Origin: a virus | IMG/VR virus record: IMGVR_UViG_3300025886_000013 | Direction: 5' to 3' (one strand) | DNA: 64,000 nucleotides | In this document: positions 1-64,000 of the stretch, in pieces | Position numbering within the stretch: the first letter of the stretch is position 1 | How the letters are laid out: each line of letters starts with the position of its first letter | Position numbers and translations under genes: made by a program | Notes under the pieces: generated by a model | What the model was told of the DNA's origin: nothing | The model's input: only the letters and a program-made list of their open reading frames with translations | Database searches by the model: none

Positions 1-98
1 CCATGGGCTTACTTGATATTCAGCAACTGAGCCAAAGTGTGGTTTAGGCCACTTCATACTTGGCTGTGCGTTTGCTTTATCTCTATCGTAATATGACA

Positions 99-701
99 TT
101 ATTCATCCCATTTAAGAATACTATTAAATATTCTATCAATTTTATCTGTTTTGTTAAAGTTTTGATCAATTTCTTCTTGAGAAACTTCTTTTCCTTCGCG
201 GAGCATAAATGCGCCTGGGGTGCTTGGTTCTGATACCATGTCGAAACAGATAAGCTGAAAGTCTTCTTGTACTTCGTCGTTTCCGCCTCTTGAGCGAGTG
301 CTGCCTACGCCTCTTGAAGAGATGCCAACTGTTATTCCTGATTCGATAAGGCTCTGAAGAATCTGCCCTGAAGGTGTGTTTAATAATTCTATCTTTCCGT
401 AGACATCTTCGCCATCCATGTAGGCTTCTCTAACAACATGTGAGACGTTTTTAAGCTCAACAACAGATGATTCAGGGTGATCACATTCACCGAGAGCTCT
501 GTTTTCTCGGATAAGCTTCTGGTAGTTGTCAATCTCACGTGTCAGAATATCCATAGGATAGACACGCCCGTTTTGATTAAGTGTGTTAGCTCGCTGTATG
601 ACACCACTTAGTGTAATTGTCCCGTCTTCACTTCTGTTTTCATTAAGTGTTTTTTTATCGACAACTAGTGGTAGCCACTCAGTTAATAGTTTTTTGGTCA
701 T
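99..701 (-). CDS. gp21: Prohead core protein protease, T4 gp21-like
   Basis: NQNGRVYP, catalytic His motif GECDHP, Ser motif GISSRGVGS, FDMVSEPSTPGAFM; lies downstream of portal. Confidence 0.93.
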   Translation of the reverse strand: MTKKLLTEWLPLVVDKKTLNENRSEDGTITLSGVIQRANTLNQNGRVYPMDILTREIDNYQKLIRENRALGECDHPESSVVELKNVSHVVREAYMDGEDVYGKIELLNTPSGQILQSLIESGITVGISSRGVGSTRSRGGNDEVQEDFQLICFDMVSEPSTPGAFMLREGKEVSQEEIDQNFNKTDKIDRIFNSILKWDE

Positions 702-1549
702 TATTGTGCCTTCATCAATTCATTTTTAAGTGATGATACTTGCAAGAATCTTTCTATTGTAGAGTCTTGAATATCATCTGTGTTTAATGCTGTTATTTTG
801 TTTTTTACTTCTTCAACTTTCTCTAGAATAATGTCATTATCAGAAGTTTTTCGAAGCTCAGACATCATATTAAGCGTGTTTGATTTGATTTCTTCAAGAT
901 AACCTGTGAACTCTTTCATGTCATTGCTTTCAGCTGCAAATACATATTTTCTTAAGATGTCCTTTTGCTCATTTGTAAGTGTTGAAGAATACTTTTCATT
1001 CAGTTTCTCAGTCATTATCTTGATAACAAGCTTGTCTGTATCTTCTGCTTTTTGTTCTGAAAGAACCGGTTCGGCGTCTTTTACTTCGAGAAGTCTTTGT
1101 ATTAACTGTCCTTCGTACATGACCATTTTTGTAAGGTCAGATCTATCATCACTTCTCCAGCTATTGATAAGCGTCTGAATGGTTGCAAATGTCTTGTAGT
1201 CAGCAATTGATGCAGTGTAAAATGTTGACTCATTTATCTTGTGATTGATATCATGAATTAGTCTTCCTTTTTCACTGCTAAGCTTAGCGAAGTCTATTCT
1301 TTTTGCAGCTGCCTTTGATTCTTGTATTATGGCAGCAGCTATTGCACTATCATCTGCTGATGCGGTTGTGAGAGCCTTGAAGAGTCTAAACTCTTTAAAC
1401 AGTTCAGTGCTATGATCAAATCTCTTTTCGATAATATCAAGTGCAATTTGTGCTTCATCTTTTTTGTTTTCTACTAGTTTTGAAGATATATGCTTTAATA
1501 AAAGCTCATATACAATACCGACATTTCTTTTTTTGTTATGTTTTGCCAT
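701..1549 (-). CDS. Hypothetical helical protein between portal and prohead protease (possible prohead core/scaffold-associated)
   Basis: 282 aa ORF translationally coupled to gp21 (TAATG overlap at 699-703); function inferred only from position. Confidence 0.55.
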   Translation of the reverse strand: MAKHNKKRNVGIVYELLLKHISSKLVENKKDEAQIALDIIEKRFDHSTELFKEFRLFKALTTASADDSAIAAAIIQESKAAAKRIDFAKLSSEKGRLIHDINHKINESTFYTASIADYKTFATIQTLINSWRSDDRSDLTKMVMYEGQLIQRLLEVKDAEPVLSEQKAEDTDKLVIKIMTEKLNEKYSSTLTNEQKDILRKYVFAAESNDMKEFTGYLEEIKSNTLNMMSELRKTSDNDIILEKVEEVKNKITALNTDDIQDSTIERFLQVSSLKNELMKAQ

Positions 1550-1570
1550 TTTGGTTTCCGTTTAAATTAA

Positions 1571-3556
1571 TTATTCTTTGTTGTCTTTACTTACTTTTAG
1601 ACCATCAAATGATTTAAGGATTGATTTAATCTCAGATGTCATTTTTGCATTTTCATTAAGCTTGTCGTCAATATAGTTGTTAAAGCTAAAATCTTCTTTT
1701 TCTTCCATTATCATTGGCTTAGGAGGCTTCATAGCATTTACTGCTGTCTTTAAAGTCCTACCTGGTTTTGAACCATACGGGTTAGCAATAGAGTCCTGGT
1801 CTTGCTTTCCATACCTATGTTTTCTAACGTTAGGTCCATACCTGTTTACATTGGTTGCCCTTGGTCTGTGATCAATCTTGTTATTCGCAGTTACAGGCAG
1901 TTTATGCCCATGCTTGTTTACTCTGTATTTTTTTTCTTTTTTAGGGCCAGAAGTGTCATCTTTTATTGATTCTCCTGCAGTTGTTCTGTTGACTTTATCT
2001 TGTGCTCGAAGAGGAGCATCTTCATCTGTAATAGAGGGCATTACGTCTTCGTCTGAGTCATTTAACATGTCACCCTGAAGTGGTTGAGTCTCCATCATTG
2101 GTTCTTCTTGTGGTGGCGGGCCACCCAGATCGACGCCGGCACCAGCGTCATTTGACGAAACTACACTTTCTACGTCAAGATCACTTAGTCTGTCATTTAT
2201 TCTTCCCTCTTCTATTCCATTGATCTCTTCGTCAGTCATCTTAAATATATTTTTTCGAATCCATTCACGATCAACAAGGCCTTCTGGGACCTGACCTGCG
2301 ATTTCAAATCTTGTTCTAAATAGTTCTAGTTTTTGCTGCTGAGCAATAGTAGATGGATTTGAAAGACTTAATTTAAAGTCAATAAGATCCTCTCCGTCGA
2401 AACCATTTGCATAAAGATGAATAACAGCTAGCTTATTAAGCTCTGAAACTACTGTTCTTTGAATCCTAGCAATTGATCTAGAGAATCTTACATCTTCTTG
2501 AGATAGAGTTGCCTTAGCTCCCAGGCCATCGTCGTATCCTAGATAAGCCTTGGGAATCTTGAGTGCAGCAAATAGTTTCTTTTGAATATACTCAACATCT
2601 TCTATTGCAGTAGTGTTTGCTCCACCAGCGAGCGTAGAGATGTCTGTTCCAGTATCTGATCCACGAACAGGAAGATAATAATCTTCATCTACTGACATTG
2701 GGTTATATCTAAGGTCTACTCTACCAGTTGATGAATCTACTACTTGATTGCGTTTTAGAGAGGTCTGAACTTGTTCCATGTAGTTTGCGATATCTTCAGG
2801 AGGAACGTTACCTACATCAATTTTAAAGACTCTTCTCTCAGGAGATCTAACGACCCTGTAGACGAGCATTGCATCTTCAATAAGAATTAACTGACGCCAG
2901 ATACGTCTGGCTGGTTCAAGAACAGATGATCCGTATGGCAAGAAGGCATCGTTTCCAAGCAATCTAAAGTGTGATATCTGCCAGTTCTCTAAGACTTGAT
3001 TTCCTTGAGTTACCCATCTAAATCTTACAGCCATTGGGTCTTCTGGGTCGTATCCTTCCTCTCTTTCTATTTCATTTACAGGAATAGGAAAGGCATTTAC
3101 TACGCCATGATCAGGTGATACGTCATTAAAGAGGAAAAAGTCGCCGTATTTAACGAGGTTTCTAACCCATGCTGTAAGATTAAATTCAATATTAAGAGTG
3201 TCAATAAATAGTTCTTCTAATAGCTCTTGTACTTTTGGGTTCTCTGAATGTATGTGAAGAACTGTTCCTGCCTCGTCTGATGCTACTGTTTCTTCTGAGT
3301 ATATATCAAGCGCTGATGATAGCTCAGGAGTATATTCCATCTCGCTGAAATCGGCCGTTCTTGCCATTCTATCATAAGATCCATAAGCAGACATTGCCGT
3401 ATTATATACGCCGCTACTTGACTTTCTAAACATCTCATATGCTGATGAGTTGTTTGCTTGATTTGATGAATTCTTTATTCGTCTCTTTACTACTGGACCA
3501 CTTCTAAATAATCTAGTTAAATCGCCGAAAAGACTTGTATTTTTTTTATCTGCCAT
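1571..3556 (-). CDS. gp20: Portal vertex protein, T4 gp20-like, with long low-complexity C-terminal tail
   Basis: PERRVFKIDVGN, EDYYLPVRG, IEDVEYIQKKLFAALKIPKAYL, QEDVRFSRSIARIQ; between terminase and protease. Confidence 0.93.
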   Translation of the reverse strand: MADKKNTSLFGDLTRLFRSGPVVKRRIKNSSNQANNSSAYEMFRKSSSGVYNTAMSAYGSYDRMARTADFSEMEYTPELSSALDIYSEETVASDEAGTVLHIHSENPKVQELLEELFIDTLNIEFNLTAWVRNLVKYGDFFLFNDVSPDHGVVNAFPIPVNEIEREEGYDPEDPMAVRFRWVTQGNQVLENWQISHFRLLGNDAFLPYGSSVLEPARRIWRQLILIEDAMLVYRVVRSPERRVFKIDVGNVPPEDIANYMEQVQTSLKRNQVVDSSTGRVDLRYNPMSVDEDYYLPVRGSDTGTDISTLAGGANTTAIEDVEYIQKKLFAALKIPKAYLGYDDGLGAKATLSQEDVRFSRSIARIQRTVVSELNKLAVIHLYANGFDGEDLIDFKLSLSNPSTIAQQQKLELFRTRFEIAGQVPEGLVDREWIRKNIFKMTDEEINGIEEGRINDRLSDLDVESVVSSNDAGAGVDLGGPPPQEEPMMETQPLQGDMLNDSDEDVMPSITDEDAPLRAQDKVNRTTAGESIKDDTSGPKKEKKYRVNKHGHKLPVTANNKIDHRPRATNVNRYGPNVRKHRYGKQDQDSIANPYGSKPGRTLKTAVNAMKPPKPMIMEEKEDFSFNNYIDDKLNENAKMTSEIKSILKSFDGLKVSKDNKE

Positions 3557-3651
3557 TATTAACCTACAAAAGTATTATGCTAAAGCACTTTTATTTTCTA
3601 CAGTGTGTATTAAATATAGTGTATTCTAATATTTATCGTTCAAAATGTTTA

Positions 3652-5262
3652 TTATTTCTTAAACATCCAATCAAACATTGGATCTATTCTACCTTGTCTT
3701 GTTGAAAAAGCTGTTCCATCTGTATAGATCCCATTCTGTTTTATTGGTATGATTTTTGTATTGCTCATTTTTGTTTCAATTCTATTTGAATCATGACGTG
3801 TTGATGTCTTTTTTATACTCGCAAGCATAGCATCATTTATTGTTGAAGCTTTTGCTCCGCCGTCTGATGACCCGTCATATAACCATATTCCTATTGCTAA
3901 GCTCATTATTAGATCGTCATTGTAGCCTTTTAGTGCCTGAGCTTTGTTTCCTTTCCATGCGAATGTTTTCATCTCAGCATAGAATCTTGAAGAATAAATT
4001 ATAATATTTTTATTTCGTATAGTTTCTTCTAGTTTTGTCAATATCTGTGGTCTTGTTTTTCCAGATGTTGTGAAACCAGCTATTGAAGAGTCTTGAGTAG
4101 GAACGTAATCTCCGATGAAGACACCTTTTCTATTTCTATAGTACATGTTAGGGTACTTCAAATCTTGTAGCTTTAGAATAGTGGCATATCCATAACTGTT
4201 GTTCTCAGGACACATTAAAGCGTTGTTGTATTTTTTTCCATACACAGACAATAGTTCACCATACCTGTCAGGTGGTATTTTGCCTTGGTATTCAGCGACG
4301 ACCTCTCCAGTGTCTACATCGATAACATGAAACGTAGAAAAGTCTTTTGAGTCACCTCTTGCTACGTCTGCCGAAAGTATGTATTTGTGCTCACTAAGAG
4401 GTTGTTTCCAGATCCACACATTTAACTGTGGCCCTTCACGCTCTAATGGTTTCTTTACAGTTGTATTTACCCACTCGATATCATCATCTGCCAAGAAAAC
4501 AGCACCAGATGATGCGAAGTCGCAGAGATACTCTTGAGCAGTCTGACGTTTTGACAAGTTGTTTGTTGTCATCTTGAACCATTCATCGTCATGTTCAGGA
4601 TGTACGTCCCATGGTAGGTTTATTGCTTTAAAATCGTTTTCGCCCGTCTTCGCGTCTGTGTAAAGCTTATGAAACTGTCCGCCTACACCGTTCGGAGTTG
4701 ACAAGATTACTGCTCGCCCACCAGTTGTAAGCGTAGGATATAGACCCGTCCATAGAGTATCAAAGTTGTGAATGAAGGCTGCCTCGTCAATAATAAGCAA
4801 AGAAAGTGCTTCAGAACGACCTGCGTCATCTGATGTTGGGACTGCCTTTATTGAAGAACCATTTGAAAACTCAATTGTCTGTTTGTTGTCAGAGACGATA
4901 TCAGGTAAGACCAACCAACTTGGTAGCCCCTTGATCATCATTTTAGTCTTTTTGGTGAAGTTCTGAGCAACTGCTAGCTTAGTTGCAATAACCAATATGT
5001 TTTTGTCTTTTTGAAACAACGAGAGCCAAACAGAGTATGCTGCTGTTAATGTAGATAGCCCAAGCTGTCTTGATTTGTTTACTATTACAAATCTGTTATC
5101 TATGAATTCTTGAGTGCAGTCATCCTGAAATGGGAAAGTCTTGAACGGGATCCTTCCTTTAACGGGGTGTTGAATATTGATATATTTATTGAAAAAATAA
5201 ACTGGATCTTTACCGCATTTTATTATTTCTTTTATTTGTCGTGCTTTTTGTATAGTAGCCAT
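3652..5262 (-). CDS. terL: Terminase large subunit, T4 gp17-like
   Basis: KSRQLGLST (Walker A region), LLIIDEAAF (Walker B), LSTPNG, nuclease motifs ADVARGDSKDFS, PENNSYG, DDLIMSLAI. Confidence 0.95.
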   Translation of the reverse strand: MATIQKARQIKEIIKCGKDPVYFFNKYINIQHPVKGRIPFKTFPFQDDCTQEFIDNRFVIVNKSRQLGLSTLTAAYSVWLSLFQKDKNILVIATKLAVAQNFTKKTKMMIKGLPSWLVLPDIVSDNKQTIEFSNGSSIKAVPTSDDAGRSEALSLLIIDEAAFIHNFDTLWTGLYPTLTTGGRAVILSTPNGVGGQFHKLYTDAKTGENDFKAINLPWDVHPEHDDEWFKMTTNNLSKRQTAQEYLCDFASSGAVFLADDDIEWVNTTVKKPLEREGPQLNVWIWKQPLSEHKYILSADVARGDSKDFSTFHVIDVDTGEVVAEYQGKIPPDRYGELLSVYGKKYNNALMCPENNSYGYATILKLQDLKYPNMYYRNRKGVFIGDYVPTQDSSIAGFTTSGKTRPQILTKLEETIRNKNIIIYSSRFYAEMKTFAWKGNKAQALKGYNDDLIMSLAIGIWLYDGSSDGGAKASTINDAMLASIKKTSTRHDSNRIETKMSNTKIIPIKQNGIYTDGTAFSTRQGRIDPMFDWMFKK

Positions 5263-5270
5263 TAGGGCTC

Positions 5271-5657
5271 TTAGTTTGTTATTTCAAATACTGTAATTCT
5301 CTTACAATATACAGTTCGTGCTGAACTAATGTAAGATTGTATTCCAATTACCTCAAAATCAGTCATTGATGACTGCTCTTTTACTTTTAGTGTAGTTCCG
5401 GAGGCTTCTTTAAAGTCTTTCTTTGTGTTTTTCATAAAGTCGTTAGTTAGCTGAGCTGACTCACTATCAAAACCTTTTGTTTGTTCCCACTGATCTTGCT
5501 CTGATGCGAACTTTCTAATTGTTGCATACGTTACTGTCAACATTTCGCCTTGAAGCTTTGTCTTGAATGAAGCTGTTGCTGATTCTGTTGTTGAACTACG
5601 CCCAAATGTAGTGTCTAGTATTTGCCCGAGGGCTCTAACTTGCTCTTGTGATAACAT
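5271..5657 (-). CDS. Hypothetical protein
   Basis: 128 aa ORF with AGGA Shine-Dalgarno and upstream TATTTATA motif; no family recognised. Confidence 0.6.
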   Translation of the reverse strand: MLSQEQVRALGQILDTTFGRSSTTESATASFKTKLQGEMLTVTYATIRKFASEQDQWEQTKGFDSESAQLTNDFMKNTKKDFKEASGTTLKVKEQSSMTDFEVIGIQSYISSARTVYCKRITVFEITN

Positions 5658-5675
5658 TTTATATCCTGTATTTGT

Positions 5676-5683
5676 TATAAATA
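5676..5683 (-). promoter_or_regulatory. Putative late promoter motif TATTTATA
   Basis: Exact 8-mer 18 nt upstream of ATG at 5657, heading the hypothetical-terminase-portal-protease run. Confidence 0.55.
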
Positions 5684-5685
5684 TA

Positions 5686-5958
5686 TTAAAGAATGAATTT
5701 ACTACTCACTATTACTCTTAATTCTTTATCTTTGTCTATTATACTTTGTTCTGGTCGTTCGCCGTTTGACCATTTTTCTTTATCTTGATATGCCCACATA
5801 GTTGAACAGCGACTGCAACACTGGAACGCTCTGTATGAAGTGTCATCTTCAGCCATAAGCATCGGAAGACAACAAACATCACAAAAGAGCGGAACATGAT
5901 CAGAGTCATTGTCATCTATGATTATTGAATACATCTCTTTTGTAATTTTTTTGTGCAT
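5686..5958 (-). CDS. Small Cys-rich (putative zinc-binding) hypothetical protein
   Basis: CDVCC and CCSRC motifs; TATAAT 7 nt upstream of ATG. Confidence 0.55.
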   Translation of the reverse strand: MHKKITKEMYSIIIDDNDSDHVPLFCDVCCLPMLMAEDDTSYRAFQCCSRCSTMWAYQDKEKWSNGERPEQSIIDKDKELRVIVSSKFIL

Positions 5959-6004
5959 AGTTGTTATTATACTATTTAATATTGTGCTTGTATTCTATAT
6001 GTAG

Positions 6005-6025
6005 AAGAGCTTGTTTCAAGCTCTT
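6005..6025 (-). terminator. Perfect 9-bp hairpin downstream of the Mre11-Rad50 gene (terminator or RNA stabiliser)
   Basis: AAGAGCTTG-TTT-CAAGCTCTT; weak U-tract. Confidence 0.45.
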
Positions 6026-6037
6026 GTAACAAGATTT

Positions 6038-9000
6038 TTATGAATGTGACACATGTGAGTTATTTTTATCACTAGTAATTTCAATAATATTATCAACGAT
6101 ATCTTTTACTGCGTCAACATGAGATATAATCAATATATTTTTGAAGTATTGCTTAAGAGAAGTTAATAGTCTACCACATATCTCTACATTTAATTCATCA
6201 AGAGAGCCAAAACCTTCATCAATAATAAGCATATTTGTTTTTGGAAGTGATGATACATTAATTAACGCAACCCTGATGGCGAGTGAAGCTATCATTTTTT
6301 CCATACCAGAGGCTAGCTCTATTACTCTCTTGGAATCACCATAGTTAATGAAGATATCCATTGCGTTTGTATTTGGATCAGCCTCTAGTTGAACTGTGAA
6401 GCCTATAGTATTTTGTAGAATTTTTGTTATTTCATTGTTAATATTAGGCAATTGACTCATAATGATCTGTAAAGGTATACCTTTCTTAGATACAGCGTTA
6501 ATAAAGAGTTTGTAGATTTCCCACTTGCTCTTAAGCTCTCTATATTTTTCACGTTCAGAGTTTAGTGATGATATTTTTGTCTCTATTCTGCCTATGTTTT
6601 GAGCAGATAACATTCTTTTTGAGTCTATATCATTAATTTCTGTATTAAGTGATGATATTTTAAACTTTAATGATTTTGTCTCATCACTTGAACTAGATGT
6701 CTTACATTCTCTCTTTAGCTTCTCAAGTAGAGCCGTTGCCTGTGTCAGATGTTCCTCTGATGTTGACATCTCTAATATTTTTGTTGTGAGACAAGCCTTC
6801 TCTTTTGCTATCTCTACTCTATTTTTAGACTCTTTTCTTAATACTTCATTATATTTTTCTAATTTCTCTTCTAGTTTTTTAGATACAAAATCATTATGTG
6901 AACGTTGAGTCGTATCAAGGATCTTTTGTAGTTCAGCAACAAAGTCTATCTGTTCTTGTAATGTATTTTTATCATCAAAAGAATCTTTTATGAATTTACA
7001 AGTTGGAAAAGAATCACCACAAGGTACTTCTGAAAGTTTGTTTATTGATTTTTCTTTTCTTCTTAGTATTTCATTTTGATGCTTTAACTCGCCAGATAAT
7101 TGAAGAAGTGTTTTTTCATTTTCAGACATTTCTTTTATCTGTAAGCTTAGTTGTTCATATGGAAAGCTCTCTTTGAAAGACTCTATCTTGTCAATTTTTG
7201 TCTGGATCGCTTTAATTACATTGTTTCTATCATCAATTATTTCACTAATTCTTTTTATTTTTTCTTCAAGATTAGTTACTCTAGATTTCTGATTGTCTAC
7301 ATCGATCTGTGTCACTACGTCGGCATCATCTAGTTTGCTTAGTTCAATTTGCAACGTTTGTAAATTTTGTCTTTTTTTAGATAGCTCTGATTCAAGCTTT
7401 AAAATTGACGCGCTTTCCTCTTCAAGATCTGTATTTAAACTATAGATGACTACATCCCAGTCTCTGTCTGGGACGTCTTTCATGAGTGTGTTTACTTCGT
7501 CTAGTTCTGTTTTAGCAAACTTTTGCATACTTTCGAAGATATCTAGATCGAGAAACTTTGTAAGAATCATCTTTCTTCTTGTTGCTTTCTCTCCGATGAA
7601 TTTATTCATTCCACCTTGTGATGCAAGTGACGTCATAAGAAAGTCTTCTGAGGTGCCTATTAGATTTCGTAGAATAGTCTCAGTCTCACGACGTTGCTCT
7701 CCGTCCATGTCTTTTGAAACGTTGCCTGTGGCGTCCACTAGATCAAGAGTAAGATCTGTTCGTGCTGTGACTTCTCCTTTCTTGTTTTCATTCTTTTTAG
7801 CTGTTCTAGTTGTTTGATACCTTTTTCCGTTTACTGAAAATTGTGTGGTTACATCGCAATATCCTTTTCTTGAATTTATAATATGCACATTCTTTACAGG
7901 GCCACGATCTGTAGTATTAAACAACCCAAACATCATTGTCCCGATAATAGAAGACTTTCCTGATCTATTTGGGCCGAAAATTCCAGTTATTCCATTAAGT
8001 TTATCAAAATTGATTGAGTTATCTTTTCCATATGAAAAAGTATTATTGAAATCAATAGAATGAATGTTCCATTTAGCATTTCTAGATACTTCGTCTGATT
8101 TTGATATCGAAGATAGCGAACGCTTTATTATTTTGTCTAAGCTTGTTATTTTTTCTTCATCAAGATTTGAGTTCTTATAAAACTTTTTAAATAGCTTTGA
8201 ATGAACAGCTGCATCACGTAAGTTGTAAGACGTAGGTGAATCTCCGTCTATTATCTGTGGTGCCTCAAAGTCTTCTTCAATTTTGTAGACAATCTCAGCT
8301 GCTTCTTTTTCATGTTTTAGTTCAGAGTGAAGCTGAATAATGTCTGATTGTGGGATAGATTTATCACTTCTAATTCTAAATCTTGATCCATTTGGAAAGC
8401 TTCTTGCGATAGTTAATGTGTCTTTTACACTGTCTTTCCAGTCAATTGTCACAAATGGGCGTGTGTGCTCTAATTCATAATACTTTACGCTAAAGTCATC
8501 TTTATCCTTGATGTCCCAGACTAAAAACCCTTTTCCTGTATTTTCACCATAGTTTTGCTGGATCAATGAACCAGGATACCTGACCCTACCATAGTTATCT
8601 ACAATTTGTCGCTGGTGAATGTCTGCTAATAGAGAGAAATCAAACCTATCAAAAAACGATATATCTACTTCACCTTCAATTGTCCAATCTGTGTCTGTTT
8701 TTGATCCACGAACTGCACCATGAAATAGAGCAATATTTATTTTATCTTCTACAGGCTCTATGTCGCCCCAGCCTTCCTCGTCGAAGCATGAAAAGTTATT
8801 CCATACAAACTTGTCTTCATAACCCGCTACTGGGAAGTTTCCTGAACGTTTGTAAAGATATATGTTTGGATTGTTTAACGCGTTCACTATTGGAGTTATT
8901 GCGTCTTGTCTATCTTTGTTTTTAATCAAACCATCATGGTTGCCCAGGATTAGGTGTGTTGGTGCTATCTCGGCAAGTGATGTAAACCACCATTGGATTA

Positions 9001-9178
9001 AATCAATAAGCTCTGGGGATATACCTTGTGTCTTAGAGTGAACAATATCACCACCTATATAAATTATATCTGGTTTGATCTCTCTTGCCATTTCATTCAT
9101 TTTTTCAAATGATGCTCTGTATTCTTTGTGCCTGCTCAGCCCACGAATGTGTATATCACCTGTGTGTAATATTTTCAT
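6038..9178 (-). CDS. Fused Mre11/SbcD nuclease - Rad50/SbcC ABC-ATPase (T4 gp47-gp46 fusion)
   Basis: Phosphoesterase motifs GDIH, GGDIVH, GNHD, ADIH; Walker A GPNRSGKS, signature ASGMEK, Walker B IIDEGFGSLD, H-loop ISH; central coiled coil. Confidence 0.92.
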   Translation of the reverse strand: MKILHTGDIHIRGLSRHKEYRASFEKMNEMAREIKPDIIYIGGDIVHSKTQGISPELIDLIQWWFTSLAEIAPTHLILGNHDGLIKNKDRQDAITPIVNALNNPNIYLYKRSGNFPVAGYEDKFVWNNFSCFDEEGWGDIEPVEDKINIALFHGAVRGSKTDTDWTIEGEVDISFFDRFDFSLLADIHQRQIVDNYGRVRYPGSLIQQNYGENTGKGFLVWDIKDKDDFSVKYYELEHTRPFVTIDWKDSVKDTLTIARSFPNGSRFRIRSDKSIPQSDIIQLHSELKHEKEAAEIVYKIEEDFEAPQIIDGDSPTSYNLRDAAVHSKLFKKFYKNSNLDEEKITSLDKIIKRSLSSISKSDEVSRNAKWNIHSIDFNNTFSYGKDNSINFDKLNGITGIFGPNRSGKSSIIGTMMFGLFNTTDRGPVKNVHIINSRKGYCDVTTQFSVNGKRYQTTRTAKKNENKKGEVTARTDLTLDLVDATGNVSKDMDGEQRRETETILRNLIGTSEDFLMTSLASQGGMNKFIGEKATRRKMILTKFLDLDIFESMQKFAKTELDEVNTLMKDVPDRDWDVVIYSLNTDLEEESASILKLESELSKKRQNLQTLQIELSKLDDADVVTQIDVDNQKSRVTNLEEKIKRISEIIDDRNNVIKAIQTKIDKIESFKESFPYEQLSLQIKEMSENEKTLLQLSGELKHQNEILRRKEKSINKLSEVPCGDSFPTCKFIKDSFDDKNTLQEQIDFVAELQKILDTTQRSHNDFVSKKLEEKLEKYNEVLRKESKNRVEIAKEKACLTTKILEMSTSEEHLTQATALLEKLKRECKTSSSSDETKSLKFKISSLNTEINDIDSKRMLSAQNIGRIETKISSLNSEREKYRELKSKWEIYKLFINAVSKKGIPLQIIMSQLPNINNEITKILQNTIGFTVQLEADPNTNAMDIFINYGDSKRVIELASGMEKMIASLAIRVALINVSSLPKTNMLIIDEGFGSLDELNVEICGRLLTSLKQYFKNILIISHVDAVKDIVDNIIEITSDKNNSHVSHS

Positions 9179-10038
9179 TATATTGTCCTTCTTTGTGTAG
9201 AAAATGAGTCCACTGTACTACTAATAACTTTCTTCTTTGCTTTTTTTCCAATTGTTATTACTACTAGTGCTGTAAATTGCCTATCATTGTTTGACGTCAC
9301 TGAATTGAACGGCTTGTTCTTTTTTAATTTTATGAATCTTGGAGATGTTATTTTCTCTCCGGTTGCATTACCTTGTATTGTCACTACTGCTCTTTTGTTG
9401 TTCTTTACTATGTAAATCAATTTTCTATTTATGTTTTCATCTTCAACTGTTATATTACAGACTTTTTTTAGATTGCCATTAATTAACTGAAAACACCTGA
9501 AATGTGTTTTGTTGTCGTTTACAAACAGCGACTTTATTATTACATCATGTCTGTTGTTGTTTAATGTAAACCAATCACCAAAATACTCACTAGAGTTTTG
9601 TTTTGATATCTTATATGTTGATTCACATGGTTTTATAATAAAATTGTTAATATCAGTTATATCTTTTAATTTAACAAATTCTTGAACGTTTATCGTCTCT
9701 TTGTGTTTATTAATATACTCTAGTCTTTCACTCAGTGGTTTAACATAAACTGTCTCTTCGTCATAGACCAGAGAGTCTATTACTGTAATAACATTGTCTT
9801 GTGATACAATAGAAAGATAAGCTGTATTGTTTGGAACTTCTTCAGGCATATCAGGAATGTTCTTAAAGTTTATTCCTATTCTTGTCTTGAAAAAAGACTT
9901 ATTGTCAAATTTATAAAAGACGCCAAGTGTTCCAGATAGTTTTCTTTGCAATAAAATATCATCTTCGCTGTATATTTTTAATAATTCGCTTATGTCATTT
10001 ATTTTTTGTGTTCTCATTAGAGAAAAGTTGTCAAACAT
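9178..10038 (-). CDS. Highly divergent ATP-dependent DNA ligase-like protein (nucleotidyltransferase + OB fold), probably inactive or repurposed
   Basis: QRKLSG (motif I KxDG variant), VIDSLVYDEETVYVKPLSERLEY (IIIa region), FIIKPCESTY..WF (IV/V region), C-terminal VVTIQG..ITSPRFIKLKKNK. Confidence 0.6.
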   Translation of the reverse strand: MFDNFSLMRTQKINDISELLKIYSEDDILLQRKLSGTLGVFYKFDNKSFFKTRIGINFKNIPDMPEEVPNNTAYLSIVSQDNVITVIDSLVYDEETVYVKPLSERLEYINKHKETINVQEFVKLKDITDINNFIIKPCESTYKISKQNSSEYFGDWFTLNNNRHDVIIKSLFVNDNKTHFRCFQLINGNLKKVCNITVEDENINRKLIYIVKNNKRAVVTIQGNATGEKITSPRFIKLKKNKPFNSVTSNNDRQFTALVVITIGKKAKKKVISSTVDSFSTQRRTI

Positions 10039-10046
10039 TTTATTCC

Positions 10047-10997
10047 TTAAAAAATTGTTCCGCTCTTTATGCTATTAATCATAAAGCTCATTCTGTCTTT
10101 TCTTGCCCACGGTTTTGCATGTGCTCGAGCAGTTTCAAATTGTTGTTTTGTCATTTCACCTACGTCATCATGTGGACCAAGCTCTAAAACTCTAGTTGCT
10201 ATACTGTATTCACTTAATAGTTTTGCTATTTTGTGTGTCTTGTGTGGCATATCTGAATCTAATGCTAGCAAGATTGGTGTTTTATGCTTTATTATTTCTT
10301 GAAAAAGCAGTCCATCGTCAGGAAGAGCAGAACCTAAAATTGCTGTTGAATTTTCATTACAGCGCATTAAGTCGAATGGACCTTCAACAAGTGTGAGTTC
10401 CTTTGACCAGTCAATATTTATATGGTTAAATATTATTGTCTTTTTTGGAACCTCTGCGTTAATATACTTGATAAACGTATCATCATCTATTGATCTTGCA
10501 GCATAAAAATTAAGTTCACCTACATCATCAAACGAAGGCATAAAGACTCTTCTTCTAAATCGCCCCGATGTATATGTTCCTAGTTTGTAATACCATATAT
10601 CAGCGGGTGATATGTTTCGTCTTTTCAGATAGTATCTTGCTGACTTTATATCTGGATCTTCTAATTTTCTTTTGTTGCCAAGGAATATAAAACCATTCGG
10701 TAGCTCAGCAGTTATTTCTTCGACAAAATCATCATCAAAGTCTATTTTTTTCCCCAGTATTTTTTCAGAGTATTCTTGAACTTTGTTTGGTCTATATTTT
10801 TTTAATATAGGTAGTAGATTGTGACCTTTATATCCACAAACCCAACAATGAAACATATCTGTTTCAAAGTTAATTGCAAGCTTCTTTTTACGTTTATTAG
10901 CACACTTGGGGCAAGAGACAGTAATATCATGGCTTGATACATTACCGTCGCCAAATACACGTCTAATAAAGTCTATTTTCTGTTGAATACTATACAA
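10047..10997 (-). CDS. DNA primase (zinc-binding + TOPRIM)
   Basis: CPKC and HCWVC zinc ligands, LVEGPFD, LALDSD, DDVGEM; TTG start. Confidence 0.88.
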   Translation of the reverse strand: MYSIQQKIDFIRRVFGDGNVSSHDITVSCPKCANKRKKKLAINFETDMFHCWVCGYKGHNLLPILKKYRPNKVQEYSEKILGKKIDFDDDFVEEITAELPNGFIFLGNKRKLEDPDIKSARYYLKRRNISPADIWYYKLGTYTSGRFRRRVFMPSFDDVGELNFYAARSIDDDTFIKYINAEVPKKTIIFNHINIDWSKELTLVEGPFDLMRCNENSTAILGSALPDDGLLFQEIIKHKTPILLALDSDMPHKTHKIAKLLSEYSIATRVLELGPHDDVGEMTKQQFETARAHAKPWARKDRMSFMINSIKSGTIF

Positions 10998-11041
10998 AAA
11001 GCTTATTACCTTGAATATATTAATATACTACACTATTGAGA

Positions 11042-11593
11042 TTAATTGTTCAACAACTTATGTCCGGCTCTTGATATAACATACGCGTCTGCAATATCGT
11101 AACAACCATTTTCATAAATCTCTGTTCCTTTTCTTGGTCCTGATTTTAGAGTCTTTTTGGGCCAAGTAAAGTTTTGATCTAGTTCAGAATCTGCCCATTC
11201 AATAATTTTCTCTTTAGTTGATTTTGATTTGTCTTTTCTGTCAATTTTAAGCCCGACAAGTTTTCTTGCTGCATTTACGTTTAGAAACTCTGGTTCTATT
11301 CCAAATACATTGTATGATATAAGCGTAACCATTCCATTAAATCTTGCTAGCGTTATTAAGACTTTGGCTGAAGACAGTCCCGGCCTAAACATTTGTAAGT
11401 TCTCTTCTATGAAAATAGATGTTATATCATATTTTTCTTTTATTCTGTCAAGAGTCATGGAGACCTCTGCGGCCTTCCCCATTGTATTTTTTATTTTATC
11501 CAACCGTATATATGATTGTTCTATTAACTTACCCTCAGAGCTAAGTAATGACCACCCAGTTGATGACGTTGATATGTCTAGTCCTAAAATCAT
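11042..11593 (-). CDS. RuvC-like Holliday junction resolvase
   Basis: ILGLDISTSSTGWS, IFIEE, DIADAYVI acidic RNase H-fold motifs. Confidence 0.82.
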   Translation of the reverse strand: MILGLDISTSSTGWSLLSSEGKLIEQSYIRLDKIKNTMGKAAEVSMTLDRIKEKYDITSIFIEENLQMFRPGLSSAKVLITLARFNGMVTLISYNVFGIEPEFLNVNAARKLVGLKIDRKDKSKSTKEKIIEWADSELDQNFTWPKKTLKSGPRKGTEIYENGCYDIADAYVISRAGHKLLNN

Positions 11594-11596
11594 TGT

Positions 11597-14179
11597 TTAA
11601 AAATCGACTTTTACTCTAAATAAAAATTCATCGCTCTCTTTCTTTTTAATTGGTTGAGTTAAGTTAGTTCTCATTATGATATTAAAATTTTCGTCATGAA
11701 AGTTAACACCTGAAATGTATACAAAAGAGTTGTCTTCGTTATTTACATCTAATGATGCTGACAGTGGTAGAAAAGATGGGTTTGTTGAATTGTTTATTTG
11801 ACGCTTTTGTGCCTTTGCGTCTACTGTAAGAATATGTAAATTCTGTTCACCTTTAAAGCTGACTTCATGTTGATCAATACCAAAGAATGGGATCGTAGGC
11901 GCTTTTATTATTGCTATCCCCTCTGAATAGAATATGTTTCCTACGTTGTTCCACTCTGCTTGCTTTGTTAAACAGTCAGCTCTATAAAGTGACCCACGAC
12001 CATTATCTTTTATAGTCATTGGAACTTTTCCACCTGACCCAGTAAGAGCACTATCGTATAGCTTGAATGTCTCTGATTCTATTCTGTTTCCGAATGTAAG
12101 ATTAGAGATGTCAAAGATTGTTATCTCATTAGAGGAATTGTCTCTTGTTCTTTGAAAAATTGTCAATACTGAGCCTGGTAATACACCAGGATTTTCAGGT
12201 GATGCGCCCATTATTTCTTCAAGTATTTCAGAATTATCAGACTGTATTAACCCAGGGTATAATGTGCTTTTTGGAACAAGATTTTCTAAAGAGACTTTTG
12301 ATATGTCGTAATTACCTAATGAATTTTTAAACTTTTCCATTGGGTGTGTGCTATCGAGTGAACCGCTTGTTGATCCAGAGACTAGATGTGAGAAAGTTGG
12401 TGAAAATAGTCCGTTATCACATGGTAATATGGTTAAGTTTCTTTTTCTTAAAGAGCCTGTTGCATAAATGAAATCGTTGGCAAGCGTTCCTTGAGATGTT
12501 CCTGTCCCATCACCATCTACATCATCATCATAGGCAGTGTCATCAACTTCAACTGTTGTAACGTCTAATACACTTCCTGTAAGATTAAAGAGTCTTGGGT
12601 ATATGCCATGCCTGAACTCTCTTACGAAGTTCTCAAGGTTAAGCATATGACCGCCTACGCCAAATGAAAATGACACGTTGAACGGATCATCTGTTGTCAC
12701 TCCTGTTTTTCCTACACCCGGCGTCTCTTGAAATGGCGTCACTAGAACTTGTCTAGCGGGTGATTCTTTTGTAAAACTAGGGGGTAGATAAAATAATAAA
12801 GACCCAGTTAGTATGAAGCTTTCTGGGTTTGATGATTCAAACGAGTCTACTTCTTTTGAATAGAGGTATCTGTCATATAGTTTTAACTCGTGTATTTCAG
12901 CATTTAGTGGGTGAGTGAAACTGTAATGTGTTGTATCTACCATAGGAACATTGAATGCGCCAACACTGGTATACCCTGTATCAACTAATGTCGTGTCGCC
13001 CCATATTAACCCATCGTGTTCTATAACGTCATCCACGGTATTGTCACTATAGTCTCCGTAGAAGAATCTTGAAGTAGTAACTGCTGTGCTAACAGGTTCA
13101 GTTCCTCCATGTAACTGATTTTTTCCTTCATAAAAGTTTCCAACAAATAGAACGTCTACTGGGTTTTTGTCTAACCCTGAAAGTGTGGAGATAGATGGAG
13201 TCACTGTGTCACCGGCAACATGAAAAAAGTCTTCAGATGATTCATCAATACGAATACTTCCTGTTCCGTTATTGATCATTGATCCACCCCACCGAGCGCA
13301 TACGTGATGCCAGTGTTTGTGAGTTAGTGAATTATCTTTAGATAAGAATATTTTGTCAGTTGTATGATGTGTCCCAGCATCGAGTCCAGCGACGTTTACA
13401 AGAGAAGGTGATGTGTCTGCGCTGTCACCCATTTGAAGCATTATTCTAAAGCCAGTAGACTTACCAAACTGATCTACATTTGACCCGCTTACAAGCGATA
13501 CAGCAAGTGTAGATGACAAGTGAAGTATAGTTCCTGCATGAAACTCTGCCCCTTCATCGTTTTGATAGCGTGGGTTTATATAAAAGTCTACAGAGAAAGG
13601 TCCATCTGGGACATATCTTCCAAGTGTCCTGCCACCTCCTGAACCTGGTGGTGTTGGGTACATTAACACTGAGTTGCTTGGTACGTCAGACGATGTGAAA
13701 AAGTTTAATGAATTATAATTTGTATACGTAAATTCGCTATCTTGATACGGAATCCTATAAGCAGGCATCACGTTATTTTTTATTATGTTCTTTATTTCTG
13801 TGTTTTCGTTGAAGAAAAAAGGTGGATCAAATCTAAAAACACCGAGGTCTTTATCGTTTCTAAATGATAGTTCACGTGAGTTTACTTTTGTCATGTAGTC
13901 GTTCATTAGAGTTTCTACATCGAGCTCTACAGGTGAAGGATGTTTATTTGCTGAGTCAACTATTGACTCAAGATACCATTCAAGATTCTCCGGGCTTTCT
14001 TCAGAAGAATCGTTTTTACTAATTGGTTTGTATATTTCCTTTAGCACTTTGTCTGGTCTTGGTTTTACATTTACTGTTCCAGTCTCTCCTGTCAATGACG
14101 ATGAAGTATACTTATATTCTGGGTGCAGCTCTAGCGTGACAACATCTATTAGATCTCTGTCTATTTTTACAAACGCCAT
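11597..14179 (-). CDS. Virion/baseplate protein with LamG-like domain and C-terminal tail-collar-like segment
   Basis: FSVDFYINP..WHHVCARW..EIHELKLYDRYL (LamG); ends ISGVNFHDENFNIIMRTNLTQPIKK..FRVKVDF. Confidence 0.65.
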   Translation of the reverse strand: MAFVKIDRDLIDVVTLELHPEYKYTSSSLTGETGTVNVKPRPDKVLKEIYKPISKNDSSEESPENLEWYLESIVDSANKHPSPVELDVETLMNDYMTKVNSRELSFRNDKDLGVFRFDPPFFFNENTEIKNIIKNNVMPAYRIPYQDSEFTYTNYNSLNFFTSSDVPSNSVLMYPTPPGSGGGRTLGRYVPDGPFSVDFYINPRYQNDEGAEFHAGTILHLSSTLAVSLVSGSNVDQFGKSTGFRIMLQMGDSADTSPSLVNVAGLDAGTHHTTDKIFLSKDNSLTHKHWHHVCARWGGSMINNGTGSIRIDESSEDFFHVAGDTVTPSISTLSGLDKNPVDVLFVGNFYEGKNQLHGGTEPVSTAVTTSRFFYGDYSDNTVDDVIEHDGLIWGDTTLVDTGYTSVGAFNVPMVDTTHYSFTHPLNAEIHELKLYDRYLYSKEVDSFESSNPESFILTGSLLFYLPPSFTKESPARQVLVTPFQETPGVGKTGVTTDDPFNVSFSFGVGGHMLNLENFVREFRHGIYPRLFNLTGSVLDVTTVEVDDTAYDDDVDGDGTGTSQGTLANDFIYATGSLRKRNLTILPCDNGLFSPTFSHLVSGSTSGSLDSTHPMEKFKNSLGNYDISKVSLENLVPKSTLYPGLIQSDNSEILEEIMGASPENPGVLPGSVLTIFQRTRDNSSNEITIFDISNLTFGNRIESETFKLYDSALTGSGGKVPMTIKDNGRGSLYRADCLTKQAEWNNVGNIFYSEGIAIIKAPTIPFFGIDQHEVSFKGEQNLHILTVDAKAQKRQINNSTNPSFLPLSASLDVNNEDNSFVYISGVNFHDENFNIIMRTNLTQPIKKKESDEFLFRVKVDF

Positions 14180-14206
14180 TTAGTACCCTTTTTTGCTTAC
14201 TATAAG

Positions 14207-14214
14207 TATAAATA
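14207..14214 (-). promoter_or_regulatory. Putative late promoter motif TATTTATA
   Basis: Exact 8-mer 27 nt upstream of ATG at 14179. Confidence 0.55.
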
Positions 14215-14228
14215 TTACAATAAATTTA

Positions 14229-14558
14229 TTATAGAATAAACTTGTCAATAAACGTTTTGTTGTCTTTTATGAACTGATATATTCTTGGAGTCAGTGCTGT
14301 AATTAACGATTCACACTTGTCTTCATCATTTAGTAACTGTATTGTATTTTCAATCCCTGAGTCATCGAGCAATGCATGTAATATTTCGTGAATTACATTT
14401 TGTTTTATTAGTTCTTTATTTATACCAGTACGTATGACTATTTCACGATGTGTATAGTTTATGTAGCCGTCTGCAGTTTCGTTCTCAGATAATATCTTGT
14501 CTTCTTTTGTGAAGTTGACTGAATAGTCTTTTGACCCGATGTTTATGTTAGTTTTCAT
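14229..14558 (-). CDS. Small HExxH zinc-metalloprotease-like protein
   Basis: GYINYTHREIVI..NVIHEILHALL; start overlaps the stop of the endonuclease gene. Confidence 0.6.
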   Translation of the reverse strand: MKTNINIGSKDYSVNFTKEDKILSENETADGYINYTHREIVIRTGINKELIKQNVIHEILHALLDDSGIENTIQLLNDEDKCESLITALTPRIYQFIKDNKTFIDKFIL

Positions 14559-15636
14559 TTTTGACTCCTAATTTCTTTTCATATTCTTCGATTTCTTTAA
14601 GTGTGTAAATAGAGTATGTGATGCCTTTATTTGAACAATAATTGATTGCAGCTTTTTCTTTAGCAATAACTACTGGGTCTTTTAGAAAAACTTTTGCCTT
14701 CACCTCTATTAGCTTTCTATTGTCAAGAAACTCAACATCGAAATCAACAATATATCTCTTATTCAAATCGTCTCCGTACGTTATCGTTATAGATTCATAA
14801 TCATATGATTTTACATACGGATCTATATCAAGACAAACCATCATTCTTCTTTCATAAGACGATCTGTGTTTCATCCGTATATTTGTTTTTTTACTTACGT
14901 AGTAACCTGTGATAAATCCAGAATTTGATGACTTTATTCTTTTTATCGCTGCTCTAGAATAATTGTCGAGCTGTTCTTTTGTTCTTGTGTCTCGTGTTCT
15001 TCCAAAGTTTGGATTATTTTTTCCCTCGTTTGTTAAATCTCCTGACTTAAACTTTTCTTTCATTTGTTTTGATATTTTTTGTCCTAGAGCTGCAAGCCTT
15101 TCGTCTGACTTGGCAGTAAGTCCTGTATTCCAGGCAGGTTTCCCAGTCCACACACTTAGGTCTGCTCTTCCATACATTCCATTGTTTTCACCTGTATTAG
15201 AACATGATTTTGAACAAAATCTTTTCTTTCTTTTAGAGAACTGAACTGTGAATTCTTTTTCGCAGTGTTCACACGTTTTTACAATTGTTGCTGCCAATCC
15301 GCCTCGCTTGTTATCTAAAAAACAATCATACGAGCAGAACTTTGACTTGTCTGATCTACACTCTATTACTTCGTATTTTTTGTTACAATTTTCACATGTA
15401 AGTTTATGGCGAAGTTTTGTCTTAGTATGTGACATTGCACATGACCGCGAACAATACTTCCTTCTTCTGTGACGATATTGAACTGTAAATTCTTTATCGC
15501 AACTTAGACATGATATTATTTGTTCTGGATTCTTTTTTGACAGTTTGTAACAGTTCATAGAACAGAATTTCTTATCTTTTTTTCTGTTTTGAAACTGTTT
15601 GTCACATTGTTTACAGGTATAGTCGCGTAATGGCAT
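14548..15636 (-). CDS. Putative free-standing homing endonuclease: four CxxC..CSxxC zinc fingers, NUMOD3-like repeats, C-terminal TnsA/T4 gp4-like PD-(D/E)xK nuclease
   Basis: Four Cys repeats; PAWNTGLT and NNPNFGRT; HRSSYERRMM..RYIVDF..LIEVK..AKEKAAINYC. Confidence 0.75.
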   Translation of the reverse strand: MPLRDYTCKQCDKQFQNRKKDKKFCSMNCYKLSKKNPEQIISCLSCDKEFTVQYRHRRRKYCSRSCAMSHTKTKLRHKLTCENCNKKYEVIECRSDKSKFCSYDCFLDNKRGGLAATIVKTCEHCEKEFTVQFSKRKKRFCSKSCSNTGENNGMYGRADLSVWTGKPAWNTGLTAKSDERLAALGQKISKQMKEKFKSGDLTNEGKNNPNFGRTRDTRTKEQLDNYSRAAIKRIKSSNSGFITGYYVSKKTNIRMKHRSSYERRMMVCLDIDPYVKSYDYESITITYGDDLNKRYIVDFDVEFLDNRKLIEVKAKVFLKDPVVIAKEKAAINYCSNKGITYSIYTLKEIEEYEKKLGVKNEN

Positions 15637-15643
15637 AATAATA

Positions 15644-15671
15644 ACTATACCAATAGAGCAGTTTATGTAAA
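15644..15671 (-). promoter_or_regulatory. Sigma70-like promoter of the endonuclease gene
   Basis: TTTACA-N16-TATAGT with TGn extension; ATG 7 nt downstream. Confidence 0.5.
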
Positions 15672-15678
15672 ACTATTT

Positions 15679-17331
15679 TTAGTTTCGTCTGTGATTGAGT
15701 CGAATGTTTGTCTGTCGTTTGGCGAAGTCAAGTCTGATTCTGAATGTCATGTCTTTTTCGTTGTTCTTCTCTACTGGGCGTGATAGCTTGGCAACAGCTA
15801 AGAGCTGGTTGCTTGAATCATACAGACCAACAGATGTCACAAATGTGAATGAAGATTGTTGTCCAATCTCAGACTCATCTATGACTACAATTCTTCCAGC
15901 TGTATCAGTGTATGATGAATTAGAAGAGAAGTTGAATTCATCTGCAGTTGCGCGACAAAAAATAAGTGATGAGTTGATATTAGTTACATTCTGAAATGTC
16001 ATTGCTGAGAATGTTCCACTTCCAAAACGACAAGCTGATATGTGATCCAAGATATTATCAATTGAACCCGAATACATTAGGTCAGGTACGAAAGTTGCGT
16101 GTGGGTTTGTGAGATCTGAACCTTGTCCGGCTCCAACTCCGGTTGTTTTCTCTGCACCAATAAAGGTAAATCCATCTGCAAGCCCTGTAGTAGTAGGCGT
16201 CACAGTAAACCAATTGGCTGTATTTGCAAGCTCATCTGACACGGAGCTTATTGTACCAGATACCTTCTGAGTACAGTCCATTATTTTTTCCATGTCGTAT
16301 ACAGCTATTCCGTGATCATAGAACATCAGTCCAACTGTTTTATTAGTGTCAGAGGCGTCTACAATATCACCTACTGCTCCTGCATATGAAGACATCTTTG
16401 AAGTAGATGAACCGACGTCTGTGTAGATTTTGACATCATTTGGAGAGGTTGTATTAAGGTTTGTTATATCTAATGTCAGATCGCTAACGATGTCAACTTT
16501 ATCTGCATCTCCAGGAAGTGATGCTGCTGTATCTGGCCAGTCATATGCAGCGTTTGTTACAAACCAACCATAAGCAGCAGCTTCTTCGTTTGCTGGAGTG
16601 ACTGTGTCCCAAGTTCCATCATATGGTCCACTTGTAGCGTCCACTCCATCATTTGCGTATCCGAATATCCAATAATTAGTCCCGTCTGTGTATGTATATA
16701 GCCCAGTAGGAGATACGTCCCAAGAACCATCAGCTACTGTTGTATATACACCATCAGTAGGCACATAAGATGCTGAGTGGTAGAACTTCATTGCGAATGT
16801 CTCGCGTTTGATACTGTCACGAGCAAAAAGACGTTTCATGCAGACGAACATTGCGTTGTTGATGACGTCTGTTCCATCTGATGCTGGATCAGTGAAAGGA
16901 GCTGTGAACTGTGCACCGGCATCGTTAAGAAGAAGTTGAGAAAACTGCCTATAGAGGTTGACTTTCTCTCTCATCATTAGCGAGTTTTGTTCGAAAGTTA
17001 GTTTTCCTGTTGTGCCATCTATCGTAGGTAATGAGCCCATTGTAGGGGTTGAGCTACCTTTTGGGATCATTCCTGCACTAACATAATCTCTAAACATGCC
17101 AACAGTGACGTCAAAAACTGGGTTAGCAGTCTGTAGAGTAAAGTCTTGATCGTGAACTGTATGAAATAGTGAAGATGTCACACCAGGTCCTACCCCACCA
17201 GTAACAAATACTTGATATTTCTGTCTTGTTGTTGATCCAGATATGTCTTCCTGTATTACGTCTACTAATTGATTTAGAAAAGATTTACTTGTTGTAATAT
17301 CTGATGACGTTATTGTCTTAAACTTTGCCAT
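15679..17331 (-). CDS. Virion/baseplate protein with C-terminal tail-collar-like segment
   Basis: FVTSVGLYDSSNQLLAVAKLSRPVEK..FRIRLDF, paralogous to the C-terminus of 11597..14179; internal GYAND/YGW module. Confidence 0.65.
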   Translation of the reverse strand: MAKFKTITSSDITTSKSFLNQLVDVIQEDISGSTTRQKYQVFVTGGVGPGVTSSLFHTVHDQDFTLQTANPVFDVTVGMFRDYVSAGMIPKGSSTPTMGSLPTIDGTTGKLTFEQNSLMMREKVNLYRQFSQLLLNDAGAQFTAPFTDPASDGTDVINNAMFVCMKRLFARDSIKRETFAMKFYHSASYVPTDGVYTTVADGSWDVSPTGLYTYTDGTNYWIFGYANDGVDATSGPYDGTWDTVTPANEEAAAYGWFVTNAAYDWPDTAASLPGDADKVDIVSDLTLDITNLNTTSPNDVKIYTDVGSSTSKMSSYAGAVGDIVDASDTNKTVGLMFYDHGIAVYDMEKIMDCTQKVSGTISSVSDELANTANWFTVTPTTTGLADGFTFIGAEKTTGVGAGQGSDLTNPHATFVPDLMYSGSIDNILDHISACRFGSGTFSAMTFQNVTNINSSLIFCRATADEFNFSSNSSYTDTAGRIVVIDESEIGQQSSFTFVTSVGLYDSSNQLLAVAKLSRPVEKNNEKDMTFRIRLDFAKRQTNIRLNHRRN

Positions 17332-17356
17332 TTTGCTTTAACCTGTTATATTCTAT

Positions 17357-18067
17357 TTATGTTATTGTTGATATCTGAACTTCAAAAGTCGTCTCTGAAC
17401 CGTCTTGATTTCCCATAATTGTAACATAAGTTCTTATTAAATTGTTTTTTATGTACATGCTGTATGATGTCGTATTTATATTCTTACGAACCAAATTTAG
17501 AACAAGAGTTGATAATTTATTTACGTCTGAGACGCTTGTAGAGGTTGCTGATAGAATGTATGTTGCTACATTATCTGTAGTTATGTTGCTATAGTTCTGA
17601 CCATCAATCTCTAAAAACAAGTTGTTAACTTCAACTGTATAGCTATGGTTAACTACATCTTGAGGAACTGGGCTTATTGAAACATCTATTTTTTGAGTAA
17701 CAGTTACATCAGAGCTCGGTATTGCTGTTAGACTTAAGCTCATGACACCATTCACAACAGTACTACCAAGTTCAGTGAAAGGAAGATGACTCATTGTAGG
17801 GTTGTTTGCAGAGATACTTATTAGAGAGCTTTTCTGTGAAAGCGAAGTATTAGTCAATGCTTCTAACACCGGGGTGTTTTTTTCTATTTTTTCCTTTCCT
17901 ACAACGCGTCCAAATTCTTGAATTACGTTGTAGTCACAGTCTTCGTCAGATAGGGCAAACTTTGATATTTGAAAAGAACCATCCTGAGCGGCTAGTAGCT
18001 CTCTTCCTTTGTCCGTTAAAACAGCATCAATGAAGATATCGTTTGTATCGTGTCTTAACCATCCCAT
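17357..18067 (-). CDS. Virion protein with tail-collar-like N-terminus
   Basis: IDAVLTDKGRELLAAQDGSFQISKFALSD resembles the N-terminus of P2 gpH-type tail-collar domains; GAGGA SD. Confidence 0.55.
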   Translation of the reverse strand: MGWLRHDTNDIFIDAVLTDKGRELLAAQDGSFQISKFALSDEDCDYNVIQEFGRVVGKEKIEKNTPVLEALTNTSLSQKSSLISISANNPTMSHLPFTELGSTVVNGVMSLSLTAIPSSDVTVTQKIDVSISPVPQDVVNHSYTVEVNNLFLEIDGQNYSNITTDNVATYILSATSTSVSDVNKLSTLVLNLVRKNINTTSYSMYIKNNLIRTYVTIMGNQDGSETTFEVQISTIT

Positions 18068-18151
18068 ATTATTATTCCTCTAAAATATTATTAATAATTA
18101 TATACAAACTAGATTTTTAGTAAAAACTAAATTATACAGTATCTTATTACA

Positions 18152-20002
18152 TCAAATTCCTGATGTGTATGACGTGTTTTCTAGTATTAATTGTTCTTCA
18201 GCTGTCAAAAAATCTTCTTTCGTTATACTAAACTTAACAGAGCTCTGCTCTTGAGTTTCAATGTTTATTATTTGAAAAGTATAACTTCCTGAGCTAGCGT
18301 ATGTGCCGTCTTTTACTATAGACTCAGACGGGAGTGAAGTAACAGAGCCATCTTCTGATAGTTGTGACTTTGTTACTTCCATGCACTCAGGATTAAAATA
18401 TATATTTATTTTTTTTGCCTTGTCTTCTTTTATTACATCTGAAAGTGTATCTTGCTCTAAAAAGATATTTGGGTATGGCTTTGGTGCTCCTGATCTAGAG
18501 ATAAACTTAGCTTGTGTTTTGTTTATAAAGCGATCATAACTGACAAGAAACTGATCTGAATATCCTGATGTCAAACCTCTTGCGTCTATTGAAGCAACTG
18601 CGTAAATGTATTTAGATTCTTCGTTGAAGTCGCCATCATAGAAAAAACATACTGGTGATGATTTCTTTCTTATGTTGTTTGGGTTCCCAGATGCTGGCGA
18701 AAAACCGTCTGTTTCTGTTGAATCATCAAAGTTATACTCACGCAAAAGTGAAAAAGGTGAAGTTAAAGAATCTCTTCTGTATATTTGAAAACGCTTTATG
18801 TCTTGTTGTTTGTTGAAAGGAAATTCCCAGTTAACAAGAAGTGCGTCTTTTTTGAAATTATACTGGAAAAACAAACTTGTTGGTGGTAGCGGAGATATTC
18901 TTTCACTACAATAAATAGATCGCTTTGATGTTCCAGCAGATACTAATATTTTTAAAAGATCGGCATTGAACTTGTCGTCGCCTTGCGTTATAGTGTCGTT
19001 TGTTATTACTGCGACAACTGTTCTTATGTTATATTCATAAGACCCACCGTATCTAACGTGTCTGTCTATTATATCAATATTTTCAGTTCCTTTTATGTAA
19101 ATTGATGGGTGCTTTATTAACTCATTTTTGTTTTTAGTTACGTTACCCGTCATTTTGTTTTCATATTTTTCTATAATATACCCAATTACGCTTGTCTTAG
19201 TCTGTGTAGATGTTCCTTCTGGGTCAAAGTCATGATAGTCTTCTGTTGAGTCTCTAATCGGTAGATCTTTGATGTATCCCCAACCATCTTGAAGTATTTT
19301 CATTTCATCAGAAAAAGGTGAGGCTCCATCGGCAACTACGTTGTTTATTATTTTTTTTACATACTTTGTGCTAACGCGTGTATTAATGCGCACGTTGTCT
19401 AGCTTGTTAAAAGTTCCAGAGTGAAATTTTGATGCCGCAGCATAATAGATTGAAAAATCCCAAGGTTGATAAAAATCTGTATCTTGAATAAATGAAGTAG
19501 TTAAACCGTCTTGATTGCTAACTAAAGATTCAAATGTGACTGAAGGAGTTTCTTGTATTAGTAGCCCTGTTTGTGCTATATTGCTTGATGTAGATAGAAC
19601 TTCGTCGTTTAAAGATTTATAGAATCCATCGCTTGTTTTTTTGTCCTGGAACATTAAATTAAAATAGCTGTCAGCTGATATTTTCTCTTCATACTTGATA
19701 GCATTTGTATTTTTTGATAAAATTGTTTCAAGTGAGGGTTCACTATCTATAAAGTTTTTCAAAGGACCGTCAGGAAGAACATCATAGTCTTCTTTAGAGT
19801 GTCTGTCAAAGCTAATTTTTATGTATCGTGGGACTACTGAGAGTGAGTTTCCGTTGAGACTCTTTAGTTTTTTATTTGAATTAATAAACTCTCTTTCACT
19901 TTTTTCAAAATAATTGTATACAAAATCTAGCTTAAAGTTTTCAGATTTAGAACCACTGTCAGCTTCATCTATAATAAGAAGTTTTGCAATATTTATGCTC
20001 AT
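18152..20002 (-). CDS. Putative virion protein with fibronectin type III-like domain
   Basis: LPPTSL..LLVNWEFP..IKRFQIYRR..YIYAVASID..SGYS pattern. Confidence 0.5.
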   Translation of the reverse strand: MSINIAKLLIIDEADSGSKSENFKLDFVYNYFEKSEREFINSNKKLKSLNGNSLSVVPRYIKISFDRHSKEDYDVLPDGPLKNFIDSEPSLETILSKNTNAIKYEEKISADSYFNLMFQDKKTSDGFYKSLNDEVLSTSSNIAQTGLLIQETPSVTFESLVSNQDGLTTSFIQDTDFYQPWDFSIYYAAASKFHSGTFNKLDNVRINTRVSTKYVKKIINNVVADGASPFSDEMKILQDGWGYIKDLPIRDSTEDYHDFDPEGTSTQTKTSVIGYIIEKYENKMTGNVTKNKNELIKHPSIYIKGTENIDIIDRHVRYGGSYEYNIRTVVAVITNDTITQGDDKFNADLLKILVSAGTSKRSIYCSERISPLPPTSLFFQYNFKKDALLVNWEFPFNKQQDIKRFQIYRRDSLTSPFSLLREYNFDDSTETDGFSPASGNPNNIRKKSSPVCFFYDGDFNEESKYIYAVASIDARGLTSGYSDQFLVSYDRFINKTQAKFISRSGAPKPYPNIFLEQDTLSDVIKEDKAKKINIYFNPECMEVTKSQLSEDGSVTSLPSESIVKDGTYASSGSYTFQIINIETQEQSSVKFSITKEDFLTAEEQLILENTSYTSGI

Positions 20003-22737
20003 TATTCTATCTCCTCACCTTTTATTACTTGTTCTACTGTCAGTTGTATGTCAGATTCAAATGATGAAGAAACTTCGAACTCAAGATTCTGAAGTGTTTT
20101 TGTTGGATCATAATCTGGGTAGTCTTCTTCGTTGTAGGCGAAGTCAGTAGTTATGTTTAGCATGGCATGGTAAGTATACATAATGTCGTGAAGACTTAAT
20201 ACATCGTCTATTATTTTTTGATTGTTTAGAATTGTAGAATTATATAACATTATGTTTTTGAATCTTTTAGATAGCTCTGTCTCAGGATCAGGTAAGTCGT
20301 ATATTTTTTCAAAGTTTTCTACTGCATTTTCGTCGTACCACACATCATCATACCTCTCGTCTAAGTCACTTCCTTTAAATTCAGTCCCGATAAGTGATCT
20401 AATGTATATTCCCAATACATAGCTTTTTGCAGCATTTAATAATTTAATCTCAGTTGCTGTGGCGTCATCGTCTGATGCTATTATTTCATCAAAAGTTTTT
20501 GGTTCTATAGAGTTTATTGCTGAACCTGCTGTTATTTCGTCTAAGTTTAAAAAATGCATACCATCTTGAACAAAGTCTTTAAATGATGTGTATTTAGTTG
20601 AAGCAGAAGATATTGCTGTTCCTATTTCGTTAAGCGTAGTTTCTGAACTTGTTTGAGTAGTGTTAAAGTTATAGTTGTTTAGAACAGGGAAGTTTAAAAT
20701 ATCGATATCTAATTTATGGGGTTCAAAGACTATTTCTGGATAGAGTGTGTCTATTTTTGTTATGACTACTGATATTTTCTTGGGTGCGTATATTTCACCG
20801 ATTGATTCCCTAGTGAGCCCTAAAGAAAATATTTTTATTTGTTCGTCTATGTTGCCTTGAATTAAGTTTTGCTCGCTGAATAGTGACTCTAATGCTGTTT
20901 TTTCTTGATCATTAATAGGCGAAAATCTATTTTGAATCAAAGGATTGTTACTTTCTTGTAAAATGTCATAATATTCTTTTACAGCAAGTGCTAAGTTTAT
21001 ATCACCATTTCTTAATAACCCACTAAAGTCTTTGTCAAATGTGATACTAAGACTCTCTGCGTCTATTTCGTCTACTGTCTGAAGTAGCTCTTTTAGCTTT
21101 TCTATTCTTGTGGCTATAGAATTTAGTTCTTTTATATGAAGTTGAATGGGAATAAAGTGTTTTACACAGTCATTTGCAAAAAAGTCAAGTGCATTTTCTC
21201 CGCCAAAGAAATCTTCTTGAATGCTTCTGATTTGTTCGTCTTTTAATCCTTCGATCCTTGAGACAGGCCCGTCTATGAAGGTTTCTTGTATATTTTTTCC
21301 ATCAAGAAAAACTGTATCAAAATTATCAACTAATTCACTTATTGGTGACAGTTCAATTTCAATTACAGAAGTTGCTTCCTTGCCTACTCCTTCATCCGCT
21401 TCCCTAACGTATATGTCAGCTTTGTATATACTGTTTTTTGCAGGCTCCGTATAAGCGTAGCCTGAATTTGAAACTACGAGCGTTTTTCTATTTGAGCTTG
21501 AAAGCATTATTCTCATCATTACAGCAACTATCTGTCTTTCTTCTGTCGTTCTAAAGCTATCAAAGAGTTCTCCAATTGAAGACAATGTATCTTTGTACTG
21601 TTTTTCGTCAGCACTGTCTGTATCTAAATAATATGTTGTATCTTTTTTAGTATAAGAAGCCCCTCTGTCTAAGACAATTGTATTCTGATTGCTGCTTTTT
21701 ATTCTCAGATCTGCGTACTTTTCATCATCAGTGCGATCTTTGTCAAACTTGCTGTATTCTCTAAATTTATCTTCCCATTTAGATGTTAATTTTTTAGTTA
21801 TGTCTTTTTGCACACTTGATGAAATAGCTTCATCTTCTGTAAATAGTTTTTCAAACATATCTTTGTCGTCGCTAAATTCTTCAAGAAGAAAACCATACAA
21901 TAGATTTTCATTGCTGCTTAATATATTTGATGCAGCCAACAATACATTGTGTAGTCTGCTTGTGACTCTAAACAAGAAAGTCGTTCCTGCATTTTTCTTG
22001 TTTATATTATCAATTGCAGTTAGAATTTTGTCTAGTTCAGATATTGTGCTTGAGACCTTTCCTGTGTTTGTCCCACTGACTTTTTCAACAATTGTATCGA
22101 GATAAAAATCAGTGATACTTTCAGGAATTAATTCCATATTTAACCCATCAATAACATTTATTGCGTCTGTTACATTGTTTAAAGTGTCATTTATATTTTC
22201 GTTATGATATGTTAACAATGTAAAAATGTCAGTAACAGACTGAAGTCCTGTAAAATCATTTTCGTATTCTGTGACTATTTCATTTATGTTATTTGGTGCA
22301 GAATCTGTGTTATAATATCTTTCAACTATTTCAGACAATTGTGATCTTAAGCCCATACCATCTTCAAAAAGTGTAGTTTTAAAACCTTTGTTTAGAGTAT
22401 CTTCGGATGAATCTATCTTGATTATTGGCTCTATTGCGTTTGTTTTTCCAGTAGCGTCGCCTGACCAGTTTATTTCAGTTATTACGAACTCTTCTGTTTT
22501 TAAAATTTCTTCATTTGAATAGCTGTCTATTGACTCTCGTAGTGACTTTACGTTATCAAGAGCAATTTTTATATTTTCTGTTGTTATACTGTAGTTTTCT
22601 AAAAGATCATCATAGTTGTTTACTTCGACATACTCTCTACGACTATTTGTACTACTAGAAGAAATTAGTTGTTTTATTTCAGCTGATGTTGGAGGTGTTA
22701 CAGCTGAGAATGAGTCCAATATGGTGGATACAGGCAT
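20002..22737 (-). CDS. Large acidic hypothetical protein (probable virion component)
   Basis: 911 aa ORF coupled to neighbours inside the tail module; no family recognised. Confidence 0.5.
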   Translation of the reverse strand: MPVSTILDSFSAVTPPTSAEIKQLISSSSTNSRREYVEVNNYDDLLENYSITTENIKIALDNVKSLRESIDSYSNEEILKTEEFVITEINWSGDATGKTNAIEPIIKIDSSEDTLNKGFKTTLFEDGMGLRSQLSEIVERYYNTDSAPNNINEIVTEYENDFTGLQSVTDIFTLLTYHNENINDTLNNVTDAINVIDGLNMELIPESITDFYLDTIVEKVSGTNTGKVSSTISELDKILTAIDNINKKNAGTTFLFRVTSRLHNVLLAASNILSSNENLLYGFLLEEFSDDKDMFEKLFTEDEAISSSVQKDITKKLTSKWEDKFREYSKFDKDRTDDEKYADLRIKSSNQNTIVLDRGASYTKKDTTYYLDTDSADEKQYKDTLSSIGELFDSFRTTEERQIVAVMMRIMLSSSNRKTLVVSNSGYAYTEPAKNSIYKADIYVREADEGVGKEATSVIEIELSPISELVDNFDTVFLDGKNIQETFIDGPVSRIEGLKDEQIRSIQEDFFGGENALDFFANDCVKHFIPIQLHIKELNSIATRIEKLKELLQTVDEIDAESLSITFDKDFSGLLRNGDINLALAVKEYYDILQESNNPLIQNRFSPINDQEKTALESLFSEQNLIQGNIDEQIKIFSLGLTRESIGEIYAPKKISVVITKIDTLYPEIVFEPHKLDIDILNFPVLNNYNFNTTQTSSETTLNEIGTAISSASTKYTSFKDFVQDGMHFLNLDEITAGSAINSIEPKTFDEIIASDDDATATEIKLLNAAKSYVLGIYIRSLIGTEFKGSDLDERYDDVWYDENAVENFEKIYDLPDPETELSKRFKNIMLYNSTILNNQKIIDDVLSLHDIMYTYHAMLNITTDFAYNEEDYPDYDPTKTLQNLEFEVSSSFESDIQLTVEQVIKGEEIE

Positions 22738-22738
22738 A

Positions 22739-23005
22739 TTAACTACTCACCGGAGATTCTATTAAAAGACTATCGCCATACTCAGTTACTTTGTCAAAAA
22801 AATTCTTTTTAAGCAATATTATCTCTAAATACTCAGTATCTATTTCTCCTGAAGCATTTCCTGTTTTTAGTGGATAGACATCTGTAATTGCAATGAGTTC
22901 AACACCAAGATTTATTGTGTATGGTGGTTCTTGAAATGAACGTTCAGCTGAAACTCTGCTCATTGAAAGTTTTTTTACATTTCCACTGATTCTTGCATCT
23001 GCCAT
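22739..23005 (-). CDS. Hypothetical protein
   Basis: 88 aa ORF exactly filling the gap between two large co-oriented genes. Confidence 0.5.
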   Translation of the reverse strand: MADARISGNVKKLSMSRVSAERSFQEPPYTINLGVELIAITDVYPLKTGNASGEIDTEYLEIILLKKNFFDKVTEYGDSLLIESPVSS

Positions 23006-23006
23006 T

Positions 23007-25250
23007 CTATATGCTCCTGAAATTGTCTTTGGAGCATATTACTGTTCCTAATTTTACAACATTGTTTATGTTATAATTATTATACACTGGAATTATAAAG
23101 TAATCTATTATTTCATTTAAAAATTCAAACTTTGCTAAGTGATCGTAAAACACTACAGTTCCATTTTCTGTTATTCCCTTCTCAGTCCTAAAATTTATTC
23201 CTTTTTCGGAAGACGTTACAACTAGAACAGAGTCAGGTGCATTGCTTTTAAAGTTTATTGTTATTGTAGGAACGTTTCTGTTATTTATTTCTATTTTTTT
23301 ATCAATATTTAATGTATTATCGTTTTTAATAAACTGCGGTTTGTTTACTATTGTAGTTACACCAGTTTTATATGTCTCTATTAGATTGCCCGGTTCATCA
23401 GAAAGTGCCCTGGAATAAGTTAGAGTTCCAGTGTTCATAGACGAGTAGCTTGTAAATTTAGAGACAAAATTATCAACATCTAGATTTAAGCTACTTAAAT
23501 CGTATGATACTTGTGGAATATAGTCGTTTTTTCCATCTTGGTATCTTGAAGAAGAATTCATATTTTCAATCATAGAGATTATTGAGTTTGAGAACATTTC
23601 TCCAAAAAATATATGATTAGATTCATCCAAGTTTATATTAGACATTGGAAACTCTATTTTATTTGATTCTGCAGATTTTATACCGATTACAGTTATATTT
23701 CCTGTTTTTAGATCTAGTGCCATTAGCTTAACAAACGATAAATACGAGTAGTTTTCTACAAGATTGTTTTTATAATCGTCGCTGATGTCTGGATAATTGC
23801 TCTTAATACTATCATATATGTATTCTGAATCTGTTGTTGGGACTGTGGTCGTAAACACTATTGAATTTTCACCATCTTTTGAAACAATCTCACTGCTAAG
23901 CGTATATGATCCTGTTGTTTCTATAAATGTCGATCTGTTAGATACGTTAGTTAGTATATCTGTATTGTTTTTTGTGTTGAACTTTACTTGATACCCATAC
24001 ATTTTATTGTCATTAACGTTTTCGTCTCTTAATATAAGCATGTTATCGTAAAAAAAATTAAAATCCGAAGAATTTGTCTCTATTTCAGTTTTATTTTTTT
24101 TGTTTGATTCTTCGTATCTGTAGACTGTGTAATGTGTAAAGTCACTTGGAACGTTGTTTATCATCAACATTATAGCGTTGTCAAGATAAAATGAATGAAC
24201 ACTTGGGTTAGTTTCAAATAGTTGTTTGTTTACATCGCCGACAAAAACATCGTAAAGTTTATTTTTTCCGTCCAATATTCTATAAATTGAAGGTGCTGAA
24301 TTTCTTATATTGTAGTTTTGTCCTATGCTGTTTTTTATTTCAGATATTTTTAATTTAGAAAACCGATCTTTTAGATTTGATTTTTTTAAAATAGTAAGCG
24401 TATCAGACTCTTCATTGAGTACTTCTATTTCATGAAGAGCTCTGTTTTTATTTTCTCTACCTGCCGCGAACAGTTTGTTGTTTTTTTCACTCTCTATGTT
24501 AAGAAACTTTGTCTCTATTCTATTGAAATTTTTTAATTTGAAGTTGTTTATAGAGTAATATTTTAAAGTGTCATCAAATACAGATGCGATATTGTCTTCT
24601 TTGTTGCTTGACAGTTCTATTATTTTTACAAAAAGGGCATTTTTTTTATTTAGCTTCTTTGTTATGTAATGGGTCATTAAGACAGTTTCTTTAGACGCCT
24701 GCAATACATTATTGTTAGTTGTATCTCTTGAAAAACTGAAATGTTTGTTTATCTCATTGTTGTTTTTGTTAAATATCTCACCGAGTGGTAACTTTTTTTC
24801 TATCGCTAGTCCGAGCAGTGACTGATTTTTATAGCTAATAGACGAATTACTAAAATTAGCTAGATCAATTGTCTTTAAGCTTTTGTTTTTTAATATTTCT
24901 TCTTTTTTTCTTACGTCAAAGTAGTCAGATACGTTAATGTAGAAGTCTTCAATGATCCCGTCTTGTTTGCCGTAACTTCTTCTAATTTCACTTAATCTAG
25001 CTTTTGATAAAATTACCCTAATTGTTCTAATTTTATTTTTAAGCATTAGAGGTATGTTAGCATTCATAGAGAATCTAAGAACTATATTTTCAGCTTTTCT
25101 TTCAAGTTGTAAGTCGTTTTCAAGATCAAAATCGTAGTTAGCTTTATTGTTTGTCCCCTTAACTGACTTGCGACTTCTTGTTGATTTAGTTTTATTTTCT
25201 AAATTTTCTTCTGTATTTTTTGTTGTCATTGTGTCGATATTAAACATCAT
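23007..25250 (-). CDS. Asn/Lys/Ile-rich hypothetical protein with possible Ig/FN3-like segment
   Basis: 747 aa ORF; HYTVYRYE..LRDENV..YGYQVKF; start uncertain (25250, 25247 or 25229). Confidence 0.5.
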   Translation of the reverse strand: MMFNIDTMTTKNTEENLENKTKSTRSRKSVKGTNNKANYDFDLENDLQLERKAENIVLRFSMNANIPLMLKNKIRTIRVILSKARLSEIRRSYGKQDGIIEDFYINVSDYFDVRKKEEILKNKSLKTIDLANFSNSSISYKNQSLLGLAIEKKLPLGEIFNKNNNEINKHFSFSRDTTNNNVLQASKETVLMTHYITKKLNKKNALFVKIIELSSNKEDNIASVFDDTLKYYSINNFKLKNFNRIETKFLNIESEKNNKLFAAGRENKNRALHEIEVLNEESDTLTILKKSNLKDRFSKLKISEIKNSIGQNYNIRNSAPSIYRILDGKNKLYDVFVGDVNKQLFETNPSVHSFYLDNAIMLMINNVPSDFTHYTVYRYEESNKKNKTEIETNSSDFNFFYDNMLILRDENVNDNKMYGYQVKFNTKNNTDILTNVSNRSTFIETTGSYTLSSEIVSKDGENSIVFTTTVPTTDSEYIYDSIKSNYPDISDDYKNNLVENYSYLSFVKLMALDLKTGNITVIGIKSAESNKIEFPMSNINLDESNHIFFGEMFSNSIISMIENMNSSSRYQDGKNDYIPQVSYDLSSLNLDVDNFVSKFTSYSSMNTGTLTYSRALSDEPGNLIETYKTGVTTIVNKPQFIKNDNTLNIDKKIEINNRNVPTITINFKSNAPDSVLVVTSSEKGINFRTEKGITENGTVVFYDHLAKFEFLNEIIDYFIIPVYNNYNINNVVKLGTVICSKDNFRSI

Positions 25251-26463
25251 CTGAAACCTCCACTGTGAACATGTTTATAAAAGTCGGCTGATTAAATGTG
25301 TCTATTAAGACTTTTCCTATAAATATTACTCTCTTCACTGATCCATCTATATTAAATTCGCCTGCGTCTAACATGTCTAGCTTTTTTATCTTTAAGTCGA
25401 CGTTGTTTTCTTCAAACATTTGAAATATAACCTTGTTGACATTTTCACCACTATTTAAAACGCATGATATAGATTGTTTTTTATCAATCATTTTTTTTAT
25501 GTCAATTGATTCTAGTTTATTGCTTGCATTTAGATCAGCATATAAACCATTAGGTGAATTATCATTTTTATTTATGGGTGGTAAAAACTTAAAATTCAAA
25601 ACATTTGAAAATTTAATATCATTAATCAAAGCAGGTAAAGAATTTAATTCCTTTGATACTGTAATTTCATTATCGAACCCAGACTCAACAGTATACGTAA
25701 AAGTATCATTGGACTGTGTAACGCTAAATGCCTGATTGTTCCTACTAGACTTTGTTGTTATAAAGTTCTGCTGTTTGAAACTATCAAAAGATGCCGTAGT
25801 TATACTGTCTACAGTAGAAGAAAACCCTGCACTATCTGAGATCGTGTTCCTTGAAGATATTGTGTTTGTTATAAAGTTATCAGTTGACTGAAAGTGTGAT
25901 TTTAGTGCCAGTGTTGGCCAGACATAAGTACTATCAGTTAGTAACCAGCCATACCCATCTATGTCTGCTGTTGATCCAGGTGTCAATGAGCCTGCACCGT
26001 TTGAAGACGTTGCATCGTTGGCATACCCATAGACCCAATAAACTATTGATTTAGTGGTCTCATCGTAGTAATTAAAATAATCTAGTCCAGCTGGAGATGT
26101 GGTTCCTTTTACTTCTATTACTATTTTTCCATTGTATATTCTAGTGTCGTTTGGGTATGTAGATGTTAAAGAAACAATAGAACCATCTGCATTCAATTCT
26201 ACGCCGTCTCCTTGATAACTTAACAAATTACCACTATCATCTGTTTCAAATACGATATTATCTTGGAATTTATTGACTGCTTCAAATGGTACTCTAATAG
26301 TAGCATCCGAGGTTCCAGCTGACAAGTCTGCCTCATAGAATACATTACCATCTGTGAACGATGCATACTTTATCGTAAATTTACCTGAAGAGAGCTGTCT
26401 TCTTCCTTCTTGAGTAACGATTGTATCCATTATTCTTTTTTTGTTGTCTAATATTCCGGCCAT
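25240..26463 (-). CDS. Virion protein with tail-collar-like N-terminus, paralog of 17357..18067
   Basis: MAGILDNKKRIMDTIVTQEGRRQLSSGKFTIKYASFTD; internal GYAND/YGW module. Confidence 0.55.
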   Translation of the reverse strand: MAGILDNKKRIMDTIVTQEGRRQLSSGKFTIKYASFTDGNVFYEADLSAGTSDATIRVPFEAVNKFQDNIVFETDDSGNLLSYQGDGVELNADGSIVSLTSTYPNDTRIYNGKIVIEVKGTTSPAGLDYFNYYDETTKSIVYWVYGYANDATSSNGAGSLTPGSTADIDGYGWLLTDSTYVWPTLALKSHFQSTDNFITNTISSRNTISDSAGFSSTVDSITTASFDSFKQQNFITTKSSRNNQAFSVTQSNDTFTYTVESGFDNEITVSKELNSLPALINDIKFSNVLNFKFLPPINKNDNSPNGLYADLNASNKLESIDIKKMIDKKQSISCVLNSGENVNKVIFQMFEENNVDLKIKKLDMLDAGEFNIDGSVKRVIFIGKVLIDTFNQPTFINMFTVEVSDDV

Positions 26464-26481
26464 TATAGTCTCTGTGTATTA

Positions 26482-27390
26482 TTAAATATTACTATTTTCA
26501 ATTTCTAAAACTTTTGATTTCAATTCTTCTATTTGTTTTTGTTGATCTTGAACAGCAGAAACCAAAACTGACATTAATTCTAAACTATTTACCTTAATAG
26601 ATAAATTACCGTTTATATCTGGCGCGCTTACTATTGTTGGTATTACATCTCTTATATTTTGAGCTATAAACCCAAAGTGTAAGTCTTTGTCATAACAATT
26701 TAATTTTGATGCCGTTTCATTCCAATAATAAGTAACAGGCTCTATTCTATTAATGATCTTAAATGGGTCTTGAATCTTCTTTATTTCGTTTTTCAATCTT
26801 CTATCTGATAATAGCGCTACTTTTTCTCCTGACTCAAAAGATGACACAGATAGCGTATCGTGAAGAGCCACTAGATCGTTTGCTGTTGTCTCAAGAGATG
26901 ATTTTGTAGTTGCAAGGTCTGTTTGCAACAAGCAATATGATTCAATTGCCTCAACATCAGCAGTTAGACTTGTTTTAGTCTGTAACGTGAGTATCTTTGT
27001 ACCAAATGTAGTTGTACTATTTGTAGATATATCTGTTATTTTTTCGTCTAAGTTAGTAGATTTTATATAATCAGTCTCTACTACACCTATTCTATTTTTT
27101 ATATCTGGAACATCTGATATTGTTGAAGAAAGATCTACTCCGTCTACCTCTGCTCCTCCTACTATTTTTATTCCTCCTGCTATTTTGACAGGTGAACCAC
27201 CGTATAACGTTCCGATTATTTGAACATCGCTTTCGAATCTTGCAGTTCCGTGAACAACGAGTCTTTTTGATAGTCCGTTAACGCCGATGGCAAAATCGTG
27301 TGGTATTATTATCGAAGATATATCACCTGTTATTTTATTGTTGTTTGTAATATATAATGATTTTTTTGTATCACTTATTTTTATTGACAC
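26482..27390 (-). CDS. Short tail fibre/spike with C-terminal Peptidase S74 intramolecular chaperone
   Basis: LSDRRLKNEI..PVTYYWN..HFGFIAQ..LVSAVQDQQKQIEELK; central coiled coil. Confidence 0.85.
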   Translation of the reverse strand: MSIKISDTKKSLYITNNNKITGDISSIIIPHDFAIGVNGLSKRLVVHGTARFESDVQIIGTLYGGSPVKIAGGIKIVGGAEVDGVDLSSTISDVPDIKNRIGVVETDYIKSTNLDEKITDISTNSTTTFGTKILTLQTKTSLTADVEAIESYCLLQTDLATTKSSLETTANDLVALHDTLSVSSFESGEKVALLSDRRLKNEIKKIQDPFKIINRIEPVTYYWNETASKLNCYDKDLHFGFIAQNIRDVIPTIVSAPDINGNLSIKVNSLELMSVLVSAVQDQQKQIEELKSKVLEIENSNI

Positions 27391-30300
27391 TATGCACCAC
27401 TTATATCAAAAGTTAATTGTGTTGACAATACAGCTGAATTCAATGTGTCTGACGTGTATGTTCTATTACTTCCAGAAGGATATGTAGTTAGATCATCAAA
27501 AAATGGAAGCGATGAAGTTGCATATGGGCTAAGATTAGAAGAATTTGTAAATTGTGGGTCAGCAACCTGAGTAGAAGAATTTTCTTCTACAAATTTAATC
27601 TCAATGGGACCTTTTGTGACAAATTTTGATTGTTTAAAATCGTTAGTCTCAATCATGTTTCTTCCTTGAAACCCTGGAGATGATGCAAATCGTGGTGTAA
27701 ATTCACGCTGTTTATAGAATCTTCCATAGTGACGTTGTTCAAGCATGTCTCTGAATTGTCCGTAGCTATTGCTTCTAAATACAGCAGTTGAAGTTACTGA
27801 TTCTATGTCTCTTACCCCATAGGCGTAAGACGACAGCTCTCCTGAAGATGATATTGTTGAATTAAATCCGTATTCGTATTTGAAAGCAGTAGGCGTTCCT
27901 AACACTAGACGTGTTTGTACAGTATCTTCGGTTGTCAATGAGTCTATTGAGTTTCTAAATATTAAATTTTTTATTTGTGTGTTTGTCATTATTTCATAAT
28001 GGGGACCAAACCCAATAACAGCGCCTAAGACTGCAATTGATCCTGTATGATAGAAACTTTCTTGAGCATCCATAATATTAGGTGGAGAAGGGTACGGGTC
28101 TCCATTAGCTTTTCTCCACCAATCTGATTCTTGATATAGACCATATTCAGTAGCGTATCTAGTCAATATTGAAAACTCTGTATTGTCTGTTCTTCTTACA
28201 TTAACACTAAACGGAAAATGTGGAATAGTGTGCCCAGGAAAGAAGTCAATAGCATATTGATATTTAGCTTTCATACCTCTTGTAACATCAAGAGAAGGTA
28301 AAGTCAGTGAATAATCTGGGTCTTCTGAATGATATACGTGTACGAGGCTTGGAGGGTTTGCCAAGCGTCCGTCTACAAACAAGTTTGTTTTATCTATAAT
28401 AGCGTCATGTACGCCAGCAACAGTATCGTCTACTGTGTCTAGAAATCCTGTGTAAGGGGGAGGGTGTGAACCATCTCCTAGATCCTTAAGTTCAATATGT
28501 AAAGAACCTGTTCTTATTCCTATGAGATTAGTTGAAAGATCTGAGTATGCTAATGTTGCCACACCTGTAGGATCGTCAGGATCAATGAATGTTCCACTCG
28601 TCCAATCTATTGCAGCGTCACTTAAGTTTATAAGACCAATGTTGTTTAATATTTGTCCTACGTCTGGTAACAAAGTATCGTAATATCTTTCATTTTCATC
28701 AGCAAAAGTATTAAATCGCGTTAGAGACCAACTGTCTGCAACGTCTCCATCTGTTACTCTTTTTGTAACTCCTCTTGTCCCAATAGGAATGCTATCACCG
28801 TCAAGTGTACTCATATCACCAGTAACGTATTCATCTCTTGTTGTTCTAGCATACATTGATATCGGCTCTATTTCGAACTGATCTAGAACTGGCTCTCCAT
28901 AGTAAGCTTCGTGAACTGAATTTGATGTTAGATCTTGATTTAGTGTATTGTGAAACTCTTTATTCTCTTTTATTAGAGAACCGTATAATGTCATTGACGC
29001 CGGTTCGGCTTTTATTTTTATGTATGAGCCTGAAAGTGATTCTTCTTCACCCGCGGCTGTAATATAGTCACCTGCACATTTTTCTATTCCTAAGACGATG
29101 CTATCACCTGGCAATAATAAAAAAGGAGAAGACGTAGAATAAGATTCAATTGACGTTGGTTGAGATGACTGATTTATTAAAGCTACTGAAGATGTTATTT
29201 GTGTTTCTTTTAGTTCTATACCTATGTTCTTTTGATGTCTCTGTATATTTTTATCTACTCCTATCTTGCTGTATTTTTCGCTTACAGACTTAAGATTTGT
29301 ATATTCTTCAAAAGGTGTGTAATTTGAGTCCGTTCCCTTTGTTAGAGAAAGTGAATTTGTTAAAGATTTTCCGCCAACCTCTACGTTGTCAATCTTGAAA
29401 GGGGTTATTGAGTTGCCACCAGGCCAAAAATGACAATAGTTGTTTGTGGAGATGCTGTAGACACTTGGAACGTATGTTGGAATTTTTGATACTGTGTAAT
29501 TTTGTCCGAATATAGAGGGCAAGAACTCTAGAGTTATATTGTCATTAAATTCTTTTATTTCAGCTCCAGATGTTCCGTCATTTGTAAAGTCAAATCCATG
29601 TGAAAACCCAGTATCATGAATAGGATAAAAGTCTTTTACTAAGCGAGCAGGCCCACCCATAACTACGTCATATAGAACGTTTTTGTTATAGAAACAAATA
29701 GAACTTGATGCTATCAAAATTCTCTCAGATGTATCTATGTCATCTTGTGAGTCTTGTACAGTTGAAACTCTTTTTTGTAAATAAAGAAAGACCATATAGT
29801 TAGACATTTCTTTCTGTCTATCATTTAAAATATTGTTGTCTAATATATGCTTAGCGTAGATTGGTAAATTAATAGATATTTTTTCTAATAAAAAAGGTGA
29901 CTTAATAAAGTCTGTATCAAGAATCTCTGCATCAAGAGCATGATACTTAGTGGCCCAAGGAGCTAAGTTTGTAATAGTAGGCATGCCGATTTTATCGTAA
30001 CCTAAAACTTCTTTTGTAACAGTTGAGTCTTGTGTATCTTCGTTTAATCGTGTTAGAAAGTTTGAAGGTCCAGCAAACTGTGAAGGGAATGATACAGGAC
30101 CAGTAGTACCTGGATTGTTAGGATCAAACCCATATCTAAAATTAGTCTCTCCTTTTTGAACCCATTTGTTTTCAGTAAACGAATAATAACAAAAACCAGT
30201 AAAATCACTTGTCGTAGGGTGAAACTCTCCGGCAGAAACTGTATCATAGTTCTGTCTAAACACATATTGATCTTGTATTGCCGTTATGTCGAAAGTAAAC

Positions 30301-32483
30301 GATGTCTTGCTTCTTAGTGGAGATGAGAACCCCGGGTATACTTCTCTGTCTGTTCCTGTGTTGTAGAAGTCAGTGTCTTGAGTCTTAACAAGTTCATCAT
30401 TGTATGCAGAGATGTCCTCACCATCAGTGATAATATTGAAACTTTCTCCTGAGTGTGAGCGGGTTATTAATCCTTTCGTTGTTATGTCTGTGACCAAGCC
30501 AGGGAGGCGTGAGTCTCCTTTAAGAAGTCCCATGGGATACTGGACCTCCTGAGTGGAAGATATGTCTGGATTCCAACGTGTGTCGTTCAAGTAAATGGCT
30601 TTGACTTCTGCTGATGTTAATGTGCTGTTCCAGATTGCGACGTCAGCTATATAACCATTAAAAACGTTTGTAAGCCCCGCATCGTTTCCAATGTAGCAAT
30701 CATCTGTGCTTATTACGCTTAAGACACCTGTTGGTGGACCACTAGTCTCTGTAAGTGGTATCGAAACAGAATCAACGTATAAGACTGGATCGTTTGTTGT
30801 AACTGTTGCATCATAAGTTATTACAATATTCTGCCAATTAGAAGTCAACACTGAAGAGGCTGAGTTCCACCACACGGGGTCTGCTGGGCTGTCCCAAGTA
30901 GCCTTAAACCATATTCTCTCAGCTGAATCTACGTATAGAGAGATGTCTGTGTTGCCAAAATCTAATAACCTTGCCGTTCCGGTATCTACGTTTCTTTTTG
31001 CCCACATTGAGAACGTCATTTTCTTAGTTGAGCCCCCTGCAGTGTTTGATCCAATTATAGCATCCCAAATTGAAGCAGTCCCAATGTTTAATCCATCATT
31101 TACGTTATTTCCATTGCTAAGATATTTGTATGAATTTCTTGATCCTATTGAATCGTATAATTTTCCGTCTCTTTCTGTGTAGCTGTTGTATCTTGGATCA
31201 TCTGTTGATAGTATTGTTGCAAAGTTTTTAATATTTGCTATTTGTCCGCCGGCTACTTTATTTTCTATGTATGCTGTATCACTTACTGGAACTGTTCCAC
31301 CAACAAATAGTTTTACCCCACTTGGAGTAGTTAGCGGAGTAGCAGATACAGTAGTCGTTGGGATCACTACATCTTGTGGTCTCCAGTGAGCAACAAGATT
31401 AGCCTGTGAACTGTATGTGTATTTAGAACCACTGTCTGTTATCGAGAATGATTTATCTTTTTCGCCTGGGTATACGGTTGGAATTTTTTTGAATTCAACT
31501 GTGTTTTCATCGTTGAACTGTATATTAAATGTTCCTGTTCTATCTTTATCACCTGTTCTTCTGGCTGTTGAATATTGTCCACGTTGGTTATCTTTGTCAC
31601 GTAACATGATTCGTGGTGAATAAGATGTGTAAGTTCCCAATGAAGTTACTACTCCATATTTAACATCATGAAGTGCTTTAGCTTCAAATGCTGTTAGTTC
31701 GCGGTTCCAAATTGCTAGCTCTGAAAGTGCTCCGTTTATATATGTGCCTGGTAATGCATCGTATCTACCTATTATCATATCACTTGCAGTATTAGACATT
31801 GCTACGTAAGTGCCTGTTGTTCCATTTGATATTTCGTTTGATATTTTACGTACTCCATTAATATAAAAGTTTATATCTGTAGAGGGTCCAGAGCTCTGAC
31901 CATTATAAGTAACTACTATGTTAAACCATGAATCTTTACTTATTGAATGTTCATCAAAAACATATTGAAACATGTTAGTAGAGGCATCAACAAGCTGTAA
32001 TACTACTGAGTATTCATTTGTTTTATCACCACCAGATTTATTTTCTATATAGAGATTATACTCGTCAGCTTTTGACACTATTCCAGAAGAAGAACCCAAA
32101 GTCAAAGCTTCTGGGTTTATCCAACAACTTATACTGAAAGGTTGGTCGAATGCGCCATTACCAAATGACAAATTGTCATGGTCAACAACACTTCCGTGAT
32201 TTGCTGTTCCATCGAACAATACAGTATTATTTTTATTTTTAAATGGTGTTGATTGGGTCATAAAAGGCGTGCCAGACAACCATGTTATATTGTGTCCGTT
32301 TCCTGAACTGTCAGCACCTGTTATATCGTTTAGTCTCCAATAAGCGATAAGGCTACTATTGCCTGCGTTTGGGTTGTCATCGCCAAAGATAGTCTTCCAA
32401 GACACAGTCAAGTTATGATCCACTATTTGATCGCTTAAGACCGTAGTATTATCAAGAAATATACTTTTAACTTTTTCGCTCAT
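27390..32483 (-). CDS. Very large virion protein with at least two LamG/concanavalin-A-like domains
   Basis: LIAYWRLND..DSSGNGHN..FSISCWINP..WFNIVVTYNG..LSELAIWNRELT; second copy FSMWAKR..WQNIVITYD..IADVAIWNSTLT. Confidence 0.75.
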   Translation of the reverse strand: MSEKVKSIFLDNTTVLSDQIVDHNLTVSWKTIFGDDNPNAGNSSLIAYWRLNDITGADSSGNGHNITWLSGTPFMTQSTPFKNKNNTVLFDGTANHGSVVDHDNLSFGNGAFDQPFSISCWINPEALTLGSSSGIVSKADEYNLYIENKSGGDKTNEYSVVLQLVDASTNMFQYVFDEHSISKDSWFNIVVTYNGQSSGPSTDINFYINGVRKISNEISNGTTGTYVAMSNTASDMIIGRYDALPGTYINGALSELAIWNRELTAFEAKALHDVKYGVVTSLGTYTSYSPRIMLRDKDNQRGQYSTARRTGDKDRTGTFNIQFNDENTVEFKKIPTVYPGEKDKSFSITDSGSKYTYSSQANLVAHWRPQDVVIPTTTVSATPLTTPSGVKLFVGGTVPVSDTAYIENKVAGGQIANIKNFATILSTDDPRYNSYTERDGKLYDSIGSRNSYKYLSNGNNVNDGLNIGTASIWDAIIGSNTAGGSTKKMTFSMWAKRNVDTGTARLLDFGNTDISLYVDSAERIWFKATWDSPADPVWWNSASSVLTSNWQNIVITYDATVTTNDPVLYVDSVSIPLTETSGPPTGVLSVISTDDCYIGNDAGLTNVFNGYIADVAIWNSTLTSAEVKAIYLNDTRWNPDISSTQEVQYPMGLLKGDSRLPGLVTDITTKGLITRSHSGESFNIITDGEDISAYNDELVKTQDTDFYNTGTDREVYPGFSSPLRSKTSFTFDITAIQDQYVFRQNYDTVSAGEFHPTTSDFTGFCYYSFTENKWVQKGETNFRYGFDPNNPGTTGPVSFPSQFAGPSNFLTRLNEDTQDSTVTKEVLGYDKIGMPTITNLAPWATKYHALDAEILDTDFIKSPFLLEKISINLPIYAKHILDNNILNDRQKEMSNYMVFLYLQKRVSTVQDSQDDIDTSERILIASSSICFYNKNVLYDVVMGGPARLVKDFYPIHDTGFSHGFDFTNDGTSGAEIKEFNDNITLEFLPSIFGQNYTVSKIPTYVPSVYSISTNNYCHFWPGGNSITPFKIDNVEVGGKSLTNSLSLTKGTDSNYTPFEEYTNLKSVSEKYSKIGVDKNIQRHQKNIGIELKETQITSSVALINQSSQPTSIESYSTSSPFLLLPGDSIVLGIEKCAGDYITAAGEEESLSGSYIKIKAEPASMTLYGSLIKENKEFHNTLNQDLTSNSVHEAYYGEPVLDQFEIEPISMYARTTRDEYVTGDMSTLDGDSIPIGTRGVTKRVTDGDVADSWSLTRFNTFADENERYYDTLLPDVGQILNNIGLINLSDAAIDWTSGTFIDPDDPTGVATLAYSDLSTNLIGIRTGSLHIELKDLGDGSHPPPYTGFLDTVDDTVAGVHDAIIDKTNLFVDGRLANPPSLVHVYHSEDPDYSLTLPSLDVTRGMKAKYQYAIDFFPGHTIPHFPFSVNVRRTDNTEFSILTRYATEYGLYQESDWWRKANGDPYPSPPNIMDAQESFYHTGSIAVLGAVIGFGPHYEIMTNTQIKNLIFRNSIDSLTTEDTVQTRLVLGTPTAFKYEYGFNSTISSSGELSSYAYGVRDIESVTSTAVFRSNSYGQFRDMLEQRHYGRFYKQREFTPRFASSPGFQGRNMIETNDFKQSKFVTKGPIEIKFVEENSSTQVADPQFTNSSNLSPYATSSLPFFDDLTTYPSGSNRTYTSDTLNSAVLSTQLTFDISGA

Positions 32484-32502
32484 TTAACTTTCCAAAACTT
32501 TA

Positions 32503-32510
32503 TATAAATA
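32503..32510 (-). promoter_or_regulatory. Putative late promoter motif TATTTATA
   Basis: Exact 8-mer 19 nt upstream of ATG at 32483. Confidence 0.55.
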
Positions 32511-32531
32511 CATCTATAATTATAACACTTT

Positions 32532-34391
32532 TTATTTTCTAAGTAACCCACCGAACGCTAAAGAGTCTGTGCCTGTAATTGAAACACTGTCGTATACAAA
32601 CCCAGAGGTTGCTGACTTTATTAAATAGTTTGATCTAGAGCTATCTGGTAGAGCAGATGCTATATTAATCAATGCCTCGGCTTCTGAAATTAGTGTGCTT
32701 ATTTCTAAAACTGCTGTATCGTTAAACAGTACTTCTGTCTGTGGTACGTCAGATGAGTACCCAGGAACATTGAATGTTATTGTAGTAGAAGTCGCAGAAT
32801 CAAATACAGGATCAAATGCCTGTTCGCTTGCATCAAAATAACTGTCGTCATTAATCATTACATTTTCTATTTTTTGTTGATCTTCTGTTCTTTTTATATC
32901 GTTCGATACTAAGATAGATCCAAATTCTGGGTTTGAATTTCCTCCAGATATTTCACCAGAAACTCTGTGTGCTTGCCAAGGCGAATCAATTGAGTTGTTG
33001 AGTATTGCCTCTCTTATTGATAACGGTTCGAGAACACCATTATTTCTGTCTGATTCAAGAATATTATTGTCGTAAACTACAGGATATTGAACTGTTTCTG
33101 TGCTTAGTATAGTATGAGTAGTAAGATCGTATGGTTTAAATCTTCCTTCAATATCGCTGAAAGGTATGTTTCCTTCATAGTTACTTGGCTGCCCGAACTC
33201 TCTTTGTTCAATATAATGATCTGGGCGATTTATGTTTCTCTGATTGTTTGATGATAACTTAAACAATAAAGACTCGTGCTTGTATTTGTTTGTTGTTACG
33301 CTAACACCTTGTCTAAATGCATCAGTTGCTGATGTGTCTGTTTTTGATAGATTTTTTGTAGCAGAGTCGTAAATAGCTACAACTTCTTTCTTCTTAAGAT
33401 AGTAGTCTTGCCACATAGCTACTTCAGCTACTAAGCCGTCTATGTTGTTGTTTGAACCTGATTTATTTGTACCTACGAAGACATTTTCTGTTGTAATTCT
33501 AGTCCCAGCTGTTCCATATGAAGAACAAACAATAGAATAATTTTTATCAATAGTTTTATTTAAGTAAAGTCTATAAAATTTATTAGTGAGTGCTCCTGAA
33601 GAAGACCAGTTGTTACCTGCAGAGGATATTACTATGTGTTGCCACTTATTTGATTCAACGGTAATTGAAGATGTAATTACGTAAGTGTTAGCAGATGCGT
33701 CAACTGTCTTAAACTCTATTTTCATATCAGAGTTTATTTTCAACTCGTATTCTTGAGTTGCAGAAGCACCTTTGGTTAGTAATATTGTCTCTTTATTGCT
33801 GTTTAAATAAAACCACATTGAAATTGAGAATTGTTTATCTGTTGTTGACCCTATTGTTACTGAAGGGTTTACTATTTCGATGTATTGATATAATGATGCA
33901 TCAGGAGATGTTAGATCTACAGAGGCAACAGTTTTATTCATCTTTTTACCAGGTGCTGCCAAAAACGGAATATTTGAATTTGCAGTAAAAACTGTAGCAC
34001 CTGCTTGATCTTTTGCACTTACTACGTTTAATGTGTCACTTATAACGGATGTGCTTGAACGTGTGTATACTTTTAGATTTCTTGATGCAATCTTTGTGTA
34101 TCGACGTCCTGATTTTGAGAATTCTTCAGTTAGCTCGTAAGGCTCATCTTGCTTTCTAATTCTTTGTGTATTAGGGAAACGAACAAGAGCAGAAGTTATT
34201 TCTGATGTGTTGAAGGTAGTTGTAGGGATTCCATAATTTTTAGCAGTAATTTCAATAGTTTGCGTCTCTATTGTGCTAGATGGTTCTCCAGTTTTTGTTT
34301 CAGTTACTCTTGATACGACTCTTCTATTGTTTGAACTGTCGTCTTCATAAGGAGTTAAAATTCCAGGATCGTCTCTTAATTTGTATGCCAT
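32532..34391 (-). CDS. Virion protein with LamG-like domain
   Basis: FSISMWFY..WQHIVIS..IDGLVAEVAMWQ. Confidence 0.65.
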   Translation of the reverse strand: MAYKLRDDPGILTPYEDDSSNNRRVVSRVTETKTGEPSSTIETQTIEITAKNYGIPTTTFNTSEITSALVRFPNTQRIRKQDEPYELTEEFSKSGRRYTKIASRNLKVYTRSSTSVISDTLNVVSAKDQAGATVFTANSNIPFLAAPGKKMNKTVASVDLTSPDASLYQYIEIVNPSVTIGSTTDKQFSISMWFYLNSNKETILLTKGASATQEYELKINSDMKIEFKTVDASANTYVITSSITVESNKWQHIVISSAGNNWSSSGALTNKFYRLYLNKTIDKNYSIVCSSYGTAGTRITTENVFVGTNKSGSNNNIDGLVAEVAMWQDYYLKKKEVVAIYDSATKNLSKTDTSATDAFRQGVSVTTNKYKHESLLFKLSSNNQRNINRPDHYIEQREFGQPSNYEGNIPFSDIEGRFKPYDLTTHTILSTETVQYPVVYDNNILESDRNNGVLEPLSIREAILNNSIDSPWQAHRVSGEISGGNSNPEFGSILVSNDIKRTEDQQKIENVMINDDSYFDASEQAFDPVFDSATSTTITFNVPGYSSDVPQTEVLFNDTAVLEISTLISEAEALINIASALPDSSRSNYLIKSATSGFVYDSVSITGTDSLAFGGLLRK

Positions 34392-34400
34392 AGTGTTTTC

Positions 34401-37400
34401 CTAAAATTTCTTTATGCTTCCGTCAATCTGAGATAGAAAGATACTACCTCTTGAATTGTCGCGTTCTGATGAGTTCATGTAGATGTCATCGAATAAGTAT
34501 CTAAATCTATTTCTTTCTAACATATGAGATTCAATTATAAAGTTTGTTCCCATATATTTCGTCTTTTTTGGTAGTAATTGTTTTATTATTTTTGTATATG
34601 CGTCATCAAACCACTTAAAGATCCCCAAGTAAGCATCTATATCTAACTTACCAGTAAGTCTGTTGAAATAGATTTTCTGTAAGTTCTCTAGATCAATATA
34701 AGAATCAGAGAACATTAGATTTGGTTGTCCAAGTATATTGTTAATGACATCAAGAGAGCTGAACATCTTTATTATGTCTTCATTTAATGCGTCTATTGAC
34801 GAGAATTCAACTGCAAATCTTGAATCATCAAAGAACTTTTCGTATAATGGGATCTCATGAACTAGACCTTGAATAGCATTTGCTGAGTTCTTGACGTTAT
34901 CTGCATCCATAAAACCGCGTGCTCTAATTTTATTGCTTGACTGTAAAAGATCATACTTAGGTGAAATAATGTTAAAATAGAAGTTTTCTGGTTTGATTAC
35001 AGTATTTTCTAGTTCGAATCCAGTTCCTGATAAGTGTTTTTCATTTTGTGAATAATCAAATATTTGAATTAGTCCGGAAGAGTCTGCAGTAGTTATAGCT
35101 TGATCTGTTGAAGCATCAACTCTAAGCCTCTGAAATGATCCTGTTGCGTGTGTGTTGAAGTTAAAGTTGTCAAACGGTGATACAACACCAAGTGAAGTAT
35201 AATTTCTTACGTGCTCTTTCCATTCATCATCTGTAAATCCTTTTGACCACATTCTTAAATGTCCGACTTTGCCCTCAAAGTCTGTTGTCATTTCTTCAGA
35301 TGTAGGTCCATAGCTGTTCAAGTATTTTGTATTCGTTACAAAAAGCTGCTTTCCTATTGAGAAAAAAGGCCCAAATTCGTTTTCAGTTCCGTCTATTTTT
35401 GAAAAAATATCTTTTGTTGTATCTACTTCTTGATATAGCGCAGATGCACTATGATACTCTTTTATGTCACCGAACATCTGACGTGTGCATTTCATATAGT
35501 AAGAAGATGATACGTTGTTTTCTATCTGATCGTATCTGTCTCTTCCTACAGCTAAATTCCATTTTGAACCATCAAAAATATTCACTCCAGTTAGTATCAG
35601 ACTTATTTTTGGAACTGATGGAGATGTAAGTGATGAAGGGGTTATGAAACATTTTAATTCATGACTGTCTGGATCTATTGAAGAAGAATGAGCAACTACG
35701 TTTATGACTACGTTGTTATATGTCGTGCCACTTGCGTTGACGCGAAGTAGACTTTGATATTCACTATATACTCTGTCAACAGGGAAAGAATAGATTCCTT
35801 CAAACAAAAAAGATCCAGATGAATAGATACCATCGTTTGGGTCATTTGATATTCCGTGTCGTGACTCTGAGTCAGCTGTAGGTATGGTGGCAGGTGGAGG
35901 ATAATGAGAAGCTATTGAAGCCATTGTCCCACCTGGTTCTGGGTAGCCTATTTCAAGCCTTGATCCTGAAAGGAAGCCAGACTTTACATAAGGCATATTT
36001 GAATATACGCCAAAACTATCACTTGCCCCTGGAGTTATACCTATTGAACCAGAGAAATCTAACATTGTAGATGTTTCTATTTTTTCTTCTCTTGAATATT
36101 TTATATCGTTCTTAAGATTACCGCCGTACTCTCTTAGGCGCAATAATGAGTTTGGATCAATTCCTGCAGACAACAAGAAAGACTTTATACTGTTTATTGT
36201 TCCTTTTGACTTATAGATGTCTTTCAAGTTAACAAGAATTCTTCGCCAGATTTGTGACTGAATGTATGATAACGCCGTCTGTGCTTTTGTTGTTTGCATA
36301 CTTACATTGTCACCCTGAGAAAACTGTTCCCAAGATGACTCTGGAAAGATTGTAGGTAGTTCAAAACCGTAGTATTTAGCCACAAAAGTTAAAAATGTAT
36401 TGATTGCAGATTCTTCATCGCTGTATTCTACGTTTAATAAGTTAGAAAAGTTATCTGTTACTACTTTTATTTCATCAAAGAATTTTCCCCAAATTAGTAA
36501 AACCGAGGTTAGCATTTGTGCTGTTCCTAGTTTTCCATCATTTGGCTTTTCTCCTGTGTAAGCCTCTAAGATAGTGCCGAACCCATTTTCATCAGACACT
36601 GTGTTGTTCATACCATCTAGAAAGTAATGGGGTGGAACAAGTTTTGTAATTAAGTTTGGGTTGTTATCGTCGTATAGCATAGCTGATGTCAGCAATGATG
36701 TGTTTAATTCTTGGACAAGTGTGTTGTTTGGGAACAAAATAGGAAAATATTTATCATCTTCAAATTCAATAGGGTTTACTATAGACGTAGGATTGTTCCT
36801 AAGTGATGGAGTAAAATTACTTATTACACTATGAAACCCGTTTCCTGAACTGTCTATTGCTATATTTGGTGTATTCGATGTCTCTGTGGCGTCATATGGT
36901 TCATTGAATCTAAAGTATAAAGCTAGATCATCATCTTGGAAAATCTCTTTTTTAGACTTTGATTCTATTACGTCCCACGTTATTGCTTTATGATAAAATC
37001 TTAGTTCATCCATGTACCCATCGAAATATTCTCCTGGGACAAAGTCTAGAACTGATGTTATTTTAGTAGTATTTCCTTTTCCAATAGTTAGATAATTACT
37101 AGTAGGATCCATAGTTAGCATCTCTAGTACTATATCGTTTGTTGTCTCTACTCCATTTACTATTAACTTTAAAGTAGAAGTTTCACTATCTCTGTCAAAT
37201 ATTGCACATATGTGACTAAAGGCTCCTTTTGCAATTGGAGCAGATACAAATGACACCATTTCTGCAGTTGTAACTATGAACTGAATGTTGCATGTAGTGG
37301 TTCCTGCATCTGCTTCTAATACTAATGAAAAACCAATGTTATCGCTTTCTAGTTTTTGCAAAACTATTTGGTTTAAGTTTGAACTATCAGTAGGATATAT

Positions 37401-37850
37401 GTGAGCTTCTATTGAAAATGATTTTGAACCAGGATTTAATCCTTTATCACCCGTCGGAGCCGTGGGTTCTTTTATTACTATACCAGAATTTTTTATATCT
37501 TTTACTTCTAAATAGTTGTTTAGTGATTTATTAAACTGTAGATAACCAGTATTTTTAGGAAAAGTATCAAGAATATATTTTTCAAACCCAGTCAACGAAT
37601 TAATAAAATCTATTGTTTCTTTTTTAGTTCCATCTATCGGATACCCATTGACAAGCTTGTCAAAAGCCGTGTTTACGTTTGATACTGCAGAATTAAAAAA
37701 TGTATGATTTTCAAATTTTGACCAGTCAAGATTAAGCTGCTGTGTAGATGAAATAGATTTTAGCGCTTCTTTAAAAAAGTCACTTTCAGGAAACTCATCA
37801 AATAGAGTATTGTCTATTAGTTTGCTTACAGAATCTGTATAGGTTGTCAT
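34401..37850 (-). CDS. Baseplate wedge-like protein (P2 gpI / T4 gp7-type segment) with LamG-like domains
   Basis: FVAKYYGFELP..IWRRILVNLKDIYKSKGTINSIKSFL; LamG FSIEAHIYP..FSHICAIFD..MDELRFY. Confidence 0.65.
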   Translation of the reverse strand: MTTYTDSVSKLIDNTLFDEFPESDFFKEALKSISSTQQLNLDWSKFENHTFFNSAVSNVNTAFDKLVNGYPIDGTKKETIDFINSLTGFEKYILDTFPKNTGYLQFNKSLNNYLEVKDIKNSGIVIKEPTAPTGDKGLNPGSKSFSIEAHIYPTDSSNLNQIVLQKLESDNIGFSLVLEADAGTTTCNIQFIVTTAEMVSFVSAPIAKGAFSHICAIFDRDSETSTLKLIVNGVETTNDIVLEMLTMDPTSNYLTIGKGNTTKITSVLDFVPGEYFDGYMDELRFYHKAITWDVIESKSKKEIFQDDDLALYFRFNEPYDATETSNTPNIAIDSSGNGFHSVISNFTPSLRNNPTSIVNPIEFEDDKYFPILFPNNTLVQELNTSLLTSAMLYDDNNPNLITKLVPPHYFLDGMNNTVSDENGFGTILEAYTGEKPNDGKLGTAQMLTSVLLIWGKFFDEIKVVTDNFSNLLNVEYSDEESAINTFLTFVAKYYGFELPTIFPESSWEQFSQGDNVSMQTTKAQTALSYIQSQIWRRILVNLKDIYKSKGTINSIKSFLLSAGIDPNSLLRLREYGGNLKNDIKYSREEKIETSTMLDFSGSIGITPGASDSFGVYSNMPYVKSGFLSGSRLEIGYPEPGGTMASIASHYPPPATIPTADSESRHGISNDPNDGIYSSGSFLFEGIYSFPVDRVYSEYQSLLRVNASGTTYNNVVINVVAHSSSIDPDSHELKCFITPSSLTSPSVPKISLILTGVNIFDGSKWNLAVGRDRYDQIENNVSSSYYMKCTRQMFGDIKEYHSASALYQEVDTTKDIFSKIDGTENEFGPFFSIGKQLFVTNTKYLNSYGPTSEEMTTDFEGKVGHLRMWSKGFTDDEWKEHVRNYTSLGVVSPFDNFNFNTHATGSFQRLRVDASTDQAITTADSSGLIQIFDYSQNEKHLSGTGFELENTVIKPENFYFNIISPKYDLLQSSNKIRARGFMDADNVKNSANAIQGLVHEIPLYEKFFDDSRFAVEFSSIDALNEDIIKMFSSLDVINNILGQPNLMFSDSYIDLENLQKIYFNRLTGKLDIDAYLGIFKWFDDAYTKIIKQLLPKKTKYMGTNFIIESHMLERNRFRYLFDDIYMNSSERDNSRGSIFLSQIDGSIKKF

Positions 37851-37852
37851 TA

Positions 37853-39067
37853 TTATATTACCTTGAAGATATTATTTTCGCCAATAGTATACTGTAGAGA
37901 GCCAGCAGTCTCTGTTAATCGAAACTTAATTTCATATGACGTCCCCTTAGATAGTCCTTCTAAGTTTAGTATCATATGCATCTCATCTGTATCGTATGAA
38001 ACTACAGTAGAATCATTATCAAAAGGAATAACAATATCACCTGTGCCTACATCTATCAAAGAATAACAAAGCTTCCCTGCAACACCTAATAAAGCATCAG
38101 AGGATCCTATTAGCTTACCTTTATTTTTAATCGGTAGTTTTGTAGCTTCAACAGAGCTATAGTTTCTATCATCAACGAATATGTGAAGTCTTACTTTATC
38201 TGTAGCGCTGTATTCTTTTTGTAGATTCAATATTGTTGCTTGATAGTTTGTGTAATCTACATTGCTAGTTACTGTAGTAGCGTCTGTATATTTTATTATT
38301 AATCGTGGAGTCTTGTTTTTATCATTTGAATGACGTGATGCAAACCTCTTTACAAATCGTGTCTTGTTGTCTTGTTCTTCTGCTTGAATGTAAGATATTC
38401 TGAATCCGTTATTTACGATTCCTCCCGCGAGCATTGCTGTGATTGCCGCTGTGACGTTAACAGAAAGATCTTCTTGTCCTGTTTCGAATTCTTGAGTTAC
38501 TGTATAACCTGTGTTAAAATCTGCCGTAGACAATATATTGAAAATAAGATAAGGATCACCTACACCAGGAGTTATTGTTGTATGCGTTCCCCATAAAGTC
38601 TCAACGCCACTAGAATAAGAGGCTGTTAAAAAGTTGCATACATCAAGGTCATCAAATGATTCTACATCACGTCCTGAACCTTCATCGAAAGCTAAAGTTA
38701 ACGGTGCAACTAATAGTGAAAAATTAGATGGAGTTGTCTGACCGCCGAATACATCGTACATTTTTAGAGTAGCTTCAAATCCAGTTTCTGATTGTATTCC
38801 TGTAGCTAATCCTGTAAGATCGAACTTTACTAATCCTCTTGACAATTCAACTGGAATGCTTAAACCATCAGAGTCTTCATGTAATAGTACGGTTCCAGTA
38901 TCATCTCTGTAGGTCTTTGGGTCTCCAGTAAAAGATGACTCGTCGTAAAGCTTAAATATATCAATTGTTGATGCGTTTCCCATGTTAGCATCAGTAGCTC
39001 TAGTCGCCTTGTTTAAAACTTTATTTGTTATATAAGTATCGGCTGATGCTGTTAATATTTTGTACAT
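37853..39067 (-). CDS. Virion protein with DNRLRE/CBM96-like beta-sandwich
   Basis: ADTYI, SRGLVKFDL, NNGFRIS, FASRHS..TPRLIIKY pattern. Confidence 0.5.
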   Translation of the reverse strand: MYKILTASADTYITNKVLNKATRATDANMGNASTIDIFKLYDESSFTGDPKTYRDDTGTVLLHEDSDGLSIPVELSRGLVKFDLTGLATGIQSETGFEATLKMYDVFGGQTTPSNFSLLVAPLTLAFDEGSGRDVESFDDLDVCNFLTASYSSGVETLWGTHTTITPGVGDPYLIFNILSTADFNTGYTVTQEFETGQEDLSVNVTAAITAMLAGGIVNNGFRISYIQAEEQDNKTRFVKRFASRHSNDKNKTPRLIIKYTDATTVTSNVDYTNYQATILNLQKEYSATDKVRLHIFVDDRNYSSVEATKLPIKNKGKLIGSSDALLGVAGKLCYSLIDVGTGDIVIPFDNDSTVVSYDTDEMHMILNLEGLSKGTSYEIKFRLTETAGSLQYTIGENNIFKVI

Positions 39068-40902
39068 TATTTCACGTATCCTGTAATGTCGTCTTTTGAG
39101 CTTTTTAATTCAAATATAGAGCCGGGTGGACCAACTAAGAATTTTCCAGATGTATTTTTGTTTATGTCTAAGTTATAAGAACTATAACCTGTCCCTGTTT
39201 TGTTTAGAATTGTGCAATAATTTAGTGAAACTACACCGTCTGTAGCAGTTATTAACATCTCTATGTTTGTTTTATTTATTGGCATGTCTAAATGCCATTT
39301 TTTTATATCAAACAGTGATTTGATTTTTTTATTAATATTTTCAACAATTATATTCTTATTAACAATACCATCAGAGACGATTTCGTATTCAACTCCTATG
39401 TTTATTATGAACGCATCCAAAATATCAATAGCATCTGTTATTAGTCTATATTGGTTTAGATATACTTCGAGGTTCTTTTTAAGACTATCTGATGATGATA
39501 CTAGAGCTCCTTTTGAATCTCTGCTTATGATAAATAGCTGCGTTGAAAACAAATTGCTTGTTGTATTTGAAAGTCCTGCTCTAAAGACTCTTCCGAAGTT
39601 TGTAGGTAATGTGTAAACTCTTGTAAGAAGATCATTCTTAGTCACAATTCTTGATTGAGAGTTTTGATGTCCTTTGTATTCGAACCTTAATTCGTTTAAT
39701 GTAGGCTTATCTTCACCTCCACGAGCTGAACTTGTGTTTACCACACTTAATGAGTTTCTAATTCCAAAATTGATATAAGACGTTGAATTTCTGTTATACA
39801 AGAATAATAATTTTTCAACGGTCTTAATAGAAGTAGCAGCTACATTATGATTTAAACCACCGCCCTTCCTGTAAGTTATTGTTAAATTAGTATTGTATGG
39901 TGACATTCCAAGAGTTGATGTTGACAACATGTTGTTAGGGTCAATTGACTGTCTACTTAATGTTGTCTTTCCATACATAGGAAGAGCGAATTCGCTTGGA
40001 TCCGGTATATAATCGGTATCAAGTGTCATTTCGTTTCCACTACCAAATGTTAGCTCTGTTTGTCCTGAAATTCTATCTAGCTCTCTAGTGAATCTGTATG
40101 GGGCTGGTATTATTTCGAGATTATCAGAAACAACATCGTAGTCGTAGCCTTTGTTTTGGACAGAACGAAAAACAACATCTTGAGATAAATAATCTACTTC
40201 GTAGTATTCATTTCCTGCTGTGTCTTTTATTCTTAGAATTTCATTTATATCTGAGTCAGATATTACTATTGTTTTAAACTGTTTGAAACTTCCAGCAGCT
40301 ACAACACTTGTTTTTGTCTCTCCGGATACGCAGATTCCTGTCATTTTTATAATATATGATTTTGGGTTAAGATCAGCATCTAAATCATCAGTGTTTATAA
40401 AACGTTCATGAGTATATTCATCAAAAATTTTTCTAGAGAAGTCTAAGTCCTCCATTAGTTCAAATTTAATTCCTGTGTTTGACGTCATAGACGTGCCAGT
40501 GAGAATTATAGGAAGAACGTTAGGGTCTACAACGATATTGCCATTTATATCAACTGCTGAAGGTACTGTCAAGTAGAAGTCTATATTTACAATTGAAGGT
40601 GAAGATGATCTGTTCTTTATTCCTGCTGTTTTTAAAAGTTTTTCAATATTTTTTGTTTGTACAGCTGTATTAATATCTAATTCATTAAACTGATGATCTA
40701 GATAGAAAGACATAACATCACCCACATGAGCTGCCATATCTAGAAACAGACCACCTACAGAAGCATCAGAGAAATCCTGGATTGAATCTGGAAAATACGT
40801 TGTTGCGTATTCTACAAGATCACTACGGAGTGCATCAAAGTCTCTACCGTAGAATGATCTCTTTTTTACACTTTTTAATTCATTTAATAATTTTTTTTGC
40901 AT
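39067..40902 (-). CDS. Baseplate wedge subunit, T4 gp6 / baseplate J-like
   Basis: RDFDALRSDLVEYATTYFP..FSDASVGGLFLDMAAHVGDVMSFYLD, ARGGEDKP, RIVTKNDL; adjacent to gp25-like gene. Confidence 0.85.
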   Translation of the reverse strand: MQKKLLNELKSVKKRSFYGRDFDALRSDLVEYATTYFPDSIQDFSDASVGGLFLDMAAHVGDVMSFYLDHQFNELDINTAVQTKNIEKLLKTAGIKNRSSSPSIVNIDFYLTVPSAVDINGNIVVDPNVLPIILTGTSMTSNTGIKFELMEDLDFSRKIFDEYTHERFINTDDLDADLNPKSYIIKMTGICVSGETKTSVVAAGSFKQFKTIVISDSDINEILRIKDTAGNEYYEVDYLSQDVVFRSVQNKGYDYDVVSDNLEIIPAPYRFTRELDRISGQTELTFGSGNEMTLDTDYIPDPSEFALPMYGKTTLSRQSIDPNNMLSTSTLGMSPYNTNLTITYRKGGGLNHNVAATSIKTVEKLLFLYNRNSTSYINFGIRNSLSVVNTSSARGGEDKPTLNELRFEYKGHQNSQSRIVTKNDLLTRVYTLPTNFGRVFRAGLSNTTSNLFSTQLFIISRDSKGALVSSSDSLKKNLEVYLNQYRLITDAIDILDAFIINIGVEYEIVSDGIVNKNIIVENINKKIKSLFDIKKWHLDMPINKTNIEMLITATDGVVSLNYCTILNKTGTGYSSYNLDINKNTSGKFLVGPPGSIFELKSSKDDITGYVK

Positions 40903-40903
40903 T

Positions 40904-41374
40904 TTAACTCACGGGTTGAACAATAACACTAAGTTTTTTGTTTATTATATTTACACTTCTTATTGAATAAGTCAACGTTATAAGGACAGGTGCAGCTCCT
41001 GTTATTATGTCGATTTTTCCCATATTATATTCGAAGTCTGACAGTTCTACATACGGCATGCTGCTTGATACTGCTGTTTTTATTCTTGTCATCACTACTT
41101 CGGCAAAGTCATCTTCTGCTAGATTTTCTGTCAACAATGGACGGATGTTTGCTCCTATATTATAGGAACCTAGTCTTTCACCGTTATTCGTTTTTATAAG
41201 ATTTGCTAGATTGTCATTTATTTGTTTTCTAAAATCGCTAGACATTTCAAACAACATCCCCTCGCCTTTTGTGAGTGGTGTTTTTATACCGTAATGCGAT
41301 TCAAAAGTCCTTGAAGTTTTAAGTTCATTTGAGTTTCTTTCAATACCCACATTTTTAAAATTATAACTTGCCAC
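40904..41374 (-). CDS. Baseplate wedge subunit, T4 gp25-like
   Basis: QINDNLANLIKTNNGERLGSYNIGANIRPLLTE..IKTAVSSSMPYVEL; GTG start with SD. Confidence 0.82.
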   Translation of the reverse strand: MASYNFKNVGIERNSNELKTSRTFESHYGIKTPLTKGEGMLFEMSSDFRKQINDNLANLIKTNNGERLGSYNIGANIRPLLTENLAEDDFAEVVMTRIKTAVSSSMPYVELSDFEYNMGKIDIITGAAPVLITLTYSIRSVNIINKKLSVIVQPVS

Positions 41375-41424
41375 ATTTATTCCTTGTTATTAAATATGAT
41401 GAATAAAAATATTATGTTATTAAA

Positions 41425-41895
41425 TTATGCCCAAGTGCCTGTCACGCCAGTTGTTGCGTTTATCCAGACTGAACTTGTTATTGTTTTGTGAATATTTGAC
41501 GACATCTTGCTTGCAATTGTTTCATTGTCATCACCGGTAACTATACCTGCAAATGCGTATGTACCAAAACCAATAGGTGGTGTTAGAGTGTTTGTGAGCG
41601 CAATCGAGTTGACGTCAGTTAATAAAAAAGGCATAAAAATAGTGTCAATTGTCGCAAACGTTACAGGCGGCAACGAAGGTATTATAGCAAAAGAAGTCGA
41701 CAACCCAGAAAGTGTAGCAGCTGCGGCGGCTTTGGATGTAATTGCCATTGTTGAAGAAGGAGGTACTGACATACTTGATATATAATTTGACAATACAGTT
41801 AACCAAGCCTCTGATGCAGTGATCGTCGACGAAAATTCAGAATTAAAAACTATATCTAATAAGTCTTGTTTTAAATTTTCCTGTGATAATGGCAT
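41425..41895 (-). CDS. Hypothetical baseplate-region protein
   Basis: 156 aa ORF between spike-like and gp25-like genes. Confidence 0.5.
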   Translation of the reverse strand: MPLSQENLKQDLLDIVFNSEFSSTITASEAWLTVLSNYISSMSVPPSSTMAITSKAAAAATLSGLSTSFAIIPSLPPVTFATIDTIFMPFLLTDVNSIALTNTLTPPIGFGTYAFAGIVTGDDNETIASKMSSNIHKTITSSVWINATTGVTGTWA

Positions 41896-43206
41896 TTAAT
41901 CGTGCTCTACTGAAATGCTTTCTATTTCTGACAGTCTTTTGACCCATATAGCTATTGCAGCAATGAATTTCGGATCACCTGCAGCAGGGGCGGGTCCTAC
42001 AGAAGTAGGGATCACTAACTCTTTTAATATATCTGTAAGATCTTCCAAGAGACTTTGTAATTTTTTAGATTTTGTAGCTGGTTCAAGGTTATCATTAGTT
42101 CCAGACAATACAACCCTATCGCTTATAACATTTATCTGTGATGATTTTATACTTATGTGAGACCCACCATTGTTTCTTAGGTGTATTCCACCCTCTGAGT
42201 TTGTTATTACAAAATAGTCAGTAGTTTTTGATGCAATAGTTGGTACATATTTTAAACTTGGGTTTGTAACAAAAGATGTAACATCATCATCAGATATTTC
42301 TGGTTCTTCATCTCCTGCGTCGCCATATATAAATCTATTTACTGAATCATCACCGGCAGATATAAACACTCTTGATGAGTCTTCTATATAATTTGATTCA
42401 CCTTCATTTACATTTTGATCCTCTAATACAGCTCTATCTGTTTCTTCATAGCCTCTTTCATTTTTTCTTGATGAGTTGTAAGAATTTGCCGTTATTCCAG
42501 CAGTTAATTCAATGTTTCCAGCGTTGAGTGAATTATTATTACTTAGCTTAATTGATGAATTGTTACCACCTTGTAATAGAAATTCATTCCCCTTAGGTTT
42601 TACAATAGGAACAGGTTCGCCTATGAAACTCCTAGATGAATGACTGTCGTAAAACGTCAATAATCTCTGTAGATCAACATCATTAGTACTAGTTATGCGT
42701 GGAAAGTCTGGCTCTTTTGTGGCGTCAGTCTGTTCCACTCCCATTGCTATGTCAATATTAGATGAAACTGAGGATGTGTCTTCTGGGTTTATTTCTCTTT
42801 GACCACTAGTGTAGTTTATGTCTTCTAAGTTTGACAATGAAGTTTGTCTAGTTATCCAATAATACGAACCGTTGTCATTAAATACCCATGCCATTTCACC
42901 AGCATTTATAGGTTGTGAAAAATGTGGTGACATAAAAGGAAGAGCATAAAAAACTTTGCTTCCTTTCATGTTCCCTAGACTGTTTATTTTTGCAAATATT
43001 ATTGACTTTCCAGGTAAATAGTCAAACGCTTCTTTGTTATGTAGAAACTTTAATATTGTTGCTTTTCTTTCTGCAGAGACTCTTTTTGGATCGTCTATTA
43101 CATCTACAACATAAGCAGCGAATGTACTTTCAGGGTTTTTATTTAAAGCTTTTCCAACATGTGTTGAAATATCTCTAGTCGCTCTCCTGTAGTCGTCAAT
43201 TCCCAT
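41896..43206 (-). CDS. Baseplate central spike/hub protein (gp5/gpV-like OB fold), no lysozyme domain seen
   Basis: AYVVDVIDDP..YALPF..PINAGEMAWVF..YYW; beta-rich C-terminal half ending IPTSVGPAP; position next to gp25/gp6. Confidence 0.55.
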   Translation of the reverse strand: MGIDDYRRATRDISTHVGKALNKNPESTFAAYVVDVIDDPKRVSAERKATILKFLHNKEAFDYLPGKSIIFAKINSLGNMKGSKVFYALPFMSPHFSQPINAGEMAWVFNDNGSYYWITRQTSLSNLEDINYTSGQREINPEDTSSVSSNIDIAMGVEQTDATKEPDFPRITSTNDVDLQRLLTFYDSHSSRSFIGEPVPIVKPKGNEFLLQGGNNSSIKLSNNNSLNAGNIELTAGITANSYNSSRKNERGYEETDRAVLEDQNVNEGESNYIEDSSRVFISAGDDSVNRFIYGDAGDEEPEISDDDVTSFVTNPSLKYVPTIASKTTDYFVITNSEGGIHLRNNGGSHISIKSSQINVISDRVVLSGTNDNLEPATKSKKLQSLLEDLTDILKELVIPTSVGPAPAAGDPKFIAAIAIWVKRLSEIESISVEHD

Positions 43207-43228
43207 TTTTCGTACCGTTGTCCATGAA

Positions 43229-43597
43229 CTATCCCATTATTGTAGAATAAATATCTTCTGAGTCTATTTTAGAATTATCTTCTTCTGCTTTTGATATTAG
43301 TTCTGCAAGCTTTAACATTTGATCGTTTGACTTGCTCATTCTTTCAAGATATTTAGCAGCTATTGTACCTGCTACTGCATGTTGTGCTGAACCCGATAGA
43401 TCTTTAAACAGATCTGCAAAAAGGAACGATGCACACTCTCTGTCTTTTACAGCATTCTCATATATCTCTTTCCATAAAAACTTTCTTTTGTCTTCTATTG
43501 ATTCAATTGAATCTAATAAATCAGAAAACTGTTTTACTTTTTTATCTTTGTCAGCTATCTTAGTAAGTTCTTTGTTTAATTTTTCTTTTGTTGTCAT
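43229..43597 (-). CDS. Helical protein, candidate small terminase (T4 gp16-like)
   Basis: 122 aa; KYLERMSKSNDQMLKLAELI resembles the gp16 oligomerisation helix. Confidence 0.4.
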   Translation of the reverse strand: MTTKEKLNKELTKIADKDKKVKQFSDLLDSIESIEDKRKFLWKEIYENAVKDRECASFLFADLFKDLSGSAQHAVAGTIAAKYLERMSKSNDQMLKLAELISKAEEDNSKIDSEDIYSTIMG

Positions 43598-44335
43598 TTA
43601 TCCGCCGAAGAATATGTCGAATTGATCATCTTTTTTAATTGATCTGTAATGCTTTCTTATTGATGACATTGAAACAGATAATTGTTTTGGATTTAGCCCT
43701 GAAATGTCTCTAAGATAGACGAACACTGCTCGCTTGTTTAAGAATTCAAGATCTTCTATGCTTGAAAAAAGTGTAATTATTGAGTCAATACAGGCAACTT
43801 CATTGACGCCATCTACTCTATTTTTTATTTCTTCTAATAAAGAGAAAAGGTTTTGTATAGCATTCTCTCTAATCATATGAGCGTCTTGAGACTCTGCTAT
43901 AGAGTGATTCTCGATTGCAACTTTGTCCCTATTGCTCAGTATCTCTGTGTCGTCTATTGATACAGATCTCTTCATATCTCTTGTGTTCTTTTTTGACTGT
44001 ATAATAAGCCAGTTCTTGGCTACAACGTTAAAATAAGAAAAAGCCTTAGAACCTTTTGAAGGATCAAACTTATGAAGCGTCTCGTATAAAAAAGTTACAC
44101 AGTCATTTTTTAAATCTTCGTAAGAACCTGTTAATGATTTAAATCCGTGAATAAAGATAAGATTCTCAACAAGCTTGTTAAAAGGTTGTTTTATTCTAGT
44201 GATATATATCTTGTGCCTTTCTTTTTCAACTGTCTCTGCTTGAAATTCGCAAATTGCATCATGGGCAGGGCGCCCAAAGTACATTTTTGTACCCTTTTTC
44301 TTTCCACGCTTACGAGATATTTTTTTTATTATCAA
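43598..44335 (-). CDS. Phage RNA polymerase sigma factor (gp55-like, putative late sigma)
   Basis: Region-2-like EDLKNDCVTFLYETLHKFDPSKGSKAFSYFNVVAKNWLI. Confidence 0.8.
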   Translation of the reverse strand: MIIKKISRKRGKKKGTKMYFGRPAHDAICEFQAETVEKERHKIYITRIKQPFNKLVENLIFIHGFKSLTGSYEDLKNDCVTFLYETLHKFDPSKGSKAFSYFNVVAKNWLIIQSKKNTRDMKRSVSIDDTEILSNRDKVAIENHSIAESQDAHMIRENAIQNLFSLLEEIKNRVDGVNEVACIDSIITLFSSIEDLEFLNKRAVFVYLRDISGLNPKQLSVSMSSIRKHYRSIKKDDQFDIFFGG

Positions 44336-44661
44336 TTTTCTGCCTGATTTTCATCATCAGTCGTCTCAGTATCTTTATAATCCTCTATAATATAAGTTGA
44401 TATATTTAAAAATGTATTTCTTACGTTATCAATACTTGCTACTACTTGTCTTACTTCCAGACTGTCGAAAAAAACTGGTTTTTCAAGAACTTTTGATATT
44501 TCCATGTATTCCTCGTCTATGGCGTCTAATGCGTTTGTTAGTTTTTCTTCTGTTTTTAGTATTATCATTGCAAATTTAATCGTAAAATAAGATGATATTA
44601 TACTAAACAGTCCAAGCAATCCTATAATAAGCAAGTGATAATGTGAAATAAAATTAATCAT
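44332..44661 (-). CDS. Membrane-anchored hypothetical protein
   Basis: N-terminal hydrophobic helix LLIIGLLGLFSIISSYFTIKFAMII then helical acidic domain; ATGA-coupled to sigma gene. Confidence 0.55.
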   Translation of the reverse strand: MINFISHYHLLIIGLLGLFSIISSYFTIKFAMIILKTEEKLTNALDAIDEEYMEISKVLEKPVFFDSLEVRQVVASIDNVRNTFLNISTYIIEDYKDTETTDDENQAEN

Positions 44662-45829
44662 TTTGTAAAATATTTCTCTGTATTAATTTAGTATATTGCT
44701 CTGAAATAGCATCAAATGAGTACTTTTGTTTTATTTTTTCAGCCAACTTGTTTGATTTTGACTGGATTCCTTTTCTATTTTTGTAAAAATCTTTTGCTTT
44801 CTTTTTAAAGTCATTTTCATTTACTTCTGCCCACTTTGAACCTATTACAAAAATATTGTTATCAATTTTTACTTTATCTACTTCTTTTAATTCATAGTCA
44901 AGCCTAATGAATGAACCAAGATTAAGAAAGTCTAGATGTCCTGACCAGTTAGTTGCTATTACAGGTAAAGCAGATGATGCAGCCTCAAGCAGTGGTAGTC
45001 CAAAACCTTCACCTCTTGTTGCTGAAATTATTGCATTAATGTTTTTGTGCTTGTAAAGAGCTGCGACTTCTTCGGGTGACATGTTTCCGTGTAATAAATG
45101 AATCTTTGGATACTGGCCAACACGAACTTCGCTTATCAAACGACTTACAAGACTTGTAGTTATACCTTTGTCGATTTTTGTTGATCGGCTGGAATTTGTT
45201 TTAAGGACAATACCTACATCTTTGTTATCTTTAAATTCTTCACAAAGCCATTTTACTGTATTAAAAAGATTCTTCCTGTCTGTTGCTGGAGTCATTCCTG
45301 TAAATTGACCGAATACCAAAAAGTTAAATTTAGTATCAATGTTTAAGTTGATATCTATTATGTCTTTGTCAATTGACTCATGATATGATTCACCTACAAC
45401 AGCTATCTTTGTAGTAACTTTGACGCCTGTGTCATAGATAGTTTTCTTAACAAACTGTGAAGGAACTATTACAAGATCCATTTTGTTTATTTTTTCTATC
45501 CATTTTGGGTTGCATTTATCTGTTTCAACTAAAGCAGTGACGCCTACATTAAACTTTGCTAAAGATGTATCCCATTCGTTTGGTAGTTGAACCTGGAACG
45601 ATATATCGAAACTATCCCTTTTTGTTATAGAAGATTCGAGTATTTTACCTATAAGACCATCTTCGGCGTCATGATTTAACAACCAAGGCGTATTTCCCCA
45701 GTTGACTATTTGTGAGGTTGTAACAAAATCATCTCTGTTAAGCAGGTACTTTACTATCTGTCTTGAATGTACGCCATAACCTGACTGACTGAGCAGAGGT
45801 GCTCTAATTACTACATTTTTTCTATTCAT
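44654..45829 (-). CDS. GT-B (family 4-like) glycosyltransferase
   Basis: SQSGYGVHSR; ATRGEGFGLPLLEAASSALPVIATNWSGH; start placed at ATGA overlap (45829) rather than 45847. Confidence 0.88.
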   Translation of the reverse strand: MNRKNVVIRAPLLSQSGYGVHSRQIVKYLLNRDDFVTTSQIVNWGNTPWLLNHDAEDGLIGKILESSITKRDSFDISFQVQLPNEWDTSLAKFNVGVTALVETDKCNPKWIEKINKMDLVIVPSQFVKKTIYDTGVKVTTKIAVVGESYHESIDKDIIDINLNIDTKFNFLVFGQFTGMTPATDRKNLFNTVKWLCEEFKDNKDVGIVLKTNSSRSTKIDKGITTSLVSRLISEVRVGQYPKIHLLHGNMSPEEVAALYKHKNINAIISATRGEGFGLPLLEAASSALPVIATNWSGHLDFLNLGSFIRLDYELKEVDKVKIDNNIFVIGSKWAEVNENDFKKKAKDFYKNRKGIQSKSNKLAEKIKQKYSFDAISEQYTKLIQRNILQND

Positions 45830-47067
45830 AGTGTTGTAATATTCCATGGTTTGTAATCATTCTTCCAGTTGTCTATTGTATCGTTTAAAGAATCATGCCA
45901 TAGATCAACAGTTGTCTGTAGATTAAATTCTGATCTGACGTATTCCATTACTTTCTTTGACATTTTGCGCTTTGTTTCATTGTCATATGAATAGACATCA
46001 TAAAGTGCTGAAGATATGTCATCTATAGATGCGTAGTCTTCGTAAATGTATGGCACTCCTTGGCTGCCAGCAAGTGTCTTCATTGAAACATCTAATGCTA
46101 CGCCGTTTATAGAGCCATCTCTGTGATCAACTACCTGGCGTGTTAGACCACCTGTTTTTACTGCAATTATCGGGATACCTGTTTGCATTGCCTCTAGTGT
46201 TGAAAGCCCGAATCCTTCAGAGTAACTTATATTTACACAAACATCAGATATATTATACAAAATGTTTATTTTATCAAAGCCTAATCTCTCTCTAGAAAAG
46301 AACACACTGTCTTTTATACCTAATTCTTCTGATAATATGAATAGATTTGACCCTTCTTTGTCGTGAGGATCGGTATGCATGATTAGAATAGCATCTTTGT
46401 TTTCTGTTTTTTCTAAGAACTTCTTCCATGCAAATAACAAATCACCAGGACGTTTTCTTCTAGCGTTTCTATTGTTCCAAATAGCAACAAAATGATCTTC
46501 TTTACCTACACCTAAAATCTTCTGTTTATGTTTTTTTATTTCGCTGTCTGTGAGTCTATGAAATATTTCTTCCGGGACTGCATGAGGTATAAAATTAACT
46601 CGTGGTTTGTTAGGTAGATTCTCTGATATCATCTTGTATGTCAAATAAGAATGACAGTTTATTGTATCAGTTGAGTCGTATAATTTTTCATTGAATTTAG
46701 GGAACGGTTCATTGTCCCATACATGCCAATATGCAATTGGACAGACTTGATGTATTTCATCTTCCATTTCCCAAAGCCATATAAAAAATCTTGGGTCAGT
46801 AAAAATAAAAACAAGATCAGGCTTTTCTGTAGCAAGCGTAAGACGTATAAGATCTCTGTTGCCGAAACCGTCAATTGGTTTAATTACAAAATCATCATTA
46901 ATATGAACTGTCTTGTAATCAGAATGTTTCATTGCAGCACCAAACTGTCTGAACGTCCATTCATTCTTTTTTAGAAGCCCGTTAATAAGATGCCGTGTTT
47001 GAGTGCCAACACCCGATGTAGACATCGCGTGATCAGATAAAACTAATATTTTTTTCTTTTTTTGCAT
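45826..47067 (-). CDS. GT-B (family 4-like) glycosyltransferase
   Basis: STSGVGTQTR; NRNARRKR; SYSEGFGLSTLEAMQTGIPIIAVKTGG. Confidence 0.9.
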   Translation of the reverse strand: MQKKKKILVLSDHAMSTSGVGTQTRHLINGLLKKNEWTFRQFGAAMKHSDYKTVHINDDFVIKPIDGFGNRDLIRLTLATEKPDLVFIFTDPRFFIWLWEMEDEIHQVCPIAYWHVWDNEPFPKFNEKLYDSTDTINCHSYLTYKMISENLPNKPRVNFIPHAVPEEIFHRLTDSEIKKHKQKILGVGKEDHFVAIWNNRNARRKRPGDLLFAWKKFLEKTENKDAILIMHTDPHDKEGSNLFILSEELGIKDSVFFSRERLGFDKINILYNISDVCVNISYSEGFGLSTLEAMQTGIPIIAVKTGGLTRQVVDHRDGSINGVALDVSMKTLAGSQGVPYIYEDYASIDDISSALYDVYSYDNETKRKMSKKVMEYVRSEFNLQTTVDLWHDSLNDTIDNWKNDYKPWNITTL

Positions 47068-47093
47068 TTGTTATATTAACCTATCACTTAAAC

Positions 47094-47102
47094 ATTATAT
47101 CA
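47094..47102 (-). promoter_or_regulatory. Extended -10 promoter TGATATAAT upstream of the glycosyltransferase pair
   Basis: TGn-TATAAT preceded by a long T-rich tract, 26 nt upstream of ATG at 47067. Confidence 0.5.
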
Positions 47103-47128
47103 AAAATAAAAAAAATTTAAAATAATTT

Positions 47129-47977
47129 TTAAGGACAATGTGGTGTATCCTTATATGGGCAGAATTGACATGAATTTCTATTTTTCATTGCAAATTCACG
47201 CATGACTGAAGAGATCATATTGTTCATTAACTTTACGCCTTTTGCTAATGTTTTTGGTCCTACAGAGACCGGTACGATATCAACTACATTTCCTACTTTT
47301 CCGCCACGCTTAAGAAGAATAAAGGCACAACGAATATCCTTGAGTTCAATATCATATTTTTTTGAATAAAAATGCTTGTATAAAACTAACTGGGCTTGTA
47401 GAGTAAAGTCTTGTTTCTTGTCCCTTCGCCAACCATACGCTCCTGCTGTTTTCCAGTCAAGTATCCAGTAAACGTGTCCCTCTCCTCTCTTCTTTGGAAC
47501 TTTAATGATAGCATCAACGAATCCCTTAAATTTTACAGGTTTACCTTCGATTGGTTCATAAAGATATTCCTCTGCCTTGACTGTTTCCCAACCTGGGAAC
47601 TCTTTATCAAGATAATCGGGAACCTCCGCCCACATGTTTTCTGCCCATTCACACCATTTTTCTACACCGACATTTGAAGACTTTTTATACCATCCTGGCT
47701 GTTTGTCTACCCATGCTGGGTCGTCGAATCCGTGCTTTTTAAAATCATCTCTGATGTCGTTTAGCAGTTTTTCTTTATTTAGATCTTTTCCTTCAAGCAT
47801 GTTTTCACAGCCTTCGTGAACTGCAGTTCCAAAACCAAGATAAGGTGATGGCTTGAACATATCAATCTTGTCTATTCTTGCAAGCTTGTGCCGCCAACCA
47901 CATTCAGCCCACTCTTTTATTTCAGAGAATGAGACGTGTGATTTACCAGTTGGTAGTACGTATAGTTCTTCACTCAT
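47129..47977 (-). CDS. Cas4/AddB/RecB-like PD-(D/E)xK exonuclease with 4-Cys Fe-S clamp
   Basis: SFSE..ECGWRHKL, GTAVH, FKGFVD, ILDWKT, QLVLY, CQFCPYKDTPHCP. Confidence 0.82.
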   Translation of the reverse strand: MSEELYVLPTGKSHVSFSEIKEWAECGWRHKLARIDKIDMFKPSPYLGFGTAVHEGCENMLEGKDLNKEKLLNDIRDDFKKHGFDDPAWVDKQPGWYKKSSNVGVEKWCEWAENMWAEVPDYLDKEFPGWETVKAEEYLYEPIEGKPVKFKGFVDAIIKVPKKRGEGHVYWILDWKTAGAYGWRRDKKQDFTLQAQLVLYKHFYSKKYDIELKDIRCAFILLKRGGKVGNVVDIVPVSVGPKTLAKGVKLMNNMISSVMREFAMKNRNSCQFCPYKDTPHCP

Positions 47978-48002
47978 TTGATACAGCTCCTTTTATAATA
48001 TA

Positions 48003-49880
48003 TTATACTATAGAGTCTGGTGATTTACATATTTTTATTGAAGGTGTAGGGGTTGTAAAATCTATTTTTTTGTGGAATATCCATCCTCCTGTTTTATTTT
48101 TTAATTCTTCGGCAAGATGCTTTATTTCATCATCACTTACTTCAGACCACGGTTTGTCAAAGAACATATTATTTTCACTAGTGTCATTTTGAGATATATT
48201 ATACATGCTCTGCCAGTGTCTAGACCAATAACCCTTGTAAGTCTTTATTTTTCTTTCAAGGTTAAACCAAGAATAATGAAATACGCCTGGGTATTCATTA
48301 ACGATTCTTTCCATAGCATTTTGATATGATGTTAATGCAGTTTTGCTCCCTTTAAGAGCATCAATTCTTAGAGTGTGCAATTCTTGATTATAGAAATTAC
48401 CGCAAGGTATTGGTTGACCATTGTCATTTCGTATGTAATCACATCCATCTGAACCTTGTTTTGAAAACATTTTTCCATCTTCATCATAGACTCTTAAATG
48501 TGATGGTATCCCATGTGTTATGTAGTTTTTATTCTTGCTTAGTCTCCATTTCCATGGGTTGACATCTATTCTAACTTTTTCTTTTCCTCCCCAATATTCA
48601 ACAACCGGTAAAGCTATTAAGTCCATAGTGTTTGGAAAACTTTCTATAAGATTTATTATTTTTTGTCCGTCTTCCTCGTGAACAATTTCATCTGCATCTT
48701 GTTGCCAGCAAAAATCTGATGTGCATAGTTTTCTGGCTTCAGCTTTCTGTTGTCCATCGAACAGTGCGAATCTAATGTCACTCCAGTCCCTTGGTACCAC
48801 ATACACGTTTATTGATTCGTGGGCCTCAGACAATGACTGTAACCTTTCTAATGTTCCGTCCTTGGAACCACCGTCAACTACAACTACTTGGTCACAGAAT
48901 GAAGCCATGGACACTATAGACGCCTCAAATGGATAACCTTGATCAATACAGTTATATGTAGTTGTATATCCGGATATAGTCTGCTTCTTTATATTGTTTT
49001 CTATTTCACTCCAGAAGAAATTTTGTCTTGACTTAAGATAATCAATAGTATCTTCATTTGATCCAGTAAACCATTTTTCATTTATGTGTTGTGAGTTTTC
49101 ATTTGTTTGAATATCACAACCTAATAGTTTTGCTTCAATTATTATTCGTGGACATGTGTCATTACCTGACGGAAAATAAGATATCCCTCTTGATACTGAA
49201 AGTTCTTGTAAAAATTCATCATGTGTAAGACCTGAAAGTAGTTTATAATCTTTTTTGTTTTCGACACACCAATCAGTAGAAGCCTTTGTATTCTTTATCC
49301 AACTTTGTGAATCTAAAACAACATATTTGTTGTTCTTTTTGTTCTTTGTTAGCTCTTTTATTTTGTCAAAAAATGAAGATGAAAAAACAGATGATAGAAT
49401 AAAACTATTTGCATCTTTCAAGAAAGTGAAATTAGATTCATATATTTTTCTTTGTCCTTCTGACATGAACCATAATGATTTTGCAGCATAATAAAAAGTA
49501 GAAATTAACTGTCCATGTTTTTCATTAGCACAGCTACAGTCTCTATCTTCAATATGATTATGTCTCTCTACTGATCTATATTTGCAAAATTTATAATCAT
49601 ATTCTATGACTGAATACTTTAGATTAGCAATAATAGAGGGCAATAAATCGAGATTAATAGAGGCAAAATTAGTAAAGATCCAAAACTTCTTATATCCTTG
49701 TTCTAACAACTCAATAGTAACGTCTTTAGAATAAACTCTTTGTACATTATATTCAGTATTTTCGAATATAGCTTCAGTAGTTAGTTCAGCTCCACCATTA
49801 ATATCGGAAGAGAATAAGTCAGATACTAAAACAATTTCAGTATTGTCATTTATAGTCAGAGAGTCAAATGGACTGTTCAT
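48003..49880 (-). CDS. Two-domain glycosyltransferase: N-terminal GT-B-like part fused to GT-A (family 2-like) domain
   Basis: N-part GGAELTT..DTCPRIIIEAKLLGC; C-part YTTTYN..VVVDGGSKDGT..WQQDADE (DxD). Confidence 0.75.
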   Translation of the reverse strand: MNSPFDSLTINDNTEIVLVSDLFSSDINGGAELTTEAIFENTEYNVQRVYSKDVTIELLEQGYKKFWIFTNFASINLDLLPSIIANLKYSVIEYDYKFCKYRSVERHNHIEDRDCSCANEKHGQLISTFYYAAKSLWFMSEGQRKIYESNFTFLKDANSFILSSVFSSSFFDKIKELTKNKKNNKYVVLDSQSWIKNTKASTDWCVENKKDYKLLSGLTHDEFLQELSVSRGISYFPSGNDTCPRIIIEAKLLGCDIQTNENSQHINEKWFTGSNEDTIDYLKSRQNFFWSEIENNIKKQTISGYTTTYNCIDQGYPFEASIVSMASFCDQVVVVDGGSKDGTLERLQSLSEAHESINVYVVPRDWSDIRFALFDGQQKAEARKLCTSDFCWQQDADEIVHEEDGQKIINLIESFPNTMDLIALPVVEYWGGKEKVRIDVNPWKWRLSKNKNYITHGIPSHLRVYDEDGKMFSKQGSDGCDYIRNDNGQPIPCGNFYNQELHTLRIDALKGSKTALTSYQNAMERIVNEYPGVFHYSWFNLERKIKTYKGYWSRHWQSMYNISQNDTSENNMFFDKPWSEVSDDEIKHLAEELKNKTGGWIFHKKIDFTTPTPSIKICKSPDSIV

Positions 49881-50005
49881 TACAGATCACCTCTTACAGA
49901 TAATACTGTATACTGATTTATTGTATTAATATTTTTTATGTTTGTGAGTGTAACGAACAATTACATTTTTTAATAAACAATACGAGTATCACTGATATAA
50001 TAAAA

Positions 50006-50055
50006 GGGATAGGTTGGGCGGGCTAAGCTAAATCTAAAGCTTGATGGGGCTATCC
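50006..50055. other. G-rich structured element at the 3' end of the fibre gene (possible terminator or G-quadruplex)
   Basis: Outer stem GGATAG/CTATCC, inner stem AAGCT/AGCTT, four G runs on the plus strand. Confidence 0.35.
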
Positions 50056-51537
50056 TACTCTTTCTAATAATATCCAAGTTTGATTAGCCAGCATATTAAA
50101 TTCTATTGTAGTAGATGTGGCTCCAGCAACATGATTTATATCTAAGTTAATGATGTCATTAGCAGTAAAACTAGCAACTGTTGTCATAGTGTTTGTGGAC
50201 AAATAAGTTGTTTGTGCTGAACCGTCGCCCCTACCATAGCTATATGCTGCTGAACATGGTAAAATAGAAGATCCACCTCCTGGATTTAGTATTATTTTTG
50301 TATGATAATTTATTCTACCACCGGCGGGTTGTACTTGACTACTGTTTATAGTATAAGTTATCTTATAAAGTCCTGTCTTCAGTATAGTGATGTCTTTTCC
50401 AGACTGAGTATAAAAAAGAGGATCAGCTATTATATTTGCATTCCACACTACACTATTATTAGTAGTCGTTGAACCAGCTCCAGCGCCTACTGTCTCATTG
50501 TAATTCTGATTTGCGTTTATATAGAATTGTGATATGCTACCTCTTGCTACACAACCCTCTACTTTTACATCGCCACCAAACCACGATGATGCCTTTACTG
50601 AAGTGCCTAAAGTAGCAGCAGTTCCTTCTACATAAAAATTAATATCATTAGAGGCTGATGCATCATAAGCTTTAGACATTGCAGGCACTACTGGATTAGT
50701 TAGAATCATAACAGTGGGAAAATTAGATACGTTTACCCAACCGCGGATTACATCATACTTTACAGGTGAACCACCACCATAAGTACCAATCATTTCTACT
50801 ATTTTATTATCACCTACATTCTCAATGCTAAAGTTTCCGCTGTTTTGAGATATTTGTGTGCTTGACAAACCTGGTAATGTATTCTCTATAGTGATAAGCG
50901 AAGTTGTTCCCGTAGAGAGCACCGAAAGATTAGGATCGGCATGACTTAGCTTAGCGAGCCCGTCTTTTTTAAGTATAAATAACTCATCTCCGGCAGAGTC
51001 TATTTTTACTATCTTGGTTGTAGCTGTAGTACTTTCATTGACTATTTTTAGCGACTCATTTACGTTAGCTGTACCAGTTGTCGTTATAGTTAAAGTAGGA
51101 ACAGAATCCGCTATATTGGACTCTACATGAAGCTTAGAATCAAAAGCATGAGCGGTAGTTCTCAAGCTCACCATTCCAGAACTATATTTTAGATCGTCTG
51201 CTGAAGCAAATGCTCCTGCTGTTGCACTTAGTTGAACAAGACCAGCTGCTCCTACTGAGGCGCTTGTACTAAAGGCTGTTCCTGTTCCATCCTTTAATGA
51301 ACCAGAAACGATTACGTCGCCATTAAATAGAGTTGAACCGTTTCCTGTTGCATAGTCACCGCTCGCCTCACCATGAAAATATACAGATACATCTGTCCCT
51401 ATATCAGTAGTAACAATTGTATTCACACCATCATCGGCTACGCCGGCAAGCTTAGATGAATAAACAAAAAGAGGACTATCAGTTTTACTAATAATTTTTG
51501 ATGATTTAATTTGTCCAGCTTTAAAATCTTTTGCCAT
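50050..51537 (-). CDS. Tail-fibre-like protein with C-terminal C1q/TNF-like jelly-roll head
   Basis: Beta-rich Gly/Thr/Ser body; ITILKTGLYKITYTIN..VASFTANDIINLDI. Confidence 0.6.
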   Translation of the reverse strand: MAKDFKAGQIKSSKIISKTDSPLFVYSSKLAGVADDGVNTIVTTDIGTDVSVYFHGEASGDYATGNGSTLFNGDVIVSGSLKDGTGTAFSTSASVGAAGLVQLSATAGAFASADDLKYSSGMVSLRTTAHAFDSKLHVESNIADSVPTLTITTTGTANVNESLKIVNESTTATTKIVKIDSAGDELFILKKDGLAKLSHADPNLSVLSTGTTSLITIENTLPGLSSTQISQNSGNFSIENVGDNKIVEMIGTYGGGSPVKYDVIRGWVNVSNFPTVMILTNPVVPAMSKAYDASASNDINFYVEGTAATLGTSVKASSWFGGDVKVEGCVARGSISQFYINANQNYNETVGAGAGSTTTNNSVVWNANIIADPLFYTQSGKDITILKTGLYKITYTINSSQVQPAGGRINYHTKIILNPGGGSSILPCSAAYSYGRGDGSAQTTYLSTNTMTTVASFTANDIINLDINHVAGATSTTIEFNMLANQTWILLERVG

Positions 51538-51540
51538 TTT

Positions 51541-51774
51541 CTATTCTCCGAAAACTATATAGTTTACAGTCATTGTTGATCCTGGAATATCACTTGTTAG
51601 CATTGTGAATCCAGTTGTTGTTATGTCTTGTATTGTGATGTTTATATCGAGATTCGAATCATATACAGTAGCACTCACAACAGGAATTACTGTATATTCA
51701 CCGTTTAAAGTTACAGCTACACTCGACTGACTAGGCGTGAAAACTACTTTTCCAGTTTCATATATCGAAATCAT
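51541..51774 (-). CDS. Small H-type-lectin-like/fibre-tip protein
   Basis: YETGKVVF..VAVTLNGEYTVIPVVSAT..ITTTGFT..VNYIVFG; start set at TAATG overlap (51774). Confidence 0.55.
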   Translation of the reverse strand: MISIYETGKVVFTPSQSSVAVTLNGEYTVIPVVSATVYDSNLDINITIQDITTTGFTMLTSDIPGSTMTVNYIVFGE

Positions 51775-52094
51775 TATTCTGACACGTAAATAGCGTGAAA
51801 GTTGACCCATCCTGTAAACGTATCACTTGTATTAATTGTCACGCTTGTAGTTGAAATAAGAGTAACAAATACGTTTAAATCTTCTACTTCTGCAACTGCA
51901 GTAATCATAGGTATTGCTGTAAATGTCTCAACAAAAGAGTATGTTACTGATGCAGTTGCGTCAAAGTATACTCTACCTGTCTCTATTATAGTTTCTTTGT
52001 CGAGTTCGCTTGTATATACAGGTCTTCTTCTAACGTATGGATACACTTTTTTAAATACGTTTTTATTTATCTTTTTTGATTTAGTTGCACCCAT
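51774..52094 (-). CDS. Small H-type-lectin-like protein with basic N-terminus, paralog of 51541..51774
   Basis: IETGRVYF..VTYSFVETFTAIPMITA..ISTTSVT..VNFHAIY. Confidence 0.55.
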   Translation of the reverse strand: MGATKSKKINKNVFKKVYPYVRRRPVYTSELDKETIIETGRVYFDATASVTYSFVETFTAIPMITAVAEVEDLNVFVTLISTTSVTINTSDTFTGWVNFHAIYVSE

Positions 52095-52117
52095 TAAGAA
52101 TCCCGTTTAGTATTAAA

Positions 52118-52125
52118 TATAAATA
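52118..52125 (-). promoter_or_regulatory. Putative late promoter motif TATTTATA
   Basis: Exact 8-mer 23 nt upstream of ATG at 52094. Confidence 0.55.
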
Positions 52126-52145
52126 TTACGAAATTATTTTACTTT

Positions 52146-53450
52146 TCAAATCATTTTTGATATAGCAGTGGCAAGTTCTGATCTTTCACCTTTTTGTAAT
52201 GTAATGTGTCCTGAAAGATGTGATGATTTCATTTTTTCGATAAAGACGGTAAGCCCATTAGACAATGTATCTATGTAAGGTGTGTCTATCTGCTCAAGGT
52301 CACCAAGAAGAATGATTTTTGATCCTTCACCTATTCTTGTTACAATGGTCTTAAGTTCATGAACAGTTAGGTTTTGAGCCTCATCAACAATGAAAAAAGT
52401 ATTTGCAAATGTACGCCCACGAATATAAGAAAGAGGAGCTACTTCAAATTGCCCTTTCTTTCTCATCATTTCAAAATAAGATAAATCATTAAATGCCTGT
52501 CTAAAGTTATCAACAATAGGTGCAAGCCAAGGATCCATTTTCTCGTTAATATCACCAGGCAAGAATCCAATCTCTTTACCTACTGGTTGAATCGACCTCG
52601 TAATAACAATTCTTTCATATTTTTTATCGTTAATCCCAGACAGTCCTGCCATAAGAGTTAGGAATGTTTTACCTGAACCTGCTAGCCCTGACAGAGTTAC
52701 TAAGGGCACGTCATCTCTTGTTAGTAGATCAAGTGCAAATTTTTGTTCTTTATTCCTTGCACTTACATCAATTGTTCTATTTAGAAATTCTTCTACTTTT
52801 ACTAGTCTGTCTTTTTTGTGATCATATCTACATATGCAAGATTGTCTTGATGAGCTAGTCTGTAAGACAACAAATTCATTAGGTATAAATTTGTAATCAA
52901 ACTCGTCTGCTTCAACAAAACCGTCAGAATAGAACTCATCTATAATTGCAGGGTCAAAATCGTTAAGCAAAACTTGACCTGTAAAAAACTCACTAGACTC
53001 TTTTACAATTCTATCTCTGTAATAGTCTTCAGCAGAAATTCCTATAGCGTCACACTTGACTCTAAAGTTTATGTCTTTAGTGATAACTATTACATCTTTG
53101 TCTTCATTTTCTTGTATGTACTTAGCAACACCAAGTATTTTATTGTCTCCATAATCGATCTCAAGACCATCTGGAATTTTATCATCATAACAATTTAGTT
53201 CAACTCTAATTGTTTGACCATTTTCTATCTCAACACCTTTGTTGATATTTCCTTTTGATCTTAGACCATCAAGGTATCTGTTTATGTACCTGGCGTTCTC
53301 TCCGATTAATGACTGCTTGTCCTTAAACCTATCCAGTTCATCTAGAACAACAATAGGTATAATGACCTTATGACCACTTAAAGTATGAATAGAGTGGCAA
53401 TCGTAAAGAAGCACTGACGTGTCGAGTATAAAAGTTTTTTGCTTTTTCAT
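52146..53450 (-). CDS. phoH: PIN-PhoH protein (PhoH2/YlaK type)
   Basis: PIN acidic residues LDTSVLL, DELD, GDNKI, TKDINFR; PhoH GLAGSGKT, GFLPGD, YIRGRTF, DEAQN, GDLEQID, RSELA. Confidence 0.92.
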   Translation of the reverse strand: MKKQKTFILDTSVLLYDCHSIHTLSGHKVIIPIVVLDELDRFKDKQSLIGENARYINRYLDGLRSKGNINKGVEIENGQTIRVELNCYDDKIPDGLEIDYGDNKILGVAKYIQENEDKDVIVITKDINFRVKCDAIGISAEDYYRDRIVKESSEFFTGQVLLNDFDPAIIDEFYSDGFVEADEFDYKFIPNEFVVLQTSSSRQSCICRYDHKKDRLVKVEEFLNRTIDVSARNKEQKFALDLLTRDDVPLVTLSGLAGSGKTFLTLMAGLSGINDKKYERIVITRSIQPVGKEIGFLPGDINEKMDPWLAPIVDNFRQAFNDLSYFEMMRKKGQFEVAPLSYIRGRTFANTFFIVDEAQNLTVHELKTIVTRIGEGSKIILLGDLEQIDTPYIDTLSNGLTVFIEKMKSSHLSGHITLQKGERSELATAISKMI

Positions 53451-53537
53451 TATTAAGAATCCTTTTCATTGTGAACAATTAAAAATAATAATTTATATTA
53501 AACTATAAATCCTCAATCATAAAGAGTAAAAATATAA

Positions 53538-53771
53538 ATGAATACGTGTTACATAGAGAACAAAACAAAGAAAACAAATTGTAAAAAAACTGAATGTAGA
53601 TTTTGGAACGAAAAATGTGAAAATAAATGTGTAATATCTGAATCTGCAAACGGCTCAAAAACATTACAAGAGATAGGTGATATTTTTGGCGTAACTAGAA
53701 TGCGTATATGTCAGGTAGAAAAAAAGATCCTCTCCAAGCTGGAGAAGATCCTTAACAAAGAAATACTATAG
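53538..53771 (+). CDS. Stand-alone sigma70 region-4-like HTH protein with Cys-rich N-terminus
   Basis: KTLQEIGDIFGVTRMRICQVEKKILSKL; five Cys in the first 35 residues. Confidence 0.75.
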   Translation: MNTCYIENKTKKTNCKKTECRFWNEKCENKCVISESANGSKTLQEIGDIFGVTRMRICQVEKKILSKLEKILNKEIL

Positions 53772-53779
53772 TAGTTTCT

Positions 53780-54022
53780 CTATTTTTTTGAAGTCTCTGA
53801 TTTGACTTTAGCAGTTTCCTTAGCTACTGACTTAACAGCTTGAGTTGCTGATTTTTTATATTTGCTCTTTTTTAAGACCTTTGGTGCGGCCTTAACTACA
53901 GGAGCTTCCACAGCTACAGGAGCCTCTACCGCTACAGGAGCCTCTACGGCAGCTGCTGCTGCTGCTTCTGCAGCTTTTCTAGCTTTTATTCTTCTCATTT
54001 TTATACGTTTACGTATGTGCAT
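53780..54022 (-). CDS. Lys/Ala-rich histone-H1-like basic protein
   Basis: Basic N- and C-termini around AAAAAA(VEAPVA)3; GGAG SD; upstream TATTTATA. Confidence 0.6.
   Translation of the reverse strand: MHIRKRIKMRRIKARKAAEAAAAAAVEAPVAVEAPVAVEAPVVKAAPKVLKKSKYKKSATQAVKSVAKETAKVKSETSKK
53894..53947 (-). repeat. Three tandem 18-bp in-frame repeats encoding VEAPVA/VEAPVV
   Basis: Imperfect unit GTAGAGGCTCCTGTAGCN read on the minus strand. Confidence 0.85.
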
Positions 54023-54054
54023 TGGTATTCTCCATTGATAATTTTACCATTCAA

Positions 54055-54062
54055 TATAAATA
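54055..54062 (-). promoter_or_regulatory. Putative late promoter motif TATTTATA
   Basis: Exact 8-mer 32 nt upstream of ATG at 54022. Confidence 0.5.
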
Positions 54063-54166
54063 TACTTAAAACTTAAAAAGTATAAAAAAGCTCTTTTCTC
54101 ACTGTAAGAACATAACTGATTAAAGAATAAAGTGATAAGCTACGGACAACAAACCTGTTTTAGTAT

Positions 54167-54246
54167 TTACCAAGCTTTACAAGACCAATATCTGGCGCTT
54201 GTTATCGGGTCTGGATTCTTCTTAGATGTGACTCTGATATTATCAT
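54167..54246 (-). pseudogene. Gene relic: out-of-frame fusion of an N-terminus (MIISESHLRRI) and a C-terminus (NPDPITSARYWSCKAW*)
   Basis: ATG at 54246 runs 14 codons to TAA; the -1 frame gives ..NPDPITSARYWSCKAW-TAA(54167); frames meet at AATC. Confidence 0.55.
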
Positions 54247-54279
54247 AATAACAAGTATTAATTGATTTTTAAAACATAC

Positions 54280-54311
54280 AAAAAAAGCTCTACTAAACTA
54301 TAGTAGAGCTT
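54280..54311 (-). terminator. Rho-independent terminator
   Basis: 11-bp stem AAGCTCTACTA/TAGTAGAGCTT, 5-nt loop, followed by a T run on the minus strand. Confidence 0.75.
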
Positions 54312-54476
54312 ATAGATTGGTTGAACAAACATCTTTTTTTTAGTTTAAATTCTAAATTAAAAGATAGCAACAATTTACCCTTTTCTATGTTGCCTCGAAA
54401 TCCACCTGTTAAACAGGGAAACCATTTTTATTTTAGTAAGTTTGTTACCTATTATTTGTTAAATTGTTTAAATCTT

Positions 54477-54665
54477 TCAAACAGATCTGTCAGTCTCTAG
54501 TGAAACCTTAACAAGTGCAGCGGCGTTGTTCTTTAAAAGGCGTAGCCCTTTACGAAGACGTGTTCCGGCTGTTTTGTTGCCATTTGCATTCTTTAGAAGA
54601 TCAACTTCAATTGTCTCAAGAAGAACCTTGAGCTCTTCAAATCCATCTGTTAAATTACTTTCCAT
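54477..54665 (-). CDS. Histone H1-like Hc1-family nucleoid protein
   Basis: 62 aa; DLLKNANGNKTAGTRLRKGLRLLK matches the Hc1-family signature GNKAAGTRARK; GGAG SD. Confidence 0.8.
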   Translation of the reverse strand: MESNLTDGFEELKVLLETIEVDLLKNANGNKTAGTRLRKGLRLLKNNAAALVKVSLETDRSV

Positions 54666-54683
54666 AGCACTTACTCCATATTG

Positions 54684-54926
54684 TTAAAGTGGTGATAATA
54701 TAATATCACTTACATCATTATTTGTAACATTATTTTTTATATCATGTACAGCACCAGTAAGTATTCTTAGTGCATTTTGATCTTCTAGTTCCATGGCAAT
54801 AAGATTAATTAGTTGTAGCTTTTGTTCTTCATCAATACCGAAATCCATAATAACTTGATTGATTTCCCTAACCTGAAGGCTTTTGTCAGCCTTTTTTTCG
54901 TATGTTGATTTTCCATATGTTTTCAT
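54684..54926 (-). CDS. Hypothetical protein
   Basis: Helical ORF; start placed at MKTYGK immediately after the upstream stop (ORF track gives 54938). Confidence 0.55.
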   Translation of the reverse strand: MKTYGKSTYEKKADKSLQVREINQVIMDFGIDEEQKLQLINLIAMELEDQNALRILTGAVHDIKNNVTNNDVSDIILSPL

Positions 54927-54927
54927 A

Positions 54928-55395
54928 TTATTCTCCAATTGTTTCTTGAAATGATTCGCTTTTTATTTTAAATTTTCCATCACTTACAAAAAGAAGTGAC
55001 TTTATCTGTATATTATCATCTGTTCTCTCTTTTGATAATATAATTTTACTACCCCACATCTCGTTTTCTTCATAGAATTCAGCTAGTTCCCATAAAGAAA
55101 TATCACAATTGTTTGTTTCTAAAATTGATTTTAGTTTATCTGAAACAGACATACCTATATCGAATTCAGTTGGTATAGTTGAAGTTTCATCCCTTCCTCC
55201 AAGAAATTCAGACTTACAAAGATCAACAACGTTATGTAATTGACCACAGTTATTACACTGCGCAAGCTTTGCTTCACAAATTCCGTCATTTAAAATAGAG
55301 AATACTAAAAATTTATGAAATATTGGATCTTTTCTTTTTCTATACTGAGGTAATACACAATGACACTGTATTAGATGTCTAATTCCTTCTTTCAT
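54928..55395 (-). CDS. Putative zinc-binding hypothetical protein
   Basis: HLIQCHC and QCNNCGQLH motifs; ATGA-coupled to the chaperonin-like gene. Confidence 0.6.
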   Translation of the reverse strand: MKEGIRHLIQCHCVLPQYRKRKDPIFHKFLVFSILNDGICEAKLAQCNNCGQLHNVVDLCKSEFLGGRDETSTIPTEFDIGMSVSDKLKSILETNNCDISLWELAEFYEENEMWGSKIILSKERTDDNIQIKSLLFVSDGKFKIKSESFQETIGE

Positions 55396-56684
55396 CTGTC
55401 TTCCATAATAAAATAGTTAGTTGACTTTAAATCTTTTTTAATTTGATTAGCAAATTTTAGCGATATTAATAGTGACGCAGCTGAGATGTATTTTTTATCA
55501 TTTACGTTTTTGATTATTCTTGTAAGGCTGGTATCTGCTGTTTCAATTTTATTTTTCTCTATTATACCAAATTTAAACAGTTGAGTCAAATGACGAAAGA
55601 ATCTATCACAATCTTCAATTATCATCGGGTGTTTATTTAATAATTCTGTTCCAATGTCTACGTTAATTGTATTTGAAGTCAAACCTTTTAGTCTTGCATT
55701 AATGATGTCTTTGTTTATTTCTGGATTCCTTAACTTTTCAGTAAGGTTTTTTATCAAATTATTAGCTGTTTTTTGGTTTTTTGAATTTGATACTATTACG
55801 CTGGTACTATTTATATCAATAGTGACACCTGCCTGTATCCCATTGATTAGTGACATAGATATAATATCACCCATATCGGATGAAGCTATTGTAGCTCCAG
55901 TGATGACTGAGAGGTCTTTTAACATATTTAACGTATTCTCTTCCATAGGGACTTCAATAGGAATAATCGTAAATGCATCTCTAAGATTGTTCGTGTGAAT
56001 AGTATTTAAGACATCATCACCAATAGTTCTTGCAAACAAGACATAGGGTTCTTTAGTTTTGTGAGCCAGTTCCATGAAAGAGTTAATCTCTGATATCTCC
56101 ATGATAGCTCCGTCTATTAAAACAACGTTAGCGTCTTTAAATTTTGTCTTTTGTTTTAGAAAGGCAGGATTAGTCTTAATCGGAATAACGTTGTTAAACG
56201 TTTTATGAATAATAGTGTTAGGTTGTAATCTTTTTCCAACAATAACTTTTGAATTTTTGTCCGATATGTCTAATATGTCAGTTATTAGACTTGATATTAC
56301 TTTATCTTCAAAATATTCTTTTATATATTTTTTAATGTAGGCCCTATCTGGGCGCAAAGATTGTTTATTTAAAGTGTTTATAACATCATCTGAAATGTCT
56401 AAATCATTGTTAAAAATGTTCATCAAAAAATTTAAACAAAGGTCAGATGAACCAGGTGACATCATCTCGGCTTTGATACTTGAATTTAGAACAATAGACT
56501 TAATAAGTCTTATTTCGTTTTTATGCCTACTGTAGACAGCTGCTTGAGTAACAGATTTTGTCTTTAATGTTGTATTGTTAAACAAAGAAAGCTTTTCACC
56601 GACTTCTGTTAGAACAGAAAAATCAGTGAAAAGCTTATCTATGCTTTTTTTTATTTCATTTGAGTTTTTGATTTTGCAAAACAT
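55392..56684 (-). CDS. Degenerate GroEL/Cpn60-like protein (apical domain retained, ATP-binding loop lost)
   Basis: NVVLIDGAI..KEPYVLFARTIGDDVLNTIHTNNLR..MLKDLSVITGATI; INARLKGL; GDGTTT replaced by SPGSSD; 430 aa. Confidence 0.75.
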   Translation of the reverse strand: MFCKIKNSNEIKKSIDKLFTDFSVLTEVGEKLSLFNNTTLKTKSVTQAAVYSRHKNEIRLIKSIVLNSSIKAEMMSPGSSDLCLNFLMNIFNNDLDISDDVINTLNKQSLRPDRAYIKKYIKEYFEDKVISSLITDILDISDKNSKVIVGKRLQPNTIIHKTFNNVIPIKTNPAFLKQKTKFKDANVVLIDGAIMEISEINSFMELAHKTKEPYVLFARTIGDDVLNTIHTNNLRDAFTIIPIEVPMEENTLNMLKDLSVITGATIASSDMGDIISMSLINGIQAGVTIDINSTSVIVSNSKNQKTANNLIKNLTEKLRNPEINKDIINARLKGLTSNTINVDIGTELLNKHPMIIEDCDRFFRHLTQLFKFGIIEKNKIETADTSLTRIIKNVNDKKYISAASLLISLKFANQIKKDLKSTNYFIMEDR

Positions 56685-56706
56685 AAAATATTTTACAATA
56701 AAATAA

Positions 56707-56943
56707 TCAAATTGTTTTTAATTTATCTTCTTCTACCCAAATTATAATATTGTTATTTCCCTCTACGTTAACTAAATCACGTGAATTGACATTAATTGCC
56801 TTCATGTTAGATCCGACCCAAGACATTTTTTCATACTTGGATCCTGGTTTAAGAAAGACTATCTCGTCAATATTTGGGTAATAAAAATTATTATTTCCAA
56901 GTATAGATCTATAAGCTTTAATTCCATTCAATGTTTTAGTCAT
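56707..56943 (-). CDS. Small beta-rich hypothetical protein in the groES position
   Basis: 78 aa with GAGG SD, directly upstream of the GroEL-like gene. Confidence 0.55.
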   Translation of the reverse strand: MTKTLNGIKAYRSILGNNNFYYPNIDEIVFLKPGSKYEKMSWVGSNMKAINVNSRDLVNVEGNNNIIIWVEEDKLKTI

Positions 56944-56988
56944 GTTAACCTCAATATGTAGTATTATAAACTAAAACAATTGATTGTA

Positions 56989-58923
56989 TTAAGAATCTCT
57001 CCACAAGTTGTTAGATGCATATTGAAGAATTTCTTCTGCTGATTTAGCATTGTACCCATAGTCATCAATCATGGTTTGAACCATCTCTGAGTATTTCTCT
57101 TGTTGTCCTTCGTCACGAGTTTTTGACTTTGTAACAATTCTGGCTATATCCTTAACAGAAGAGATTAAGTATGATTCAATTGCCTCACGTAGTGGTCCAT
57201 AACTGTCATAAGTTACTTTTTCTCCTCTTCTCATTTTAGCGAACATAAATGCCGTAACGTCGCTTCTGAATCCGTCTCTTGAAGAACCAACTATTCCGAT
57301 TTGCTCCTCAATTGTCTTAAGGAAGTTCTCATCTGGCTGCATTTCTTCTTTTGTGACTTGATCCTTTAGCTTAGAGTGCGTGGTGTAAGCCTCTGCGTGG
57401 TCAAGATATGAATCAAACAATGACTGAGCTTGTTCAGAGTATGCAGATATGAATGCCTTAGCGATTTCTGTTTCAAGGATTCTTAGATATTCATCACGTA
57501 CAACCTTCTGAAGTATCTCGAGGTATCTACTTCTATCGTCTTCGTTGATAACTTGCTCAGATACTTGAGTTTGAAGTGCTTGAATAACAGAGACAGGTGT
57601 AACAAGATTGTTATCAGAGTCAGAAAGTGCGTTATCTATTGCTTTCATTATAAAGCGTGTTGAAATTCCTTTCATACCTTCATCACGTGATTCACTACGA
57701 AGATCATTAATGTCGATCTTCTTTACTCTTCCTTTTTCAATAACGTCGTCGCCGTTGTAGATTTTCATTTTAGTAAGAATGTCACACTTAGCTGATTCTT
57801 TTAATCTGCTCATTACAGAGAACATGGAGGCTACCCTCAATGTATGTGGTGCAATGTGAGCGTTAAAATCACTCATACCGAGCATCTTATTATAGATTCT
57901 TTCTTCTTGACTTACTTCTAGAACGTAAGGTACGTTGATTTTTACAATACGATCCATAATTGCTTCGTTTGTATGCTCGCTTTGGAATTTGTTCCACTCT
58001 GACTCGTTTGTATGAGCAAGAATAATACCATCAAAGTAGATCATGTTGTTCTTACCAGGACTTGGTACCTGCTTTTCTTGTGTTGCTGTAATAATAGTGT
58101 GCAAGAATTCAATTTCATTCTTGAACATTTCTACCATTTCTACGATACCACGGTTACCAACGTTGAATGCACCGTTAAGTGAGAGAACTCTTGGGTCGTC
58201 TTCTGCGTAAAGATCAAGCTTAGAGATATCTTCCGTTCCAATAAGAACTGATATATCCTGTGAGTTTGCATCCATAGGTGGAACAGCTGCAAGTCCGCGG
58301 CGAGCGCGCTCTGAGAATGATGCTGTTTTTACGGGGAAGTCTTCATATTTTGTGTTAAATTCATTGATGAGTCTGTATCTACATACTGGGCAAAGGTCTC
58401 CTTCGATTTTAACTCCTAGCAGCTCTTCAAACTTGCTACGTAGACTACGTGGTATAAGGTGAAGTGGTTCTTCCCTAATTGGACAACCATCAAGATAGTA
58501 AGCAGGAGCACTCATTTCAAGAGCTCTTTTTATGTGGTTTGTTACAGCTGATTTTCCAGCGCCAACAGGACCCATAAGAAGTAGTACCTGGCGTGATTCT
58601 TCGCCTTTATGCGCAGCTGAGTTTAAAAATCTCATTATTTTGTAAATTGTTCTTTCGTTTCCAAAAAAACTATCCTTAAAATAGTCATATACCTTTATAT
58701 CGTCATTGTCAAAAATCTTTCTCTGACGACCGGTGTCTGGATCTAGGTGAGAGATTCCTTTATTTTCAATAGACTTAACTAACCGCTTGTGGGCTAGATC
58801 GCATATTTCTGGGTTTTTCTTTACAACATCAAGATACTGTAGAAAAGTCCCATTAAACTTTTCTTCTTTTTTAATGTTTCTTTGCGCTTCTATAAGCTTT
58901 AAAAAGTCTTGTTCTTTCGCCAT
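56989..58923 (-). CDS. prkA: PrkA/YeaG family AAA+ ATPase (serine kinase)
   Basis: LLLMGPVGAGKS, CPIREEPLHLIP, GNRGIVEMVEMFK, ILAHTNESEW, EAIMDRIVKINVPY, EGMKGISTRF; 644 aa. Confidence 0.95.
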   Translation of the reverse strand: MAKEQDFLKLIEAQRNIKKEEKFNGTFLQYLDVVKKNPEICDLAHKRLVKSIENKGISHLDPDTGRQRKIFDNDDIKVYDYFKDSFFGNERTIYKIMRFLNSAAHKGEESRQVLLLMGPVGAGKSAVTNHIKRALEMSAPAYYLDGCPIREEPLHLIPRSLRSKFEELLGVKIEGDLCPVCRYRLINEFNTKYEDFPVKTASFSERARRGLAAVPPMDANSQDISVLIGTEDISKLDLYAEDDPRVLSLNGAFNVGNRGIVEMVEMFKNEIEFLHTIITATQEKQVPSPGKNNMIYFDGIILAHTNESEWNKFQSEHTNEAIMDRIVKINVPYVLEVSQEERIYNKMLGMSDFNAHIAPHTLRVASMFSVMSRLKESAKCDILTKMKIYNGDDVIEKGRVKKIDINDLRSESRDEGMKGISTRFIMKAIDNALSDSDNNLVTPVSVIQALQTQVSEQVINEDDRSRYLEILQKVVRDEYLRILETEIAKAFISAYSEQAQSLFDSYLDHAEAYTTHSKLKDQVTKEEMQPDENFLKTIEEQIGIVGSSRDGFRSDVTAFMFAKMRRGEKVTYDSYGPLREAIESYLISSVKDIARIVTKSKTRDEGQQEKYSEMVQTMIDDYGYNAKSAEEILQYASNNLWRDS

Positions 58924-58945
58924 TCTAGATTACCTCTTCCTTTAC

Positions 58946-58953
58946 TATAAATA
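58946..58953 (-). promoter_or_regulatory. Putative late promoter motif TATTTATA
   Basis: Exact 8-mer 22 nt upstream of prkA ATG, followed by GAGGT SD. Confidence 0.55.
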
Positions 58954-58993
58954 ATGCTCAAATTTCAATAAAAAATAAAAATACAAAATATTT

Positions 58994-60298
58994 TTAAATT
59001 TCCCATGGTTCTTCTTCAATTATTGTTTCCAACTTAACTACATTTTTCCAAATTTTTGAAACATTGTTAATAACTACATTGGCATAGTTCAACTCTAAGT
59101 CTCTTCCATCATGATCGTGACCAAGTACTATTGTACCACGTGGTTCAAGAACTTCAACAAACATCTTTGGAATGCTGCCCACGCCTGTTTGCTTTATAAG
59201 ATTGTTTTTTACTTCTTTCCAACCACCTTCATCAGATATTTCATTTATAACGTACGCTTTCTTTTTTCTGTCTTTGGCGTAAGAAAATAAATTAAGATCT
59301 ATCATTTGATCTAGATCAAGATAATTTCTAATAAATGATTCATCATGAAACACTTCTCTGATCATAAAGATTTCATCTCTTCCTAGTTCTTTGTCAAGTT
59401 TTTGAAACATTTCAAATCCAAGATGATATGGATTGATCCCACCAATGTGAGGACGTATGACCTGGTTGTGAGATTTAATAAAAGGCAAATGCATTTTAGA
59501 TGGAAGTTTTAGCTCGTTCATTATTGTATAATGCCAGTAAGAAGCCCATCCTTCATTCATAATTTTTGTTTTAATCTGTGGAATGAAATATAATGATTCT
59601 TCTCTTACGATATTAATGACATCTAGTTCCCAATCAGAGAAATGTTTTCCTTGTTCCATAAAGAATGCTAGTAGATCGTATTCTCTTCTTAAAGGGACCT
59701 GATTAATATCAACACCGATATTCTCACCAGATTTTAGTCTTTCACTTAGTTCATCTCTAACTTCTTCGTAAGACATTCTTTTAATGCTGTCTCTATTTAC
59801 TTGATATTTTATAGAGTGAAGACTATCTAACAAACTTTCTACTTTGTCAATTCCAATACTTGGATCTTCCATGTAGTTTTTTATTCTTTTCTTTGCGTTT
59901 CTAAAACGAGAGACAGCAGAAGAAGGCCTTGTATCACCAAATGTAATGTTATTTTTAAAGAAATCGCTATGACCAATACAGTGTGCCATAATAAGAACTT
60001 GTAAATATAGTGGGTTCTCTTTCATGAGATAAGCAATTGAAGGATTAGAATTAATAATAAGTTCGTAAGGTAACCCAGACTGCCCATGGTTGTACATCTG
60101 ATGTGTTCTTTCAAATGATTTACCATAACTCCAATGATCATAGTGAGAAGGCAGCCCATGATAGCTCATATGACCTATCATCTCGTAGTAATCACAAATA
60201 TCATAGTTAATAGGAAACCAATCTAGACCGAAATCAGCAGCTACATTGCAAACTCTTTCATCCCACTCTTCTAGTTCTTTTACTGTCCAGTCAGACAT
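58994..60298 (-). CDS. spoVR: SpoVR/YcgB family protein
   Basis: GLPSHYDHWSYGKSF, YELIINSNPSIAYLM, AHCIGHSDFFKNN, YFIPQIKTKIMNEGWASYWH, NPYHLG, DESFIRNYL. Confidence 0.95.
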   Translation of the reverse strand: MSDWTVKELEEWDERVCNVAADFGLDWFPINYDICDYYEMIGHMSYHGLPSHYDHWSYGKSFERTHQMYNHGQSGLPYELIINSNPSIAYLMKENPLYLQVLIMAHCIGHSDFFKNNITFGDTRPSSAVSRFRNAKKRIKNYMEDPSIGIDKVESLLDSLHSIKYQVNRDSIKRMSYEEVRDELSERLKSGENIGVDINQVPLRREYDLLAFFMEQGKHFSDWELDVINIVREESLYFIPQIKTKIMNEGWASYWHYTIMNELKLPSKMHLPFIKSHNQVIRPHIGGINPYHLGFEMFQKLDKELGRDEIFMIREVFHDESFIRNYLDLDQMIDLNLFSYAKDRKKKAYVINEISDEGGWKEVKNNLIKQTGVGSIPKMFVEVLEPRGTIVLGHDHDGRDLELNYANVVINNVSKIWKNVVKLETIIEEEPWEI

Positions 60299-61473
60299 TA
60301 TTTCATTCCTCCAAATAGTTTAACAAATGCTGGCCAAATATCATCTTTAGACTGTAAGAGCATTGTTTTAAATTTATTATCTATTAATGGTGTATACACG
60401 TTCATCATTGTATTCCCACTACTCCAGCTTGCCCACTCTTGTTGACCAGATGGCTTTATTTCAATAAAACCATACATTTGACTTTTTTCTTTTAGTTGTC
60501 TTGTAAGCTCTAGAGCTTTGTCGTTGTCCTCTGACCAGTTATCACCATCTGATCCGTGGAACGCATAAATGTTCCAGCTTGAAGGATGGTATCTTTTATT
60601 CATAACTTCCAAAGCCAGTTCAGGCGCAGATGAAACAAACGTTCCACCACTTTGCCCACGAGAGAAAAACTCAGATTCTGATACTTCCTTTGCTTCAGTT
60701 GTATGCGCTATAAACACAACTTCAATTTTGTCGTATTTATAACGAAGAAACTGGTATAAAAGAAAAAAGAATGATCTTGCAATAAATTTCTTTTGAGTCC
60801 CCATAGAGCCTGAAACATCCATCATGAAGAAAATTACAGCATTACTGTTTTCTTTAGGCGTCTCTGTTATAAATTTATATCTTAGATCATTTTCGTGGAA
60901 GGGAAATCTTGCTTCATCTTCATCGCTGTATGTGCCAGCTCTTTTAGCAGCATTTTTTCTTCTTAGCTTGCGCTTAAGTGTTTCTTTTTTATCTAGACGT
61001 GGTCTAATACCTTGATTGCGATAACCATGTCGCTTCATTTTTTCACCAATGATATTAGTGAATCTTTTCTTTTCAAGGTCAGGAAGATTAAGTGAATCAA
61101 ATAGATATGCTGCCAACTCTTCTAGTGAGATCTCTACATCATAGAACTCTTCACCGGATTCACTGCCTGGTTTATTTCCACTTGCTTTTTCTTTCTTGTC
61201 AGCCTTACCTATCTGTTGTCCCTTTCGTATGTTCTTGCCTGGAGCTGACCCTACCTGTTTATTTGTATCGTTATCGCCAAATACAAATCTGTATTCTTTT
61301 ATACCCTTGACAGGAATTTTTATTTTTTTCTTTCCATCTTGACCAATAATAGATTCGTCTGCAATAATGTCATGAATTCCTTCACGTATTGCTCTTTCTA
61401 TTTTTTTCTTGTGACGAGATCTATCAGATGCTGATCTATCTGCAATCGTTTTATGTTCCTTAAAAATGCTCAT
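60298..61473 (-). CDS. yeaH: YeaH/YhbH (DUF444) vWA-domain protein
   Basis: KIKIPVKGIKEYRF, PFHENDLRY, AVIFFMMDVSGSM, VFIAHTTEAKEV, GGTFVSS, WNIYAFHGSDGDNW. Confidence 0.95.
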   Translation of the reverse strand: MSIFKEHKTIADRSASDRSRHKKKIERAIREGIHDIIADESIIGQDGKKKIKIPVKGIKEYRFVFGDNDTNKQVGSAPGKNIRKGQQIGKADKKEKASGNKPGSESGEEFYDVEISLEELAAYLFDSLNLPDLEKKRFTNIIGEKMKRHGYRNQGIRPRLDKKETLKRKLRRKNAAKRAGTYSDEDEARFPFHENDLRYKFITETPKENSNAVIFFMMDVSGSMGTQKKFIARSFFFLLYQFLRYKYDKIEVVFIAHTTEAKEVSESEFFSRGQSGGTFVSSAPELALEVMNKRYHPSSWNIYAFHGSDGDNWSEDNDKALELTRQLKEKSQMYGFIEIKPSGQQEWASWSSGNTMMNVYTPLIDNKFKTMLLQSKDDIWPAFVKLFGGMK

Positions 61474-61509
61474 ATTATATTATAACTTCTTGTGTTAAAA
61501 TTTAAAACT

Positions 61510-62079
61510 TTAAAGTGTATTAGCAATAGCCGTATTAATCATCTCCTGATTATATCCACGAATATAACTATTCATTACCATTTCATTATCAATAAAAAAG
61601 AAAGTAGGCCAGCTAGAAATATAAAATCCGTCATTAGAAGTAACGTCAATCATTTCATCCCTTGGGGCTGATAATGTAGGAGTATCTAGTTCGAAATTAT
61701 TTATCCATTCAACAAGTTCAGATTGAGTAGGAGTGTTTCCTGACCATCCTTCAACAATTAAACTAATATAAACGATCTCATCTTCTTTAAACAGCTCCAT
61801 TGTGTCTGGTATTTCATATGCAGCTTGTTGACAATAATAGCACCCAATCGTAGAAAAATTTAAAACAATTGTCTTACCATAAAAATCATAAAGATTTACT
61901 TCATTACCTTCGTCATCTAAAAGCGCAAAATTACATGTATATTCTCCGACTACATAACCGCAGTCATTAAATATAACATTGTTCGCTATTGATTCGTTTG
62001 TGTCAATGCTGTTTTCAACTTCAAAAGTAGAAGATTCACAACCAGTTAAAAGAATAAAAAATAAAGCTGATTTAAACAT
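61510..62079 (-). CDS. TlpA/ResA-like thioredoxin-fold lipoprotein
   Basis: Lipobox LTG-C, NFALLD..VNLYDFYGKTIVLNF, active site CYYC, WPTFFFID. Confidence 0.82.
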   Translation of the reverse strand: MFKSALFFILLTGCESSTFEVENSIDTNESIANNVIFNDCGYVVGEYTCNFALLDDEGNEVNLYDFYGKTIVLNFSTIGCYYCQQAAYEIPDTMELFKEDEIVYISLIVEGWSGNTPTQSELVEWINNFELDTPTLSAPRDEMIDVTSNDGFYISSWPTFFFIDNEMVMNSYIRGYNQEMINTAIANTL

Positions 62080-62413
62080 GATATTTCATCCATTCATAAT
62101 TGTTTCTACTTTCTAAGTATCCGTTATCAACAGAGTGCTCATAAGCTTCTTGTTCAAATCTAGTTTGATAGTAAGCCAGGTCACTATCTCTATATTTCAG
62201 CAATCCACGTATCCAATCATAAAGGTACAAAGCTAAAAATCCTATTACAAAAAGCTCGTTATACTGGGCAATGTGAATTGACTCATGACGTATAAGTCTC
62301 TCATTAGCTGTATCTTTAATAAATATAAAAGGCCACAGAGTTATTGCACCTATGTCTGCTATTAAACTAATTATTTTTGGGACTTTACTGTTTTCGATTA
62401 TTATTGGTTTCAT
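62072..62413 (-). CDS. Membrane-associated HExxH metallopeptidase-like protein
   Basis: AITLWPFIF..LIRHESIHIAQ..hydrophobic helix..RFEQEAY. Confidence 0.7.
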   Translation of the reverse strand: MKPIIIENSKVPKIISLIADIGAITLWPFIFIKDTANERLIRHESIHIAQYNELFVIGFLALYLYDWIRGLLKYRDSDLAYYQTRFEQEAYEHSVDNGYLESRNNYEWMKYHV

Positions 62414-62437
62414 ATGTTAGTACATTTACCCTATACT

Positions 62438-62445
62438 TATAAATA
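62438..62445 (-). promoter_or_regulatory. Putative late promoter motif TATTTATA
   Basis: Exact 8-mer 24 nt upstream of ATG at 62413; overlaps the start codon of the divergent protease gene. Confidence 0.45.
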
Positions 62446-63215
62446 TGTTTACAAATAGAGTTAAAATTTTACTTTCATCTGTGGTGATAGTGTCTATATG
62501 TTGTCTTATAACCTTTGAATCAAAAAAATCAGAAGTAATAGTTCTAAACGAGGCAAGAGAGTCATTCGTTAAGATAATTGTAGAAAACGAAGTGCTAGTT
62601 GCAGATTGCTCTGAAATAGAAATAACATCAGACAATTGTCCAGAGGCATATTATTCCTCAGAGGGATATAAAATAACAGGCTCAGGTATAATAATAAATC
62701 ATAAAAAAGATAACTATATTTTGTCTGTAGATCATATATGCGAGAAAATGATAGAAGGTCTTATATTTGATGAAAACAAAACAACGTTAATAAGACGCTC
62801 AACACATTCAGCAATGACGCTAGAAGGTATGCTTCATAGGGTAGAAATACTTAAGCGCGACAAAAAAAATGATTTATGTTTGCTTGAATTTGAAAGAAAT
62901 GACAAATATAACGCAATCAATGTCTACGAAGACAATTTAATTCCAGGTGAAAGAGTGTATAATTTAGCTGCACCAAGAGGAGTTTTTGAACCAGGAAACG
63001 TATTAATATTCGATGGGTTCTTTACAGGGACAACAATGGCAGCAAGTAACAGCAATATGTTCTCTATTTATGCAGAACATGGAAGTTCTGGTTCTGCAAT
63101 AATAAATAACAAAGGTGAACTAGTCGGCATAGTACATTCTGTATCTACAAAAATAGACAATGCTACGATTGGCACAAGCATAGAACAAATTAGAGAGTTT
63201 TTAGAAAATGAATAG
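62445..63215 (+). CDS. Trypsin-like serine protease with N-terminal signal/membrane anchor
   Basis: GSGIII..ILSVDHIC (His), NDLCLL (Asp), HGSSGSAIINNKGELVGI (Ser). Confidence 0.88.
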   Translation: MFTNRVKILLSSVVIVSICCLITFESKKSEVIVLNEARESFVKIIVENEVLVADCSEIEITSDNCPEAYYSSEGYKITGSGIIINHKKDNYILSVDHICEKMIEGLIFDENKTTLIRRSTHSAMTLEGMLHRVEILKRDKKNDLCLLEFERNDKYNAINVYEDNLIPGERVYNLAAPRGVFEPGNVLIFDGFFTGTTMAASNSNMFSIYAEHGSSGSAIINNKGELVGIVHSVSTKIDNATIGTSIEQIREFLENE

Positions 63216-63633
63216 AAAATTATATATCGATAAGAATCTACACAAATGTGTAGATAATTGTGAAGTTGCAAAGAGATTTATTAATTTCTGTGGTGATAAA
63301 CTAGAAATAGAATGTGACTACGAAATATATGTTGTAGAGAATAGATCTGAAAACAACATAACAACGACGGCATTTTATGATCCAAACAATAAAATAATAA
63401 AAATCTATGGAAAAAATAGAGCATTTGTCGACGTGTTAAGATCAATAGCACATGAGATGACTCACATGAGGCAGGATATTAATGGTGAGATAACAGGACC
63501 TATCCAAGACATTGGAGGTTATCACGAGAACCAGGCAAATGCAATGTCCGGGGCCTTAATAAAGATGTTCGCTAAAGACGATGACGAAGGACGTGTGATA
63601 TATGAAGGAATGAGACAGAGAAAATTAATCTAA
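63208..63633 (+). CDS. HExxH zinc-metallopeptidase-like protein
   Basis: TAFYDP..IKIY..LRSIAHEMTHMRQ..HENQANAMSG. Confidence 0.7.
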   Translation: MNRKLYIDKNLHKCVDNCEVAKRFINFCGDKLEIECDYEIYVVENRSENNITTTAFYDPNNKIIKIYGKNRAFVDVLRSIAHEMTHMRQDINGEITGPIQDIGGYHENQANAMSGALIKMFAKDDDEGRVIYEGMRQRKLI

Positions 63634-64000
63634 ACGATTTTTAGAATCTTATTGATCTCATTAGGGTTCTCTTCCTCTTTGGCTTTCATAGCAGATGCAA
63701 CTCCACTGCTTTTAATATTTATGTCTCCAAAAAAAGCTTCGCAATCATTTTTCATATCTCGAGTAACTTTTCCACGAACGTAAAAGTGAACTCTGTCTTT
63801 GCTTCCTTGCCAAGATAAGCCCACGTCTTTGGCTATCGCAACAATAGGTTCCCAAGTAGCATCAGAGCTCTTCATTCTAGCAGACACGACTTTTCCATTC
63901 TTGTCAGGAGGAAGATTTACATTTATGTCTAGTGCAAAGCCATATTGATGATCAGATCTACATGGTTGAGCTGTCATACTACCTTTACCGCTGTCACGTA
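63630..64000 (-). CDS. Peptidase M15-family peptidoglycan hydrolase, C-terminal part (5' end outside the window)
   Basis: SDHQYGFALDI (SxHxxGxAxD), GLSWQG..DRVHF; frame stays open upstream of 63977 to the window edge. Confidence 0.8.
   Translation of the reverse strand, partial: RDSGKGSMTAQPCRSDHQYGFALDINVNLPPDKNGKVVSARMKSSDATWEPIVAIAKDVGLSWQGSKDRVHFYVRGKVTRDMKNDCEAFFGDINIKSSGVASAMKAKEEENPNEINKILKIV

What the first reader, a model, noticed from the sequence alone, without database searches (positions are those of the whole stretch)
52146..61473. Candidate phage-encoded host dormancy / nucleoid-condensation system
Seen: in 9.3 kb, PIN-PhoH, a sigma4-only protein, an H1-like basic protein, an Hc1-family histone-like protein, two small conserved-looking ORFs, an ATPase-degenerate GroEL and PrkA-SpoVR-YeaH. 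Known: Hc1 condenses the chlamydial elementary-body nucleoid; prkA/yhbH/spoVR are sigmaE sporulation genes in Bacillus and yeaG/yeaH/ycgB are RpoS or nitrogen-starvation genes in E. coli; PIN-PhoH2 proteins are RNA helicase-RNases. Inference: together they could push the infected cell into, or sustain infection within, a condensed stress-tolerant state (virospore-like or pseudolysogenic). I am not aware of a description of this combination, but could not search.
Basis: inference. Interest (0 to 1): 0.82.

Follow-up and report, generated by a model that had tools for sequence, protein, structure and literature searches.

The report
Two linked accessory modules in marine phage
The listed genes are real and sit in a block conserved across an abundant group of large marine phages, but they form two separable modules (a borrowed bacterial starvation trio and a block of unknown function), not one dormancy or DNA-condensing system.

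Summary
Observation confirmed. The window is a large T4-like marine phage contig. Positions 52146-61473 encode PIN-PhoH, a 4-Cys plus sigma-region-4 mini-protein, an Hc1-domain protein, a GroEL homologue without its ATP site, two conserved small proteins, and DUF444(YeaH/YhbH)-SpoVR-PrkA. The K/A-rich "H1-like" ORF and orf78 are lineage-specific and unverified.

The order is kept in dozens of IMG/VR contigs. Whole-record searches split it into two modules.
- Module A (DUF444-SpoVR-PrkA) is monophyletic in this phage clade and permuted from the bacterial prkA-yhbH-spoVR order. It is under strong purifying selection (dN/dS 0.02-0.04) and more conserved than the large terminase.
- Module B is GroEL-like, orf155, orf84, Hc1, sigma4 and PIN-PhoH.

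In some jumbo relatives A and B lie 130-150 kb apart. Two near-complete relatives keep A and PIN-PhoH but lack Hc1, orf155, sigma4 and the pseudo-GroEL.

The Hc1 protein lacks the Lys/Ala tail. The habitat is open seawater. A 2026 paper shows YeaG drives bulk starvation proteolysis. I therefore read A as a phage-borne proteome-recycling module (inferred). B's function is unknown.

The dormancy/condensation reading is not supported as one system. This scan has noted the phage trio on other DNA many times.

The parts
60298..61473 (-). Module A, gene 1: DUF444 (YeaH/YhbH-like) protein, 391 aa, with a von Willebrand-type MIDAS motif (DVSGSM)
   Evidence: Pfam PF04285 1.5e-112. Best NCBIfam model is TIGR02877 spore_yhbH, 421.6 bits, below its cut-off of 468. 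MIDAS motif present in 33 of 35 phage homologues; dN/dS 0.036 against L002.
58994..60298 (-). Module A, gene 2: SpoVR/YcgB-family protein, 434 aa; its start overlaps the DUF444 stop
   Evidence: Pfam PF04293 3.7e-120. NF008737 268.7 bits, below cut-off. dN/dS 0.037. Phage clade monophyletic, SH-aLRT 99.
56989..58923 (-). Module A, gene 3: PrkA/YeaG-family AAA+ protein, 644 aa, Walker A GPVGAGKS intact
   Evidence: Pfam AAA_PrkA 4e-141 and PrkA_C 1.2e-78. Walker A present in 37 of 37 phage homologues; dN/dS 0.022. 66-72% identical across the clade, against 51-59% for TerL. Monophyletic, SH-aLRT 100.
58946..58953 (-). Promoter-like motif (sense strand TATTTATA) 23 nt upstream of the PrkA start. 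The same motif lies at 62438-62445 (before orf113), 54055-54062 (before the K/A-rich ORF) and 52118-52125 (before the gene after PIN-PhoH).
   Evidence: 7 of 9 sense-strand copies fall in the 6.9% non-coding DNA, 19-33 nt before start codons, three of them before virion-type genes. The reverse-complement control gives 1 of 5. The exact 8-mer is not conserved in relatives (3 of 33).
56707..56943 (-). orf78, lineage-specific small ORF; coding status unverified
   Evidence: No family match. No homologue in relatives, and the small ORFs at the same position in relatives are unrelated.
55392..56684 (-). Module B, gene 1: GroEL-like pseudo-chaperonin, 430 aa. The apical and intermediate domains are kept; the ATP-binding motifs and part of the equatorial domain are lost.
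   Evidence: phrog_5725 4.3e-21. Family profile against PDB GroEL 5.5e-37. AF2 pLDDT 83.4. Foldseek hits are GroEL/Hsp60 only. Motif loss shown in the alignment with full-length phage GroELs. G005 and G001 carry a normal GroEL in addition.
54928..55395 (-). Module B, gene 2: orf155, a conserved Cys/His-rich protein (likely zinc-binding), 155 aa, with no recognised fold
   Evidence: Invariant H7 C11 C13 H27 C47 C50 H54 in 17 sequences. AF2 pLDDT 90. No PDB match: Foldseek E>0.02, best VIA Z 4.0 to the LysW zinc ribbon. 275 IMG/VR contigs encode relatives.
54684..54938 (-). Module B, gene 3: orf84, a conserved small acidic protein of unknown function
   Evidence: Homologues at the same position in 18 distinct relatives, 28-49% identity. 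No family match.
54477..54665 (-). Module B, gene 4: short (62 aa) Hc1-domain protein without a Lys/Ala-rich tail
   Evidence: Pfam PF07432 1.4e-11. HctA equivalog only 25.5 bits against a cut-off of 100, covering residues 5-40. Invariant GN..AG.R.R core in 19 phage sequences. 3728 metagenomic relatives, many from Tara. No match in isolated phages.
54285..54311 (-). Intrinsic-terminator-like hairpin (11-bp stem plus T run) after the Hc1 gene; predicted end of the PrkA-to-Hc1 transcription unit
   Evidence: sequence read.
53780..54022 (-). K/A-rich basic 80-aa ORF with an (EAPVAV)3 repeat, its own promoter-like motif and a terminator (53723-53753); specific to this phage
   Evidence: pI 10.7, K+R 28%, Ala 25%. 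No family match. No counterpart in relatives. An in-frame 12-nt indel in an independent sample suggests it is coding. Terminator.
53538..53771 (+). Module B, gene 5: 77-aa protein with four conserved Cys followed by a sigma-70 region 4.2 helix-turn-helix; transcribed divergently from PIN-PhoH
   Evidence: Pfam PF04545 4.9e-9. C4, C15, C20, C31 nearly invariant and TRMRICQIEK invariant. Present in 55 of 55 orf155-anchored loci. A virus-specific family in the ESM Atlas.
52146..53450 (-). Module B, gene 6: PIN-PhoH (PhoH2-type) predicted RNA helicase/RNase, 434 aa, with Walker A GLAGSGKT and Walker B IVDEAQN
   Evidence: Pfam PIN_4 3e-29 and PhoH 2.6e-52. phrog_2765 6.2e-99 over the full length. 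NF053827 PhoH2 284.7 bits, below cut-off. Present in all five relatives' records searched.
61510..62413 (-). Two upstream genes probably co-transcribed with DUF444-SpoVR: orf113 (62072-62413) and an AhpC/TSA-like thioredoxin-fold protein (61510-62079). Conserved only in the closest relative.
   Evidence: Pfam AhpC-TSA 1.6e-9. Found only in L002, at 60-68%. Promoter-like motif at 62438.

Best explanation
The region is a conserved accessory stretch of an abundant, uncultivated clade of large to jumbo T4-like marine phages. It is two independent modules that happen to be adjacent in this lineage, not one system.

Module A (DUF444/YhbH-SpoVR-PrkA) is a bacterial prkA-yhbH-spoVR operon captured once by the clade's ancestor. 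It was circularly permuted and has been kept under strong purifying selection. Most likely it does in the infected cell what YeaG/PrkA does in starving bacteria. An AAA+ PrkA, working with its von Willebrand-type partner DUF444 and with SpoVR, would drive broad ATP-dependent turnover of stable cytoplasmic host proteins. That would release amino acids and energy for phage protein synthesis in nutrient-poor hosts. This would parallel the way T4-type phages recycle host DNA into nucleotides.

Module B is a pseudo-GroEL, a Cys/His-rich (likely zinc-binding) protein, orf84, a short Hc1-domain protein, a 4-Cys plus sigma-region-4 protein and PIN-PhoH. It is a separately inherited block of unknown function. 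Its parts point to control of nucleic acids and gene expression: DNA binding, RNA polymerase or promoter binding, and RNA unwinding or cleavage. The pseudo-GroEL would be an ATP-independent binding scaffold.

Shown here: gene identities, motif integrity, synteny, separability, joint origin and selection. Inferred: the proteolytic, nutrient-recycling role and everything about module B's function.
For: Identities.

Phage context: portal, large terminase and baseplate. The nearest isolates by TerL reach only 44-46% identity.

Synteny.

Separability:
- G001 (297,894 bp, terminal repeats) has module B at 285-292 kb and the trio at about 152-157 kb, as a three-gene island on the opposite strand to its neighbours.
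- G007 has them 150 kb apart.
- G002 and G003 have the trio and PIN-PhoH but no Hc1, orf155, sigma4 or pseudo-GroEL.
- 19 of 55 orf155-anchored loci have no trio within 7.5-10 kb.

Joint single origin of the trio:
- The phage clade is monophyletic in all three trees.
- The closest real bacteria are 53-58% (PrkA), 41-49% (DUF444) and 41-44% (SpoVR) identical, with the order PrkA-DUF444-SpoVR.
- Most relatives leave only 10-30 nt between SpoVR and PrkA, so the trio is an operon.

Selection: dN/dS 0.02-0.04, Walker A in 37 of 37, MIDAS in 33 of 35. PrkA is 66-72% identical where TerL is 51-59%.

Repeated capture: phage PrkA genes outside this clade (Ralstonia RsoM2USA with L041; L042) fall elsewhere in the tree, and Thermus phages also carry it.

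Function from the literature:
- YeaG is required for starvation-induced, largely non-specific degradation of cytoplasmic proteins, which supplies amino acids and ATP (PMC13684143).

Habitat: marine and estuary water-column metagenomes of at least 13 studies.
Against: - No experiment or expression data for the phage genes. The only RNA trace is one 221-nt metatranscriptome contig over the PrkA 5' end, and DNA carry-over is not excluded.
- The biochemistry of PrkA/YeaG is still disputed (kinase or protease). The roles of YeaH and SpoVR in proteolysis are not shown; the 2026 paper does not mention them.
- The host is unknown, so 'nutrient-poor host' is an assumption from habitat.
- The adjacency of A and B looks ancestral in the PrkA tree and is kept in most sampled relatives. 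In this phage a promoter-like motif before PrkA and a terminator after Hc1 predict that PrkA is co-transcribed with module B genes. Some functional coupling is therefore not excluded.
- None of the proteins reaches an NCBIfam equivalog cut-off.
Confidence: 0.5

Rival explanations
1. First reader's model. All nine or ten genes act together as a phage-encoded programme that condenses the host nucleoid and pushes the infected cell into, or sustains infection within, a dormant, stress-tolerant ('virospore'-like or pseudolysogenic) state.
For: - The cluster is syntenic in most sampled relatives.
- In this phage PrkA to Hc1 is predicted to be one transcription unit.
- The trio is tied to stationary phase and sporulation in bacteria (PMC9512850, PMC13684143).
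- spoVR has been proposed as a virome gene that manipulates host physiological state (PMC8940887).
- An Hc1 domain is present.
Against: - The trio and the rest separate by 130-150 kb in G001 and G007. The trio persists without Hc1, orf155, sigma4 and the pseudo-GroEL in the near-complete G002 and G003.
- The Hc1 protein lacks the Lys/Ala tail and scores 25.5 against the HctA cut-off of 100.
- The K/A-rich ORF is unique to this phage.
- No integrase or lysogeny gene was seen in the window, which carries lytic-type structural and lysis genes.
- No PADLOC or toxin-antitoxin signal.
- The water-column habitat argues against sporulating hosts.
- The role now shown for YeaG is proteolysis that fuels synthesis, not growth arrest.
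Confidence: 0.08
2. The trio is a signalling or host-maintenance module, not a bulk protease. PrkA would act as a Ser/Thr kinase or regulator, with YhbH and SpoVR as partners. It would reprogramme host stress regulons, as YeaG affects RpoS-linked and nitrogen-starvation responses, to keep a starving host metabolically competent until lysis, or to redirect host enzymes by phosphorylation.
For: - YeaG has been reported to autophosphorylate and to phosphorylate AceA, as cited in PMC9512850.
- The PrkA_C kinase-like domain is fully retained (1.2e-78).
- Conservation and selection are strong.
- The virome literature frames spoVR as a 'host survivability' gene (PMC8940887).
Against: - The B. subtilis work found no kinase activity and a degenerate P-loop in the C-terminal domain, but clear ATP-dependent proteolysis (PMC9512850).
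- The yeaG deletion phenotype in carbon starvation is loss of protein degradation flux (PMC13684143).
- Nothing in the sequence distinguishes the two activities.
Confidence: 0.22
3. The region is part of the late, virion-assembly programme.
- The pseudo-GroEL would be an assembly chaperone or scaffold.
- The AAA+ PrkA with the von Willebrand-type DUF444 would act as a MoxR/VWA-like remodelling pair for a phage complex.
- The Hc1-domain protein would be packaged with, or would organise, phage DNA.
- The sigma-region-4 protein would be the region-4 half of a split late sigma factor, working with the weak gp55-like protein at 43598-44335.
For: - The block lies directly upstream of, and is co-oriented with, the structural genes.
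- The same sense-strand motif TATTTATA precedes three virion-type genes and four genes of this region.
- There is a weak gp55-like late sigma hit (phrog_234 8.3e-5).
- AAA+/VWA pairing is a known chaperone architecture (general knowledge).
- Full-length phage GroELs exist in relatives.
Against: - The exact motif is not conserved in relatives.
- In G001 the trio sits far from module B and on the opposite strand to its neighbours.
- The trio is a complete bacterial operon whose cellular role is unrelated to virions.
- No virion proteome is available.
- The gp55-like call has no Pfam support.
Confidence: 0.15

Closest known systems
Bacterial prkA-yhbH-spoVR / yeaG-yeaH-ycgB starvation module (B. 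subtilis PrkA; E. coli YeaG, proposed name SpdA)
   Same: - All three families are present and full length, with Walker A and MIDAS intact.
- The three genes are contiguous and tightly spaced like an operon.
- The closest bacterial homologues carry the three genes together.
   Different: - Encoded by a lytic-type phage.
- Gene order is permuted to yhbH-spoVR-prkA, against prkA-yhbH-spoVR in the bacterial loci.
- Only 53-58%, 41-49% and 41-44% identical to the nearest bacteria found.
- All three score below the NCBIfam equivalog cut-offs.
PrkA/SpoVR genes already annotated in phages and viromes (Thermus phages phiYS40/TMA 'serine kinase'; Ralstonia jumbo phage RsoM2USA ORF28-30; spoVR as a 'sporulation AMG' in marine OMZ viromes)
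   Same: The same three families occur in phage genomes. spoVR is reported as abundant in marine viral metagenomes and proposed to alter host physiological state (PMC8940887).
   Different: - Those phage genes are only 30-34% identical to this PrkA, have the bacterial order, and fall elsewhere in the tree, so they are independent captures.
- None has been studied functionally.
- The marine clade with the permuted trio next to module B did not turn up in the literature searches.
Group I chaperonin GroEL, including phage-encoded GroELs (e.g. Vibrio phage chaperonins, phrog_5725)
   Same: Same three-domain fold (Foldseek E 1e-23, probability 1.0). Recognisable apical and intermediate domains.
   Different: - 410-480 aa instead of about 525-548.
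- GPKG, KDG, GDGTTT, the GGG loop and about 75 equatorial residues are missing in every member.
- No Pfam Cpn60 hit.
- It coexists with a normal GroEL in G001 and G005.
- It cannot be an ATP-driven foldase of the GroEL type.
Chlamydial histone H1-like protein Hc1 (HctA) and short Hc1-domain proteins (PF07432)
   Same: Matches the Pfam Hc1 domain over 51 of 57 positions, above the gathering score. The conserved basic core is GN..AG.R.RKGLR.
   Different: - 62 aa with no Lys/Ala-rich C-terminal tail.
- HctA model matched only over residues 5-40, at 25.5 bits against a cut-off of 100.
- Phage-encoded, with no tblastn match in isolated phages.
- DNA condensation is untested.
PhoH2 (PIN-PhoH) RNA helicase/RNase and phage PhoH-like proteins (phrog_2765)
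   Same: PIN_4 plus PhoH architecture over the full length; Walker A and B present.
   Different: Below the PhoH2 equivalog cut-off (284.7 against 680). Always paired with a divergent 4-Cys plus sigma-region-4 gene in this clade. PhoH is ordinary in marine phages, so it adds little on its own.

Membership tests
PrkA/YeaG family | N-terminal AAA_PrkA domain plus C-terminal PrkA domain | tested here: met
   PF08298 4e-141 (26-380) and PF06798 1.2e-78 (383-635).
PrkA/YeaG family | Intact Walker A lysine (K108 in B. subtilis, essential for the ATPase and protease activities) | tested here: met
   GPVGAGKS at 118-125. Invariant in alignment A5 and present in 37 of 37 phage homologues. Requirement taken from PMC9512850.
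PrkA/YeaG family | NCBIfam equivalog score (NF011999, cut-off 576 bits) | tested here: not met
   396.9 bits: a diverged member, not an equivalog.
PrkA/YeaG family | ATP-dependent proteolysis, or kinase activity | not testable with these tools
   Needs biochemistry.
prkA-yhbH-spoVR operon | All three genes present and contiguous | tested here: met
   60298-61473, 58994-60298 and 56989-58923. Contiguous in all 37 or more marine phage loci.
prkA-yhbH-spoVR operon | Canonical order prkA, yhbH, spoVR | tested here: not met
   The phage order is yhbH-spoVR-prkA. Bacterial loci L052-L063 have prkA-yhbH-spoVR.
DUF444 (YeaH/YhbH) | PF04285 match and MIDAS DxSxS motif | tested here: met
   1.5e-112. 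DVSGSM present in the window protein and in 33 of 35 homologues. TIGR02877 scores 421.6, below its cut-off of 468.
SpoVR/YcgB | PF04293 match over the full length | tested here: met
   3.7e-120, residues 3-374. NF008737 equivalog cut-off not reached (268.7 against 679).
GroEL (group I chaperonin) | Equatorial-intermediate-apical three-domain fold | tested here: met
   Foldseek top 50 hits are all GroEL/Hsp60, E down to 1.3e-23. Profile against PDB 5.5e-37.
GroEL (group I chaperonin) | ATP-binding motifs (GPKG, KDG, GDGTTT, the GGG loop; C-terminal equatorial segment) | tested here: not met
   Absent or replaced in all 22 family members, while two full-length phage GroELs in the same alignment have them.
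GroEL (group I chaperonin) | Pfam Cpn60_TCP1 or NCBIfam GroEL cut-off | tested here: not met
   No Pfam hit at E<=0.1. TIGR02348 scores 42 bits against a cut-off of 582.
Hc1 (chlamydial histone H1-like) | Hc1 domain PF07432 | tested here: met
   44.5 bits against a cut-off of 23.5.
Hc1 (chlamydial histone H1-like) | Lys/Ala-rich C-terminal DNA-condensing tail; HctA equivalog score | tested here: not met
   The protein ends at residue 62, and family members are 60-68 aa. HctA NF051889 scores 25.5 bits against a cut-off of 100, over residues 5-40 only.
Hc1 (chlamydial histone H1-like) | DNA binding and nucleoid compaction | not testable with these tools
   Needs expression and microscopy or EMSA.
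Sigma-70 family sigma factor | Region 4 helix-turn-helix | tested here: met
   PF04545 36 bits against a cut-off of 24.1.
Sigma-70 family sigma factor | Region 2 (core binding and -10 recognition) | tested here: not met
   77 aa in total. Residues 1-35 carry four conserved Cys with no region 2 or 3. It is a region-4-only protein, not a sigma factor.
PhoH2 (PIN-PhoH) | N-terminal PIN plus C-terminal PhoH P-loop ATPase | tested here: met
   PIN_4 3e-29 (7-143) and PhoH 2.6e-52 (229-432). GLAGSGKT and IVDEAQN read. Equivalog cut-off not reached.
Known anti-phage defence, toxin-antitoxin or dormancy systems | Match to a PADLOC system protein | tested here: not met
   Only weak generic P-loop or HTH matches, best 1.7e-5 at 21.7 bits.

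The most novel reading that the evidence does not exclude
The adjacency is functional after all. The phage would run an 'autophagy-like' takeover in which PrkA-YhbH-SpoVR liquidates the host cytoplasmic proteome. Module B would meanwhile shield what the phage needs. The Hc1-domain protein would coat DNA; nucleoid-bound proteins escape YeaG-dependent loss in E. coli (PMC13684143). The ATP-less GroEL would act as a holdase or adaptor that protects phage proteins or presents substrates. PIN-PhoH and the sigma-region-4 protein would redirect RNA and transcription. This would be a coordinated phage programme for infecting starved cells.
Probability: 0.12. Interest if true: 0.8.

Novelty: new variant of a known kind. 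Interest (0 to 1): 0.45.

Why it matters
Most marine bacteria live close to starvation, and how large lytic phages pay for their own synthesis there is an open question.

This work shows an abundant, globally distributed phage clade that keeps a complete bacterial starvation module more conserved than its own terminase. Unrelated phages have captured the same module again. The module's core protein has just been shown to drive bulk proteolysis that supplies amino acids and ATP in starving E. coli. Together these give a concrete, testable hypothesis: phage-driven recycling of the host proteome.

The work also removes an attractive but unsupported reading (a dormancy or 'virospore' system). It defines a second conserved block of unknown function, containing an ATP-less GroEL, an unrecognised Cys/His-rich fold, an Hc1-domain protein and a sigma-region-4-only protein.

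Five marine 'MAG' contigs carrying this block are probably mis-binned phage DNA, which matters for anyone inferring bacterial metabolism from those bins.

Tried and rejected
- Near-identity DNA search of the 9.3 kb against 50,697 phage records: no match.
- tblastn of the Hc1 protein against isolated phages: no match.
- PADLOC scan of ten proteins: only weak generic hits, so no link to known defence or abortive-infection systems.
- orf155 fold searches (Foldseek PDB and VIA-align wide): nothing above noise.
- Homologues of the K/A-rich 80-aa ORF and of orf78: none by BLAST. The interval between Hc1 and PIN-PhoH in relatives holds unrelated genes or nothing, and the small ORFs at the orf78 position in relatives are unrelated.
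- Conservation of the exact TATTTATA motif upstream of the cluster genes in relatives: not found (3 of 33 for PrkA). The 'late promoter' reading therefore holds for this phage at most.
- Expression:
  - No RNA run holds the 9.3 kb.
  - One metatranscriptome held 7% of the PrkA words.
  - The second gave one identical 221-nt contig at 58748-58950 and short pieces of relatives, too little to claim transcription.
- Donor inference: the genome scan works from peptide patterns and returned only 20 loci. 'Sister to a Bacillota-rich clade' is provisional.
- Host identification: not achieved.
- gp55-like call at 43598-44335: PHROG only, no Pfam support.
- No complex prediction was run, because no physical interaction is claimed.

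Full report
**Context**

The 64-kb window is a tailed-phage contig with almost all genes on the minus strand.
- PHROG profiles identify a portal (1571-3556), a large terminase (3652-5262), an SbcC-like nuclease (6038-9178) and a baseplate wedge protein (39067-40902).
- Further along are an M15 endolysin-type peptidase (63630-63977), glycosyltransferases and a weak gp55-like late sigma match.
- The nearest isolated phages by terminase are a Microcystis phage (44%) and Flavobacterium 'immuto' phages (46%). This is an uncultivated T4-superfamily lineage.
- The 9.3-kb region has no near DNA match in 50,697 phage records.
- Near-identical DNA occurs in marine, estuary and seawater metagenomes from at least 13 independent studies.

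**Observation**

- Pfam finds PIN_4+PhoH, Sigma70_r4 (on the plus strand), Hc1, AAA_PrkA+PrkA_C, SpoVR and DUF444.
- The 430-aa protein has no Pfam chaperonin hit. A profile of 21 family members matches solved GroELs at E 5.5e-37. The AlphaFold model (pLDDT 83.4) retrieves only GroEL/Hsp60 structures.
- I aligned the family with two normal full-length GroELs encoded by related phages. GPKG, KDG, GDGTTT (SPGSSDL in the window), the GGG loop and about 75 residues of the C-terminal equatorial domain are missing in every member. This is a pseudo-chaperonin that cannot bind ATP the way GroEL does.
- orf155 and orf84 are conserved. orf155 has invariant H7, C11, C13, H27, C47, C50 and H54 and a confident model (pLDDT 90) without a recognisable fold.
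- The 77-aa plus-strand protein combines four conserved cysteines with a sigma-70 region 4.2 helix-turn-helix. It belongs to a virus-specific family of region-4-only proteins.
- The 'H1-like' 80-aa ORF is basic and Ala/Lys-rich, but it has no family and no counterpart in any relative.
  - It carries its own promoter-like motif and a terminator.
  - It shows an in-frame 12-nt length variant in another sample.
  - It is probably a real but lineage-specific gene.
- orf78 is unverified.

**Is the cluster a unit?**

A scan of IMG/VR with PrkA returned 42 loci.
- About 25 of them keep the full order: DUF444, SpoVR, PrkA, GroEL-like, orf155, orf84, Hc1, sigma4 (opposite strand), PIN-PhoH. Protein identities are 20-72%, with variable genes inserted at a few hot spots.
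- A dozen loci had the trio with other neighbours.

Searching whole records settled what that means.

| Record | Size and state | Trio (A) | Module B |
|---|---|---|---|
| G005 | 281 kb, 92% complete | present, adjacent to B | complete |
| G001 | 297,894 bp, terminal repeats, complete | about 152-157 kb, a three-gene island on the opposite strand to its neighbours | complete, at 285-292 kb |
| G002 | 190 kb, estimated 100% complete | present | PIN-PhoH only |
| G003 | 168 kb, 92% complete | present | PIN-PhoH only |
| G007 | 204 kb fragment, 60% complete | PrkA 150 kb from B | complete |

- G001 also has a normal GroEL about 5 kb from the trio.
- G002 and G003 also carry a normal GroEL, but no Hc1, orf155, sigma4 or pseudo-GroEL.

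The reverse scan with orf155 found 275 contigs.
- Among 55 loci with enough flank, sigma4 and PIN-PhoH accompany orf155 in all 55. Hc1 is present in 52 and the pseudo-GroEL in 49.
- The trio is adjacent in 36 and absent within 7.5-10 kb in 19.
- The G007 arrangement comes from one of those 19 contigs.

There are therefore two modules. A is the trio. B runs from the pseudo-GroEL to PIN-PhoH. They are adjacent in the window's lineage, unlinked in others, and A persists without most of B.

**Origin and selection of module A**

- In trees of PrkA, SpoVR and DUF444 the marine phage sequences form one clade (SH-aLRT 100, 99 and 93).
- In the limited sample available, that clade is sister to a Bacillota-rich bacterial group.
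- Those bacterial loci have the order prkA-yhbH-spoVR and are 53-58%, 41-49% and 41-44% identical to the phage proteins.
- The best NCBIfam model for the DUF444 protein is the sporulation-type YhbH, not the proteobacterial YeaH models. No protein reaches an equivalog cut-off.
- The operon was thus captured once, circularly permuted, and inherited. In most relatives SpoVR and PrkA are 10-30 nt apart.
- Selection is strong. dN/dS against the closest relative is 0.036, 0.037 and 0.022. Walker A is intact in 37 of 37 and MIDAS in 33 of 35.
- PrkA is 66-72% identical across phages whose terminases are only 51-59% identical.
- Other phages acquired the module separately. These are Ralstonia RsoM2USA with L041, L042/L043, and Thermus phages.
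- The 69-70% 'bacterial' hits in marine MAGs carry the phage-type permuted trio, three of them with module B. They are evidently mis-binned phage contigs.

**How it most likely works**

- The trio's cellular role was obscure until recently.
  - A PNAS paper of October 2026 shows that E. coli YeaG is required for starvation-induced degradation of cytoplasmic proteins.
    - The degradation is largely non-specific and supplies amino acids and ATP for new protein synthesis.
    - Nucleoid-associated and ribosomal proteins are largely spared (PMC13684143).
- A lytic phage of nutrient-limited marine bacteria has an obvious use for such an activity. I therefore read module A as a phage-borne proteome-recycling device. 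This step is inferred.
  - The roles of YhbH and SpoVR are not established even in bacteria.
  - The kinase or signalling alternative remains open.
- In this phage the sense-strand motif TATTTATA lies 19-33 nt upstream of orf113, PrkA, the K/A-rich ORF, the gene after PIN-PhoH, and three virion-type genes.
  - Seven of nine copies fall in the 6.9% non-coding DNA, against one of five for the reverse-complement control.
  - With terminators after Hc1 and after the K/A-rich ORF, this predicts the units orf113-AhpC-like-DUF444-SpoVR and PrkA-to-Hc1. It suggests the same temporal class as structural genes.
  - The exact motif is not conserved in relatives, and there are no usable expression data.
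- Module B's function is unknown. Its parts suggest nucleic-acid and transcription control: a short Hc1-domain DNA binder, a region-4-only protein and a PhoH2-type helicase/RNase. The ATP-less GroEL would act as a binding scaffold.

- The dormancy or nucleoid-condensation model needs the parts to act together and needs Hc1 to condense DNA.
- The parts are separable.
- The Hc1 protein is a 62-aa short form without the Lys/Ala tail. It scores 25.5 bits against the HctA cut-off of 100.
- The tail-like ORF is unique to this phage.
- No lysogeny, defence or toxin-antitoxin signature was found.
- The water-column habitat makes sporulating hosts unlikely.
- Viral spoVR as a manipulator of host physiological state has already been proposed from viromes (PMC8940887). 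PrkA and SpoVR are annotated in RsoM2USA and in Thermus phages (PMC8504454).
- Earlier notes of this scan report the phage trio in at least 51 other genomes. One covers the same permuted arrangement and one covers a T4-like clade with late-promoter motifs. I used these as leads only.

**Verdict**

The trio is a further, well-supported member of a known kind of phage-borne host module. The recent proteolysis result now gives it a concrete, testable mechanism. Module B is an undescribed conserved block worth separate study.

Noticed in passing
window 5676, 14207, 32503, 52118, 54055, 58946, 62438 (plus-strand TATAAATA, sense TATTTATA): An orientation-specific promoter-like 8-mer lies 19-33 nt upstream of seven minus-strand genes, both structural and accessory. 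Seven of nine copies are in the 6.9% non-coding DNA, against one of five for the reverse complement. The exact motif is not conserved upstream of PrkA in relatives.
   Followed up: partly
window 53538-53771 (+) and 43598-44335 (-): The 4-Cys plus sigma-region-4-only protein belongs to a virus-specific family. Together with the weak gp55-like (sigma region 2-like) hit, it might form a split late sigma factor, the region-4 half being a DNA-binding analogue of T4 gp33. The gp55-like call rests on one PHROG hit (8.3e-5) with no Pfam support.
   Followed up: partly
window 54928-55395 (-): orf155 is a highly conserved Cys/His-rich protein (likely zinc-binding) encoded on 275 IMG/VR contigs. Its model is confident (pLDDT 90) but matches no solved fold. 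Only the N-terminal ribbon weakly resembles LysW (Z 4.0).
   Followed up: partly
window 53873 and 54279-54360: An independent marine sample (run X2) carries the same phage, differing at only 4 and 29 bases on its two long contigs. It has an in-frame 12-nt deletion in the (EAPVAV) repeat of the K/A-rich ORF and a burst of indels in the non-coding stretch between Hc1 and that ORF.
   Followed up: no
L047-L051 (GenBank 'MAG' contigs CAZMUK010000072, NHDW01000006, PBIO01000025, PBNF01000027, JBBAUR010000009): Contigs binned as Luteolibacter, Methylococcaceae TMED69 (305,838 bp), Halobacteriovorax, Legionellales and Bdellovibrionota carry the phage-type permuted trio at 69-70% PrkA identity. Three of them also carry module B. 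They are very probably mis-binned jumbo-phage DNA.
   Followed up: partly
L044 (G001:145000-160000) 727-2358 (-), 2396-2680 (-), 7310-11795 (+): In the complete 298-kb relative the trio is a plus-strand three-gene island among minus-strand genes. It lies about 5 kb from a normal 543-aa GroEL, which has a 94-aa ORF just upstream (possibly GroES; not checked).
   Followed up: partly
window 61510-62413 (-): An AhpC/TSA-like thioredoxin-fold protein and orf113 precede DUF444 under the same promoter-like motif. They are conserved only in the closest relative (L002).
   Followed up: no
window 58748-58950: One 221-nt contig of a marine metatranscriptome (run X25) is identical to the PrkA 5' end plus upstream region. 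This is suggestive of transcription, but DNA carry-over cannot be excluded.
   Followed up: partly
window 44654-49880 (-): Three glycosyltransferase-like genes (two phrog_2170 and one GT2 domain) and a PD-(D/E)XK-type exonuclease lie between the cluster and the baseplate genes. This may be a DNA- or surface-modification block.
   Followed up: no

What the first reader, a model, noticed from the sequence alone, without database searches (positions are those of the whole stretch)
56989..61473. Complete, re-ordered YeaH-SpoVR-PrkA trio in a lytic-type phage genome
Seen: three full-length genes with intact motifs (Walker A GPVGAGKS; vWA DVSGSM and SDGDNW; SpoVR TKIMNEGWASYWH). Transcription order is yeaH, spoVR (TAATG coupled), prkA; yeaH has a sigma70-like leaderless start while prkA has its own TATTTATA motif and SD. 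Known: bacteria usually have prkA/yeaG first; the trio is tied to sporulation, stationary phase and nitrogen starvation, resembles AAA+/vWA chaperone pairs, and its substrate is poorly defined. The PrkA motifs look closer to the Bacillus type as I recall them. Inference: the phage keeps the whole machine and times the ATPase separately from its adaptors, so it may be repurposed for host proteome remodelling or virion assembly.
Basis: partly seen in the sequence, partly recalled or inferred. Interest (0 to 1): 0.85.

Follow-up and report, generated by a model that had tools for sequence, protein, structure and literature searches.

The report
Phage-borne PrkA-YeaH-SpoVR stress module, permuted
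An uncultured marine T4-like phage carries intact, strongly conserved copies of a bacterial three-gene starvation module (YeaH, SpoVR, PrkA); it shares them with a large family of related ocean phages, so the find is real and probably important to the phage, but it is another example of something already seen in phages.

Summary
Three minus-strand genes at 56989-61473 encode full-length DUF444/YeaH, SpoVR and PrkA, and every quoted motif is present. The window is a T4-like myovirus.

The trio is not host DNA or a misassembly. At least 90 IMG/VR contigs carry it in the same order (yeaH-spoVR-prkA) and the same synteny. Near-identical DNA occurs in 14 other marine or estuarine studies. dN/dS against the closest relative is 0.02-0.04.

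It is not new in kind:
- PHROGs has families for all three proteins.
- Thermus phages, Ralstonia phage RsoM2USA and huge phages carry the trio.
- This scan has noted it before, in 56 findings from about 48 genomes.

The phage PrkA nests in a proteobacterial subtype (about 55% identity), not the Bacillus type.

"Separate timing of the ATPase" is not supported. The same TATTTATA motif precedes both blocks and virion genes, and many relatives have almost no spoVR-prkA gap.

Two new results:
- A complex model supports YeaH binding SpoVR (0.87; best control 0.00).
- The SpoVR model has a zincin metallopeptidase-like fold without the catalytic Glu.

Given the 2026 report that YeaG drives starvation proteolysis, phage-driven recycling of host protein is the leading hypothesis. 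It is untested.

The parts
60298..61473 (-). yeaH-like gene (DUF444, 391 aa). C-terminal vWA domain with a MIDAS-type DVSGS (219-223) and SDGDN (308-312). The basic N-terminal 90 residues are predicted to wrap SpoVR.
   Evidence: Pfam PF04285 377 bits. TIGR02877 scores 421.6, below its 468 cut-off. phrog_19072. Motifs. Complex model.
58994..60298 (-). spoVR-like gene (434 aa) without the SpoVR_C tail. Its start overlaps the yeaH stop (TAATG). The model has a zincin-like fold with invariant H106, H110, D112, E249 and H256.
   Evidence: Pfam PF04293 402 bits. Alignment A2 invariants. AlphaFold model pLDDT 85. All 50 listed VIA-align matches are zincin-type folds, Z 10.5-5.7.
56989..58923 (-). 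prkA/yeaG-like AAA+ gene (644 aa). Walker A GPVGAGKS (118-125), conserved acidic Walker-B-like EMVEMFK, and a PrkA C-terminal domain.
   Evidence: Pfam PF08298 471 bits and PF06798 265 bits. Motif alignment. PDB 9xip family, E 5e-96.
58946..58953 (-). Sense-strand TATTTATA promoter-like motif, 23 nt upstream of the prkA ATG. GGAAGAGG (58933-58940) lies between it and the start.
   Evidence: Sequence. 7 of 9 copies of the motif lie 19-33 nt upstream of minus-strand starts, binomial p about 9e-10. Present at this position only in some relatives.
62438..62445 (-). The same TATTTATA motif, 25 nt upstream of the 113-aa gene that opens the co-oriented block p113 / thioredoxin-fold lipoprotein / yeaH / spoVR.
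61510..62413 (-). Two upstream co-oriented genes, probably co-transcribed with yeaH-spoVR. One is a 113-aa protein with an HESIH (HExxH) motif. The other is a 189-aa AhpC/TlpA-like thioredoxin-fold protein with a lipoprotein-type signal (LLTGC) and a CYYC motif. They are shared only with the closest relative, L004.

Best explanation
This is a working three-protein module that the ancestor of a large clade of uncultured marine T4-like phages took over as one block from a bacterial prkA-yeaH-spoVR operon of a proteobacterial subtype. The gene order was then permuted to yeaH-spoVR-prkA.

The module consists of:
- PrkA, an AAA+ ATPase.
- YeaH, a vWA/MIDAS adaptor. Its N-terminal arm is predicted to clamp SpoVR, which leaves the vWA domain free. 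By analogy with MoxR-vWA pairs, the free domain would bind the ATPase (inferred).
- SpoVR, which has a zincin metallopeptidase-like fold.

In this phage the genes sit behind a phage promoter-like motif that is also found in front of virion genes. They are therefore probably made together with structural proteins (inferred).

Most likely mechanism (inferred, about 35-40%): the module switches on, or replaces, the host's YeaG-dependent starvation-type bulk degradation of cytoplasmic proteins. That would turn host protein into amino acids and energy for virion synthesis in nutrient-poor seawater.

Shown here: gene integrity, clade-wide conservation, purifying selection, origin, and predicted YeaH-SpoVR binding.

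Not shown here: expression timing, any enzymatic activity, the substrates, and the host.
For: Integrity and family membership.

Phage context.

Clade-wide conservation in one order:
- 39 of 42 IMG/VR loci, including four contigs cut within the trio.
- All 56 marine-clade loci (54 complete), partly overlapping the first set.
- Conserved GroEL-like / p155 / PhoH synteny downstream.
- The best 120 protein hits are all 69-99% identical marine sequences.

Selection and independent recovery:
- dN/dS is 0.022-0.039 against L004.
- Population variants in other samples are almost all at third codon positions.
- Near-identical DNA occurs in 14 other studies.

Origin:
- The phage PrkA clade is monophyletic (SH-aLRT 100) and nested among proteobacterial rows.
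- SpoVR phage plus the same bacteria form a split with support 98.
- For YeaH the AU test does not reject the same grouping (p 0.385).

Phages carry at least three different PrkA subtypes, so uptake was repeated.

Predicted binding: YeaH-SpoVR complex model ipSAE 0.87 against a best control of 0.00. This mark was reached by 51 of 78 solved complexes and 2 of 108 mismatched pairs. The three runs share at least 83% of contacts, and the partner pLDDT is at least 87.

SpoVR fold: zincin-like.

Promoter motif positions.

Literature:
- E. coli YeaG is required for starvation-induced, largely non-specific cytoplasmic proteolysis (PMC13684143).
- B. subtilis PrkA shows ATP-dependent protease activity in vitro (PMC9512850).
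Against: - No activity, substrate or infection phenotype is known for any phage copy.
- B. anthracis PrkA had negligible protease and kinase activity in vitro (PMC13001217).
- SpoVR has HCIGH where zincins have HExxH. The catalytic Glu is missing across the family, so it may not be a protease.
- RNA evidence is a single 221-nt metatranscriptome contig over the prkA 5' end, and that could be DNA carry-over.
- The host is unknown, so it cannot be said whether the phage supplements or replaces a host system.
- PrkA-YeaH contact was not modelled.
- Late timing rests only on a shared motif.
Confidence: 0.55

Rival explanations
1. Virion-assembly or maturation chaperone. The AAA+/vWA pair works like MoxR-vWA systems, to insert a cofactor into, or remodel, a phage structural protein. 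It would not act on the host proteome.
For: The same promoter-like motif precedes virion genes and both trio blocks. In Thermus phage Lalka8 the trio lies between the portal/minor head genes and TerL. A degenerate GroEL-like gene follows prkA across the clade.
Against: The nearest cultured relatives by portal protein (Flavobacterium phage immuto, Microcystis phage Mel-JY01) are not among the 17 phage records with PrkA, so T4-like assembly does not need it. Phages with unrelated virion types carry the trio. The cellular module works in the absence of any virion.
Confidence: 0.12
2. Host-takeover signalling. PrkA acts as a Ser/Thr protein kinase (as first annotated) and phosphorylates host regulators, comparable to T7 gp0.7. 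YeaH and SpoVR would be regulators.
For: The PrkA C-terminal domain has distant kinase similarity, and YeaG/PrkA were first described as kinases (cited in PMC13684143 and PMC9512850).
Against: The kinase P-loop is degenerate, and ATP binding maps to the Walker A motif (PMC9512850). No kinase activity was found for B. anthracis PrkA. This reading does not explain why all three genes are always kept together.
Confidence: 0.1
3. Dormancy or anti-defence. The trio pushes the infected cell into, or holds it out of, a stationary-phase or abortive state so that infection can finish. The neighbouring Hc1 histone-like and PhoH genes would be part of the same programme.
For: PhoH, Hc1 and a sigma-70 region-4 fragment lie in the neighbourhood. 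The cellular trio belongs to stationary-phase regulons.
Against: PADLOC shows no match to known defence families apart from a weak generic AAA hit. Nothing links Hc1 to the trio functionally.
Confidence: 0.1
4. Host DNA, a misassembly or a decaying passenger. Alternatively, manipulation of endospore formation, as viral spoVR genes have been read in virome surveys.
For: One GenBank 'phage' hit (Enterobacter phage LAU1) is simply host yeaG-yeaH at the end of a prophage record. The ISME J 2021 OMZ virome paper classed spoVR as a sporulation AMG.
Against: Here the synteny is the same in about 90 viral contigs of up to 300 kb. GC matches the flanks. dN/dS is 0.02-0.04. The DNA is recovered in many independent samples. 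The donor lineage and the marine setting point to non-sporulating bacteria.
Confidence: 0.03

Closest known systems
Bacterial prkA(yeaG)-yeaH(yhbH)-spoVR(ycgB) module, in particular the proteobacterial/Binatia subtype found here (loci L047-L064)
   Same: The same three families with the same domain content. Identities are PrkA 51-56%, YeaH 39-54% and SpoVR 38-46%. Walker A, the MIDAS motif and the SpoVR invariant residues are kept. The yeaH-spoVR adjacency is preserved.
   Different: Gene order is permuted, with prkA last instead of first. The genes are carried by a virus behind a phage promoter-like motif. SpoVR is about 40 aa shorter than in these bacteria.
Trio-carrying cultured and metagenomic phages: Thermus phages phiYS40/TMA/Lalka8, Ralstonia jumbo phage RsoM2USA, huge phages LR756502/LR756511
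   Same: Complete PrkA + DUF444 + SpoVR sets in lytic-type phages. The Thermus phages share the yeaH-spoVR-...-prkA order. No function has been studied in any of them. RsoM2USA's authors only list the genes (PMC8504454).
   Different: They carry other PrkA subtypes (Bacillus-like or YeaG-like) at only 30-34% identity, so they were acquired separately. RsoM2USA and the huge phages keep the bacterial order.
E. coli YeaG (SpdA), driver of starvation-induced protein degradation
   Same: Same family (NF011999 397 bits, below the equivalog cut-off). The AAA+ core is conserved.
   Different: About 31% identity and a different subtype. The E. coli study did not address YeaH or YcgB. Nothing has been tested for the phage protein.
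MoxR-type AAA+ / vWA adaptor pairs and gluzincin metallopeptidases (M1, M4, M32)
   Same: The architecture is an AAA+ ATPase plus a MIDAS-bearing vWA protein. The SpoVR model matches zincin catalytic domains (Z 10.5-5.7). It carries HxxxH on one helix and NEGWA on a later helix. From memory, the latter resembles the M1 'NEGFA' zinc-ligand motif.
   Different: PrkA is its own AAA+ family. The Glu of HExxH is absent from SpoVR, and the spacing between the two motifs is about 140 residues, far longer than the short spacer I recall in M1 enzymes. There is no sequence-level match to any solved peptidase.

Membership tests
PrkA/YeaG AAA+ family | N-terminal PrkA AAA domain (PF08298) plus PrkA C-terminal domain (PF06798), above Pfam cut-offs | tested here: met
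   470.7 and 264.8 bits against cut-offs of 25.
PrkA/YeaG AAA+ family | Intact Walker A (GxxGxGKS) and the conserved acidic Walker-B-like segment and Arg region | tested here: met
   GPVGAGKS at 118. EMVEMFK and NEAIMDR align with the bacterial and Bacillus sequences.
PrkA/YeaG AAA+ family | Equivalog of enterobacterial YeaG (NF011999 cut-off 576) | tested here: not met
   396.9 bits, below the cut-off. The tree places it in another subtype.
PrkA/YeaG AAA+ family | ATPase activity, ATP-dependent proteolysis | not testable with these tools
   Needs biochemistry. The literature is split.
YeaH/YhbH (DUF444) vWA proteins | PF04285 above cut-off, with MIDAS-type DxSxS and a downstream acidic motif | tested here: met
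   377 bits. DVSGS at 219-223 and SDGDN at 308-312.
YeaH/YhbH (DUF444) vWA proteins | Equivalog of Bacillus sporulation protein YhbH (TIGR02877 cut-off 468) | tested here: not met
   421.6 bits, below the cut-off.
SpoVR/YcgB family | PF04293 above cut-off | tested here: met
   401.8 bits over residues 3-374.
SpoVR/YcgB family | C-terminal SpoVR_C domain (PF24755), as in YcgB-type proteins | tested here: not met
   Not detected in the window protein. It is detected in RsoM2USA's SpoVR.
Canonical bacterial operon | Order prkA-yeaH-spoVR | tested here: not met
   The order is yeaH-spoVR-prkA here and in all marine-clade loci. All 16 nearest-subtype bacterial loci that hold all three genes are prkA-first, and three more hold only part of the operon.
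Zincin (gluzincin) metallopeptidases, for SpoVR | Zincin fold: beta-sheet, active-site helix, glutamate helix | tested here: met
   All 50 listed VIA-align matches are zincin-type domains (M1, M4, M30, M32, M3, M61, DUF885, TAF2, YbeY), Z 10.5-5.7 over residues 1 to about 340. Foldseek alone was not significant.
Zincin (gluzincin) metallopeptidases, for SpoVR | HExxH catalytic motif | tested here: not met
   The sequence is HCIGH (H106, H110). The family consensus is H-V-x-G-H, so the general-base Glu is absent.
Zincin (gluzincin) metallopeptidases, for SpoVR | Third metal ligand Glu on a downstream helix, and the three ligands close together in space | tested here: inconclusive
   Invariant E249 lies in NEGWA on helix 245-262.
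T4-like myoviruses | gp20-type portal and T4-type large terminase | tested here: met
   PF07230 265 bits and PF03237 58 bits. The best portal matches are T4-like or 'far-T4' phages.
Known anti-phage defence systems (PADLOC) | Match to a defence-system protein model | tested here: not met
   Only a weak generic AAA hit (DolB, 21.8 bits) for PrkA, and none for YeaH or SpoVR.

The most novel reading that the evidence does not exclude
The trio is a self-contained ATP-driven protein-degradation machine. In it SpoVR would be a so far unrecognised zincin-derived subunit, tethered by the N-terminal arm of YeaH to the PrkA AAA+ motor. Abundant ocean phages would deploy it late in infection to convert the host's cytoplasmic proteome into amino acids and energy for virions. 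That would be the protein counterpart of T4's recycling of host DNA, and a viral use of the newly described YeaG-dependent 'bacterial autophagy-like' programme.
Probability: 0.2. Interest if true: 0.85.

Novelty: new member of a known kind. Interest (0 to 1): 0.5.

Why it matters
The PrkA/YeaG-YeaH-SpoVR module is one of the most widespread bacterial gene sets whose biochemistry is still unclear. In October 2026 YeaG was reported to be required for bulk starvation proteolysis in E. coli.

Phages took the whole trio at least three separate times. A very large marine T4-like clade has kept it under strong purifying selection. This argues that the three proteins form one portable unit that pays off during infection.

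Phage copies give compact, host-independent versions for biochemistry and structure work. The predicted YeaH-SpoVR clamp and the zincin-like SpoVR fold give concrete residues to mutate.

Ecologically, viral 'spoVR sporulation AMGs' counted in ocean viromes are better read as parts of this module in phages of non-sporulating hosts. That changes how such counts should be interpreted.

Tried and rejected
- Megablast of the trio against GenBank phages: no match. The phage has no close sequenced relative.
- No whole genome is held for this window, so there is no genome-wide view and the host could not be assigned.
- Host hints conflict:
  - An Hc1-type gene suggests Bacteroidota.
  - The PrkA sister rows are Alphaproteobacteria.
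  - SD-like sequences precede many of the genes.
  - One clade member is binned as Methylococcaceae (L046), most likely a mis-binned 305-kb phage contig.
- PADLOC: no defence-system match.
- Foldseek of the SpoVR model against PDB: nothing significant. An HMM profile of SpoVR against PDB sequences also found nothing. Only the exhaustive structural aligner showed the zincin likeness.
- YeaH tree: the sister relation of phage and nearest bacterial rows was not recovered, but the AU test does not reject it.
- Sigma-70-like and terminator scans: at background level, so not usable.
- B. subtilis PrkA T217, the PrkC phosphosite, is Ile in the phage. It is also Ile or Val in the related bacterial subtypes, so this is not a phage-specific escape.
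The second gave only contig-level data. RNA support is therefore minimal.
- Permuted order as a phage signature: rejected, because L091 and L096 have the same order in clearly cellular contexts (FtsK, tRNA synthetase, PBP5).
- Literature searches linking SpoVR to T4-like phages or to zincins found nothing relevant. The paper behind PDB 9xip was not found.

Full report
**Observation.** Pfam assigns them to DUF444 (377 bits), SpoVR (402 bits) and PrkA (AAA_PrkA 471 bits plus the PrkA C-terminal domain 265 bits). NCBIfam places each below the equivalog cut-offs of Bacillus YhbH, enterobacterial YcgB and YeaG, so they are family members but not orthologues of the textbook proteins. All quoted motifs are present. 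The TAATG overlap, the TATTTATA before prkA, the purine-rich SD and the TATAAT directly before yeaH are also there.

**Context.** The window is a T4-like myovirus. It has a gp20-type portal, a T4-type large terminase, an Mre11-Rad50 fusion, PhoH and glycosyltransferases. The nearest cultured portal relatives are Microcystis phage Mel-JY01, Flavobacterium phage immuto and Rhodothermus phage RM378, at 31-44% identity. GC of the trio equals that of its surroundings. No whole genome is held.

**Is it real and kept?**
- IMG/VR holds 42 loci found with the single protein. Of these, 39 have PrkA at 66-94% identity, all with yeaH-spoVR-prkA in the same order and with a conserved GroEL-like / 155-aa / PhoH series downstream.
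- A second, profile-based scan gave 56 marine-clade loci, all in that order, on contigs up to about 290 kb.
- The protein database returns at least 120 clusters at 69-99% identity from Tara, ENA and JGI marine data.
- A 305-kb contig binned as 'Methylococcaceae TMED69' carries the same synteny and is most likely a phage.
- Near-identical DNA occurs in 14 other marine or estuarine studies.
- The differences seen in three of those runs fall almost only on third codon positions.
- dN/dS against the closest relative is 0.039 for yeaH, 0.037 for spoVR and 0.022 for prkA.
- Misassembly, host contamination and decay are therefore excluded.

**Origin.**
- The nearest cellular PrkA proteins (51-56% identity) come from Alpha-, Gamma- and 'Delta'-proteobacterial, Binatia and similar MAGs. 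YeaH and SpoVR are also most similar to the neighbours of those same genes. Every one of those loci that holds all three genes has the order prkA-yeaH-spoVR.
- Bacillus-type PrkA is 37-40% identical and the enterobacterial type about 31%.
- In the PrkA tree the marine phages form one clade (SH-aLRT 100) nested inside this proteobacterial subtype, next to alphaproteobacterial rows (95).
- The SpoVR tree has a phage-plus-same-bacteria split at 98.
- For YeaH the phages are monophyletic, and joining them to the same bacteria is not rejected (AU p 0.385).
- The simplest reading is one block transfer followed by a permutation.

**Other phages.** GenBank phages with PrkA number 17 records.
- Thermus phages TMA and Lalka8 have DUF444-SpoVR-(one extra gene in TMA)-PrkA.
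- Ralstonia phage RsoM2USA has PrkA-DUF444-SpoVR.
- These phages, the huge phages and 17 further IMG/VR contigs belong to the Bacillus-like or YeaG-like subtypes.
- So phages acquired the trio at least three times.
- The Enterobacter phage LAU1 'hit' is host flank.
- The permuted order also exists in two clearly cellular Bacillota contigs, so it is not a phage hallmark.

**Already known?**
- PHROGs v4 has families for all three proteins, two of them without a function label.
- The RsoM2USA paper lists SpoVR and PrkA in tables and gives only a KEGG/Blast2GO-based guess for SpoVR.
- A marine OMZ virome study reported spoVR as its most abundant 'sporulation' AMG.
- I found no study of the trio's role in any phage.
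- This scan has noted phage-borne trios 56 times in about 48 genomes, including the permuted form.
- The kind is therefore known. The window is a new member of a large, uncultured marine clade.

**Regulation.** Sense-strand TATTTATA occurs nine times in the window. Seven copies lie 19-33 nt upstream of minus-strand start codons (binomial p about 9e-10). Those starts include large virion-type genes (860 aa and 1697 aa), the prkA start, and the start of the 113-aa gene that opens the block containing yeaH-spoVR. Both parts of the trio thus share one motif class with structural genes. That argues for common, probably late, timing and against separate timing.

Among relatives the spoVR-prkA spacer ranges from overlap or 1-18 nt up to 727 nt. 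The motif is at that position in only a few of them. The TATAAT before yeaH is shared only with the closest relative. Sigma-70-like matches are at background frequency.

One 221-nt contig from a marine metatranscriptome matches 58748-58940 exactly. This is weak evidence of transcription.

**Mechanism: what the proteins show.**
- PrkA keeps the Walker A motif, the acidic Walker-B-like segment and the Arg region. It matches a recently solved 'serine protein kinase' (9xip, E 5e-96).
- YeaH keeps a MIDAS-type vWA motif.
- A complex model of YeaH with SpoVR passed the tool's test. The ipSAE was 0.87 in three runs against a best control of 0.00. This mark was reached by 51 of 78 solved complexes and 2 of 108 mismatches. 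The runs share at least 83% of contacts, and the partner pLDDT is at least 87.
- In that model the interface is the N-terminal 91 residues of YeaH wrapped around SpoVR, leaving the vWA domain free. This fits the fact that yeaH-spoVR adjacency survives both gene orders.
- An AlphaFold model of SpoVR (pLDDT 85, pTM 0.85) had no significant Foldseek match. In the exhaustive structural search, all 50 listed matches were zincin-type domains: M1 aminopeptidases, LTA4 hydrolase, thermolysin, M32, M3, M30, M61, DUF885, TAF2 and YbeY. Z was 10.5-5.7.
- These Z values are middling for a helical protein. The uniformity of the list is what carries weight.
- Invariant H106 and H110 sit four residues apart on helix 97-116. 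Invariant E249 sits in NEGWA on helix 245-262. From memory, that resembles the M1 NEGFA zinc-ligand motif.
- The catalytic Glu of HExxH is missing (HCIGH; family consensus H-V-x-G-H). SpoVR may therefore be an atypical or inactive zincin.

**Mechanism: literature.**
- E. coli YeaG is required for starvation-induced, largely non-specific degradation of cytoplasmic proteins that supplies amino acids and ATP (PMC13684143).
- B. subtilis PrkA degrades casein in an ATP- and Walker-A-dependent way (PMC9512850).
- B. anthracis PrkA alone showed negligible protease or kinase activity (PMC13001217). That would fit a need for partner proteins.
- Taken together, the best-supported hypothesis is that the phage module drives starvation-type turnover of host protein to feed virion synthesis.
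- I put this at roughly 35-40%. The broader claim, a functional co-acting three-protein module that benefits the phage, is near certain.
- The rivals are an assembly chaperone, kinase signalling, and control of dormancy or defence. None is excluded.

**Verdict.** The finding is a new member of a known kind: phage-borne PrkA-YeaH-SpoVR modules. Its value lies in four things: the size and conservation of the marine clade, repeated independent capture by phages, the two structural predictions made here, and the timely link to YeaG-dependent proteolysis, which makes the function testable.

Noticed in passing
window 5676, 14207, 32503, 52118, 54055, 58946, 62438 (plus-strand TATAAATA, i.e. sense TATTTATA for minus-strand genes): Seven of the nine copies lie 19-33 nt upstream of minus-strand start codons (p about 9e-10), including large virion-type genes. 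This is a probable phage promoter motif that reads as the reverse complement of T4's late TATAAATA.
   Followed up: partly
window 62072-62413 (-): A 113-aa protein with an HESIH (HExxH) motif followed by a hydrophobic stretch. It matches PHROG 15610 'protease', and its Atlas neighbours are viral hypotheticals with a weak eCIS_core link. It is a possible mini-zincin that opens the block containing yeaH-spoVR.
   Followed up: partly
window 61510-62079 (-): An AhpC/TlpA-like thioredoxin-fold protein with a lipoprotein-type signal (LLTGC) and a CYYC motif. It looks like a phage-encoded periplasmic thiol-disulfide oxidoreductase. It is shared only with the closest relative, L004.
   Followed up: no
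window 55392-56684 (-): A 430-aa protein with only a partial match to the phage chaperonin GroEL family (phrog_5725, residues 175-346) and no Pfam Cpn60 hit. It is conserved downstream of prkA in most clade members.
   Followed up: partly
window 54477-54665 (-) and 53780-54022 (-): A 62-aa Hc1 histone-H1-like protein (PF07432, 44.5 bits), and nearby an 80-aa Lys/Ala-rich repeat protein behind its own TATTTATA motif.
   Followed up: partly
window 53538-53771 (+): A 77-aa protein that consists of little more than sigma-70 region 4 (PF04545, 36 bits), on the strand opposite its neighbours. It may be a transcription-takeover factor.
   Followed up: no
window 62445-63215 (+) and 63630-63977 (-): A trypsin-like serine peptidase (PF13365, 52 bits) and a peptidase M15 (D-Ala-D-Ala carboxypeptidase-type, endolysin-like) gene at the strand switch just upstream of the trio block.
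   Followed up: no
L046 (NHDW01000006.1, 305,838 bp, labelled Methylococcaceae bacterium TMED69): This contig of a bacterial MAG carries the phage-clade trio with the same GroEL-like / p155 / PhoH synteny (PrkA 70% identical). It is probably a jumbo-phage contig binned into a MAG.
   Followed up: partly
L091 and L096 (Bacillota MAG contigs): The cellular loci (flanked by FtsK, acyl-CoA dehydrogenase, a tRNA synthetase and PBP5) have the permuted order yeaH-spoVR-prkA. The permutation therefore arose in bacteria as well.
   Followed up: yes
PDB 9xip / 9xiq / 9xir: Three recent entries (30 chains) of a 692-aa 'Serine protein kinase' match the phage PrkA at E 5e-96. No paper describing them was found in the library.
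   Followed up: partly
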